Shown: positions 1-64,000, counted from the stretch's first letter. The stretch is DNA of 64,000 bases from Iphione sp. A-MEVVRFRX5 (GCA_976226885.1 OZ320314.1:31496001-31560000), one strand, 5' to 3'. The notes: generated by a model not told the origin, from the sequence alone. A program made the numbers and translations.

Positions 1-1138
1 TTCTAAACTTGGAACCTATGCAGCAGTTATTGTAAATGAACAAAGGTTATAAAAAGAGCTAGATATTTGATGCGGTGATTTCAATATATATCGGGGAAAC
101 CATTTCATAAACTTATTTGGTCTGTAATGCACAAGAAAACATTACAAAATGTTAATTAAGCAATGGCCTGTGCGAGAAGCTACCCGAATGATGCATGGCC
201 AACCAAACTTCCCGTTAGGTGTTCAATCGATTACTTCCGACAATGGATTCGGTTATTGATCTTTATAATGAACAACGGGTCCTGCCGCCTGATTGGATCG
301 TCATCCAAGACCCGGTGTAAATGCTAGAAAGGACTGGATAGACCAGAATTCGCGGCAGCTTGCTATTTTCATTTGGAAACACATCAAGTAAATCTTACCC
401 ATAAGGTGTCTTCACGTCGAGTATCCAATTACCTGATACACTTGTTCCAGATCGTTTGAAATCTCCGGGAAAACGGTATGGGTCCTCCCGTTCCCCTAAT
501 AATATTTCGATCCATTAAGTGATGCTTGGAGACTGTATCCGTAAACCATCCACCTAGGAGGATACCGGGTTACAAGTGCGCCGCCCAGATGACATTGACC
601 TATTGCGCCTCAGAAGCCAGATAAGGAAACACATGAGGAGGCTACACCGTCCTCATACATCAAGGGATTGAAACTGGGAATTAGCGTGATCGTATAATCA
701 ACGACTGCATTAGTAAGGAAGAAAGAACTTTTTGATCGGTTATGACGATCGTAGCCATTGTTAACGCAAAGACAACCAATAACAAGCATTAAACATCTCG
801 GATGAAAGCCATGCGAAGTGAGGGATAATAAGTGGATAACACATGCGCGGGAATAAGTGAAACTGCCCCGAGTGAATTGCGTCTGTAAAGGAGGGGGTTG
901 GGGCGAGAGGATCCTTCACAAGTACAGGAGTAGTTTACACAGTGGAAATCGAAAGTAAGTTCTTGCAATATTAAACTGATCAAACTAAATCGTTTTCTTT
1001 TTCTCTACATTTGATTCATATGTATGACATTTGTATGATGTTTACATATCAAAGAATAGAGATGGTGGATATACCACTGTGCTCGACGAACAATGGACAG
1101 GAGCAAGCAATGTCCTGCAGCCTATGATCTGCAGCATC

Positions 1139-1480
1139 TAAGGCCCCCAAAAATAGGTGTGTTTCTGGTAACCCACCCCTACCTAGTAAAATCACACCGT
1201 ACCTAAAAGTTTTTTGGCCCCAAAGAGTTTCCAAGGCTGAATTTCCTTAGGTATGTGTTTTCACAGTGTATATTTTTGGTAAATTCAGTAAAAACAAAAA
1301 AATCCTTGGAAATTCAAGAAAAAACTGTAAAACTGCAAATTGATCAAAATTTTCCATATTGTCTTTATTTATTATTGAAAACCAGAGCAAAAAAATGGGG
1401 GGAACAAAAAGATACCCCCCTCCCTACCTAGATTTTTGGCTTGTCGTTACCAGAAACACACCTATTTTATTTTTGCCTAA
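1139..1480. mobile_element. Non-autonomous DNA transposon (MITE), AGGCC-terminal family, copy 1
   Basis: Imperfect TIRs: left taaggcccccaaaaataggtgtgtttctggtaac, right gttaccagaaacacacctattttatttttgcctaa. About 340 bp. Related copies at 39475, 50400 and 63359. Confidence 0.75.
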
Positions 1481-3363
1481 CCGATCATGTGCACCCATTG
1501 AACTCGCTGGGTCATTATGCAAATCATATGCCGTTCATGGTGCACGTTAGGTAGGGTATGCAGCCCCTAGCTTGTGCGACGCAAGTTCTCTCACTGCACA
1601 CTGCTGTCTCCAACGTCCTGTGCAGTAACCTTTGCTCTGGTTCCCGAGATTGACCTTCCTTCTTCAGCACTATTTTTCAGGACTGAAGGCTTGAATAATA
1701 GATTTGGCCTGCATGAAGTGAGAGTTAGTAAACCCTAACCAATGTATCTGTATCTGTATATGTGACAGACTGATGGAGCTATAGAAAGGAAGATGCAAGT
1801 GACACGTTGTTAACAGATACAATACGGGGGTCATAAGAAATGGTGCGTCTTTTATTCCGACGCAAACCCCAGCTGTTCTCATCAAGCAAACGTGGTTTCA
1901 ACAGAAATCAGGCCATTGCATTTGCACTGTTCACTGTATCAAACTATAGGCTCATTATCAGTAACAAGAGTTACGAGATACAATAAGACCGATGTAATGA
2001 AGCAAGCATAGGGTGCGAAAAGGTAATTAAAAGCAATGGTATTGAAAGTGTTACAGTCGTTTATCTTCATTAAGCAGTAAGATATCATAAGTTTAAAAGA
2101 GAAAATTGCAATATTAAATATTAGGGTGAAGTGAGAAAAACCTGCTTGGATAAGGCCTATTTTATCATTATCATCGGCCTGGTTGCATTTCATTCCAGGG
2201 CTTTTATGAGAGTCCTCATAACAAAAGGTCCCTCGATGTAGAGAGAACTCAAGGTTGTAGTATTTTCCAGTGCTCTTCTCCGTGTTTTATTCGATAAGAA
2301 ACTACCATGACTGTTTTTGCTGAATTTCAAGTGTGATTATCGTGGTTATTTCGACATGTCCTGGCAGCTGATTTGAGCTAATCAATTCATTACTGGAAAA
2401 AAGTAAATGTCAATTGGGAGTTCAACACCACAAAAGTTTAAGGCGAAGAAAACTAAATACCATGGTACTAATTTGGCAGAGACATAATTATTAGGTATGT
2501 TGAAACCCACCCACAAACAATATATGAGTTCCACTCGGAAGCCAACAACAAACTCAATGGCGGGAAAATGAACATTTCACGCGTATCCTTACTTCATGTC
2601 AGAGACATTTGCATATGTATTAGTCCACTGAAATTAAGTATTGCTTCTGCATGTGCATGTAGATATGCAAAGATCCATTTGTGGTCTGGTACGGATTTCC
2701 TATGCCATAGGCTTTTATACTGAAAGGCATTTGGTAACCATATGCAACTCATCAATTTATATGCAATCCATGGGGGTAGCTATATGCTGTCAGATGCATC
2801 AGCATAACTTCAAGATAGCTACGTGTGAAACCAGCCTAACACCTAAGATTGTTATATGGATTAATTGTTTCTTCAATTTTCACGTGGAGTGATGGCTAGT
2901 AATGCCCATATAAAGGAGACATTAAACCTAGCCAAGCTGGCAACTTTCGCGAAAACCAGGAAGTTCCTCAAAGGATCATCCTGGTGGCTCCATTGTAGTT
3001 TTCACTCATACAAACAAATTGTCTTCGTTTTACATAATCGGAGTTTCCTTCTTCACGATGAAACATAAATACGATGCTTGTTTATTTAGCATACAATTAT
3101 TTCCCTATTCACGTTTCATTTCCCAGTATCGTTTGTCTCTCTGTCAATATCTTTCTTTCTCCCTCTCCCTCTCCGTTCCTCCCCTTTTCCTCTCTTTCTC
3201 TTTCTCTCCTCTCTTTTTTTCTCTTTCTATCATTCGAATTATATGTGTGAATCAAGAGACGTCCACGATCCTTCCACACAAACCGTTCTAATCGAAAAAC
3301 GCCCTCAGACTTAAATGTTTCATCACTCCTGAAAATGACTCCCACTGAGCTGAATCCGTATTT

Positions 3364-3700
3364 ACTCACCTGAGCATATTATTTCATGAGCCGGCACAAA
3401 ACAAATACACTTCTTTTCTCTCTCGCAAGAGTATGGGGTGCAGACCGTGTTTTCGATTAACGCATATGGGTACCGCCGCTCAATGGCTTACTTTAATCCA
3501 ATCGATCCTGCGGGGCCAGATTAAAACGTGCGGTTTTCACCTCGTTCTAAAGCGCGCGACCAAACTAGCGCAAACAGCATCTGGCCGCAAATATTGGACC
3601 GCGAAACAAATCACCGAAATGTGTCGAGTGACTCAGTCTAAAATACGTTCTGATCGTTGTGTTTGCGTGGAGACCATGGCCGCTTCCCCCCCCCCCACAT
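3364..3700. promoter_or_regulatory. CpG-rich putative promoter with a non-coding first exon on the minus strand (donor at 3369)
   Basis: Local CpG enrichment at about 3440-3690, CCAAT/ATTGG boxes and a TGACTCA site near 3629. The minus strand has a consensus donor CAG|GTGAGT (plus strand actcacctg, 3364-3372). Confidence 0.4.
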
Positions 3701-4243
3701 TATTCTCCATAGTCTTTACAGAATTGACCATACGAAAACACATGGTATGCTTTTACCAATTTAGAGACCTTATGGGAGGCTCTAACATCGGTGCGGTAGA
3801 ATTGGTTAAAGTTATTTGATAACACAGCTCTAAAATAAAATATCAGAATACTTTTTTACAGTTTTTAACGGACATTTGTGCAGTAGGCTTTAATGTCAAT
3901 TAAAAACATGACAGTAAAATAAATTAAAGCACGGTGGCCATCTTTTTTCTCTTTAGGCTTATATCGGGAAGTGTACCAATATATCATGTATTGTCACTGT
4001 TTGGATTAGCATGAGGAGGTGTTATTAGCTGGTGATGCTCTCTTGAAAGAAAGTGTTTGGGGTGACGACAAACAGATTACAAAACGATTGTTTGAATAAC
4101 GACAGTGTATTGTGAACACGATACTGGGCATTTAAATACATGTACAAAGAGTAATAATTGAAATAACGTTCATTAGATAATATATGAGTATAAATTAGAA
4201 AAAAATACCCAGAAAAATGTTACATAGAAAATGAATTGAATAA

Positions 4244-4921
4244 TTATAATTGTTCCGCCATCAAATTGCTGTGCTCATCCTTCACCCTAAAGCCGTATAT
4301 CTTGCAATTATAAAAATATACTGCAAACGACATGGCTTTTGTAGTATGATCTCCTATAATCCTCTGTTCCCAGAGTGCCACCTCATCTGCTAACGTCACT
4401 GAATCTGCGCCCTGTGGACTGATGCCCACCCTTTTGCTGAAGAGAACTTTCTGGTGGGCCTCTAGGGCATCCCTAAATATTTTGAAGTGGGGACACTCCT
4501 ACTTCAACAGTCATACACTTGCTCTGTTCAGTGTGTCTCTCATATGTTGCTGGATACCAGCAGCTACATTGGTGACAGTGCCTGAAAGGCAATAAGGAAA
4601 TATCAAACTTTGAATATAGAATAGGGCCCTTATATACAGCATACTACCTATGAAAAGATACTTATCTAGAGGATAATCCAAGTTGTCCTTCTTCCATATT
4701 TCCGATATGAATTTGGCTAACCAGTAATCCAGTTTGGGGAGAATTTGAGTGGTGAGGTCAGGTATAGGCCAGTTTGGATCTTTATTGGACTCCAGCTTCC
4801 AGGCCCTCCATGCGTGCCACTCTTTATATAGGGCTACTGCCAACTGTGATGCCAGCTGTGAGTTTCGTAGTATATGAGTATGCTGATTCAGTTGCATTTG
4901 AAATTCAATAAGTGTGACCAC
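4244..4921 (-). mobile_element. Degenerate Crypton-type tyrosine recombinase (DUF3504/ZMYM-like) remnant
   Basis: Minus-strand peptides LDYWLAKFISEIWKKDNLDYP...IQQHMR and FKIFRDALEAHQKVLFSKRVG...ADSVTLADEVALWEQRIIG...AVYFYNCKIYGFRVKDEHSNL match the recognisable DUF3504 pattern (L.YWL.KF..E.RK.DG..YP; LW..G.LG; FYN.K.FG.R..DEH..L). Interrupted by stops and frameshifts. Confidence 0.75.
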
Positions 4922-6821
4922 TTATGTCCACTGATGTTTGAGATTGACTTTGAGCTTGAGAGGCATAGTGCTATTACTCAGTCTGATCAATCCAGGTGAG
5001 TATATTGAAGTTCAAATCAAAATTTGGTTCGTCCATGCTAACTCATTAGGGTCAACTGACAAGCAGGTTGCGCCGTTGAAGCTAGAGGTTTGTGTTCATT
5101 ACTACATTATGTAATCAGGTCTAACAAGCAATTAACTATTTTGAGAGAGGGAGCCATGCTTTTAGTCAGATACACACCTCGTAGAGCATGTACTTGATAC
5201 ATTCCCACAGTTGGGATACACTCGGCTGTGCCGAATGCTAATCCCTAATGTGGGAATATATCGCATACAACACTCTATTTGGTATATATCTATCACATTT
5301 TGAAATACTTTCACATCTGTTACGGTATCTTTTTGCTCTACCTGATTTTCATCTATTCCGTATGGTTCTGCCTTATACACTTGCAATTAACTTTATGCAA
5401 TCACACTATTTTTTATCGAAATATTGAACATTGAACTGTTCCGACTAATAACACTGTATGTTTCTAAGCAATTCTCTGCTTAATGTTAACTAGTACAGGA
5501 AAAGGTATCTTTACTCTTCCTCGAATACTATAAGCAGTAGAAAAAAAACTGAACAAGTACTTTCTCTCTCCGTTATTACTTTTTATTGGAGAAATTTAAA
5601 CAGAACGATATATACTCTATGTGTGCCTTGAAGGCACGTGTTAGGAGGAGAGAAACGCACCGGTCATTTGCTGACTGCATCGTGAAAGTGCAAGATGGCT
5701 TCCAATCAATTATCGAGGTGGATGGCAGAGAGTTCTCTGGACCATGACGAGGAGATCGTGACAGGAATGAGAGGCTCTGTACAAGGGTTATCCACCGTCT
5801 AATATTCCCATGTTCCACTCCCAGTGTACAATCGGACCTCTGCAGACGTACCTCTCTGCAAGAAGGATATTACCACACGGATTGTAGTTCATATCTACTA
5901 CCAACGTGAAGGAATTTCTCGTAACTACCTGAAGCATTGTTTCCACCTGTGGGTTACATGGTTGGAATTGCGGCGAGAGAGGCAGTCATTCAGGACACAT
6001 ACCTGTCTGCCTGGTATTTCAGGAGCGGGAATATTGAGAGATCCATATCGTTGCATCATTATTGACGTTCGATGAAAGTTATGCAAAAAGGAATTCCTCA
6101 TGGGTGGCTGTCTGTCTTTGGCGCAGGTGAATATTTTGTATACGTGTAGCATGACATAGGAGTGCAGCAACAGAGGCAGGAAAACTCATTCATTGTTCTT
6201 CAGGATTTCATAACCTCCATGTGAGATGTGTTAGACCAATATACTTGCTTTCACAGCTCTGAGGGACGGGTCGTAATTAACAAAGCCCAATAGGTGTGTA
6301 ACCCGTTCGAATTTCCATGACGAAGGATAATTTAAAATGGGTTTTAACAGCCAGAACCTTTATTACCATATATTTATTGCCTTTTTATGGGTTTTAGAGG
6401 TCTCCTGGAGTATCCAGCTCCGCTCGGTTTACTGCGCTATTGTGTACACGTACATGTATACATACTCAAAGTAACGATAATCGGGTGCATACGTACGCCC
6501 TTGTCTTGAAGCCATTGATTGCTTTCTCTAACGCCCACTGCGTATTTTGCCAATAGCGTTTCTCAGGACTGGAATATTTTTCGACAATAAGTGGCTTGGA
6601 GGGGTAGAGCTTTCAGCTAAGAAGTCTCTTATCTGAAGTCGCTAGGAAAACTTACTTCCTAATTATATGTCCCCACTGACTTGGCTGGTTAAAAGGGAGG
6701 CGGAACCTATTGGGAGCATTTAATCCCATCGGAGAGGTTGTGGCACGGTGAGCTAACCCCTTGTGAGTAGTTTCTATACATAGTGTAATAAACTGCAGCC
6801 AGGTTTGCACACCCCCCCTTA

Positions 6822-7388
6822 GGATATTCTCAGCGTGGTGTCTGGTTTATAGTCAGTTGGACTACAATCACAGCTCTAGAGTCAGAGGACGTGAATCAGC
6901 AGAATGATAGAGTCGCATTGTACTAGACACTTTTCAATTTCTTAGTTCCATACAGTGTTCTCTCTCTTTAAGTAGAAGTTATCTAATTTGTAAGGATGTT
7001 CTCAGTATGGTATCTAGTATATAGTCCGCAGGCTACAATCACAGCTTTAGAGTAAGAGGAGGCTGATCAGCAGAAGAGAAGTAATAGATTCACCACAGTT
7101 CATTCTCCCAATTCTATACAGTTTTCTCTCTCTATAAGAGGAAGGTGGCTAATGTATTAAGATGTTCTCAGCATGGTGTCTAGTATATAGTCAGCAGGGT
7201 ACAATCATAGCTTTAGAGACAGAGAAGCTGAATCAGCAGATGTGGAGTAAAGGATTCACCACTGTTCACTCTCTTAGTTCTATACAGTTTTCCCTCTCTT
7301 TAAGTAGAAGGCAGCGAAATCATTAGGATGTTCTCAGCATGGTGTCTAGTACAATGTATATAGTCAGTGGACTACAGTCACAGCTAGT
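6822..7388. repeat. Tandem repeat, about 166-172 bp unit, about 3.4 copies
   Basis: Unit start (g/a)gat(a/g)ttctcag recurs at about 6822, 6994, 7160 and 7326, each followed by tggt(g/a)tct(a/g)g...tacaatca(c/t)agct. Units are diverged. Confidence 0.85.
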
Positions 7389-8820
7389 TCCTGAACCTTA
7401 CATTGGTCTGAAGTATTAGTAAAGGAGATGATGTGTGGCGCGTAAGAGTTTCAATGAAGGTTATTCGAAAATTTCATTGCCGTTTTTTAAATTTCTACAA
7501 CATACAGCGGAGCATTCTCCTAAATTCACAGCGTATTGAGGGAGCAGGAATAATCAACATCCTCCCTGTGGAATGAGCGTGGACACATTGGTTAGTGTGA
7601 TCATGTGTTAAGGCTGATTTAATGCAAACCTATTTTTTAAAACGGTGAGTCTGATTATCTAGTGATTGAAACCTGTCAGTTTTAACAAATGCCATTTCAA
7701 ACAAAGGTGACTTAGAGTGTCAACTTTCAAATGTATAAGAGAGGTGGACGAAGGAAGATATCATCAAAAGACTAAGACTGAAAAGAACCTCGGAAAGAGA
7801 AAGGGAAACTGTCTACGACTCAGCTGGCCCAGTTCGTCAGCCTGGTTGACATCGCAAGACAGGAAGGATAAATGGCAGCAGTGCAAGCATGGTCCGCGAC
7901 AATATGTCAACTATAGGCTGATAAAGGAATATGGTCTTGTATATCTACAATTAGAGTCATGTCTATTAGATCCGATTAGGACAGCAAGGTTCAGTTTCTA
8001 TAGAAACTACAATACCGACACATATCTATGCGAATGGACAAATAATATACATATGTGCGGTAGGGATAGGCCACCTTGCTCCATACAAGAGAATGAAACT
8101 AAAAATGGTGTCAGCGAAGTACCTTTTTAGAGGGAAGTGTCTATAGACAGCGGCAAAATCCCTCTCAACCCCCATTTTGACACATGTGCCTTTGCACTCC
8201 TCCACCTGCGTTGATACCTCCACCTGCTACTGCATTACACGCAATAAATCTAATTGCCACGAGACATTGACCTTCCCGCTATCGTCGCAAACCTATTTCT
8301 TGCTCTACAGAAGAAGGAATTTACGTAGCGCAGATAATTGACATTTTTCAGAGGATTGACAAGGACAATATGCTAGCAAGTGTTGTGAATTTGCGTATTA
8401 TGTCGTGCACGAAAACATCTGTACACCCACAGATGCTCAATAAAAATATTTAATTCAATCAATTTAAACAAACGAGCAATGTTTGGAACCGACTTTACCT
8501 TACATAAACGTTATACACTCGGATATAATACACTTAGTACGTTATTCCAATCCAACTGATGATAAACCATGAAAGGTAAAAGATGTGATAGGGTGCTAGA
8601 TGTAATTACATTGGTTAAGTCCAGAGGACTGAGATTGGACAGTGTCTGTTAGACGATCAATAGAGATGAACACTTCATATATGTACATGTATATTGTTTT
8701 CTTTTGTCTTTATGGTGCATTGCATGGACATATTTTTCTTCATTGGTTGTCCCAATGCTTTTATGGGGAAGACATATTTGCTACGACAAGTCTGCGACCA
8801 CCCGGGTAAATTATATATAG

Positions 8821-8872
8821 AAATGGCAGAACAGGACAGAAAGTCGCTTGACCCACTGAAGCGAGTGTATAA
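8821..8872 (+). CDS. Candidate coding exon, possibly containing a start codon (MAEQDRKSLDPLKRVY)
   Basis: tatatag acceptor, ATG at 8823 in AAATGG context, only one open frame, strong AA|gtaagc donor. I found no convincing phase-2 partner exon. Confidence 0.35.
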
Positions 8873-10437
8873 GTAAGCAGCAGCAATAATTCACAATTTT
8901 GGACTGTCCTATGGGCAGTGAAATCCGAAACCCCACTCCTTGAACATGTACCATAGCTCTTACCGGTAGAGCAATGTGCCAGTGAGTTTCAGTTATAGTA
9001 GCCGTCGCCATCAGGGACGTACTAGGGACTACTGGTACGGTTCCTTGTTTGCAGAGGTCTTCATTGTCTCTGTTGAGAAGAGACCTCACGCCTGTCCACT
9101 ATCCAACCGAATCCACTATAGATCGCTGGGACGTGTCAGCATCAGATTCTTTTAACTGCGCCATCGTGTTCTACATGGCAGTAGCATACATGCACACTCC
9201 CTTCGTCTCCTTCACTGTACGTTCGTGCTCCGTTTATTCTACTGGCAGGAGATGACAGCTCAGTACAGTTCTCGCTCCTATACTGGTGGGTAAGGGCATT
9301 GGCTTCAGGGAGGACCGGCTATTTAAGGTATAGGTCAATATTAAAGGGCATGGGTTGTGTATGCATGTATAATGGCACCAGTTTCTCACAGTAAAGGAGA
9401 CTTGGGGCGGGGACTCTCCGTTGGTTGGATATTTAAGATGATAAATTCCAGAATGTTTTCTCTTCCTTGCATCATGGCGGCTTAAAAGTCTCCACTATGA
9501 GGCAAGGTTACACTGGCAATAGAAATGTAATCTTTTGAGATAGGAGGATACTCACTATAAAACTACCAAACTGAGATCGTCTTCTAGAGGAGCCATTGGG
9601 GAAGTGTCCGCCACGAAGCTACAGCGCAGGTTATTTTCTTTTTTTCTCACGTCATAATGGGCTCCGCACCATGCAGACCAAATGTGTTCTTTGGAGATCA
9701 TCTTTCATATTTGTGGCCTCACTACTTAAAAACTCAGGTGTCTTGCTAACGCTGAAATACGAGCAGGTATGATAGCTAGGTTTGATGTCTGCATGTTGTC
9801 TTTAAGCTCGGCACTGAACAAGTTATTTTGCAGTAACATTAGTGGTCCCTCTCCTGACCTTTGACTAGGGTTCTCAGAGAACCAAGGTCGAAGCTGTAGA
9901 AACTATAATGTATGGTTCTGCTCCAGTCGGTCTTGTTAGAAATAAGCTTTCGGGGGTATAATGGTCACTGTGAATTCGCGGTTCTTTGTTTCATTACCAT
10001 GTCATCTTGCTGTTACTGGAATTACTGTAGGAGTACATGTATGTTGGGACATGTTGTTAGGGTAAGAGAGTTTTAAAGGGAGGGTGGAGGGAGAAAAGAG
10101 AGATGGAGGCCGAGAGAAAGTGACTGACATCGAGAAAAGGCAGATAAGGATTCAACATGAATGAGGAAATAATTGTTTACTAAATAAGTAAGCATCAGAT
10201 CTGTTTGGTCGTGAGGAATGTACGTGTTTGCATGTTTCTGAATGTGACATTTAATTGATGCATAAGAAGTTGATTCCATGCATCCTATAAGCACTGACAT
10301 TCATCATTAATCAAAGCCATCCGTTTATGTATGCTTATCTCTGAACAGGCATACACCTCAATAGACTAGGACTCCAATCCTTTAGATTTATGCGTCAAAC
10401 AGTGATTTATTGATTGTAATTTTTTGTATCTCCGCAG

Positions 10438-10611
10438 GAGGTCGATTCTACCGTTTGGTCGGGCGAGTGGAGTACTTCCGGTTCGTCTGGCTCCATGCCG
10501 CCTCCGCGGGCCGGAAGTGGCGTCGGCGCGCGGGCGGGGACCCGTCCCGCCAGCCGCACGTCACTCGGATCTGTAGCGTCCAGCATTGGCTCAGCCGACG
10601 CCTTCGCTGAC
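10438..10611 (+). CDS. Coding exon, phase 0-0, Ser/Gly-rich (EVDSTVWSGEWSTSGSSGSMPPPRAGSGVGARAGTRPASRTSLGSVASSIGSADAFAD)
   Basis: tttttgtatctccgcag acceptor, GAC|gtgagt donor, 174 nt, GC-rich island, only one frame open across it. Linkage to the downstream gene is inferred, not shown. Confidence 0.75.
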
Positions 10612-12135
10612 GTGAGTAAACCCACCTGTACGCGATACATCACACCCTCGCCACATAGGAACAAATAGGATCAAAGATTGATGTTATGCTTTAGAAATAA
10701 AATGCCTTGCTTTAAGTTGGTTATGTGCACCTTGTTAGGAGCAGTTGTTGAAATGCTTTATTGTGGTGGACATGCATTGTCGGACTGGGGATCCAACATC
10801 ATGGTCTGGTCAGAATATCCGATGGCTGAAGAATCCGATAAATGAGTGTTGGATGTCAGATTTCTGTAGGTATTGCAATTAATAATGGTATGTCTATTGG
10901 CTTGTTGTAACATGAAATTATTGCATAAGCCACTAGGACTCTGTATGTATATTAGGAGCACAATTTTCTGAATTAACAGGCATTCTCGCTTTGCACTCAG
11001 CATAGGTCCTGCAGTGGAGTGAACTAGATTTTCTAGTATTGGAGTTGGTTTATGTGACATCTCTATCTTTCTGAGCTGTTAGGTGACGTTTGCCAGCCAC
11101 TTGTATGTTACACTATCAATTCCCACACTCAGAATTTAGAGGATTTCATTTTTTTATCAAATGAAAGGTCATACATCCAAAGGCTCTGACAATGTTTTGT
11201 TACGTATTACTATAGAACTTATGTAAGAACAATTCTCGGTACGTGCCTACACCTTAAACACAAAAAGCAGGCAAGGTGATAAGGTAATTGTTTTGTTTAC
11301 TTATTATGTAGCTATGTGTGCTTGGTGTTTCGCAACATTTATATGTCCTTCACCAGGAGTGGTATGCGTTGCGTCATTCATACTTGCAGTCAATCTCTTA
11401 GTCTTGTTTTACTACAGGGAAGATGCCAGAACGTCAGGTTGTTCAGAACTTCAGGTTGTTCCAATTATCAAAACTAAGGATCTGTAATCATTTTGATTAC
11501 ATCATTTTTTCACTTTACACCGAACACGACAACTGCCTGTCCTCAATGCTATGCTTCGGGCATTAAAAATCTCATGCCATCTTACTACGACCTTCGGGGA
11601 ACGGAATCGCACAATTTACTGCACGAAGACCTATTGAATGAAACATTGCTGAGCAGAAGCACATTGTTTGTCTTGGTTACATATTTCAAATTTAGGCGTT
11701 CGTATTCCCAGGCATCTATTAAAAGACTGTAAGAGACACACTGTGACAAGTCCTCGGGATTCTCGAACAACAGAGCCTCTCTTTGCCTGGATGATTGAAC
11801 TATTGCGGCCAGCGGTTGAATGAACACACAACACGTGTTCACTGGGGAAACCCACCTCTTGTTAATTTGACTAACAAGACTAGAACCCCCAAAATATTGT
11901 TTTTACCCAATAAGAATGAAGCCATCATCATTACACTACAATTAGAAAACGGCTGCCGGAAATAAGGTCCATGCCTTATGATCACTGTGCATACATGAAA
12001 TCTAATGAGGCAATAAATGAGCTGCTCACAAGAGGGTCCCACTCTGTCAGAAGGAATTCCTAGTAATGATGTATTAGGGGAAGCCCCCAAGTTTGTATAA
12101 ACTACCAGTGGAAGCGTCAAAGACACTTGTTAAAG

Positions 12136-12260
12136 GGTAAAAACATCTTTAAAACGCCCTCCCTGTCTCGTAGTATACCATAATATCGCCCGCCTTGAAT
12201 CGGGCGATAATATCATGGTATACTACGAGATAGGGAGGGCGTTTTGAAGATGTTTTTACC
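12136..12260. repeat. Long palindrome / fold-back element
   Basis: Arm ggtaaaaacatctttaaaacgccctccctgtctcgtagtataccataatatcgccc is the near-perfect reverse complement of gggcgataatatcatggtatactacgagatagggagggcgttttgaagatgtttttacc. Arms about 56 bp, short loop. Confidence 0.9.
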
Positions 12261-15200
12261 TAACTGTATGGAAAAATGAAATGGTTTCGGTGGCTAAAAT
12301 ATATGCAATAGCATGTTCAGTGCGCCAACGTACCTTGTGGAAGATGGTTTCTAGGTCTTTATCAGATTATAATTTTAATAACTATCCTGGGTGTCCTGCG
12401 TAAGTTTTCTTATCCAGTGTTCTTGTTCGGTTATATGTTATAAAAAAAACAAAAAGCATGCTATTACTGTATTTAATTATGCTGATTTCTTAATAAACCA
12501 GGCATGTGCCTTATTAAACAAAAAACAACATAATATCGCCCAGCGGATGTCAAGGTGAAGGTAGTGACGGATGTGCTCTACTGGAAAGGATGTATGTTGC
12601 TCTGTTCAGCCGCAAGTGAAACAACAGTAGAATCCCTCTAATACAACGGACGAGCTCATTCTCCCGAATGGAGAGTTGGCCAATCCATATATGTATGGGG
12701 CTGGGACCAATAAAAAATTCTGAGTTGCCCTCCTGGTTGAGTTGCCCTCAGTGCGAGTTGCAACCTCTTTATAACGCAAGGTGCAGCCTATAATTTTTGT
12801 CAGTGTTTTGGGTCAACCTGCTAGTCATGATGAGACAAACCAGTCAGTATTTCTTGCAACATAATGAATCAAGCACTAAATGTTCCGAATGCTCAATCAT
12901 ACAATTAGACAGCCTTTTCATTGTCACCTTGATCGGTGAGCACGATGTTATAGATGAGGATATCGGACATGCGTCAGGTTTTCTTTACGTCAGCGTCTAA
13001 TTTCAAAGTCTTCGACCTGATCATACATCTCGCTACGTCAGAAAACTGAAGTGAATACTAATAACAGTCACCTGAAATGCACTTCACTGCAGCTTTAAAG
13101 GAATGCCTATTACGCTAGATACCTATTAGGACTACGGTATTCTCCTCAGACCACCAGTACGGTCATTTGGATATGGGCTGAACTGGCATCGCGCCATATT
13201 ACCCGCCTGACACCTTCGGTAAGCTCTCCACAACGGTCTGTATGCTTATCGTGATGTTTGGTCAGAAACCTCATCGGGTGAGAGCAAATCCTTTTTGTGG
13301 ACTTTGTTGCTGTCCAGCACTAACCGGTAAATGCATTCGTGTTTGGAATGTGCCCTAGAAACGGTCGGTGGGCTTTCAGAAGATACCTCGCAAGGGTTTA
13401 GAATTAATCAGCCGTCAGCCCACTTCTAATTTGGCAAAGGTATTTTGTGCTGATGCATTGTGTCCTGCAAAATATAATATGAACTTTTAAATTTTAAAGG
13501 TGATCCCTGCGCAAAGATGTTATCACATGATTGACATACGACCTTCATGAAGGTTATCAGGTGAAGTAAATAAGTCAGAAACATTTCTTTAAGTATGGTT
13601 GAATGTAAACTTTTAAATATGAATTACACATAGTATGATTATTGGTAATTGCAACCTTCTAGCTTTGACAAATGTCCTGTCAATCAAATTCAAATAGAGT
13701 GTAACCTATCAAATATATGAGAAAGGTGGATAAAGGAAGAGATCATCACCAATCTCCTCCACACAGTTTTACCCTACAACAATACTGAGTCTTAGGCTAG
13801 CCATGTCAAGTTATTCATGTGCATTGGTCTGATCAAATATAAAATAATATAAGTATATGCAAATTACTTAAGGCATTCTAAAAAGACGGAAAAAATATCT
13901 ATAATGATGATTTGATGTTTATACCCTCTACATTTGAAGACTTAGTATAAACAGTGGAGTCAAATTTTCAGTGCAGGAATTGACTACAGAATGAAATTTC
14001 TTATACTCAAAACAACAGCTGCATTAGATTTTAGTGGTGACCTGCCTAAACAGTAGGCTGGCTGCGGATCAAGAACTTCTCGCCATGGAAATTTAAGTAT
14101 ATTTATGATAGCCTCTTTTATCAGGTTGCTCCGCATACTACACTTCCAAGTTGACAGTATATCTGTAATGAATAGTAAGTGGCACTGGGTATGCATGCAT
14201 CACTAGTCTGTATGCAAGTTCTTGGTACATACCTTCACGAGAATGACTATTACCCATGAATGAATACACCTCGATATTTCCCAAGCTACTTCCTATGTTA
14301 ATTTTTTTGACACTCTGGATCGCTAGATTGAAGCTCTTGATGGCCATCAAAAATACTCTCTCGGAGAGGCAGTCTTCCCGTTATGATATCTGAAGCAGAT
14401 TGAGGATCTTACTATGAATACCTATGAGATTTAGCTTAGCAACAGCATATAACATCCGAAATACCCTCTTGTAGAAATATACTACATATTACAGTAAGGG
14501 CATGGGTAAGGATAGCACGCTGTGAATGAATGAAGAAGATTTGAACTTAAAACGTAATTCTCATAAGAATTGATTCGAAAACCTGCATGCGAAGGGAGGG
14601 AGGGGACGATCAAAGAGTTAAAGTTTATGCAGATACAGCACAACATACTTTATTAACACATATACATACATACCTTCATTTTTACATAATTATAGGCTGC
14701 GAAGTGCAATCAAAGGAAAATATCGATTGTGCTGAGGCGAGACAGAGCGGGAAAGACGATCCCAGGGGTCCCTCTCATAAAACATGGCACTGATCGAAAG
14801 CAAATTTTTTTTAAAGCTGATTAGGGAAGATAACACTCTGCATGAAATCAAAAGTAATTTAAACGTCCAACGAACGTCAGTATGAGCTGAAATCGCAACA
14901 TAAAAGTCACTATCAGGTAGGCAACTAATATACTTTATAGGAGAGAAAATTGTTTAGCTTTAACTATAAAACAGAGACTATTTTGAATGCAAGTGGAAGA
15001 ACGATTGGTGCGCTGATCAGCACGCAAAGCAGCGCTTCACTGGCTAGTTCAGCACATAGGTTCCTCCTTGGCTCCCAGAGGTACCTCGTCTTTCAGTATT
15101 AATGGCAGAGGGATATACCTCTGGGGTGCCTCTGATGTCGGCTATTTCGAGTGGAAAAGAGTTTCGGGGTTGAGGAGGAGGAGGAGGAGGAGGAGGAAAG

Positions 15201-15643
15201 ATGACAACAACGGCGATGATAGCTCAGCCAACAATTAAGACTAACTGCTGACCGCCTAGCACATTTGATCCTGGTTAGAATGATCACTGGCAAGCGGTAC
15301 TCCAGTCATACCACCTTTGTTTTCAATTTACGACAATGGTGTCTGGTTAGCGTCTTAGACCCATGTATAAACATCTTACTTTTTCAATAGTGCTTTATAC
15401 AGAAGCAACCCATGTGGCATGGTTCATATATATGCAGCGGCGCAGCCCCATACATGCATACTTCCATACCTGCACAAGATATAATCCAAGTGAACCCACA
15501 ATTAATACTCATCATACGACTTTACCCATCGAACAAAGAAGTAATATCATAATAGCATTGCAATTTGGATCAAGAGTGGTATAGCCCAATGCTGTGAATG
15601 AGGATCTTGACAGCGGCTTAGCCCCATGTCACCCAATATACTC

Positions 15644-17734
15644 ATTGTACCCGATATGACAAAGAGTACGCGACACCTAATTTCTTCACATGTGTCACAA
15701 ATTTCTTGTATGAGAGATTTGTGACTTCCTCAGGTAATTTATTCCATATTCCAGCTAGGAGGTATCCTATCGACTTTTTATATGATTCCCTCCTCAGCAT
15801 ATCCAAATCTGTCGTTTCTTGCCCTCTCTCACATTATATATGCCAGGTCTAGAAAATGCCCTATTGTATCCCAACTGCAATAACCTTTTATCCCTGACCC
15901 TAATAAAATCTGCTTCAACCTCCCTTAAATTAAATCTTTTAAACGCCACATTTAACATTGTTTTCCTGACCCTCATTAACTTAGCAAATGTACTCCATTT
16001 AGTGTTCGTGTAGATTACAGATACGTACTCAATTACAGGCAACAGCATCGTGCATACAACCATTAATGCAGTACTGGCATCCAACATAAACCTAATTTTC
16101 CTAAAATAATGCAACTTGCCCATACCCCTCTTAATTAGCCTTCTCTGTGCTATCGACATAGTTAACCTCTCATCTAGTACTACACCGAGATACTCCACCT
16201 GATTGACAGTCTCAATAGACCCTTCTCCCCTTTTATAACCCCTACAAACTATTTTCTGATTCAAAGTTCCATACCTAAATTGGACACATTTGGTCTAGGC
16301 TATATTTACCATAATCTTACACTGACAGGCCCATTTATGAAAGTCCGCACACACACGCTCCACATTCATTCCTAGGTCTCCTTGTAAGATACCACTACCA
16401 CAACAGCCACGTCATCTGCATACATAAAACAAGTAACCCCTTCTAAATGTAGTGGTAGATCGTTAATGAAAATTAAAAACATCAGCAGCCCTAGTATTGA
16501 GCCTTGGGGGACTCCACATGAAATTTCACCTATTGATGACTTTGTTCCATTGCAATAAACATATTGTTGTCACATTGATAAATAACTTTTCAACCATTTC
16601 ATTACCGACCCTCCCAACCCACAGGCTTTAAGTTTTTTAATTAAGATTTCATGATTTACAGAATCAAAAGCCTTTTTAAAATCAATGAATAAACCCACAA
16701 CTAACTTACCCCCATTTAATCTATTGTGAATTGCATCTGTTAAATCCATGATAGCTAGGTCAGTTGACATGCCAGGACGAAAACCGTACTGTCTGTCACT
16801 AAAGAGTTTGTTTTCTGTTAAATGCTTGAAAATTTTCCTATGGACCACCCTCTCCATAACCTTACTGAAGACAGTCAGAAGGCTAATAGGCCTATAATTC
16901 CCTATAACATTTGGGTCCCCCCCTTTCCACAATGGGACCACCTTTGCCATTTTCCAGTCAGTGGGTATCTCACCGCTTCTGTAACTGTCATTTAACAAGT
17001 CTGTAAATTTCTGAATTGATCCTAAGATTATTTTCTTCATCAACCTAGTTGGTACATCACCTACCATGGACGCCTTATTTTCATTTAACTTTTTAACTAT
17101 GTCACTTACTTCTTCACAAGTAGTACTAATCGGCATAGATAAGTCATTTGCCACTACAGGCAAAACAAATGTAGCATGGTTACTAGAAGATAATATTTCC
17201 TGTATCCCACCTCCAATACTGAGAAAAAATTCATTTATCCCATCTGGGACACAATTTGCCTCTACTTCTGCGCCTTCTTGATAGTAATGACTGAGTCATC
17301 CATGGGTTATATTCACGCCGCACCCTCAACTTCCTTAGGGGATTGTATTTGTCGTATAGAGTCAAAATAATAGATTTCATCACACACCACCTATTATTCA
17401 CTCCACTAATGCTATCAACCATTTCATTCACACACACATTTATTTCTTGCAACATTTCATCCTCATCACAAACTCTCTTCCTTCTTACGTACACAAACTT
17501 GATACATACCCTATTTCTTCCCCTACCAATACTAGCTGTCACAGCCCCATGATCAGTGAATGGGGTATCAACTACTGAGTGACTCCAAATCATCTCCTTA
17601 CAATTTGGTATTATCAAATCCCTCAACGTTTCAGACTGTTCTGTTATTCTGGTAGGAGACGCTATTATTTGATTCCCATCAACTGACAACATAAAGTCCT
17701 CTAACCTATCCCTATTTACAGATGACTTCCTCAT
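15644..17734 (-). mobile_element. CR1/L2-type LINE (element A): ORF2 reverse transcriptase and C-terminal half of the endonuclease, degenerate
   Basis: YRPISLLTVFSKVMER, QYGFRPGMST, FIDFKKAFDSVNH, GVPQGSILG, YADD, VEYLGVVLDERLT, C-terminal WNKLPEEV; endonuclease end PTRIT...DLII...TDH. Several frameshifts. Confidence 0.95.
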
Positions 17735-20660
17735 TTTTGTTGGCCTCCTTCAGTCTCGTAGACTATGGATTTGCACATTTTTTTTGTGGCTGTACAGGCC
17801 TATTCTTGATAGACATGTCCTGCCACATATCCCACAGGTGTATCCGGGTATCAGAACACAACTTGGCTCTTTCCTGCGTGATCTCTTTTCTTCTACCTGT
17901 TGTTTTAGAGTCACTTCCAGTGTCGTAGCTCCTCTGTGCAAGGAGGCTCTCCACTTGGTGCAGTCTTTTGCAAGGTCTTGCCAAGATTGGGGGTTCAAGT
18001 TGAAAGCCTGGAGGTCTTTCTTCACCAGGTCTTTGAAGTGAAGCTTGGACTGTCCTATTGGTCTGTTTCCTGAGGCCACTTCCCCAAACAGAATGATCTT
18101 GGGGATTCTGTGATCTTCCTTTGTCTTTATGTGTCCCAGCTATTGAAGTCAGCGCTTCTTCAAGATAGTTTACATGTTGGCCAACTTTGTTCATGTGAGA
18201 ACTTCTTGGTTTGAGACTTTGTCGCTCTAAGAAATGCCGAGTATTTTTCTTAAGCAGCGCATGTGGAAAGTATTCAGTTTGCATTCCTGGTGTGAGTATG
18301 TTGTCCAAGTTTCACTTCCATAGAGTAGTGAACTCAGGATGCAAGCATTGTAGACACTGATTTTGGTGTGCGTGCAAAGTTTTGGGTTCTCCCATACTCT
18401 GGTTTTGAGTCCTGCTAGGGTACCTGCTACTTTACCTATCCATCTGTTTACCTCATTGTCTAGGGAAAGGTTATCAGTGATTGTCGACCCAAGGTATGTA
18501 AAGTCATGCACAACATCCAGTGTGTAGTTGTTGACTTTTATTTCTGGGGTCAGATTGTTGGTTGTGCTTAGAATGTTGGTCTTTTTCAAGGTTATGGTAA
18601 GTCCAAAGTCCTTGCTCTGGAGAAGTCATTGATGAGTTTTTGTAGATCATCCTCTGTGTGGGTAATAAGGGCAACATCATCTGCAAATAGCATGTCTCTC
18701 ACCAGAACTCTCTGTATCTTGGTCTTGGCCTTTAATCGACTGGGGTTGAACAGGCTTCCATCTGATCTTGTGTGGAAGTAGACACCTTCTGTTGAGTTTG
18801 CAAAGGCATGTTGGAGTAGAAGGGAGAAGAATATACCAAAGAGTGTTGAGGCAAAGACACAACCTTGTTTTACCCCACTATTGATTGCAAAGGGGTCAGA
18901 GGTAGAGCCATCATAGTGCACTGTGCCCATCATGTTGGTGTGAAAGGACTTAGTGATGTTTAGTAGCTTTGGTGGGCATCCTATGCTTTGAAGAATTTTA
19001 AAAAGTCCTTCTCTGCTGACTAGATCGAAAGCCTTTGTTAGATCTATGAAGGCTACCTAGAGTGGCATCTGCTGTTCCCTGCATTTTTCTTGCAGTTGCC
19101 TGATGGAGAATACCATGTCCTCCGTTGATCTTCCAGAGCAGAACCCGCATTGTGACTCTGGGTAAACTCTCTGTGTTAGCTTTTGGAGTCTGGATAGCAC
19201 AACTTTTGTGAAAAGCTTTGCAGTGATACTAAGAAGAAAAATGCCTCGGATGTTGTTGCAGTTGCTACGGTCTCCCTTGTTCTTGTAAAGTGTGATGATG
19301 TTGGCATCATGCATATCTTGTGGTACTTCTCCATTGTTCCAGCACTGGCAGAGGAGTTTGTACAGTAGTGCTAGCAATGTGGTTTTACCACATTTGAAGA
19401 TTTCTGGTGGTATGCCATCTTGTCATGGTGATTTGCCTGTTTTCAGTTTGTCAATTGCTTTTGAGAGGTCTTCCATTGTTGGTAGATCATCGAGTTTCTG
19501 CATTATGGGGAGTTCTGTGATTGTGTGCAGTGCATGTTCAGCTACGTGGTTCTCACATTGGTATAGTTCAGAATAATGGTCAACCCAGCGATTTAGTTGA
19601 TGCATTTTGTCATATATTGCCTCCCCAGTGAGTGTTTTCAGAGGGGCAGTTTTTGCTGTCCTTGGTCCAAGAGCCTTTTTTATGCCATCGTACATATTGT
19701 GGATGTTTCCTGTATCTGCTGCTGTTTGGATGCTTTGGCATAGCTCCAGCCAATAGTTGTTTGCACAATGTCTGGATATTTGCTTGACTTTGTTGCTGAT
19801 GTTTCTTAATTGTGATTTAGTTGCAACACTTGGATTTTGCTTGTATGCTAATTCAGCTTTTCTTTTTTCTTCTAAAAGTGGTCCCATGGTTTCCAAGTTG
19901 GCTTCAAACCAGTCGTTTGTAGTTCTGGGCTTCCTTCCAAAGGTGGACAAGGCGGCCTGATGTATGTTGTCTCTTAGCCTGTACCAGTAAGATGGGGTTT
20001 CGTTGTCTGGCAGGTTGTGGATGGCTTGGCTGAGGCTCTCTTTGAAGGCTGATACTTTCTCAGGATGAGTGGTCAAGAAGGTGTTGATGCACTTTTCCTG
20101 GCTGGCTTAGCAAGGTGTAGCTTTTTAGATCTTAGCTTCACTTTAGAGCAGACTAGGGAATGGTCTGTGTTGCAATCTGCACTGTGATAGGTGCGTGTGA
20201 TGAGTATGCTGCAGGTTTGACCGTCTGGTGATGATTAAGTCCAGTTGGTGCCAGTGCTTGGATTGAGGGTGTCTCCATGATACCTGGTGATGGCCTTGAT
20301 ATTAAAAAATGTATTTGTGATGCATAAGTTGTGGAAGGTGCAGAGTTCCAATAGGCGTTGACCATTTTCATTTATTTTTCCCACTCCAAAGTGTCCTAGA
20401 GTGTTGGGCCATGGGATGTTATCTGACCCAGCTTTGGCATTGAAGTCGCCTAATGCCTCTGTTGTCCGTGTGTTGCCACAAGGAGGCAGCAATTGGGGCT
20501 TGCTGGTGGAGAGGCTGTGTACTGGCAGGAGAGACTTACGCACTCGGCTCTCTTTTTACAGCAAGCTGCTAACCAGCAGTGAGAGCTGAAAGCGAGAGTT
20601 GCAAGCACTACACGCTATGCTAACACACTTGACGCATTCACCAACCATATGAACACACAG
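17735..20660 (-). mobile_element. RTE-clade (BovB-like) LINE (element B) inserted into element A, with an internal deletion in its 5' part
   Basis: GDFNAK endonuclease, RT motifs (LYKNKGDRS, QCGF, DL.KAFD, GVKQGCV, FADD, FTYLGS, LLYGSETW), C-terminal CGICGRTCLSRIGLYSH and 3' end gagactgaaggaggccaacaaaa. Flanked by a 21-bp TSD ATTTACAGATGACTTCCTCAT at 17714-17734 and 20661-20681. Confidence 0.95.
20466..20658 (-). ncRNA. Partial HDV-like self-cleaving ribozyme fold in the RTE 5' UTR (3' part apparently deleted)
   Basis: P1 5' strand GUGUGUU (20658-20652), 2 nt from the element 5' end, pairs 7/7 with AACACAC (20474-20468). P3 GCC/GGC encloses L3 UCCUUGU, followed by GG for P1.1. The long J1/2 is structured (GCUUGCUG/CAGCAAGC, GAGAG/CUCUC). 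J4/2 and the P2 3' strand were not found. Confidence 0.65.
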
Positions 20661-20744
20661 ATTTACAGATGACTTCCTCATATTAACATTGAAATCACCA
20701 CAAATTATATAATTTGGCAAATGCTTGACATTAATTGAGGTAAT
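20661..20744 (-). mobile_element. Element A, middle endonuclease fragment (ITSINVKHLPNYIICGDFNVNMRKSSVN)
   Basis: Contains the GDFN motif. Joins in frame to 17734 after removing element B and one TSD copy, and to 22312 after removing element C. Confidence 0.85.
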
Positions 20745-21270
20745 CGTTGTTTTGTGTAATCGTTGTTTTGTTAAACTACCAACAACTTTTGTTATTATAT
20801 AAAACAACGATTACACCTGTTACTGATTATATGGACTTAATTTGGAATATTTCTAGCAAATCAAATGCTAACAAAGTACTAATATCTCAAAAGAAAATTA
20901 TTAAAGAGGTTATTTTCATTGGACAGATTTATGAATACAAGAGAATTGTATCGACATCTAGTTTTACTGGATGTAAATCAAAGAACACAGCTTCATATAT
21001 TGACTAGAGGATATAGAGCACAAAGAAGGATTTTACCAGATTTTGAGCAAGAAAAATATACAGGAAAAACTCGCTTTGCGACCTTCTCACTTTGCGACCA
21101 AATCGACTATTGCGACCATTTTGGGTCGGAACGGAATTTTTTTTAGTACATTCTCTATATGACAGTGTCTTACTTTGCGACCATATTGCTTTCCGACCAT
21201 ATTCAGCGTCCGACCACTCATCTTTGGGTCGTTTTCTGTATGTTTTACTATCACTTTGCGACCGCCCAGC

Positions 21271-21712
21271 CTGGAGGGTCTATCACCCTGGAGGGGTAGC
21301 CCGAGAGTGGTCGCGGGCGTCAACTTCGACGACTTTGATGGTCTCTCACCCTGGAGGGGTTGGCCGGGGTGGTCGCGGGCGTCAACGGGGACGGCTCTGA
21401 TGGTCTCTCACCCTGGAGGGGTGAGGCTGAGAGTCGTCGCGGGCGTCAACTTCGAAGACTTTGATGGTCTCTCACCCTGGAGGGGTTGGCCGGGGTGGTC
21501 GCGGGCGTCAACGGGGACGGCTCTGATGGTCTCTCACCCTGGAGGGGTGAGGCTGAGAGTCGTCGCGGGATGTCGAGGCATCAACGGGGATGTCTTTGAT
21601 GGTCTCTCACCCTGGAGGGGTGAGGCCGAGAGTGGTCGCGGGATGTCGAGGCGTCAACTGCGACGTCTTTGATGGTCTCTCACCCTGGAGAGGGTCTCCC
21701 GAGAGTGGTCTC
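21271..21712. repeat. GC-rich minisatellite, 62-73 bp units, 7 cores, inside element D
   Basis: Core tcaccctggag at 21284, 21347, 21409, 21473, 21535, 21608 and 21681. Intervening parts are homologous to each other; units 2 and 4 are identical. Confidence 0.9.
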
Positions 21713-21729
21713 TCATCTCTTTGAGTCAC

Positions 21730-21853
21730 TTTTAGTCATAAAATTCAGCACTTTTTGGACTTAAAGTCATCAAATTCAGCACTTTTTGGACTTTTAGTCA
21801 TCAAATTCAGCACTTTTTGGACCTAAAGTCATCAAATTCAGCACTTTTTGGAC
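21730..21853. repeat. 31-bp tandem repeat x4 inside element D
   Basis: Unit ttttagtcat(a/c)aaattcagcactttttggac repeated four times, followed by a short (AG)n. Confidence 0.9.
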
Positions 21854-22311
21854 GTTTCATATGTTAATAGAGAGAGAGAGAGAAAGGGATATGATTTCAA
21901 GCCCAGACCCCATCCACAATCACTTTGCGACCATATTCGCTATTACGACCATTTTGGGCCGGCCCAAGTGCTGGTCGCAAAGCGAGTTTTTCCTGTAGTC
22001 ATAGAGAATTGGATCTGAATCTTAGGAACAAGGTAAAAACAAGCTTCACCATTACTCATTATAAAAATGTTTTACAGTGCAAGATGACTTCCAACATAGT
22101 TGCAAATAGTTGGAATAAATGTAAACTAACAATAGATGACGGGCTTGAGCCTAAGGACTTCAAAAAGGAAACAGCAAGACTTATTTTTGACAATGGTTAA
22201 GTTTGTAAGTTTGTAATATTGTAACTAACAAAGGAAGCATATACATAAGAATTAGCGAATGTATATTCGATTATGTATATGTTGAATTCAGAAATAAATA
22301 AATAAATAAAT

Positions 22312-22700
22312 TTTTAATATATCTGACAAGGTATCTAATAACCCCTTTAAATCCCCGTTGGGTGGTAGCATCCAAAACCATGGAAAACAAGGCCATTTCT
22401 TTTACATATCAGATGAACAATTTCATATGCATGTGAAGACATAGTATTTTCCTTTACAAAACTCAATACTATATCTTTGTCATCACGATAGTAAATCATT
22501 AACCCATCACCATGTTTCTTAACATCTTTTGGTCTATCATATCTAGAAAACTTATATCCTACTATGTTTAGGGAACTGTCTGGGATGTCCTCATCCAGCC
22601 AAGTCTCACCCAAACATCAATCTTATTTTTCATCAACAAATCCTCACATTCATGAATACACCTTAGCAAACTACGCACATTTAAGTACGATTTTCCGTAA
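22312..22700 (-). mobile_element. Element A, N-terminal endonuclease fragment
   Basis: LNVRSL, GETWLDEDIPDSSLNIVGYKFSRYDR...KHGDGLMIYY, CY(fs)PPNGDLKGLLDTLSDILK, all APE-type endonuclease motifs. Confidence 0.85.
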
Positions 22701-23399
22701 CATATCGAATGTTGTTTACGCAGCCCTATGCCACGGATATGAATGGAGGTGAGAAAAGTGATAACAGTGCTAAACAGCATCAATGAATAGTAAGCGTTAG
22801 CAGTGATAAGGAAAAACAAAATTTATCTAAGAGTCATGGCTGTGTTCACCAGGTGTAAAGGATGATGCAGTCGTTCCAGGTGTTATCTGAATTTCACATC
22901 GGCTATTTTCCAACACAAACGTTAGCTGCTGTCGATACCCCAATACCTTGTTACACCCCTTCTTGATTAATTCTAATTGATCTTCTCCAATCGAACAGAT
23001 CTTTCCTGTTGACAAACAGTCCTTTTACTTTCTCTTGCCACAGGCTACCAAGCGCAAAATAGGAAACAGGAAAGTCCCCAAGTCAACTTCTGATGCAGCC
23101 AGCCTGGGCGGACAAACCGGTAGGGAGTCGACAAGTACTTGTAAACACCTGTCTTCATTCCTTCATTATGTTGAAGATGTATGCTTTTAGCTGCATCTTG
23201 ACGTAAAAATCCCGGCCAATTGAGCTCTCACGATGAAATATAAAACTTGATAACTGTTACTTAAAAAAAAAAAATTTGATGACATTGATATTTACGTGTC
23301 TGTGGTTCCCTATTCTTTACCCGTTGCCGACTATGCAGGAGTAATCACCGGAACAATTTATTCCAACATACTTCATTTGGGGAGTAGTTGACCTTTAGC

Positions 23400-23697
23400 C
23401 ATCCAGTTGCGGGTTAATTGCCTTTTGCCAGGCAGCAAAAAGACACCTGCAATCAGGAAATGTACGAAGGTTTGTCTGGCGCCAACGACTAGGCAGACAC
23501 TCCTAGCAATGGTGAAGGATAGGCCATTCCAGCCTGGTGACACAAATTTAGCAGCAAAAGAAAATACCTGCCTAGTGACGTCACACCTAGGAATGTATTC
23601 AATAAACCTTGGAAAGCGCCAGTTGGAACATGCAGTTTCTCCAAGTTGGATTGTCAAGAATGGCGAACAACAGCCTGTTTGATGATGATGATGATGT
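23400..23697 (+). mobile_element. Possible degraded 3' end of a LINE with a (TGA)n tail
   Basis: Ends in DCQEWRTTACL followed by (TGA)5, reminiscent of RTE-type 3' ends. Upstream homology is not convincing. Confidence 0.3.
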
Positions 23698-25199
23698 ATA
23701 CCCTCGGGAAACAATATATGATATCAATCACCTGCATCACCGTTGTCCAAACATGTTGTAGATGAAGTTTATTACCCCCGCAGGTGAATAGATAGGATCG
23801 CCCCATTGCACATGTACTAATATGGGCATTTTCGAGACACTGATGATTATCCCACAATGTCAGATGTTTCACAATAAATACATGGACATCAAAAAGTACA
23901 TACTAATTATTTGGATTCCTTTCACAAGAAGGGTGCATCGTCTGATGTGAACTTGCACCGTGGATATGAGGTCTCAGGCAGGCACCAGACAATTCCACGT
24001 TCCTCTTTACAGGTTCCTTTTCACGATTGGTGAATTCTTCTAATATTTGCAATTTAATTTATCCTCTATGGGGGAGATGGGGCTGCCTTTAGTTTCTTTT
24101 GGTTTTTTTGTTTGTTTTTTTCTCCATAACAGTAGGAAATCAGTATGCTAAAGCTCTGCAGTGAAATCCTGCTGGTGGCTTTCACGGAGCCGTACGGAAA
24201 ATATCATATCTTCACTGATGAGGTCCTAATCACCTATACACGCCAAAGATTTCATAAAGGATTCAGCACGTTCCATTAATGTTTTGTTGGGCAAAATTAC
24301 CACCTCTAATTGACACATAGCTGTACGGTCACGTAGCCACACCCACCCATCACAATGTGACAGTCATACTTTCACTACGGTCACATACAATTTTCAAAAT
24401 TTTAGAAAAAGGTTTCTTGTCATAGTATCAGTGTGCTGCACTTTCTAATATACTTTGAATATAAATATAGATGCCTCAGCATGTTTGCAATGGATATGAT
24501 GTCTATACATTAACATAACCACATAATAACATGTGACAGTCATAATTATAATACGGTCACGTGCGAGCAATAGTGTCGCTCGAATGTCATCTACACGGAT
24601 TGGTTACACAAGTCACATGACAAAGTAGCATAATGTCATTGGCTATGGAACACTTCGACAGATATCATGACCATAAAACATGTCGTCCTGTCAAACAACA
24701 ATGTGTCAACTGGATGCCAGCTAAATTGAATCTACGTCACGTTTGTCATCGGCACTTTGTTATTAGTCGTTTGAGAATGTGTTGTAGATCATGGTTTTGA
24801 GTTACACTTCTCCGGTTAGGATCGAAACGGAACAACCCGTAAAAGGTTGATAGATTGGTTTTTGTTTTAAGAAATGATATTATAGCGATCCAGCCGGGGA
24901 TGATTTTGCTCCGAAAGGCTTTCCCTCAACGTAGTTAGAGTAATGTCTCCCCTATTTTACCGCATCAACTCTAGTCATGTCATCGTTCCTAGACTGGCAT
25001 CTCAAAGTCAACGCCTTCCTACAATGCCTCAGCCTTTATTCTATATGTAATATTCATCTGAGTCCTTGACGTTCGGAATCCTGCACAGGCCATATACCAT
25101 AGATCTCCATGTAAATACCACAATGCTATGATGCTGTCATCCTTTAATTCCAGCCTCTATCCTATTTTTGAGGGATTGATCGCAAAAGCGTTGGGTTCT

Positions 25200-25275
25200 T
25201 AATAATAATAATAATGATGATGATGATGGTGATAATAATAATATTAAAAACAATAATAATAATAATAATAATAAT
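25200..25275. repeat. (AAT/GAT)n microsatellite
   Basis: Directly visible trinucleotide runs. Confidence 0.9.
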
Positions 25276-25346
25276 TTAAAACACATAATACAACCATGAC
25301 ATCTGTGATGTTCTTGTCATAACGGACCTCCTGGGGTTTTCTCCAG

Positions 25347-25424
25347 GCCGCTCTCACCCCGCCTTCCGCAAAGCCCGTATCATGGGCGTGCTTAACGCTA
25401 GCCTGGGGCGTCTCCAGGATGACA
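25347..25424 (+). CDS. Repeat exon R1, phase 1-1 (RSHPAFRKARIMGVLNASLGRLQDD)
   Basis: ggttttctccag acceptor, A|gtgagt donor, 78 nt, peptide homologous to R2-R6. Confidence 0.85.
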
Positions 25425-25940
25425 GTGAGTAGAACAGTGGTGCATGACACAGCAGGACACCCCGACACCCAGCTCGCTGCAACAAATATTTGGTGTTGTT
25501 TTTTTTTTGCAGAATGTAAATATTTGCTTGTACATGTGTACGCGAACACTAAATTCAATATGGCAGTAGAAAATCCCAAATAGGCAGCATGTATTTTCCT
25601 TATACATTCAACTGATCAGCTTCTCTGAAAGGCTGCTTTCCCTTCAATGGCAGTAGTGGTAGCGGGAGTCTTTTTCTATGAGAAAGGGTACAGAGAACTA
25701 TTTCCAAATCTAACTTGAAATGTATAGTAACCGTTTTGTGTTCCGCCATGGGATCTACAGGTCGGGAGGGTTGGAGTGGCATGACAAAAGGACTAGACTT
25801 ATGAAAGTGTCAGATATGATGTTGTACAAACGGACGGTTGGATATTTGTGTTTAGAAATAATGATACTAACATGGATCCTTTTACAACGGCTTTATGGTG
25901 CAACAAACTGGATCCGAGCACAGTAGATTTATAAACGCAA

Positions 25941-26640
25941 AAGGGAATAGTATGCAAAATATTTGTTTGTAATTTATGAACAGATTTGATTTTTTTCGTG
26001 AACTTGAGTAAATAAGTGAGTGGCCTTGCATGGTAAATAAGTCATACAAATCTCCTTATTAAGCTATCTCCTCAGTTTCATACCAGCAATTATTCTCCCT
26101 GGTTTATGAAAATAGCTTTTGTATACAAAGATGTAACTACTATTAAAGGTATTGCTTCTGCGTACTTATCACTGTGCACACATAGTGAGCAGATATTTTG
26201 TAGGAATGTATCATATATCTTACTACGTTACTCTAGTGCCTGGACCTCAGTGCATCTACCTGTGGTCATACGTAAGAAGAAAGAAACTCAATGGGAATAG
26301 TATGCAAAATATTCATTTGAAATTTATGAACAGATTAGAAGTTTCTTTGTGAACTAGAGTACATGAGTGAGTGGCCTTGCATGGTAAATAAGTCATACAA
26401 ATCTCCTTATTGGGTTATCTCCTCACTTTCATACAGGCAAATATTCTCCCTGTTTTATAAAAATAGCTTTTGTATACAAAGATGGAACCACTGGTAAAGG
26501 TATTGCTTCTACATGCTTATCAATTTGCACACATAGTGAGCAGATATTTTGTAGGAATGTATCATATATCTTACTATGTTACTCTAGTGCCTGGACCTGA
26601 GTGCATCTACCTATGGTCATATGTAAGAAGAAAGAAACTA
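25941..26640. repeat. Tandem duplication of an about 350-bp segment (2 copies)
   Basis: gggaatagtatgcaaaatatt...gtaagaagaaagaaact occurs at about 25941 and about 26291 with scattered substitutions. Confidence 0.9.
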
Positions 26641-27909
26641 AACAGGAAGAGACATGTATTAATTTCAATCTGCATGAATACTGCACAAAAGTTTTAGGGA
26701 CATTGAATATGCTTGCTCAGACATATGGCATTAAAAACCTACTTTGCACTTGAAAGGTTATCAATTGTCAAGAATCCCTTTATCCCGGACGTTACTGATG
26801 AGGCTTCTTTTGGCCTTCGTATGTGTCAGAAGTATCCGGTAAAAATGGGGATTAAGAGCTATTATACTGAGTAACAATAAGGCTGCATGTGGGAATGGCT
26901 GGATATTAACATTCAAATTTAAATAGTTCAGTGTGTCTGTAGAGATTTCAACCCTGGATTGTGGCAATACAGTAGAACGCCCCTAGTCAGGACACCTTTG
27001 TTTTTTCTCAAACTCTCCCTTGATATATAGAAATTATAATGTGTTTTTTTTTCAATAACATTCCCACTAGAGGCATGTTGCAATGAACCAATTGCTGAAT
27101 GTTGAAGTAACGGGTAGCGCAGACACAATTGTCACTGAATTTTGACATTGTCACAGTTTTAAGTGATTCGATTGGCCAGTTCCCATGAGTACGTCATAAT
27201 TAGTTAAAGTTATGTCCATGGTAACCGTTACTTAAACATTCGGCGATCGGCTCATTGGAGACATATCTTCAAGCCGGCTTCCTGGGTGTCCCTGGTAATG
27301 GACAAATATGCATCACCACTGGTATATTACAGACTAATAATCATAAAGAATTTACTTAAGCATTTTGAAGAGTTAAAACCTCATTGGAAAACAATCTACA
27401 CACTTTTCTCTTGCATGTACATCTATAGCCGTAGCGGTTTGTAGAAAGGGACGTACGATTTCGACGTGTGAATGCGCTTGAATTGTGTATTTCGTTGATA
27501 TGTGTCACTTGGCAATTTAAGATAAGACACAGTCTGTGAATTTGCGTTATCATCTAGACCGAAAGAACTCAATTTGAATCATAAAATATTTCAAGCTTAA
27601 CATGAACGATGTCTACTTCGCAATCGTTTTTGTCAGTTTTCATATAGATTTTTAACATCTTTTTTCCACTGGAATATGTTACATACAGTTTGCATATTGT
27701 TTCAGTAACAAAACTATTCGTGGAATACTTGTACTATGAGCATGGTACAATGAGCTGTGTACAGCTGTATGAGTTTGTACATGATATGAGTAATTCGAGA
27801 GAAATGAAGGATTTTCCGTCATGATAATATTTGTAAATAGTTTCCATAGCGAGACAAAGTATAGTATGCTTTCTATCTGTACATCATGATTTGTTTAAAC
27901 CCATGTGAG

Positions 27910-28014
27910 GTCCGAGTGCTAGTTCTACCCGAGGATCCATAGGTAGGGCAGGACTACGGAAGGCACGCATGCTCGGAAGTTTGACAGCAGGTTTTGGCTC
28001 TCAGAAGGGGGCAA
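27910..28014 (+). CDS. Repeat exon R2, phase 1-1 (PSASSTRGSIGRAGLRKARMLGSLTAGFGSQKGA); alternative acceptor would start it at 27943
   Basis: Strong A|gtaagt donor and conserved motif. The acceptor is either tgag| (105 nt) or ccatag| (72 nt); both are phase 1. Confidence 0.8.
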
Positions 28015-30790
28015 GTAAGTACATTTATGCGAACATGATTGTTACTAACATAGCTAGTGTATAATACTAACGCATGTTTACTCAATAGATGTGCCATCAC
28101 CTAGAGTCAGTGTTATTGCAATTTGTTCGCTTTAGAGCGAACCTGCGTAGGGAACTCTCATCCGGGAATGTTACGATGCACTGCATGCTCATTTACGTTG
28201 TTTTAGCGTTGAAAAAACTGAAGACGAAAAAAAGGATTGAGCATGACCAGATTGTGCGCATTTTCAATGAGCAATCAGCTACTTTGATTTGAAAACGGCT
28301 TGCGTGACGCTACCTCGATGCACTGACAGGCCACAGTGATCCTCAGTATACCTCAAGGCGATAGATATTCATCTGCATAAAGTAGAAACGACTGAATAGT
28401 AAATAAACGTGTTGTTCTGGAGAGGTAAGAAAGTACTAAAGCGAACAGACGGTTGATATTTATCATATTTCACTTCTGTTGCCTGAATGGGACCAGTCAT
28501 CGTGGCCGGTAGCGATGATACTCTCATCCATACGGTTACTGCTTATACTCTCTGACAGATATCCATTACTTATAGCATCTCAGCTTCAAGATTATCTCTC
28601 CAGGAGTGTTCGACATTAGTACGTTGGTTTATCACTCCGGATACCCTTCCACCCTGCCCATCATAGGATGCCCTCTGCATCGCATGACATTTATCCTGCG
28701 TTAAGTTGCATCCCAGACAAGGGCCAGCGTTGGCACCGCCTTGGCGGACTGACACATCGGTCATGCTGATTACTGGGCAAAGTGTGCAGGCTGGTTAGCG
28801 GCCTGAGTGGAAGGAGGTGGCGGGTGGGGGGGAGCGCGGGTGGGGTGGCTGCGGGGGAGCAGGACTGGGAGGAAAACCTGCTAGAGAAGAGGCCCTCCAT
28901 TTTGCCTTGTCCTCGTTTGCTGCTTGCGACTTCAGCGAGAGGCATAATCCTTGTACTCGTCTCCAGCAGAGAGCACCTTAAACGGAGCACTTCACACGCG
29001 ACTGTGAGGTAAAAGAGCAAAAAAAACCCCCAAAATCAGCGTAATAACATGACTTTTAACTGTTGGAAGATGGAATATACAGCATACCATATCACTGGAC
29101 TGCAGTTTTGGCGCTGGGTTTAGATTGAAATTGTTGGAGAAAGCTTAATGTTTAATGTGCAATGTACATTCACCTCTCATCCTCGACCGTTTTAGTTGTG
29201 TAGAAAAAGGGTTCGATCTGTTATCAAAATTCTGGGTCTGGACAACTTTGTTGAGTGTTTACATAATTTTTATGTATAGGGTTATATTTATATAGTGTAC
29301 ATGTATGTGAAACATTGCTTTAATGGCTGAAAAGTGGTAAATTATTTTGTTCAAAAATGAAAAAAATACTGCAGATATTATTATCGTCAAATACTTCTGG
29401 AATTGAAGCAATCCGGCCAATGTTGCCTTCATTCTTGAAATCATTCGTTTATCTCACGTTTCAGGCAACGGTCTTATAAATATGTAACAACTGGGTACCA
29501 AACCTACAGAACATATAAATGGATGTGAGCGGACTGTATATTAAAGGGAACCGCACCAGTCGTTATGGCTTTTGCTTGCGGTTGTGAGCAGCTGAGTAAT
29601 TAGAAGCTTAGGAATAAGCACAACCGAATCCCACCCGTCGATTGTTATGACAAAATATAAAGGTCGGCGAGACATTCGGTCTGTCCGAGGAGTAGCTGCA
29701 AACAATAACGTGAAGGGACCCATCGGACAGGCATATGTCTTATTCTATAGGATATTTTACCATTTGTTACCGTGGTATCTCACTAAACAACGTTTCATCA
29801 ATGGACGGCCTGGCCTCGGAAGAAAACACCGACGCAATTTGATTGCTGTCCACGACTGGATCTTTATTACCAGGCGTCAGAGAGGTTTTACGCTGTGCAT
29901 GGGGGCCGATGCCGCTCGCCTCCCGGTTATTTGTGGCTAGCCGTGTCGGAGGCAAAAAACACCGCGATGCAACTAATCACAACGCCGACAAGCCTTTAAG
30001 GTCCAAGCCTGTTGATTGTTGGGGCCTGTACCATTTCATCAGGCATATGCTACTTAATAGAGGAAATAAAACAACTTCATGCTACCTAATAGAGGGGAGA
30101 AAACCATTCTAACTGCACTTTCCACTATGCTAGGTGCTTAGCTTAATAGAACTAACAATAATTGGTTTACTTGGTTAAGCACTACGTGAGATGTCATTTC
30201 GATTTGTATTTGATTGGGTGAATACAATTGCGAGTTGCCACATTCAATAATGAAGTATGCCATACGCAACAACCAATCAATATAAGAATCCAAAGCCACG
30301 GTATTATGATGTTATAAAGATCTGAAAGCTGTATAGATATGGAGTGTGATAAAGACTCTCCAGAGACAGACAAGATGCATTTAAATTTTAATCTATCATT
30401 GCTATCTCGGTACCGTTCTGTTGATAACGCAACACTTAAATAATCATTATGGGTGACTCATTTTCAATCCTGCCTGTGAGTGCAACAGTCGCTGTCATAG
30501 GATGAATAAGTAAACATATACATTGTAGTAGGTAGTCAATCTAGCATGCGGTTGCTATTCAAGACCAAAGAGGAAGCAGCTTTCTGTTCAATAGGATTAA
30601 TGTCGGTAATCCATACAAGACGTAGAACGGTTTTTAAGGTCATAAACCACCCGAAACAGTACATGAGTATGATTCAGGGTTTCCAAGGAACACACAAATA
30701 TAACATCCGTATCCGTTTGGGTATATCATCCTATCGTAGATTGGCTTCACGCATGTCATGTTACTACCGTTTTTTAACTCACAATCAAAG

Positions 30791-30886
30791 CCCCCAGACC
30801 GGCTGCCTCGGTGGATCGACACGCCGCCTTCAGGAGGGCACGTGTCATAGGTGCGCTGTCATCAGGCTTCAGTCAGGCATCGCCAA
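30791..30886 (+). CDS. Repeat exon R3, phase 1-1 (PRPAASVDRHAAFRRARVIGALSSGFSQASP)
   Basis: caatcaaag acceptor, A|gtaagt donor, 96 nt, conserved motif. Confidence 0.85.
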
Positions 30887-32149
30887 GTAAGTGAATCTTG
30901 CGAAACTTCGATCTTCTATCAACGTGCTCAGACTGGCCTTGGAACACTTTAACCGGTTTTTTTTCCGACGGGCTGGTTATCCTAAGTGACCGAAGAGCCA
31001 TTGGCTCAACTTTGAAGTGTCCCCACCCAACGACGACACTCACATCATTTCCAGTGAATTTCACTGATATGTCCATTACTCAGATATCTGCGTTGCTCAG
31101 ATATCCTAGGTGTATTCCTGTGAAGAATTCATCAGTAGATGTACATGAAAGACCGAGTAATCAATGAAGAGGTCCGGGTACTTGCTGCGCTTTTCCTCCC
31201 GTTAAGAATCGGTGACGTCTGACTTTGTGTTCAGTTACAGACGCAAAATAGGTATTTGCAGCAATGTGCAGATTGAAATTCAATTCCTGTGCCATTTTGT
31301 ATGTCTTTATACTTGATATCCATTGGGCATGCTGAGGTGCTGTCACTAATTTTAAGAAAATAAATGATCAACTATCGCTGCCTGATAATTCATATTCATC
31401 TCAGTTCCATCTTTTCTTCATTTCAATGCTCATTATTATGTTAATCAGTTCCCACAGTAAGATGTGTTCCTTATGAAAATTGGTCGTCATTGATTTACAC
31501 CATTTAATTAGAAGCCAATAATTCTAGCTCATGCCACCAACAGTCGACGTCTGAATGGCTTCAGGATAATATAAGCAGTCATTATTGGTGAATGGTGTTC
31601 CTCTCTTAAGAATCCTATTGACAACCTGTGAACATTCGGGGGCCCTAATTGCCGCTGGTGTATGGAACAGGCTTAATCCAAGGATTCTTTCTTAACCTTT
31701 GTTTCACTGCGAAACCAGGGCCTTGTATTTCCTCACAGATTCTGAGCAATTAATGAATCGTACATTGATATCCAGAGAGGAATGGATTGGACCTGTGCAG
31801 AGTTACAAACCATTCTAGAAACGGTTGTATAGAGTGCACCTGCAAATGGAAGAAAGGGCATTCTTTACTTTCGACATATTTACCTGATCGAAAGTGCTAT
31901 ATAGGCCTACATATACTGTATTGCGAAAAACTTCTTACATTTTATCAGATTAGTGTTGTAAGAAAACTCACCAGCAAAGCCTACGCCATAAAAGGGTCTT
32001 CCATACAGGATGGCTTTCACATGTAGATAGCAGTCGTGAGTTGAACAGGTCCCTGCGGTACTTTTTATGCCATCTCAGCATCTATGAATACTATCTTATT
32101 TCAAACAAAGTTGAAGAGATCTTATTCATATCGCTATATCTATACCCAG

Positions 32150-32245
32150 AGGAAAGGGCCCCAGTTCACCAGCCTGGTAACCGGCTCGCTGGTCTACGAA
32201 AGGCCCGGATAATGGGAGCTATGACAGCAGGCATGAGGAGCTCAT
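32150..32245 (+). CDS. Repeat exon R4, phase 1-1 (ERAPVHQPGNRLAGLRKARIMGAMTAGMRSS)
   Basis: tatacccag acceptor, T|gtgagt donor, 96 nt, conserved motif. Confidence 0.88.
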
Positions 32246-33027
32246 GTGAGTAAATTCTTTAGTAGATATAGTGTGTAGGTGAGAGGATCCAGTAAACACT
32301 AAATCATACTAACACAGATGTACAAGAACATGGATTAATTGGCTCCACTAGTGTATTTAACATGCCGTTTCTTATTTAACCTAAATTCAAGTGTCGGCGA
32401 CCTGCTTCTCCAAATCGTACAGTTACGTTCCACGAACACCATACGTATTGAAATAAATGGGTTAGGTTAGAGTAGAAAGGCTCGATGTATATTTACTAAC
32501 TTGGCATGCTTAAGTCTGATGAATATGCACGATCTAGATTGAAATAGTACCGTGACTTAAACAGCATGCTACCACTGCCCTAAATAGAAGGCAATGCGCT
32601 CCGGATGCATTAAGACGAACGAACAGCACCAAGCTGAACTAATATGCATGGATTTGCATGTAAAATAATACTCTCTAACATACAGATTTATTTTTCGTGC
32701 ACGGACTTCGACTTCACCTTTTGCTTTTTGTTCTGACCGCAGCATTCGAGGCTCTTTAATGAAATAAAGAATATAAAAAACTGCCTCTACTTCAAAAGAA
32801 CCGAGCGGCAAACATGTAGCGGATCAGCAGAAAAGAAATTATATCAAATTAATTCGTCATGTAAACTAAGGCAATTTGGCGAATGTCTGAGCATCGTTTT
32901 AGTAACATTTTCACCTGACCATGTATGCCCTGGGACGAATCTTTTATGTACAACACTGACAATTAATGACCAGTCGCTGGCGGAGAGATGGCTTTTAATG
33001 GCATTTCCCTTTTCGAACGTACGCAAG

Positions 33028-33123
33028 ATAATGACACACATACTGGACAACCTGGAAATCGCCTCGCTGGTCTGCGGAAAGCCAGAGTGATCGGGACCAT
33101 AGCGGCCGGATTCAAAGGAGCAG
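33028..33123 (+). CDS. Repeat exon R5, phase 1-1 (NDTHTGQPGNRLAGLRKARVIGTIAAGFKGA)
   Basis: ttcccttttcgaacgtacgcaag acceptor, CAG|gtaaat donor, 96 nt. Shares QPGNRLAGLRKAR with R4. Confidence 0.88.
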
Positions 33124-33967
33124 GTAAATAAAACCTCACGGGGATAACTCATAAGGTGTACTCCACTTGACCTGGCACGCACAACACATTACTCCGGAAT
33201 GAATATTAATCTTAAACATAAACAGAACCCACAAAGGTACGTCCAGTGAACATTTCTATAATGTATTTTGAGTTAAAATCGTTTCATCATGACGACTGAT
33301 GTGACGATAACTAGATTATCAAAGCTCATTATCATAGCAATAAGTAATATGCACGGTGCTGGTGATCAAAGAGAAAATTCATTCATAGAAAACATGTTCC
33401 TTTTGAAGCCACATTAATGCAATTAATTTAATCCCTCGCTAGACACAGTTAATAATAATTATGAATTAAATACGTGCCAGTGACGTGGTTACCTGACTTT
33501 TGTATTTTCACTGAAGGCTATTTAACGACGGTGAGTCACAAAATTCACACATTAGTTAAGGCGTCAGTTTTGAATTGCTTTTTGTACGGGAGGGATTTTC
33601 AACCAAAGATTTATTATCTTTACGTTGATGATGTCAGCGTTTCGGGATGGTCAACTACAGCTGGTGGTTATTTCATTGGTATTTGAAGATTGATTAAATA
33701 ATTATGGTTCAGAGAGAAAAGAGGGAGGAAAAGCCTGTAGGCCAGCAAAAGTAGCTAAAACACATCAGGAGATGGCCAGAGCGAGCTTAATAGCTGCAAT
33801 AGGAGGTTCTTAAGTTCGCCGTTCTGCCACTCCCCTACCCTTCACCCCCACCCACCCACCCCACAAAAAGCACACATTCTCACCCTGTATTATCGAATCC
33901 TCTCACATCGTCATACACTGTCGGAAACCGCGCGCTTTCCCGCTCCTCGTCTACGTCAAACTCTCAG

Positions 33968-34063
33968 GGCAGGACGTGGGCGGCGGAAGTTCAGCTGCTG
34001 GCTTCCGGAAGGCTCGCGTCATTGGAGCGATCAGTGCGGGCATGGCTCATGCCGAGATTGAAT
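33968..34063 (+). CDS. Repeat exon R6, phase 1-1 (QDVGGGSSAAGFRKARVIGAISAGMAHAEIE)
   Basis: aaactctcag acceptor, T|gtgagt donor, 96 nt, conserved motif. Confidence 0.88.
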
Positions 34064-35450
34064 GTGAGTTCAAAACCGAATCCTCCAGATTCAAAGCGAA
34101 AAAATTAGGCCGTAGACCTGTAGACGATTTTTATGTCATTAACCAGCATGATTAAATCATTTCTGGAGTAGGTTGCTTTCATTTAGTATGCTGTCCATCC
34201 ACGTTATCTGACACGAATAGAGATATTGTCGGTTAATGAATTCTTATATTAGAGTAGAGTTGTAAAAGCTGCAGATGTGCATGTAAATGCCACTATTTTT
34301 TTTATTAGGGAAATATGTTACAATCATTGGACTTGTATTGCATTTCTTTGCAATATTACACACTTTCGCGGCATTTGTCTCAAATTTATCTAGATAATAA
34401 TCAGCAATTCAAGTAGAATTCAATTTTAGGAACTTGACGTACTCTCAGCATTCCTGAGAAGCACCGTAGAATCTAGAAAGCAACACCATTATTATCATCT
34501 TTAAGGGCTTATTTACAAAAGTGTGCGCTGCTTAGAGTAACATTTTTAGGCTGAAGAGGTTATAAATCTCACGAATATATGATACAACCATGGTGTATCT
34601 ACTAGATCCTGAACAACCAAAAATCACAGGCATAGAGGGTGGTCGTAAGGCACACGTTACTGTTATTTATGAATTCCTGCATTAGACCCATTTCCTTGCA
34701 TGCGAGTTTGACACATGTTTGCATGCATGCATGTGTGTGGGTGGGAATTCTGTCATTTTAGCACCTGTTCTTGGGCCCTTAAACATACGAGCCTTCATTG
34801 GGTGCGTGCGTGTCACGGTGTTTCCCAAGATGTATGTACGTATGTATGTATGACGATATGTATATATGGATGCGTATTTCATACAAAATGTGAATAAATT
34901 GTGTCCTTGATGTGCACATCAAACCCAATCTGTGTAAAGTGCCCATATTTACACAAATCTCAATTTGAGCCTAACCGGGACCTTAATAGCCATTTTCTAT
35001 ATGACTACTGGATGTCAGAGCATATGTGCATGAAAGAAATGGACACTGCTCATCATTATGGACATCATAAAAATACATTCTCATCCAATGGACATCTGGA
35101 AATATTTCAGTTCATTTTAATAATGCTGAACATTCAAGCATGTGCATACCCATGCCCATGCATGCAGTTATGGAAACCTGACCTGAGACTGTTGCAAGAA
35201 AGATTCTGGTGCATGAGGCCTCAATGTAGACTCCTTTTTTCAGGATGGATTCCAATGAGCCAATCGCTGAAGTAACACCCACAGTGTTACTACGTATATG
35301 TTTACCATTTTTGGTGACAATATCGCAATTTACTGCAACCTGATTGGTCCAAGTTCTGTTATGATGTCCCAATGACATCTGCAGTTCCCGTTTTTTCAAC
35401 CTTTTCTGGCCTGTCCATTCTTTATGTCATATCTGTTAAAAGAAGTCCTG

Positions 35451-36194
35451 GGGCCGGTTCCTCAATTAGGAGTGATCCCAAAGATCAAGTTTGGTGGATC
35501 AGGACTGATCTTTGGAACAGGCTACAAACCAAATTTGATCCAAGTTCATTATTATGCAACTAGGTTAATCTAGTTGATGTGGTTCCATTGTGAACATGGT
35601 ACATTTTCAAACAGTCATTGGTTTCTTGATATTAATCACAGAATAACATACTACAGCTCATTAATGATCCCTTAATAATGATCAGATTTGTCGGGGCATC
35701 AAACTCATATGAAAGGTAAGGATCTAAGGAAGAAAATGAGGCACAACATGGCTCTTTATTTCCATTATCAAGGATTCTGTGGCCCTGTAAATTTTGCCAC
35801 CGACTCACTGTAAAAATCACTGCAAATCGGCCACTAGCAGTAAAGGCTGTCAGTGAATCAGAGAGAGAGAGTGTGTGTATACATGTGTGTATGTGTGTGT
35901 CGGTTTGGTCACTAGCATCCATTTGGTGTGTCTTTTATTAAAATTCAACCAGAAGAAGTGATGGTATTGCCACTGATTAGTTGTATAGATCAACTTAATC
36001 CCCCTCATTAGTAGGATCAGGTTGATCCAGGATCAAAGTGCATTGGGGAACACTTTTTCAAGGATCAATGTGGGAAAAAGGATTACTTCTTGATCTTTGG
36101 GATCAACCCTTATTGAGGAACAGAACTGAATTGTATTAATAATAGATCCACGGATCAGGCTAAATCATGATATAAATTTTGATTGAGGAACCGC
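35451..36194. mobile_element. Probable non-autonomous DNA transposon with short TIRs
   Basis: Left ccggttcctcaat, right attgaggaaccgc; internal repeated gatcc/ggatc motifs and an (AG)n(GT)n tract. Confidence 0.5.
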
Positions 36195-38400
36195 TGCTGA
36201 AGCAGTACATTTCAGAGCCCTAGAAATAGTTCCATGTATGAATTTGCTACAACTTTCTTCATTAGGCAACTTGCACAATAGAAGGATACCGCCTACTTCA
36301 AAAGTTCATTTATCATTGAAGTATGGCTTATTAGCATTTCCTTATTGAACGGTCAAATATTTTGATAGGTACTTGTACACAAGAGGATGAAAATGGAAAC
36401 TGTGATAGAAAAGAGCTAAATTGGGATTCTAAAGATTCTAAGAAATACTTTCGAAGGGTTCAAATAAAGCTGACCTCCTTCTTACATTACAATTTTGACG
36501 TTGACAGGTTTCACCTTTCTCATGTTCTGCAAAAATAAAATGAATTCCTATGGTCAGAAGATATTGGCCAAGAGGTGTTTGGAGTGTTATATGAAGTCAA
36601 ATAGGATACTCTGACCTTGACAGAAAACCTTTGATGCACGTAAGTAGTCTGCCATTATTATTATCAACCTTATACAAACCAACGATCAGCACTGTGTTCG
36701 ATGAATATTTATGAAAAAGGAAGAACTGGTTCTGTACAGAGACAGACCAGGCTCTTCCAATTTACTTCCCAAATCAAAAGGAAGCAGCTGTCCAATATCT
36801 CACCATCAAATGTACACCGACAGATACTTAATCGGGATGCGATATATGAGTACTCTTTTATGGACACGTATGAATATGGAATGAATATTTCACCGTATTG
36901 AATTCGCAAACAAACATCAATGAATCCCTCTACGACCATTGGTCCTCGCCTTGATTACATCCCACGTAAAGAAATGCAAATGCTAGATACCCGACTGAGA
37001 GTGCACGCAAATATTTCTAAGCTGAAATCCTCTCTGCATTGGAACACTATAGGGAAATGCTGAGAACTTAATACTCCTGAGGCTGATTTGATAGCAGTGT
37101 GTTTACTTAAAACTATCTGTACATTAATATTCTAAGGCGTCTCAAAGGCATTGTTAGAAAAGCATTTACCATGCCAAATTTTATAAATGTATTGCAGGTA
37201 CTACATCTTTTATGTGTCAAAGAATGAATCGTCAGCTTCACGCATTTTTCTTTTCTTGTAAGGGCATTGTTTTACATGAGGTTGCAGATTTCAGATTTAT
37301 ACACTTCTCTTTGTTTACACATTGAGATCTTCAAGTGAATGGAAAAAAATAATAATAGAAAATTGAAAATGACATGTTACAAAAAGGGAAAGACATTATC
37401 TTTGCTAGAGACTAGATCAGCAGAAGTATCATGGAATGGTCTTGGCTGAATGAGGCCCACTGGCTTTTCCGTGTGTGCGGCACGTTCAGTGTAATAAAAT
37501 ATGATGCTCATCAAAGCTGGTGATTAACTGTCAATTCCGTAAGTCACATGAATGGCATAACAATGGATTTTCTACGGGGACTAAGAAGAATAAATCATTT
37601 CCCACTGATGACTAGGAAATATGTTGTGGTTAATTAAGTTTTTTTATGGAAAATGTTTCCCGGTAATAACTTGAATGTATCATTGATTGAAGTTTACTAG
37701 TGCAAAATGAGCATTCTTCTTGGATAGATGTATACATGTATCAATTATTTCTCGTTATTCTTTATTACAGAGCATAAGTTCATATTATTTGCTCTGACAA
37801 GCACTGCCAAAATGAAGGTAGATTAAAATCCCCTATTCAAAATAGCCTTGAATTGACTTAAGATGTACGTGGTAAAATGTTCCATTTGGGCACATGTTTG
37901 TCATAACCAATAAGCCATGGGGAAGTAACCAAAGACAAATATTCGAAGTCAGGAAAATATTAGTCACACCAAGAGTTTACCATTCTACTTGTGTTATATG
38001 CTACGGGGTTATTATGGCGAAGTCTCTAGAGTTTCAAAACTATCCTGGTTTGATATCAAAATAGTATCTGTGTGATGAAAACCCTTTCGTGACACCATAC
38101 GAGATGGGGGTTTATCAGGATCGCAAACAACACGCTACAAGACAACGCAGCCACGCAAAACGCGCAGAGGGAAACCGGGCCTAGGTGTTCCATTTAATTT
38201 GCTTTTTCTTCTTCATTAATGGTAAAATAATCTCAGAGCTGCATGGCTTTTGCGAGCAAAATTCAAGGGCCCAAGTGTCAGGTGTAATTCTCAAATCAGA
38301 CTGACGGCCGAGACCAGTCTTCATTGACAGTGAGGGCCTGTCTGTAATTTCACTTTTACCACACTTGTTTATGCGCTCCCACCTCGCTGCGTGTTGCAAG

Positions 38401-38460
38401 ATACTGCAGCTTCGAGGAAGCTCTCCTTTGGTCCTCCAACAGACACTTCCACGTTTCTGA
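38401..38460 (+). CDS. Candidate exon, phase 1 start (TAASRKLSFGPPTDTSTFL...)
   Basis: gtgttgcaag acceptor and a plausible peptide. The donor is uncertain: weak gtggag at 38461, or further downstream. Confidence 0.35.
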   Translation: MLQLRGSSPLVLQQTLPRF

Positions 38461-39220
38461 GTGGAGGCGAGCAGCCGGAAATGTACTTCTCGTGTTCCAG
38501 TTCGGATCAAATGTAGGTGAAGAGGTATATTTACACGCCCCATCTACGGAAATAGCTCCAATGGTAAAAGGGAGCTCTGACAGAATCAAAGGCATAATGA
38601 TGGAGAGAAGTCCGACATACACGCACAGACAAATGCTTACGTCTAAAAGGTTTTCTTGTAAACATTCCGTTTGACGGACCTCCCTGTTCCCGATGTAAAA
38701 TTGCTGTATTAAATCGGTCGAATTAATACAGTAGACACTCAGTTAAAGACCTTTTCACAGGGGAGACCACAACTGGGGAGAGACCAAGTATAGCCAGAAC
38801 TAAAAATCCAATCTTAAAAGAAACGTTCTTTACAGGGGAAACTGCCTCTCAGGAGAGACCAAAATCATATTATATATCATATTTTTTGAAGCAATCTGGA
38901 GATTTAAAACCAGAGCGAAAGAACTGAGATTTATTCCATACCTTGCTATTGATATTTTCAAAAAATCACTCGTTTTTCTCGGCCACTATTTTTTGTCCCG
39001 CATTTCACAATATGTATAGACCCGATACTAAGCATACACGAGGCCACATCCGCCTTCTCTGTTCTGAGATGACTTTAGCTGTGATTTATAGAGATTGTTG
39101 TTTTTGTATTCATCTTCATCCTTCTGTGTGTTGTTCTTGCATTTATTAATAAATCCACGTAGCCAGACCATCATAAATCAGAATAGGTAGTCAGTGGTCG
39201 ATCCTTTTTATCTACCTTAG

Positions 39221-39304
39221 GAAAATATTACAACGTGGTGCTGTTCTCGGACAAGAGCAGCATCGCTATACAGTCTTCCGTGCGAAGTGTCGCTTCAGTG
39301 CTAA
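39221..39304 (+). CDS. Candidate exon, phase 1-1 (KYYNVVLFSDKSSIAIQSSVRSVASVL)
   Basis: Good acceptor cctttttatctaccttag, weak donor A|gtgtta. Joins in frame to the exon at 42771. Confidence 0.4.
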   Translation, partial: ENITTWCCSRTRAASLYSLPCEVSLQC

Positions 39305-39474
39305 GTGTTACATATAGCCTGAGTATAAGAGGGTGCACGTGAATCATACCAAAGCCGAGGTGAACCCAACAACATAATATATCTCGAGTCACAGCCCTCT
39401 GACGTTTTATATCTAATCTAACGCAGAGCATCGAGGGACACTGCATTACCATATTCGAGTGAAAGTTTTCTGAT

Positions 39475-39820
39475 GAGGCCTAAAAAAAGTTCTGTGTTTG
39501 TGGTAACAAGCTTTAAAATATTTAGAGGGTTGGTGGGTCGGTGGGGTTTTTCTTATTTTTCTGATTTTATTCTAATGTTAATTCATAATGACAGGAACAA
39601 ATATGTATGACAATATCACCTCTACTGTTCAGATGTTAATGAAACAGGTATCATATGAAAGGCAATCATATAAGGAACATTTTAGTGTATAGCCCATGTC
39701 CCCTATCTTTATTCATTGTAAGGATATTCACACAAGAAGAAAAAACTAAAAACTTCCATTGGTACCAAAATCAGGGTCGGTTGGGTTACCGGAAACACAG
39801 CTTTTTTTTGTTTAGGCCTA
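39475..39820. mobile_element. MITE, AGGCC-terminal family, copy 2
   Basis: Left aggcctaaaaaaagttctgtgtttgtggtaac, right gttaccggaaacacagcttttttttgtttaggcct. Confidence 0.75.
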
Positions 39821-42770
39821 ACGCAAAGTGTTGAAAAGGCAGATTCTTATGAGATCATTATTCAGGTGGCCCGTGGGGAGTATACATGCAAATAGCCAGA
39901 ACGAAAGATATGTAGACACTTTTATGTCGTCCATCCATCATCCTTGTTGTATTACCACTTTATTACATAAGAGTTACTGTCAGGAAGGTCCCAGAGGAAC
40001 ATCTTAGCTGGTTCTGTCCTTTTAGGCGTGTAAACAAGTATTAACAGACCAAACTTAAGCTCACTGTGTCGTTTTGTAGGTGTAAATATTTTCCAAAATA
40101 TCTAAATTTAAAACTACATATTACATATTTACAAATAATGATAACATTTGTTCACCCAATCTCTCCCTCTCTCCTTTTGTATTTCTACACTTGCACGACA
40201 TGACTCTTCATATAATTTCAGCGTCTCATTAACACCAGGCTATAGTTAATAAAGCGAGAATATGTAGATGTATTCTTTCTGAAATCCATATACATGTATA
40301 ACATAGGGAGCTTCTCTTGGCTACGTCAAAATCTACGATACAGGCTTACAGGTTTGGACTTCATTTCCAACATACTATAAACCCCATAAAACACCGTCAG
40401 CGGAACCTTGCAACTGGAGGCACCTTTGGTTCCCCACTGAAAGTGCCCCCCTTTTGAGGATGGCCCCCAATCCTGGATGATACCATGTATAAAACAATAT
40501 TAGGCTGTCCCATCCAAAGGTGTCCATAGTCTACCGGTGTCTCCACTCTTCAGTGTCAATGGTCGGGAAGTTCTACTGTTTCCAACAGTATACACAACGT
40601 GTATCCCCAAACCCTTCCAGGGAATCTGCCAAGGACCGATTTAATCTAACATATAAGCCGGTTTAGCATCATTTTCAAATGATTGGCTCTAAATTTCCAC
40701 CATAACTGAAAATCTAGAATATATGTTGATGACATAAAAAATACGAGACAATGAGGTGGGGATATGGTTGTAACAACTGTTAATTAGAATAATCCGGCAA
40801 GAGGCATTTTCAGACAAATATAAGAACTAGCTCTTATATATCTCTACCTTTAATCCCATCCTCACGAATACTTTAGAAATATACCTATCTGAGAACCAGT
40901 CACTTTTGGTCGCTAAACTGGACGGCCAAATCATGGGCTCCAAGTGACCCTTCAAATGTTAAACAATAGACAAAAAGCGTCCCATCGATGCGTTTTTCTA
41001 CCGCAATAAATATGATCTATTATTTATTCACACTACTCCCTCTACTCCCTGATTGTGCCAACCTCAAGCCCTGCTTTGTTGTACTATTATTTTTTCCCTG
41101 GTGGTGTGTTTTACTCATATAGTATGATTAATATTACACGTGATGTTTTTTTAGTGCGCTGAAAAACCATCAGGTGTAACATTAACCGTGCTGTATGGTT
41201 TAGGGTCTCTGTGTTTATATTGCTTCTTTTTTTCAAATAAAACAAAACTGCTTCTGCTCTTAGCTTGTCATATTTCATCTTTATTCAGACTTTTTGCCAT
41301 ATTCCCTTATATCTGTCTAAGATACGTTATATTCCAACAAAAGGGTATACTTAGTAGGTCTCCTGTAAAGTGATTGACTGCTGGTTCCGTACAGACTGCG
41401 TAGATTTGAATCATGCTCTTGGCTACTTTTCAGATGGAAGGGCTTTGGTAGAATGTACAAAACGTGACACATTGTATATATATAATATATATTGCCTTAT
41501 GCTACTATGTGTATGTACATGGCTAATATTCTTTCAGGAGTTACACTTAAATTAGAACAAGGCTAATCTGTGTTCAATGCATACTGACATGATCTAAGGC
41601 GATTCTGACCAGCTAATCAATGGATTGATTAGATCTTTCTTTTCTGAAGCCAATGTTAAACACAGCAACAAGATTTAGCTAGTAAAAGAGGACAGTTCCA
41701 TATATACCAGGAACAAATAATTTTAGCGTGCTAAAGTGTGAAGAGAATCACATTTTACCTACGCAAAGGTCGTTACTATTTGTTGGTGAAGCTCGTCTCA
41801 AAGCACATTCTTTATAGGACAGCAAGGATATGGAGTAATACTATTTTGATGTATTCTATTTGCATAAACCCCATCTTTTTACAATTCCCCAACATTGTTC
41901 TGATCCTATCACGTTCGGATAACACCAATATGATTTGCAATCCTGCAATGAATGCCAAGTCGCTCTTTCGCAATAATGCCTCTGTGCGAGCTGACCTCAA
42001 CCTGCTTGTGATGGATTTTCTTCTGCATGATGCTTTTCACAGTTCTCATTATACAGGCAGATTACATCCGCTCTGAACAGAAGTGGATAGTTTAAAGGAT
42101 GTAAAGCGGAGGAAACATGGAAACAAAATTGTCTAGTTTGTGTCCATGGCATTGAATATTCTGCAGCTACGTGACATTGTTTGGAATTTTGTATTTCAGG
42201 CTGTAAAAATGAAACCATAACAGAACATTTTACGTTCATGTCTTACGAGTAATAGAATTGCTACCCTACTAGATTAAACCAAATGGGTATATCTGATATC
42301 CCCCCCCCCAAACTGGTTTCCCCTTATCCGTTGAAAGGTTTTACTCTTTTTTCTTCATGTCCCGTGTACATTATGGCATAAACCGCTTTGTATTATGGCA
42401 TAAAGTCCCTTTGCAAACGGTTCATTTTAAACTTTATCGCTGTATTTTAGGTTGTGATGAAACGTGATTTCCTAGAAGTAACACCACTCTTCCCGTGAGA
42501 TAACAGTACATATTTCTCGAACTTTGGTAATTTTTATCATTAAATTAAAGTGGGTTCTTCGAAGGCAAATATTCACACTGTAATTAATCTGACGAAGCGT
42601 AAAACCATGGGTCACTATTCTTCCTTCCGTCAAACAACGCGCTTTTCTCGTAGAACAATATTTTCAAATATATATGTTGTCCTTAAAGGATACTATCCTG
42701 GAGACAAGCGGTAACCAGGGCGAGACAAAAATGTGTACGTAGCTAACCTTAAGATATACCAACATTTCAG

Positions 42771-42976
42771 CGAGCCTTGGAGCTGTTGATGAGGATGCTG
42801 ACGCCACAGCGGAAGATCAGGATGCCATTGACAAAGAAACGGAGTTGCTCAACAACTTGTACGACGTGTTGGGTGAGTGCTCGCGGCAGCGGCTGCGAGC
42901 ATTGCAGATGGGCCTGCGAAAGTTTGCCAACATAGAGGCGAGAATAAGCGTCAAGGAACTACAGGGCGTTTTCCAG
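42771..42976 (+). CDS. Coding exon of an EF-hand-pair protein (C1orf87-like), phase 1-0
   Basis: catttcag acceptor, CAG|gtagag donor. SLGAVDEDADATAEDQDAIDKETELLNNLYDVLGECSRQRLRALQMGLRKFANIEARISVKELQGVFQ. Phase-consistent with the next exon. Confidence 0.85.
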
Positions 42977-43665
42977 GTAGAGTAGAAAGTCCAATCAGCA
43001 CACCCTTAGTTCCATCACAAATTGTGATGCATTCCTATTGAAGGTTTCTGTAATCTGAGGCAAATCGAGACATGAGCGTAGGGTGGATTTCGACTGTGGA
43101 TCCTCGTGCTAATAAATTTACAGTCTGGAACAACCAAGACAATAACTCCTAAGCTGTAAACCCAAATTTACAACAGGCCTGACGTTGCCTCCCTTGAACT
43201 CGTCTCTCCTTGGAGCCTTGCCAACCATCAGAATCTCGAATATGTTGGGAAACCGAAAACGTGTATACTTAAGTTTGAATACAGTTAGTGTTAGTACCAA
43301 ATTATTTCACATTTACAAACGCCACGGCATGTAATGCATTTATTTAGCCTGCTTGAACCCCACTATAATCTGAGTGACGGAAAAGAGCCTCAGAAGGACA
43401 TTTTCCTATACATGTAATAGCTATCCCGCATTGTGTTGCCCTACCTGATTAACTAGACCAGACTAAAAGGTAGATCGAATACAACAGTGTGCCTAATGTC
43501 GATTTTGTCACTGCAAATATGATCGAATTCACACATGATACTCTGACACAGCATCTCATCAAACCTACACGCTTATAATATTTCTAATGACCTTATCGAA
43601 TCAGCAATACTGAGGGGAACATGATCTATTAATCAAGCAAATTTCATCCTCCAATCCATTCCAAG

Positions 43666-43786
43666 GACAATAACGTGAAGATTCCTGCCAGAACCTTCCA
43701 GCTCCTCCAAGAGAAGTTTGAGGATCAACTTGGTGTGGATTATGAAAGAATGTGGCGGTCTCTTGTTGCGGCCCAGGGACGGACTG
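43666..43786 (+). CDS. Coding exon, phase 0-1 (DNNVKIPARTFQLLQEKFEDQLGVDYERMWRSLVAAQGRT)
   Basis: ccattccaag acceptor, G|gtacga donor. Completes a degenerate EF-hand pair. Confidence 0.85.
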
Positions 43787-44384
43787 GTACGATGTGTAAT
43801 GATGTTAAACCTGATAGGTTTACCTGTATAAAATATTGGTACAAGTAGCGCAGGGCCAATGCGACTAATAATGAAATTGAATAAACAAACAGGATTCTTT
43901 AGGTCTATTTGGTTTGTGCTGAAATTAATAATTGCATTCTTCCATTCGATGAAATCATGTTACCAATAAATCACTTTCAAATTTCCATTACTCAGAGTAA
44001 ATGTCTTAATTAACATTCACATTTGCTGTATATTCCGACAATTTCCTGGTTTCAGCCGTGCGCGTTTTGAGTTTTAGTGTTGGCAATGAAACGAGTACTC
44101 TTTTGTTACACTGACTTTTTAAAAAATTCGTTTTGTCCTACTGGACGCCTTATTTGAACGGTTGTTTTATTCCTCCGCGTGTGTCTGTGGCATCCCCCCT
44201 GTTTATCAATGTTTTGGACTGAGTGAAAAACTTCTGTGTAGTTCTTTGTTCCTTCCTTACTGCCCGTGAATATGACTTGGCCATATGTTCGTTCTCCCAC
44301 AGCAACGTTGACATCCCTGCCTCGTAACCCAGAAGTTGTAGCCAAAGTTTTGAAGCTGTCTTTTTTCATCTCTTTCACCTACAG

Positions 44385-44593
44385 GACGCGACAGTGTCAT
44401 GGCTCAGAATTCCGTCAATGACGTCGAGTCGTCCTACCTCACCATGACGCAAGAGGAGAGGGATGCCGACCTACACAGGCGTCTAGTAGCTCAGTTTGCA
44501 CGTGCCAAGGACTCCAAGTTCACCTTGAATGATTTGCGGCTGGCTTTGCAATACCGCGACAAGAATAAAGCGGGCAAATTACCTCGACAAGAC
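44385..44593 (+). CDS. Coding exon, phase 1-0, EF-hand loop DKNKAGKLPRQD
   Basis: tctttcacctacag acceptor, GAC|gtaggt donor. ...LNDLRLALQYRDKNKAGKLPRQD. Confidence 0.9.
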
Positions 44594-45721
44594 GTAGGTA
44601 TTGGTTCAGACGGGAGCGATAAACTGATAAAGATTTTAACTCCGTTTTAGAGTAGTATGTTTCCTTCTTATCTTTAGAGTTACAATTCTCCTTGTTGTTC
44701 CGCGTTTTTATCATCAACCCTCAGTTTTTTTAATCCTCCTGACCAAATTAGAAACATAAAGCCCGAATATAGTTCATTAAGGCATGCTCCGTGCTGTTAT
44801 GATATGATACTTTGCCTATGCGCGCTTTAAACTTTTGTGCTAATTGCCTGAGCACTCAAGTATAAATTTTCAATAAAGCAACTGTCGTACAGTGATTAGA
44901 TTGTGCACAAGCTGGAACAGATCCTTCGGGCAGGATTAAATGAGCATAAAATTAAAGTATATAATCACATTGTTATGCGACACAAGTATACAGGCATGTA
45001 AACGTTGCCCGGCCTTAACCCTCCGTTCAGCAGAGAACGTTTCTACAAATGCTCTGTCAGGGCCGCTAGTTAAACTACGCAGGAATGGCACAAAAATATC
45101 AATGTCCATACCTCTCTTATCCTTATTCAGGGGTTACCATTAGAAAGGTCTGCAACGTTCATCCAAAGGGGAACAGGCCAACTTAAACAATAACCATATC
45201 ACGCATGACCATTTAGCACGTCACCACAAGGGTTATTGATCGATTAAACTTTTAATGCATCCAGAAACCAGAAATGAACATCCAGATACCAGAAATGTGC
45301 TCTAGAATCAACTATTTGTTTTCCACAGATTAAAACGGAATCATAAAATAAAACTGACTTCAAGACGGGCAAGTAGAGGAAACGTACTTCTTTGAATGAA
45401 CAAAAAAAACTGTGCAGTAGAAAAAACTACGACAGTACCAGAAATTATTTCCAACGATTATTTCCCTTGGTCGTAACCAGCGGTGATGTTTCGGAAGTAC
45501 ATGTACATCTTTGTCATTGCTGCTATTGCCAGGTCGTTACTGAGACAGCACGTGACTGGACCTATTTGCAGAGAAGAGTGGTGTTGGCATATAAAGGCTA
45601 TGCAAAGTGAATTGACCAACATAATTCCTAAGATACTCAATACAAATTTCTAAATCATGCATCTAGTTTTGCCTTACAGATCCCGTATTGTGGTGTTCCC
45701 ACGAAAGTGTTCCTTCTTCAG

Positions 45722-45819
45722 GTGTTGGACGTGTGCGGTCAAAAAAACCTGCCGATATACGGTGCGCTACTCACCAGTCTGCTTGGTCGTTGTGATGAAA
45801 TGCAGGATGGAGAAATCAC
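45722..45819 (+). CDS. Coding exon, phase 0-2 (VLDVCGQKNLPIYGALLTSLLGRCDEMQDGEIT)
   Basis: ttccttcttcag acceptor, AC|gtaggt donor. Second EF loop DEMQDGEITWPE spans this exon and the next. Confidence 0.88.
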
Positions 45820-46133
45820 GTAGGTATTTCTGGGAAACATTTTCAAAACTGAGATCATGTTTTGTTACATTTAGGCCTACATGAATGTATCCATAAATTT
45901 AGCAGTTACTCGGGAAAAACTTCTTATTCACCTGCATTATTCACTTATTTCACCAATTCATTATTAAGCAACATGGGGTAACAAGTTCCGTCCTCTTGAA
46001 TTCAATGTTACATCATTATTTTTCATCACTGTTTCAGAGTGTTCCATGTATGTCTTTTTTATATAATACCCAGGATAATGAGGGAGGAATGTATATTTAT
46101 ATATGGGAGTTTACTTTTTCAAATGCCTATATA

Positions 46134-46311
46134 GAGTGGAACCTCTATTTGCGACCACTCCAATTTACGACAATTCTCTATTTGAGACATGGGAGACATC
46201 TGACATGGGAACAAAAGTCTTGACATCTTATATTAACAGTTGTGATCAAAGTCACTATTAAGACCGCACTTGACTGTAACCAAGGGCTGGTCACAAATGG
46301 AGGTTCGACTG
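46134..46311. mobile_element. Short pogo-like MITE
   Basis: Imperfect TIRs (g)agtggaacctctatttgcgacc / ggtcacaaatggaggttcgactg with flanking TA. Confidence 0.65.
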
Positions 46312-46649
46312 TATGTCTTTTGGTAACTGCCATGCAGAGAAACATAGGTGAAGAGGGACACATAGATATTCACAGTTACATGTTTATGCTAGAATTAAAT
46401 ACTATCAGTATAGAAATAGAGAAACATAAAGATTATAAAAATACACATGTTTTCCCTTGGAATCAAGAGTCCACACTATACATTGAGTAAAACAAGGGGA
46501 ACATTACTCCAAAGCAAATGCAGTGGTTACTCCTAAACCAACCACTCAAAAACTGAATTTTCCCAAACCCGAGCAGTTTTGACTGGAACCAATTGTTCTT
46601 CTCTGTTAAAATACTCATATAACCAAACAGTTCAATCTGAAATCCAAAC

Positions 46650-46830
46650 ATTTTTGGCCAATTTTGGCTGACTTCTGCCGATTTTTAGGCAAATCTGGCT
46701 GGTTTTTGTCAAATTTGGCTGGTTTTTGCCGATTTTCAGAAGAATTTGCATAAATTTTGCCGATTTTGGGATAATTTGACTGAGTTTTGCTGATTTTTGG
46801 ATGAATTTCCCTAAATTTTGCCCATTTTTG
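46650..46830. repeat. Degenerate about 11-bp TTTTGGC/TTTTGCC-type tandem repeat
   Basis: Recurring aattttg(g/c)c-like units. Confidence 0.6.
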
Positions 46831-49124
46831 GCTTAAGAATATGATGAATATGTTGAAAAGTGGCCTTAGGCCACAATTCAAAATCTGAATTGCCCAAAAT
46901 CCGAACTGAATTACCTTAAATAGCGATCGTTCGGTTTTTGAGTTTTGACTGTACCTCAGGATGATTTTGAGACAACTGTGGCGAATGCATGGTTTTAGAC
47001 AGCAGTCAAATGCCACTTTACGAATAGACCACTGGGTGGACATAATCAGTTAGCAGACAAAACTAAATTATTTTATTTAATATGATGGTGGATCACAAAG
47101 CAGACATCACCTCCCTCAGGACACTTTCAGATAAGTATTTAAGCCTATCTGTAATGTGCCATTCCATGTGTATGAAAGGAAATTTACACTGAATATATTC
47201 AAATAAAATTGGTCTCGGACTTTAAAGGGTCCATCAAACTTTTGTGTTCCAAGTTATGCCACATCAGCCAGTTTATGAATCAGGTTTTGTCGTACCAAGA
47301 GCTCTCCACTGTCTGAGTATGTGGCGCAATACCCAAACTATAATTCGGCACATATTATTATTGTAACGCCTACTTCGTAAATGCAATGACATAACAAGCA
47401 AGTGCAATTGAGAGGGGTTTATTCAGCAAAGTAGATGTGAACCAAATGAGGTCCCAACCCCAAGTGAATTACTCCCCTGGGAGTGAGTCCTTATATATTC
47501 CTGAGGGCTCCATGGAGGGCCGCAGAGGGCAGCACTCTTCCCTGGGGCATCCTTGTACCACCAGGCACACTCTGCCAGGGGCACTCTGCTAGGTGCACTC
47601 TGCCAGGTGCACTCCACACCTAGGTATCCCTGTGCCGCCCTCCGCCACACTGTGTATACTGCCAAACAATTTGTGGTATTAATTTACTAGCTACGCGAAG
47701 GTGACCTATATTCCTGCAAAAGTCGTCTGCATTTGACAGGCTTCATGTGGTTATCCATTTTCTAAAAGAATTTACTGGGGTTTTGAATGTTTTCACAAGT
47801 ATTGACAAGTAAAATACCACAAACTCTTGCATCTAGCATGTATACGTGGTTTTAGCTATTTATACAAAGTTTACTACTGAAAGGCTGCTCGAGAGGTTCC
47901 TTTGCCAACCATAAATAAAAGGCCCACCGTCATAAAAAAAAAAAAGTAAATAGTGAGATCATGTCCAGCATGCCTGCGCAGATTCGGATCAAGTGCGCGT
48001 CATCCTCATCATTATGGATAATTTAGGAGGTTTTAAGAGGGAACCAATGATTATAATCTAATCTAGCTGTCTCCCATTAGTTAATTCCCTGATTATGAAA
48101 GGAACTCGAGATAATCAAGGCGCCCAGCCTGAAGCGTATCTGAGAAACGAGATGAAAATTCCTTGTAACCGTATAAACTTCTGTAATCACGTTCATGGAA
48201 ATATGTGAGTTGTTATGTGTGACAGGCCACTTTTCAAAAACATCACTTTCAACTAGGCTTTTGATCTTTGATTTTCTTTTGGCGTGGAACCCGGGGGGTC
48301 TGGAAAATTTAAAAAAAGTTAAAACCACCTTATCAAAACGTTTCGGTTTAATATCAAGTCATTGTCTTGCTTAGATATGAAGCTATCTTGTCCACAATGA
48401 AGTTGCTTTCAATATTTCCTGTACACAGGTATCTTAGTTGGCAACACACTTCTCTGTATACGCTAACAATGTGTGTCGAAGTATGCTTCAGTATAACACA
48501 AAGTCCTATCAAAAGAAATGTCGTCGTTAAAACAATTTTTTATTATAGACATTGTTTCGATGAACATTAACGATTGACTGCACACAGACGTAGGTAAAAG
48601 TAAATAAGAAAGGAATTAGTTTCAATTCACATGCGTAGTAACTCTTTCCTGATTCGATTCTATGCAACATGGACACATTTGAATGTTTTCAAAATGTTTC
48701 ACTGACATAAAAAAGGATAGTGACCGAAATATTCTGAGACCATTTCATCGATATTGAAATTCAGTCCTAGGACTTGCATACTCTTGCCTCTATATACAAT
48801 TCATTTCATTCAATCTCTTCCCCCAAACCGAACTTGGATACTGAGTCATTTGATAACAGTAAAACGCCATTAATCACCAGTACCATTCAGTCGAAAATGG
48901 TAATGTAAAGCGACATTTACAGTGATGCAAAAATATTATGTCTTGTAGCAGCAAGCAATCTGTATGATTCATTGATACGATCCATTATGTATAAAGGATA
49001 AGATAACAAAATGGTAATTCATGATATGAATAATTATATAGATTCCAAAATTCGCATAAAGTTCGCAATATCCATCCAGTTCATAGCAGGTATGTCTAGA
49101 TACACATCGTATATATATTTTCAG

Positions 49125-49342
49125 CTGGCCGGAACTGATCTCTTTCCTCGAGCGTGCGCAGGAGGGGGTTAGCCAGGATCCGCTCCTGTCGACGATGGAC
49201 TCGGCGACGCTCCGGCAGTCTCTCGATGGCGGGACGCGGCCGGGCACGGCTGCCCGGTCACTGGCCGGCGGCAAGATTTCCATTATGTCGGCGACGAAAG
49301 TTGCCAAACAGATGGCTAACACAAAGGAACAAGGCAAAAAAG
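49125..49342 (+). CDS. Coding exon, phase 2-1 (WPELISFLERAQEGVSQDPLL...KQMANTKEQGKK)
   Basis: atattttcag acceptor, AAG|gtaccg donor. Phase fits both neighbours. Confidence 0.9.
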
Positions 49343-49585
49343 GTACCGCTTATCTATACAGCTATACGGGTATATACATACGTGTGCGTGCGTGTTTGTA
49401 CTTCTTTATTTTACGTGTTCAATTAAACTGACCTCTTCTGAGCAGGATTATCGCTTCCAGGTTGCAGGTGAAAAGGGGAGACCTACTCTGATGACCCAGG
49501 CTCACTCATGTATTTGTTCACTCTCCCTGGAATTCTGTTAGGAACCTCAAAATTGTGAATAATAATCTGATATCTATTCTTACAG

Positions 49586-49914
49586 TTAAGGCATTTCACC
49601 CCTTCCCCCCTGGATATGACCCTTCAGACTTTAAACGTAGCTCCCATCGGTTGTCTTCAGGACCGACCTCCACAGTCGGAAAAACACCAAAAAGTCCACG
49701 GTCACCCACCAAGACTCCCAAATCTCCCAAGTCGGCTGGACGAGCGGGAAGGACTGCAGGCGGCAGTGGATCTGGAGGGAAGGGGTCGGCGAAGAAAGGC
49801 AAAAAGAAGAAGAAAAAGAAAAGGACGCCGGGGACGACAAGCGGCCGAAGCGATACGGAAGGCGAAACGGACGGCGAGGGTTTGAGTGACGTGGGGGAGC
49901 TGACTGACGGGGAG
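49586..49914 (+). CDS. Coding exon, phase 1-0, basic low-complexity region (KTPKSPRSPTKTPKSPK; KKGKKKKKKKR) with an acidic end
   Basis: tattcttacag acceptor, GAG|gtaggt donor, 329 nt open, GC-rich. Confidence 0.9.
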
Positions 49915-50399
49915 GTAGGTTGAATATACCATTCATGTCATAATCTCATATGTATGAAGAAATTCGTGCTTACCAACTCATATACAACTCCATAGACTAG
50001 ATGAGGGCCACCATTTTAATTTTGCGTTGAGGGTGTATTGATTTTGTGAATATGTTAAGTGTCAAAATTACTTAATGCTAAATTTCCATGTGTGGCTGTG
50101 TCTGGCCATAGAAGTGCATGAAACAGACCTTTGGCCCAAGCCACGGCTAGAGACACATGTCAAAAATGTCCCTAATTTGTATGTCATTTGAATTAAACAT
50201 CATAATTTCACACAATTTCAAGTATTATGGCGCATATTCAAGACATTGTGCTGCAAGAAAGCGCGTCAAATCTTTATTGTAAAATTTCACTGTGAATACA
50301 TGCACACAAAGACACACTCTCCCAGTAAAAACATGGTTACAAGGAGATATATTTTTCATGGGACTTCAAAGCACAATGGTGATTTGCATACATGGAAAA

Positions 50400-50730
50400 T
50401 AGGCCTTAAAAATATGTGTTTTCAGTAATATGCTGAAAATCTATGGGGCCAGGCGGTCAGTGCTATTTTTTTATTTTCTTTCTTTTGAATGTTAATTCAT
50501 GCTGACATGAAGAAATGTGTATGGTTATATCACTTCTACTGCTTCAATGTTGATTAAACTTACATCAAATGAACGCTAGTAACCAAAGGAACAAATTGCC
50601 GTTTAATATAAGTTTTATCATTATTTTTTCTGTTATTCCAAAAACCAAGAAAAAAATGAAAAGTCACAACTGGCTCTAATGTAGGGTCGGTTGGGTTACC
50701 AGAAACACAGATATCTTTTATTTAGGCCTT
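50400..50730. mobile_element. MITE, AGGCC-terminal family, copy 3
   Basis: Left aggccttaaaaatatgtgttttcagtaat, right gttaccagaaacacagatatcttttatttaggcct. Confidence 0.7.
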
Positions 50731-52954
50731 AGGCCTTATCCTAGAAACTGCTGGTTACAAGCAAGCTGTGTGATCATACTGCAGACTGATATAATCAAAT
50801 AGATAACATAAAATAATATAACATTCCACAGATACAAGCAACAGACGATACTATCCTGTATACAGAATGGTGCTCTGTATTTGTGTGTACAGTATCAAAA
50901 CCTGCAATTGCTGATTTTATCATAGTCAACTGGAACAGTATCAAAATTATTACCCAACACCTTTCAATATAGGTTCGAATGTTCAATTGCTGCGCAGAGT
51001 AGGGTGACTTAACCGTTCTTGATTTGGACAAATATGGTTGATGTACTTGCACAAGTCAAATAATATGTACCCTTCAATTCGTCGTTGCTAGTTCCTTTAT
51101 AAGCTGTTAAAAACACGTTTTAGCGTTCATTCAATCACTGTTATGAACCTATGAACACGTTAAGTCATTCCCTTCCTCCCCAAGCACGATCGCATTCATC
51201 CTCTGTTTTGAAACTAGTCCTCTAGTATCCGTTATAGTGCAAAACATCAGAACTCGGGACAGCCTTGGTTCCCACCCAAAGTGGCCGTATCATGGGGTGA
51301 CCACAGTTATGAGAGAGATACGACCATGTTTCAGTCTATTTATCATCGGGATAAGGCATTTATTTAGCATTGGAAAAGAGAACACACTGGACTGCACTGA
51401 AGAAATCTATTCATAACTTTTGACTAGGATAGATCAATACAAGTCAAGCACCAAGCAAAGCTTTACACCTGCATATCTATGATAGACAAGTCCAGGGCAT
51501 AGATAAGTCAATATACTGCTTATAAACAGACTAAATCAACAACTGCTACATGATGCTGTGCTTCTCCAGAAAGAATATTTCCAATTCTGTCTGTATAGTC
51601 TGGGTTTGGTGCCCTGTGGAGGTGAAATTCACCAATGGCTGTCATGAAAGAGGACAGGAACCTGTATGTATAGACTGCTAATTGAAGTTACAACGACCCC
51701 CAGTCAAGTGGATTTTTTCATGGACCTTTATGGAATGAGGTATCTTGTTCTTGCTACTGCCACGTGATGGGCAGATAAACTACTACGACACACCAAACAT
51801 CGTGGCAGTCTGTCCAAGGTCGTAGTCGTAACGTTATATATTCACAAACGATTCCTTGAAGAGGACCAGAAGTCATATCCGTCAGATCACTATGCCACAG
51901 CTGTCTGTCAAGTCTGCTGCACATATATATAGATAGATGCTTATATTATATACATGTATATGGAAATCCATGATTATGGTCTCTTTTAAAGGGCGGATCT
52001 GTCTATACTCCTGTCAGCTTTTAAAGAAAATTTATTCCCTTGATGTTTTACACAACCTTCTACGAGAAAGGTATAATACACCTACACATTCGATGTACGA
52101 TTATACAATGTATCATAATTGCATCATACACGATATGAATGTGATTGTGCCAACATTAATTTCATCTTTAGGCATTGACGAAAAGTAGTAGCTAAGGGAA
52201 CATAGTTATGTGCTTATAGGGGTTTCATGTTTGTTCACAAGACTCGCGTTTTATTGGATGAAGCCGTTCTTTCCACAGAGCGCCGTGCACTCCTTGTCCA
52301 GTACTGTTCAGCTGGAAAGCCCCACGAGGACTGGATCAATATTGTAGGTCCTTTGATGGATACGGTTTACGATCGCAATGATTACAACATTACAAATATC
52401 GCAAAGGCAGCTTGTTAAACACAAGAAATCAGACCATTACCTTTTGTTGCTTGGGTAACGTATTTAGCCAAAAGGTTCGCCTACAATGCAATGCCTCTAT
52501 ATTGAGATGCAAACCACAATGACCGTTGATTATAAATTGTTCGTGCAAAAAGGATTTCACGATTCGGCTGCTGTTGCTGAATATGAAAAATGGATAGTAA
52601 AAGAAGGAACTCCACTTAGTTCATAATGAGCAGTTATGACGAGCACGCACCCCCCTCACATACTCCCCACGGGTCGTTTTGTCACGGTTAATGGTGATAC
52701 CCTAATGCACTTGCTGGCGGTAGAGTGCTTTTTATACCCTCAGCTCTCCGTCCACTCTTCCAACCACTCCGTACATACTTCAGTATCCTTCCTTCCCATC
52801 TCAACTACGTGCACAGCTCGTGTGATTCCCATCAACCGGCAATTTAACCTTGTGTAGCTGTAACACGACCAAATCCATTAGTCCTTATCATGAGGTCTCG
52901 CTCCTTTGCTGCCCCCCCCCTCCACGGCCGCCCCTACTGCCGTGCTTAACTAAG

Positions 52955-53113
52955 CCGGATGGTGCCGAAGGCAGCCGAGCAACTCCGAGCGCAGTGGCGC
53001 TCCTAGCGGTCACCAAGAACAGACTTTCCCAGTGGACTCCGCGTCGTAATCTGGACAAGACCAACCTGACCGCCAGGCATGCGCGCAGCCTCATCAAGGA
53101 GGCCTTCAACAAG
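52955..53113 (+). CDS. Coding exon, phase 0-0 (PDGAEGSRATPSAVALLAVTKNRLSQWTPRRNLDKTNLTARHARSLIKEAFNK)
   Basis: Pyrimidine-rich tract ending ttaactaag|, donor AAG|gtgata, GC-rich. Exact acceptor uncertain. Confidence 0.75.
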
Positions 53114-53628
53114 GTGATATCTCCATGCAAACATACCCTTCAGTGTCCATAGCAACTAGACTATCTGTTACTCTTTACCAAACCCCGAGTTGTAAAATTC
53201 TAACCTCTTTTTACGTGTTGCGAACTGATCTTATGGGGTTTACAGTGGAACTGAAAGCCGAAACGACAAGGGTGCATTCTCCCAAATATCTATCTAACAG
53301 TAGAAAAAAGTACATTCCGCTCTCATACATAATATGGCAAGCCGGGATACCACGGGGACAACTTGTCAGAGGGTCATCAGCACAGTGCTCCTCCATTTTC
53401 CTATAACTGTTCCAGTGAAGATACAGTACTGTTACAAAGAGAAAGAGAAGAACAGATCTATGAAGCACGACGTACGAAGAACGACGCCCGAAACACAACT
53501 GTCCGTATAGATAGTGAACGGCATGACTTATAAATTGTACATACGTACCTTGATATTATATTAACAATAGGTTAGATCTGTGTAAAGAATGATGTGTATC
53601 CAACTAAAACTACGGCATAAAAAGGGAG

Positions 53629-53873
53629 GGAGAGAGAGAGGGAGAGAGAGAGGGGGGGAGCGATAGTGTCAGAGAGAAGGAGAAAGAGTGGGGGATAGAG
53701 AGGGAGAGAACGGGAGAGAGTTGTAGAGAGACAGAGAGTGAGAGAGGGGTAGGGAGAGAAAAAGAGGGAGAGAGAGACGGAGGAAGTGAGAGATGGAGGG
53801 AGTGGGAGAGGCAGTGAGAGAGGGGGTGAGTGAGAGGGAGAGAGGAAGACAGAGCTAGACAGAGAGAGAGAGT
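53629..53873. repeat. GA-rich simple repeat
   Basis: Directly visible (GA)n/GGGA runs. Confidence 0.9.
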
Positions 53874-53928
53874 GATGTGACCATAGTTCTATGAATGCAG
53901 CATGTATAATCTAAACTCTGTAGCCTAG

Positions 53929-53994
53929 GAGGTTGGAGCGACGACACCCACAGACAGCGACACTGACTTTGACGCCTTGAAGAAAGAGCTTAGA
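53929..53994 (+). CDS. Coding exon, phase 0-0 (EVGATTPTDSDTDFDALKKELR)
   Basis: ctgtagcctag acceptor; donor AGA|gttggc chosen for phase continuity with 54714. Confidence 0.7.
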
Positions 53995-54713
53995 GTTGGC
54001 AGTATATATATATACACTCATCCATGTCCAATTAATCCATGATGTATTGGCAACACTTCCCATATAGAATCAAATAGAATTAAAGATGGTGGTAGTGCTT
54101 TAGGCACTCAAACACAAATACGATACGGAACTATGGGCTCTCGAGGGAGAGAAGGAGGCAACGTTGGCTTTAATTAAAACGGGCGAGATTGACACAAATA
54201 TGAAGTATACTTAATCTTTGAAACTGACAGTATAAAGCGGATTTTCCAAGCCCAGAAAGCACACAAGCAGATTACTTGGTTGCTAATTATTCAATCAGGT
54301 ATGACTGAGTGATAAATTCTACCAGACCATTTTTAAGAGTATATGTATGTATCTACTTCTGATTATTTCGATATTGCAGGATTACGATCCACGTTCTTCG
54401 TTTTCATGTGGACATTCCATTCTTATATTTATTTTTGCACCCTTTTGGCCACGATATCGAATACGCCTTTTAAGAATACAAATAATCCATTAGCACTTAG
54501 TATGTACAAATATTCATATGGCCCAGCAGGTTCCGTGACCTAACCACATCCTCTTAACGCATGCATATTTCTCATTGACAGATGAATTGTTTTTTTCGAC
54601 TGTTTCCATTAAAGAATAATCGTTCCCCGTATTGACACTGAATTCCATACTCGATTTGAAAACTGTTTAAACAGAATACATCGTGAATAAATCAGTTTCT
54701 CTCGTTCGTTCAG

Positions 54714-54774
54714 TCGAGGGGTGCCGCCTTCCCTGGAGCAAATCGTCACCCACCACAGGAGTCAGCGTTGTCTA
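54714..54774 (+). CDS. Coding exon, phase 0-1 (SRGAAFPGANRHPPQESALS)
   Basis: ttctctcgttcgttcag acceptor, A|gtaagt donor. Confidence 0.75.
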
Positions 54775-54979
54775 GTAAGTCTGGCATATTTTCTCTGACA
54801 CGCTCTTCACTGGCTTCCATTAGATGATGCTCTGCGTTTCTGTCACTACCTTTTGCTATTTTCATCAACGGGGGGAAGTGGGGGGGGGGGGGTTGTGTTA
54901 TCGATGAATATGCTATCTCGTTTGTTGACTTATTGTATCGACTCCAGAGATACAGTTTCAAGAACGTCTCAAAATGTAA

Positions 54980-55158
54980 CAGTTAAATCCCTATTTGCGA
55001 CCATATAAATTTGCGACCATTCTTGCTAATGCGACCACTTAAACAAGGAACCAAAGCTTTGATTTCTTCTGTTAACAATTACAAATTTTCAACCAAATTC
55101 ACCGATGCGATCATTTTGGGGGGGACTTGATGGTTGGTCGCAATTATGGATTCAACTG
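54980..55158. mobile_element. Short pogo-like MITE
   Basis: TIRs cagttaaatccctatttgcgacc / ggtcgcaattatggattcaactg; repeated TTGCGACC as in element D. Confidence 0.65.
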
Positions 55159-55479
55159 AAATTCAAGGACGAGTGATGATGTGAGGTACTGATAATCAGT
55201 GTCAAAATTAAAATTAAGTAGTAAATATAGGGGGTCGATAATAAGCAGTGACTGTAAATAAAATATGAAGATAAGAATTCTTACGATACATTGGAATGAC
55301 ACGGTAGCGTGATATCCTTTTTATGTATCCAATTATAAGTATCCCTATTGATGCAGAGATGAGTAAACGACAACAGTTCATTCATTCCACCAATTTCAAT
55401 ACTTCGGTGGATGAGTTTTTATATCAATGTTAGGCTCCCAACTAGACCAACGTTTTCTCAATTTCTTGGCTATAAAAAG

Positions 55480-55596
55480 GACACAGGAAAATCCTCCGGG
55501 CAAAGACCATCGTCCTTACACGACTTGGCAAACAACGATCATCCCTGGATAAGCCACCCGAGATGGACGCGGAGACAAAAAGAAGATTGCTATTAA
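55480..55596 (+). CDS. Coding exon, phase 1-1 (HRKILRAKTIVLTRLGKQRSSLDKPPEMDAETKRRLLL)
   Basis: ttcttggctataaaaag acceptor, A|gtatga donor, 117 nt. Confidence 0.75.
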   Translation, partial: DTGKSSGQRPSSLHDLANNDHPWISHPRWTRRQKEDCY

Positions 55597-56792
55597 GTAT
55601 GAGAGTTAGCTTAAGATGACTTACCCTCGTGTTGGTTGCCACGGTTTCCCCCTCGACCCTCAACTGTATGAACATAATTTCTTTATTTGACCGTTGATGA
55701 GGCCAATATTTAGTAGGTATGATATACTGCAACGTAGTTGGGAAAGGATAGAGTCAACCCACTCACACACACCTGCACTCACACACTCATATAAACGCTA
55801 ACACACACTCACACCCACATATGATACCTACTGTCTAAGATGGTTCGTATCTACCCAGCTGACATGTTTCTTACGTGTCACGGGAAAAAAAATTGCATAA
55901 CTAGGTGGGATGCAACACGAGAGGCCAACACGTCAAACAAACCCGTTGTTCCTTTTGCACGATGTAAGCATCTGACTGTCACGAACCGCACACACAAGCT
56001 GCTAATCGTTTCGAAAAAGCAATACCTGTTGTCTCTTGTCTGGCTGATATATTGTTCAGGGTGGCTAAGTTTCTTTTGTAGATTACCATTAATGACATGA
56101 GAAAGTTAATGTACTTTGAGTCTAAGTGCAGTGGCGCTCAATGAAGCCCTGTTACCCCGAGTCTCATGGGTATTTAAACTAAGAGTATAATTTGAAAAGC
56201 TGTCAAGATTATTCTTTCCAAAAGTCAATATTTTCCCCCAATAGACCTTTACATCTATATATCGAATAGATAGTTTATATTTACCCTACACTAAAAATGA
56301 ATATTTCTCATACAAGTAATTATTATGTTCAAGTAGTCACTGGACTAACGTTCAACTATTGAATAATGTAGGCTGAATATTACAATAGTCAATATTATAT
56401 TGGAATCCTGTTTCTAATAACAGCTAAATTTGGTATTGGAGAGACTTCAAGTCGTCGGAAAATAATCCATCATCTTTACAGGTTAATCAAAATAAAAGCA
56501 GATACATATGATATCATGTCACTGAGGTGAAATGATATCAAGTAAGGTGATGATAGCTAGATGCACAAACGCCAGAGTATGAGCTATATAAACGTAATGA
56601 CATGCGGGACAAATATATTTGTGCCTAGCAATGATAACTTAAAGATGATTTCCAAAATCGCAAAAGATAAAGTAGAAGGATAAGCTCGCCATCTTTGGTT
56701 GCGTAATTTAAACGTCCGATAAATGGTCCGGGTCGGGAATACGTATTCAGAGGCAGGCATTGGGACTAATATTACTTCTCTCTTTGGTGCAG

Positions 56793-56864
56793 AATTCAGG
56801 AGAAAGAGCAGCACAATAGGCACCGTGTCAACGCTACTCAACGACATGAACGCCAAAGCCAGAG
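56793..56864 (+). CDS. Coding exon, phase 1-1 (FRRKSSTIGTVSTLLNDMNAKAR)
   Basis: ttctctctttggtgcag acceptor, G|gtgctg donor (weak). Confidence 0.7.
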
Positions 56865-59371
56865 GTGCTGCCCAACTGCCTGCGCCATTCCTTACCCAAT
56901 GCCACACTGACAGTCGTTCCTATAATATCCATAAACACCTTATTGATGCCCCTTGTTTTGCTAGTCTCATCTCATCTATCCTGAAACTTTGGTAGACTAT
57001 AACACTATAGTGATTCATGAATGCTTGGTGTTCATAAGTCCACTCACATTCAATCTTCTTTACTTTGCCCTCGCTGCTCTGTGCATCCATTGACCGCTCT
57101 CAAAGGCTATAGAATGACAGCTAGCAAGGCGGTGTTTCTTTATGAAGGAAAGAATAAGGCGATCGAAATACACGGGGGGAAGTAAATAGAGGGTAGCTGA
57201 ATGAGGAAGCAGCGCAAGAGATGGTAATCATCAGTCAACGTTGAAACGAAAAAAAAAACAACACATCTCGGTGTGAATATAAGCGAGGTATCTTGTAAGC
57301 TTTACTATTACTTCTGAGGGTGCCTTTCGAGATCAGATCTAATTTATGGATGCACAAGAATTGATGGGCTTCCGCTAGGCATGATTTGAAAAACTTACCT
57401 TCTCCACGGTGTAGGTAGGTTTCTCATTTAAAACTGTAATAAACCATTCCGTTTCAGAGCATGAGAGGTGCTCCTCTCATGTGGAGTTTCAATCAGTGTA
57501 GTATTTTCCCCATAATGTAGACATTTATGACTGGTTAGGCTGAGGCCGTGTGACTAGAAATTTAGATTTAGATCACTGTCTAGATGAGTGTACATATTTC
57601 TTGAAGTAGGGAACCTGAATCCGATGGGAGAAGTTTATTCTGCCAAGCCGAAGTGTATATAGTTTGTAGTCTAGAAATATGCTATTTTTTCACATGTAAA
57701 ACCTTTCCCGACCCCGAGATCTTCATTACATGTGAAAATGTCCAAATCAGCCATGATTATGTGGCGGATGGTGCTGATCGTTCATTAGAATGTCTGCCCT
57801 ACCCTACACAACCAACAACAGAAATCTGTTTGCACTACCAATGTGGGATATCAATGTTGTAAATATTGCTTGATATGCGATTCCTATTTCTTAATAAAAT
57901 ATATAATATAACTTCTCAAAAAAGTTATATATATTTGAGTGTAACCGTTCTATTAATTCCATTCATGATGAAAAATTATTTTCATGGCTTAACCTACTTG
58001 ACCAAGCTCTTTTTATAATGTCAAAATAAATAGAGAGGACAAGTTAACGGCTCGACTATTGTCTTAAATGCATTTATAAATTATGCAAAAGGGGACTCTT
58101 ATAAGCTGTGGTGTTATAGAACAGGACAACTATATTTCAAAACCTGGCATGTGAATATATTCGGGGTGACAAAGTTCTGTCAAAATGATCATTTTTCTGT
58201 TAGATTGTGATTGTCAACTTCGTTCTATTTATTACTTGAAATATAAGATACAAGACACTTTAGATTAATAAAGGTAATGCTTACATTAATGTATTTGTTT
58301 CACTGAACCGATTGGTGTATTTCAAACTCTCAGTTACAAATTTTGCGGACTACATGTAATTGATAGTACCTCTCAAGAAAGATAAAGCTTAATTTTACAA
58401 CCTTGTACCAATAACGTTTTGGGAACGATTTAGGTTATAAAGAAATGATGAGTTTAAAACCACTGAAACAAGTCCACCGCATAACGTGATGAACTGCAGT
58501 GCTACCATTAATCCTTCTTTACTGCAGGTCTTACAAGTGGTAAAACATTTACATGATAGTAAGGCGTTGAATTACCGACTCAACATGTCCCGACTTAACT
58601 TCGCTATGTTAAATGCTGTATCAATTAAGATTGCATAAGTATGAATGAAAAACTCTAAAAGATCGAGGCGGTGGCTTCATTGCCCACAATAATTTAACTG
58701 CCAACAACAACACCACTTAGAATGGTTTTGCTTACAAATGTCTTATACTTAAAATATATTGATTAAATGCTGAGGAATGCGTCATGGAGAGACAATAATT
58801 AGATATTTTAACCCGTCAACAGCCACTTCGCTTTCTTCTATCTCATTTTCCCGTAAACCTATATGATAATAAATATATTTCAAATCAAACTTGACCTCCA
58901 TACCAAATTTGTCATTCTTATGGAGTGTAGTCACAATTCAACTGTGAAGACCATCCTAAAAAGAGAACAGTTGGATCAATTCATATTTTCAGTCAATCAA
59001 ACAATGGTTAAATGGAATAACTACACAATGAATACTAATAGAGAAATATGAACGTCATTTTTGCAAACTGCATGTACATGAGGGGAGCTTTTATTCTTGC
59101 AATAGTATTTCAGTTAAACATGTCAGTTTTGGGGTAAGGGCTTATTCCTTCCTGTTCTAAGTGCATTGTATATGAGGATATGCCAGCGAATTAATACTTT
59201 CCTTTTCATCAATATCTGGGAAAACCTATCACTGAACGTCTACAAACGTTTGAGAAGACCTGAACGTCTGCCTCATGCACGCAAACCCAAAGCCTAGACG
59301 GAGGGCTCTAGCCATCTGGAATACGTTGTAAATACAGTCTCTGAGTGCCCTTGTGTCCCTTTTTTTCGCAG

Positions 59372-59431
59372 AAAAGAGAGAGGAAGAACAGCTGCCGCTT
59401 ATACAAACAAACGGTGATGGAGAAGATAAAG
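59372..59431 (+). CDS. Coding exon, phase 1-1 (KREEEQLPLIQTNGDGEDK)
   Basis: Strong ccctttttttcgcag acceptor and AAG|gtaaag donor, 60 nt. Confidence 0.8.
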
Positions 59432-60221
59432 GTAAAGATGGTGACACTTCTCAACTTTTTCCTGTTTTTGACAGAGATTATATTAATAGTGTGCAATTAT
59501 ATTGCTGCCGACTAGAATATTTCTCAGTAAGTTAAGCTTTTCTTGAGAAAAATATCGTACTGTCTAGCAAAGATAACGGCAAAGATAGCTATTCACGGAT
59601 TATTTTTTTCTTATTCGAACCACCATGCATTTTATATATACTTAGAAAGTCGGATTGGAAAAGGAATATTCCTTTCCTGTCCAGTTTGCTTGTAGGCCAT
59701 GCACTTAGGTGCAGGTATATCGTTCTCTTCTTGTTATTGTCAGATAAAAAAGCACAAATTAAACTCCCCAAACTCGGTAAGGACGAACTTTGCATGGTAC
59801 TATCCATTGCTCCTCTCGCCTTAGTCCCCTTTCCCTAATATTATTGAGTTCTCCCACATTCAGACCATTAGAACATAAAACCGGAATGTGAGTCATGATA
59901 CCACCAAAACGGTAAAAAAAAGAAAGTAATTAAATCGTGCTGTGCGTTCAAACCAAACATATCAAAGCCAAAACAATTACTCGCCATTCCAACAAGTTAT
60001 AGATGCGATGTACACTATAGGACTACGTTTTCTGTGTATACCTGTAGTATATTCCCTAAACCTCTGAACATTTCGTACCGTAGTATCGATTCCTTTAATC
60101 AGTTGACGGAAACCAAATCACCCATGATTTATTCTTCGTAACATCCCAAACGTCTATTTTGCACTTTTATAAATTATTTGATCCTGCAATCACCGGTCCG
60201 ATGCTCTGATAACGCAACCAG

Positions 60222-60383
60222 TTGGCGCGCGAGCCCATACCTCCAAACTGAAGGCGGTCATTCGTCTGGGCGCCCTGGCGCGGGCGGCAGGGGCACACGC
60301 CCGGTCGTCCGAGCCTCCCCCGGAGGCGCCCAAAGGGATACCCAAGATAGTGCCACCGCTACCTCCGACTCCCGAAGACTCCG
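60222..60383 (+). CDS. Coding exon, phase 1-1 (GARAHTSKLKAVIRLGALARAAGAHARSSEPPPEAPKGIPKIVPPLPPTPEDS)
   Basis: gcaaccag acceptor, G|gtgtgt donor, GC-rich island. Read-through would reach TGA at 60416-60418. Confidence 0.75.
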
Positions 60384-62725
60384 GTGTGTTGACGCATGTG
60401 TCAGCATCTCAACTATGACCACCCCCTCCCGCCCCCCCCTCTCTCTTCGAAGCTGCATGTTGACTGGCTTTTAGATGTGTTTGCACGGGAACGCTTGGCA
60501 GTTATTCTAAATGATGCATTTGAAACCTTTTCTCCGTTTTTTTTGTCGCGTGTTACGAACGTTTCGAGCGGCGCACATGTTGACGCGTAACGATCGGGAA
60601 CTTTATACTCTTCATGCGAGTTCGAAAGTCAAATTTCTTCATTTTTGAAACGATCTTCCCTGAGAATGGATCAGCATAAAACGATAAAAACTAATTTTAT
60701 ACACCATTTACATGCAATCAAGAAGACATGACAGCCACCAAGGAAGCCAGAAGAACAACCAAGCTGGTACTCTTTATTTCAAATCTTGCATTTTTAAAAG
60801 TTAACTTTAACATCTCAGACTCAAATCAGGGGATAAACCAAGCATACTATGGCCTGTGAAATGTGTTGCTTGACGCAAAATGGATTGTGCTTTTGTATGA
60901 ATAGGTGTGTGGGGGTAAGAATTAATAAGGATTATGTAGGGCAATGTTGATAATATTAGCCTTCCACTTAGTTTAATATGATACAAGAGAGTTCTGTCAC
61001 TAAAAGCCATTGACATGTGATTTTCAATCTTGCGATCGACTGATATTTAGTTCAAGAATCATTTTCCTTTTTCTTCGAAAACAAGGAGGATAATTTTCCT
61101 CTAAGAGGTTCCATTTTATCTTTTGTCGGGCATCGCCCCTCAGTTTGGAACTATCAGACCGTACATGCGTCAGAATATTTCGATTGTAAATTATTTGATG
61201 TCTCCTCTACCACCTTTCGGATATGTTGGTGAAGTGCTTAGTTGAAGGGGCAATTCTTTGGAAGAATGTCATGATCTTTCAAGTTTCTTTCGACCCGTCA
61301 ATCTGTTATTCGAATTGAATTTGCTTTGATGTCTGTATACGTTTTTGTCTTTCGAATTTTAAGGCTAAAACAAGTACTTTGGTACTTTGGCCTAAATCAA
61401 CTTCGTTTCATAAACTTGTTTCAGTTTTTAAAGACGTTAATTGACTAAGCTTTCAACACTGATTGTACTTGCCACGTTTGGGTTTGCAGAAGGTTTTGTA
61501 TCGGGAAAAACGTACTGAAATGGGTCATGCACTCGTTTCCTATTGACATGACTCCAGCCTAAACACCTGAGAGTCATTTATCACTTGGCTCGCCTTTAAC
61601 AGCGCTGTTTTTGTATTTATGAGCTGGAGAAGTGAATTTGTAAAGCCTAATGGAAGTACTTTCTCTCGTAATGATCCACCTCTGTATTCATCTGTAGCAT
61701 TTAACACATGTGTCCCCTTACATCAATCATAAATCCCTTAGAGAAGCTTAGAATTCTCTTTGGGTTGTTTTTTCCTGGTCGCATATAAAACGAACGAAGA
61801 GAGAAAATAGATTGAATTTGAGTTAAATAGGACACCAATACATTGTATATACATGTACTTATATGCGTGCCTTTCGCTGTTGTCAAGAACATATTTTTCT
61901 GTGATCAGTGGTAAACTCACTAATATTACATTTTGTCACCTGTCGCTCCGTTAATTGCGTTGTTATGCGTTTGCAAATCAGAAATGGCAGTCGAAACGCC
62001 ACACGCACACAAACATATATCTTAATATATATACCTTAGATGTAGCGCCGCTCATTTTTGCTACCTTTTGTCTACGGAGACTGTTTACTTTTGCTCTCCT
62101 CGTCTAATAGTTGGAGGGACAATCTTGCCAGTATATTCCCCGTATTCCGCTGAATGTCTACTGACGTTATTTCATCGTTTGAATCACGTGACCATACGAT
62201 ACTGGCAGCTGGTTCGTTACAGAGATCGAAAGAGAAAGGGGGAAATTGTAAGAGGAAGGAAAGAAAGGAAGGACACGGGGACGGAGAGACAAAGGAGGGA
62301 GGGGAAAAACGGACTAATGACCTGGTAATGATTGCAACGAGCGAGCGAGAAAACTACAGAGATACAAAGAAAACCGAGACAGAGAGAGTGAGAGTGACCG
62401 AGACATATTGAAACATATATCTGTTTGTGAAAATTGGGAGTTTAATCATTTGACCATGATAATGAGCTGCTAATCAAGGGACTCGAATGAGGTACCGCAA
62501 ACTAAATTAGCACGATATGTTTATGTGTGACCCCCATCGCAAGAGCTTCATTCTGGTCGTTAATTCCTACACTGCCACCTTCCAAACGATGGAACCAGAC
62601 GAAGCAAATTTTCCACCGAACGTTCGTACCTGGGACTAATGGGAACATGATTATCTTTATAACTTTCATATTCGCCTCGGACCTATAATGTATCTTAGTT
62701 CACACGTCTTTCTCCTTTTGTACAG

Positions 62726-62836
62726 AAAATATAGGTCCTGGGCGCAATCGTCATAACAAGAAGTTACGCTTCGCAGTCAAGCTTGGAGGATTAAGCAAGT
62801 CGCCGAGAGGATCCAAAGCCCAAGAGCATTCTACCG
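62726..62836 (+). CDS. Coding exon, phase 1-1 (NIGPGRNRHNKKLRFAVKLGGLSKSPRGSKAQEHST)
   Basis: tctccttttgtacag acceptor, G|gtgatc donor, 111 nt. KLRFAVKLGGL resembles KLKAVIRLGAL of the 60222 exon. Confidence 0.75.
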
Positions 62837-63358
62837 GTGATCTAATAGATACAACGAGCACCTATAAATACTAACAATTGTAGTAATTAACATCATAGTT
62901 ATATTTCAAACTGTCTCCAGGTGAAGGTCCATCGTTAGTCATCTACTGCTGCTGATGAGATTCGCGAATCCCGCCTTGCTTGAAGCACGTACGCCACCAT
63001 GTAGGCTGGCTACTAACCAAAAATAGTTGATATACTAATTTCATATTGCAGTCCAAGACTACTTGCATTCCAGACTGCCCAGCTGTATACCGCAGGATTC
63101 TTGTAGAAAATGTCACTTGCTATGTAGTTTTATTTCAAAGTTATCCCGCAGCTCTCGTCTGTAGCGGCCCATAGTTGCACACCATGTCGCTGAGAAAGGT
63201 GAGCTCTGATTTAATATATTCGTTTGTGCATGTTTGACTACTTATGTTTATGTGGTTTATTGGATCCATTCCTTACCGGCGACATCAGTTCTAGGGTTGT
63301 TTTCTTCCTCTCAATACAGTGTAAGCTTGTTGCTCTAGTCGGAAGTTGTTTTTACATT

Positions 63359-63690
63359 GAGGTTTAAAAGAAAAAGCTACATTTCCAGTAACATATTAAC
63401 AAATGAGAGGGTCGGTAGGTGAGTTGGTTCATTTTTCTTTTCTTCAAGGCTAATTCATAATGAAAGTAACAAATCTGTAAGCATAACCTCTACTACCTAA
63501 ATGTTAATGAAAGTGGCATCATATAAAAGACCATAAGGAAGATGATGTATCGCATAAGTCTCTGTATCACATAAGTCTCTATCCTTATTCAGTCCGGATA
63601 TAGACACAAAACAGTAAAAGAAATCTCCATAAAGACAAAATTTAGGGTCGCTCGTGTTACAGGAAACGCTAATTTTTTTAGTAGGCCTTA
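63359..63690. mobile_element. MITE, AGGCC-terminal family, copy 4 (diverged)
   Basis: Left aggtttaaaagaaaaagctacatttccagtaac, right gttacaggaaacgctaatttttttagtaggcct. Confidence 0.6.
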
Positions 63691-64000
63691 TTGAAAGAAG
63701 TTGACGCATCTCATTTAAGTTGCAGGGGTCCTTGTCGTGTATGGTTCAGTTATATAGTGCTCTCTCTATTACTCTCCTGTAAAATGCACCGAGCAATCTA
63801 CCGATGTCGTAGATAATAGGACATTGAATAACAATGACCTTCTCGGTTCAGTTTTTGGTGATTTAATAAGATTGAAAGGTTGTTTTATATGTGACAAGTC
63901 AAGTGCAGTGCCTCCTCTCCCTTCTTGAGAGGACATGCAGTGTATCACGCCCTGAGACTTGCAGAGAGTGATGCAGTGGAGCTAGAATATATAGTTCCTC

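What the first reader, a model, noticed from the sequence alone, without database searches (positions are those of the whole stretch)
25347..34063. Hidden array of at least six homologous, frame-symmetric exons, each encoding one conserved basic amphipathic peptide
Seen: six GT-AG exons (25347, 27910, 30791, 32150, 33028, 33968), all phase 1-1, four exactly 96 nt, separated by 0.8-2.8 kb introns. Cores: HPAFRKARIMGVLNASL, RAGLRKARMLGSLTAGF, HAAFRRARVIGALSSGF, LAGLRKARIMGAMTAGM, LAGLRKARVIGTIAAGF, AAGFRKARVIGAISAGM. The RKAR codons differ at synonymous sites in every copy (CGC AAA GCC CGT; CGG AAG GCA CGC; AGG AGG GCA CGT; CGA AAG GCC CGG; CGG AAA GCC AGA; CGG AAG GCT CGC), indicating old duplications under protein-level selection. 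Established: hydrophobic anchors at positions 1, 10 and 14 with N-terminal basic residues are typical of calmodulin-target helices, and the pattern loosely recalls the troponin I switch region (LRRVRM). I do not recognise the motif as a named domain. Inference: a modular exon cassette in which splicing sets the number or identity of Ca2+-sensor-binding peptides, either combinatorially or in a mutually exclusive way.
Basis: partly seen in the sequence, partly recalled or inferred. Interest (0 to 1): 0.85.

Follow-up and report, generated by a model that had tools for sequence, protein, structure and literature searches.

The report
Six repeat exons in one worm gene
Six small, related exons of one invertebrate gene each encode the same short basic helix, a conserved repeat not yet described elsewhere, but nothing yet shows that splicing picks among them or that they bind calcium sensors.

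Summary
Six + strand exons (78, 105 and 4 x 96 nt) have AG/GT borders and are all phase 1-1. Each encodes the core [AG][GA][LF]R[KR]AR[VIM][ILM]Gx[ILM]xA[GS][FLM]. A profile of the six finds exactly these six in the six-frame translation.

They belong to a gene of at least 40 kb. Fifteen exons (10438-53113) join into 719 codons without a stop.

Two other genomes carry the same gene with the same phases. One has seven repeat exons and the more distant one has a single copy, the R1 type. Between the window and the seven-copy genome, core synonymous sites are saturated (pS 0.70) and pN is 0.19. Intron flanks are not conserved.

The motif matches nothing in Pfam or PDB sequences. Among 1.84 billion protein representatives it matches only one ORF fragment, from the seven-copy genome.

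AlphaFold2 predicts a helix over the core. Its hydrophobic moment is no higher than in shuffles, so "amphipathic" is not supported. The invariant residues form an Arg pair and a Gly/Ala ladder.

The most likely reading is an ordinary exon-per-repeat protein whose repeat copy number changed during evolution. Splicing control and calcium-sensor binding are untested because no RNA run was listed. Mutually exclusive use is unlikely.

The parts
10438..10611 (+). Upstream conserved exon U0 (phase 0-0). It is Ser/Gly/Ala-rich. The probable start codon is the Met at 10495, which is followed by PPPR in all three genomes.
   Evidence: tblastx against the seven-copy genome gives 64% identity over 66 aa. 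tblastn against the third genome gives 63%. The start codon is an inference.
23044..23119 (+). Exon U1 (phase 0-1), a basic linker that hands phase 1 to the first repeat exon.
   Evidence: It is conserved in the seven-copy genome (47% over 34 aa) and recognisable in the third genome.
25347..25424 (+). Repeat exon R1 (78 nt, phase 1-1), core PAFRKARIMGVLNASLG. This repeat type is shared by all three genomes.
27910..28014 (+). Repeat exon R2 (105 nt, phase 1-1), core AGLRKARMLGSLTAGFG.
   Evidence: It pairs with the second repeat of the seven-copy genome.
30791..30886 (+). Repeat exon R3 (96 nt, phase 1-1), core AAFRRARVIGALSSGFS.
32150..32245 (+). Repeat exon R4 (96 nt, phase 1-1), core AGLRKARIMGAMTAGMR.
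33028..33123 (+). Repeat exon R5 (96 nt, phase 1-1), core AGLRKARVIGTIAAGFK.
33968..34063 (+). Repeat exon R6 (96 nt, phase 1-1), core AGFRKARVIGAISAGMA. It is the best-conserved repeat, with 23 of 31 residues identical to the last repeat of the seven-copy genome.
42771..42976 (+). Exon A (phase 1-0): an acidic stretch followed by helices, the start of the conserved C-terminal domain.
   Evidence: (72% identity).
43666..43786 (+). Exon B (phase 0-1).
   Evidence: (80% identity).
44385..44593 (+). Exon C (phase 1-0), with the EF-hand-like loop DKNKAGKLPRQD.
   Evidence: (84% identity).
45722..45819 (+). Exon D (phase 0-2), which carries most of the second EF-hand-like loop, DEMQDGEITWPE. The loop is completed in exon E.
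   Evidence: 75% identity.
49125..49342 (+). Exon E (phase 2-1).
   Evidence: 66% identity. In the seven-copy genome E and F form one exon.
49586..49914 (+). Exon F (phase 1-0): KSP-type repeats, a lysine run and a conserved acidic tail. It ends at a donor-like GAG|GTAGGT that is present in all three genomes.
52955..53113 (+). Possible further exon G (phase 0-0). Whether it belongs to this gene is uncertain.
   Evidence: It has 32-34% identity with the seven-copy genome in a colinear position. It was not found in the third genome.

Best explanation
The six exons are genuine coding exons of one large + strand gene (at least 10438-49914, perhaps to 53113). They arose by ancient tandem exon duplication.

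Each exon encodes a flexible Gly/Ser/Pro-rich linker of about 10-15 residues followed by a helix of about 20 residues. The invariant residues of the helix are an Arg pair and a ladder of small residues at i, i+4, i+8 and i+12 ([GA]-A-G-A). Hydrophobic residues lie on the opposite face.

The default reading is that all six exons are spliced in. The product is then an exon-per-repeat protein: a disordered N-terminal half carrying six copies of one docking helix, followed by a helical domain with a degenerate EF-hand-like pair and a charged tail.

The phase 1-1 symmetry is a consequence of how the array arose. It also let copy number change in evolution, with one, six and seven copies in three genomes.

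The function I commit to is multivalent docking: each helix binds the same kind of partner through its conserved Arg plus small-residue face. The single most likely partner class is an EF-hand lobe, either calmodulin or centrin type or the protein's own C-terminal pair, at about 25%. Cytoskeletal or other acidic surfaces follow at about 20%, membranes at about 15% and self-association at about 10%.

Shown here: the exons, the frame, conservation, copy number, the helix prediction and the absence of any known family. Inferred: constitutive inclusion, docking and the partner.
For: Exon borders, phases and an unbroken 719-codon frame over 15 exons are. The seven-copy genome gives the same exon order and phases and a 700-codon frame with seven repeats. 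The third genome has U0, U1, one R1-type repeat exon (phase 1-1) and then exons A to F. For the repeat cores between the window and the seven-copy genome, pS is 0.70 (saturated) and pN is 0.19, giving a rough omega near 0.1. Conservation stops at the exon borders. The repeat-exon donors are the strongest in the gene. AlphaFold2 on a 13-copy alignment predicts a helix over residues 12-33 with block-mean pLDDT 85-87. R, A, R and G are invariant, and K and A nearly so. Their helical-wheel angles place the small residues in one stripe. Two EF-hand-like loops 36 residues apart are.
Against: There is no RNA evidence at all, because none was listed. Inclusion of every exon is therefore an inference. 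The 5' end and the 3' end of the gene are unresolved. The helix prediction rests on a 34-residue peptide with a shallow alignment (pTM 0.36). The hydrophobic moment is unremarkable, which weakens simple calmodulin-target or membrane-helix readings. No partner was tested. The spliced protein could not be sent to Pfam or to a fold search because it has no reference, so the C-terminal domain is identified only by loop patterns. The single weak DUF5580_M hit (E 0.11) was not reproduced in the seven-copy genome's exon or in the exact exon frame.
Confidence: 0.55

Rival explanations
1. The array is a cassette module: regulated exon skipping sets how many, or which, docking helices the protein carries in a given tissue.
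For: Every repeat exon is phase 1-1, so any subset stays in frame. The protein design tolerates different numbers of repeats: one, six and seven copies in three genomes. From general knowledge, tau, titin PEVK, nebulin and troponin T use such arrays in this way.
Against: Symmetry is required for the duplication itself and so is not diagnostic. The donor sites of the repeat exons are stronger than those of the other exons. The 200-nt intron flanks are not conserved between the window and the seven-copy genome; one of 22 tests reached z = 2.8 and the rest were noise. No RNA run was available.
Confidence: 0.3
2. The six exons are mutually exclusive. One exon per transcript is chosen, so the isoforms differ in the identity of a single helix.
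For: The exons are homologous, tandem and of the same phase. The third genome makes do with a single copy.
Against: Exon lengths differ (78, 105 and 96 nt) and only the 17-residue core is conserved, while the linkers vary freely. No intronic segment is complementary to more than one other intron, so there is no docking/selector layout of the kind described in PMC6071210. The introns are 0.8-2.8 kb, so there is no steric block. All lengths are multiples of three, so double inclusion would not be removed by frameshift and decay. The number of copies differs between the two closer genomes, six against seven.
Confidence: 0.04
3. Each helix is specifically a Ca2+-sensor target, binding calmodulin, centrin or the protein's own EF-hand-like pair. 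The protein is then a multivalent scaffold or an autoinhibited sensor.
For: Hydrophobic residues at positions 1, 10 and 14 occur in 13 of 13 copies tested, and net charge is +3 to +5. A helix is predicted. An EF-hand-like pair lies in the same polypeptide. From memory, there is a loose likeness to the CaMKII and calcineurin calmodulin-binding segments; that is a lead, not a test.
Against: The hydrophobic moment is not above shuffles. The invariant residues are Arg, Ala and Gly rather than the hydrophobic anchors. A profile of the repeat finds no chain in the PDB, which holds many calmodulin-peptide complexes, at E<=10. The EF-hand-like loops lack canonical ligands at position 5 or 3 and fail PROSITE PS00018. 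The minimal 1-10 and 1-14 patterns are very permissive.
Confidence: 0.25
4. The matches are not exons. They would be fragments of a dispersed repeat or a chance open frame.
For: None was found. The introns contain transposon-derived sequence and tandem repeats.
Against: The copies lie in the same order and phase in a second genome, with saturated synonymous sites but conserved peptides. Conservation ends at the splice sites. Joining them to flanking conserved exons gives one unbroken frame in two genomes, and the third genome shows compatible exon order and phases.
Confidence: 0.02

Closest known systems
Tau/MAP2/MAP4 microtubule-binding repeats (general knowledge)
   Same: Short repeats of about 31-32 residues lie in a disordered, basic region, with one repeat per exon. 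Copy number matters, and in tau it is set by a cassette exon (3R or 4R).
   Different: There is no sequence relation: no Pfam hit, including the tubulin-binding repeat family, for any of 13 copies at E<=10. The core here is a predicted helix with an Arg pair and a Gly/Ala ladder, not the tau PGGG-type motif. Alternative splicing is unproven here.
Titin PEVK and nebulin exon-per-repeat arrays; obscurin tandem exon duplications (PMC9013439)
   Same: These are long runs of homologous, frame-symmetric exons made by tandem exon duplication. Repeat number varies between species and, in those genes, between isoforms.
   Different: Those arrays have tens to hundreds of exons in muscle giants. This array has 6-7 exons in a protein of about 700 residues, with an unrelated motif and no isoform data.
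Basic calmodulin-target helices of the 1-10 / 1-14 class, and Sfi1 centrin-binding repeats (general knowledge)
   Same: The basic N-terminal half, hydrophobic residues at 1, 10 and 14, and net charge +3 to +5 all match. As in Sfi1 or myosin IQ arrays, several copies follow each other at a period of about 26-35 residues.
   Different: The helix is not laterally amphipathic. Two conserved glycines sit inside the helix. The copies are separated by flexible linkers instead of forming one long helix. No binding data exist and there is no sequence match to any PDB chain.
Mutually exclusive clusters of tandemly duplicated exons (PMC6071210, PMC9741552)
   Same: The exons are homologous, tandem and of the same phase.
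   Different: Exon lengths are unequal, the flanks within the exons are variable, and there are no competing RNA structures. Copy number varies between species. The exons encode a linker plus a motif rather than a replaceable piece of a folded domain.

Membership tests
Calmodulin-binding 1-10 / 1-14 motif class | Bulky hydrophobic residues at positions 1 and 10 and/or 14 | tested here: met
   [LF] at position 1, [ILM] at 10 and [FLM] at 14 occur in 13 of 13 copies tested, against 6.6% of shuffles.
Calmodulin-binding 1-10 / 1-14 motif class | Net positive charge of about +3 to +6 | tested here: met
   Net charge is +3 to +5 over the 17-residue core.
Calmodulin-binding 1-10 / 1-14 motif class | Basic amphipathic helix with a high helical hydrophobic moment | tested here: not met
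   A helix is predicted, but muH is 0.18-0.35 and 26-75% of shuffles reach or exceed it.
Calmodulin-binding 1-10 / 1-14 motif class | Ca2+-dependent binding to calmodulin or another EF-hand protein | not testable with these tools
   This needs ITC, a gel shift or multimer prediction.
IQ motif (Pfam PF00612) | [FILV]Qxxx[RK]Gxxx[RK] consensus or a profile match | tested here: not met
   There is no Gln at the key position and no Pfam family at E<=10 for 13 copies.
Mutually exclusive exon cluster | Exactly one exon of the cluster in each transcript | not testable with these tools
   No RNA run was listed.
Mutually exclusive exon cluster | An enforcing mechanism: competing docking/selector RNA structures, steric hindrance or a frameshift on double inclusion | tested here: not met
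   No shared complementary intronic segment was found. The introns are 782-2776 nt and all exon lengths are multiples of 3.
Exon-per-repeat protein from tandem exon duplication | Homologous exons in tandem, each holding one repeat, with symmetric phase and an unbroken joint frame | tested here: met
   The same holds in the seven-copy genome.
Exon-per-repeat protein from tandem exon duplication | Purifying selection on the repeats | tested here: met
   pN is 0.19 against pS 0.70 over six orthologous cores. The flanking introns are not conserved.
EF-hand pair (PROSITE PS00018 / Pfam EF-hand families), for the downstream domain | Canonical 12-residue loop pattern | tested here: not met
   There is no strict PS00018 match. 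Two near-matches, DKNKAGKLPRQD and DEMQDGEITWPE, lie 36 residues apart. The first loop is identical in all three genomes and the second is largely kept in the seven-copy genome.
EF-hand pair (PROSITE PS00018 / Pfam EF-hand families), for the downstream domain | Profile or fold match | tested here: inconclusive
   Single exons give no Pfam or PDB hit. The domain is split over four exons and the spliced sequence has no reference, so it could not be searched whole.
DUF5580 / C1orf87-like | Match to the Pfam DUF5580 domains above the gathering score | tested here: not met
   One hit to DUF5580_M scored 13 bits against a cut-off of 24 (E 0.11). It was absent for the exact exon frame and for the seven-copy genome's exon.

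The most novel reading that the evidence does not exclude
The array is a valency dial for a calcium switch. Cassette splicing, and on the evolutionary scale exon gain, sets how many helices are available to bind the protein's own EF-hand-like pair in trans, or calmodulin or centrin. Isoforms with many copies would form Ca2+-dependent networks and isoforms with one copy would stay monomeric. The motif would then be a new class of EF-hand target with an Arg pair and a Gly/Ala ladder.
Probability: 0.08. Interest if true: 0.6.

Novelty: new member of a known kind. Interest (0 to 1): 0.3.

Why it matters
The finding adds a clean, well-delimited example of repeat growth by tandem exon duplication, with one, six and seven copies of the same exon in three related genomes. 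It also defines a short helical motif that no public family covers.

If the partner is found, the motif could be searched for as a single-copy element in other proteins. The three-genome series offers a natural experiment on what extra copies do.

As it stands it is an uncharacterised, lineage-restricted gene with an ordinary architecture.

Tried and rejected
- RNA evidence: the look-up of sequencing runs listed no RNA run, so read laying could not be used.
- Gene identity:
  - Pfam on single exons of the window and of the seven-copy genome gave only sub-threshold noise.
  - The DUF5580_M lead (E 0.11) was not reproduced.
  - PDB sequence searches with exon C alone and with a three-genome profile gave nothing meaningful.
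  - The ESM Atlas feature search on the exon C frame gave scores of 0.83 or less with unrelated clusters.
  - Literature on C1orf87 and DUF5580 was uninformative.
- Repeat motif: there was no Pfam hit and no PDB hit. A profile against 1.84e9 representatives found only P0001. A profile of the ORF frames against 5.8e9 proteins again found only P0001.
- More genomes: an exon C search found only the seven-copy genome. Two degenerate DNA patterns in JGI metagenome contigs found nothing.
- Gene ends: no conserved exon was found in the 10 kb upstream of U0 or between 53.1 and 64 kb.
- Several ENA gene calls near the seven-copy genome's locus contain stops in the standard code and could not be used for walking along the contig.
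- The tree of the 14 repeat peptides is too short to resolve the order of duplications.
- Left out: Pfam, HHpred-type and structure searches of the spliced 719-residue protein or of its EF-hand-like domain. The spliced sequence has no reference and long sequences must not be typed.
Full report
**Observation**

Each follows an AG and precedes a good GT donor. Their lengths are 78, 105, 96, 96, 96 and 96 nt, and the reading frame that carries the motif enters and leaves each exon in phase 1.

The quoted peptides and the differing Arg, Lys and Ala codons are correct. A profile built from the six peptides scores each copy at E 1e-14 to 2e-16 in the six-frame translation of the whole window. The next best segment scores E 1.6, so there are exactly six copies and chance is excluded.

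**The gene around the exons**

Searching the profile against 1.84 billion protein representatives returned a single hit. It is a 76-residue ORF fragment from a 3.6-Mb contig of an ENA assembly. That contig carries the orthologous locus:

- It has seven repeat exons in the same order.
- It also has clear counterparts of six downstream open frames of the window, at 69-85% amino-acid identity for the best four.
- Walking along the contig and comparing it with the window revealed two upstream exons and one possible further downstream exon.

With splice sites chosen at conserved AG and GT positions, fifteen window exons join into 719 codons without a stop. These are U0, U1, R1-R6, A-F and G, spanning 10438-53113. 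The seven-copy genome gives 700 codons with identical phases, and there E and F form one exon. The two models align end to end, with 41-72% identity in the repeat exons and 72-84% in exons A to D.

The 5' end is not settled. A Met followed by PPPR is conserved in all three genomes and may be the start (window 10495), but no upstream exon was found. The 3' end is also open. Exon F ends at a conserved donor-like site, and exon G is only 32-34% identical and is missing from the third genome's flank.

**A third genome**

A search with the seven-copy genome's E/F exon found a 131-residue fragment from another ENA assembly. Its locus is compact and holds U0, U1, exons A to F and only one repeat exon. 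That exon is again phase 1-1, with core GFKKARIMGRLISSKFG and the acidic tail typical of R1.

By exon C identity (73% against 85%) this genome is the outgroup of the other two. Copy number is therefore one, six and seven. R1 is the shared unit. R2, R3 and the last repeat pair up between the two closer genomes. The middle repeats resemble each other most closely (where the tree itself is poorly resolved). Without a further outgroup I cannot say whether the array expanded from one copy or collapsed to one.

**Selection**

Over the six orthologous 17-codon cores between the window and the seven-copy genome, 70% of synonymous sites differ (saturated) but only 19% of non-synonymous sites differ. 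That gives a rough omega near 0.1. Paralogues within the window are likewise saturated at synonymous sites and their introns share no sequence, so the duplications are old.

The 200 nt of intron on either side of each exon are no more alike between the two genomes than shuffled sequence. One of 22 tests reached z = 2.8. Conservation is therefore confined to the exons.

**What each exon encodes**

Across 13 copies the invariant residues are R, A, R and G, with K and a second A nearly invariant. The consensus is [AG][GA][LF]RKAR[VI][LMI]Gx[LMI]xA[GS][FLM], preceded by about 10-15 variable residues rich in Gly, Ser and Pro.

AlphaFold2 on the 13-copy alignment predicts a helix over residues 12-33 of the R2 peptide, with block-mean pLDDT 85-87 in the core and a disordered N-terminal linker. 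This is a short peptide with a shallow alignment, so the prediction is indicative only.

On a helical wheel the small residues fall at i, i+4, i+8 and i+12 in one stripe with the two arginines beside it. The conservatively hydrophobic positions lie on the other side. The classical hydrophobic moment is 0.18-0.35 and is reached or exceeded by 26-75% of shuffles. Polarity is segregated along the sequence, with a basic start and an apolar end, rather than around the helix. The word "amphipathic" therefore does not fit.

It is, however, a permissive pattern.

**Known families**

None of the 13 copies hits any Pfam family at E<=10. A profile hits no PDB chain at E<=10. Two large protein searches return only the ORF fragment from the seven-copy genome. 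The motif is therefore not a described repeat family at the sensitivity of these searches.

The downstream domain has two EF-hand-like loops 36 residues apart, DKNKAGKLPRQD and DEMQDGEITWPE. The first is identical in all three genomes and the second is largely kept in the seven-copy genome, but both miss the strict PROSITE pattern. Single-exon searches give nothing firm. The spliced domain could not be searched because it has no reference. I can confirm only "EF-hand-like, with degenerate ligands".

**Splicing**

No RNA run was listed for this DNA, so no junction could be examined. The indirect signs lean towards plain inclusion:

- The repeat exons have the best donors of the gene, matching 7-8 of 9 consensus positions against 6-7 for the others.
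- Their intron flanks are not conserved.
- There is no intronic segment complementary to several other introns, as competing-structure models of mutually exclusive splicing require (PMC6071210).
- Unequal exon lengths, free variation of the linkers, lengths that are all multiples of three, and six against seven copies in the two closer genomes also speak against mutual exclusion.

Frame symmetry cannot be counted as evidence for regulated splicing. A tandem exon duplicate can survive in a coding region only if it is symmetric. That the protein exists with one, six or seven copies shows that the number is not critical for folding. This is compatible with cassette use but does not demonstrate it. 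Tandem exon duplication with and without alternative use is common (PMC9013439).

**Verdict**

The best reading is an ordinary exon-per-repeat protein of an uncharacterised, lineage-restricted gene. It carries a string of six copies of a new short helical docking motif ahead of an EF-hand-like domain.

| Reading | My estimate |
|---|---|
| At least one repeat exon is regulated | about 0.3 |
| Mutually exclusive use | about 0.04 |
| The helices bind an EF-hand protein | about 0.25 |

The organism is an invertebrate.

Noticed in passing
window 15797-17749, - strand: There are reverse-transcriptase-like open frames of 166-241 aa inside the 12.4-kb U0-U1 intron. They show tblastx similarity to an RVT_1 ORF that sits in the R1-R2 intron of the seven-copy genome, so retroelements of the same broad type have landed in the same gene in both genomes.
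   Followed up: partly
window 21277-21857: Minisatellites with units of 62/126 nt (21277-21710) and 31/62 nt (21728-21857) lie in the U0-U1 intron. They create long spurious open frames on the + strand.
   Followed up: no
window 25943-26639: A 351-nt unit is duplicated in tandem (90% identity) within the R1-R2 intron.
   Followed up: no
window 49343-49585 and exon F start; L001 18417-18857: The window has a 243-nt intron between E and F, and about 34 extra residues at the start of F (from KAFHPFPPGYDP to GKTP). In the seven-copy genome E and F form one uninterrupted exon. This is either intron gain or loss together with an insertion.
   Followed up: partly
L006 (ENA ERZ26222911, ctg1020555) 1389-10351: The third genome has the whole gene within about 9 kb, with a single repeat exon. 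A short tandem repeat that translates as LTGSSSVYRLLIDRQFIRVSSAD fills the intron just upstream of exon A.
   Followed up: partly
L003/L004 gene calls (ENA ERZ25767047): Several genes called on this eukaryotic contig contain stop codons in the standard code. One 72-aa call is antisense to exon U0. The calls look like prokaryote-style or alternative-code predictions and should not be read as genes.
   Followed up: yes
window 60140-60630: This G+C-rich stretch has overlapping open frames on both strands, about 7 kb downstream of exon G. It could be a promoter, CpG-rich region or first exon of a neighbouring gene.
   Followed up: no
P0003: A 165-aa ORF is 100% identical to the E/F exon of the seven-copy genome but is recorded on a different contig of 4.5 Mb. 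It is probably a second assembly or haplotype of the same organism.
   Followed up: no
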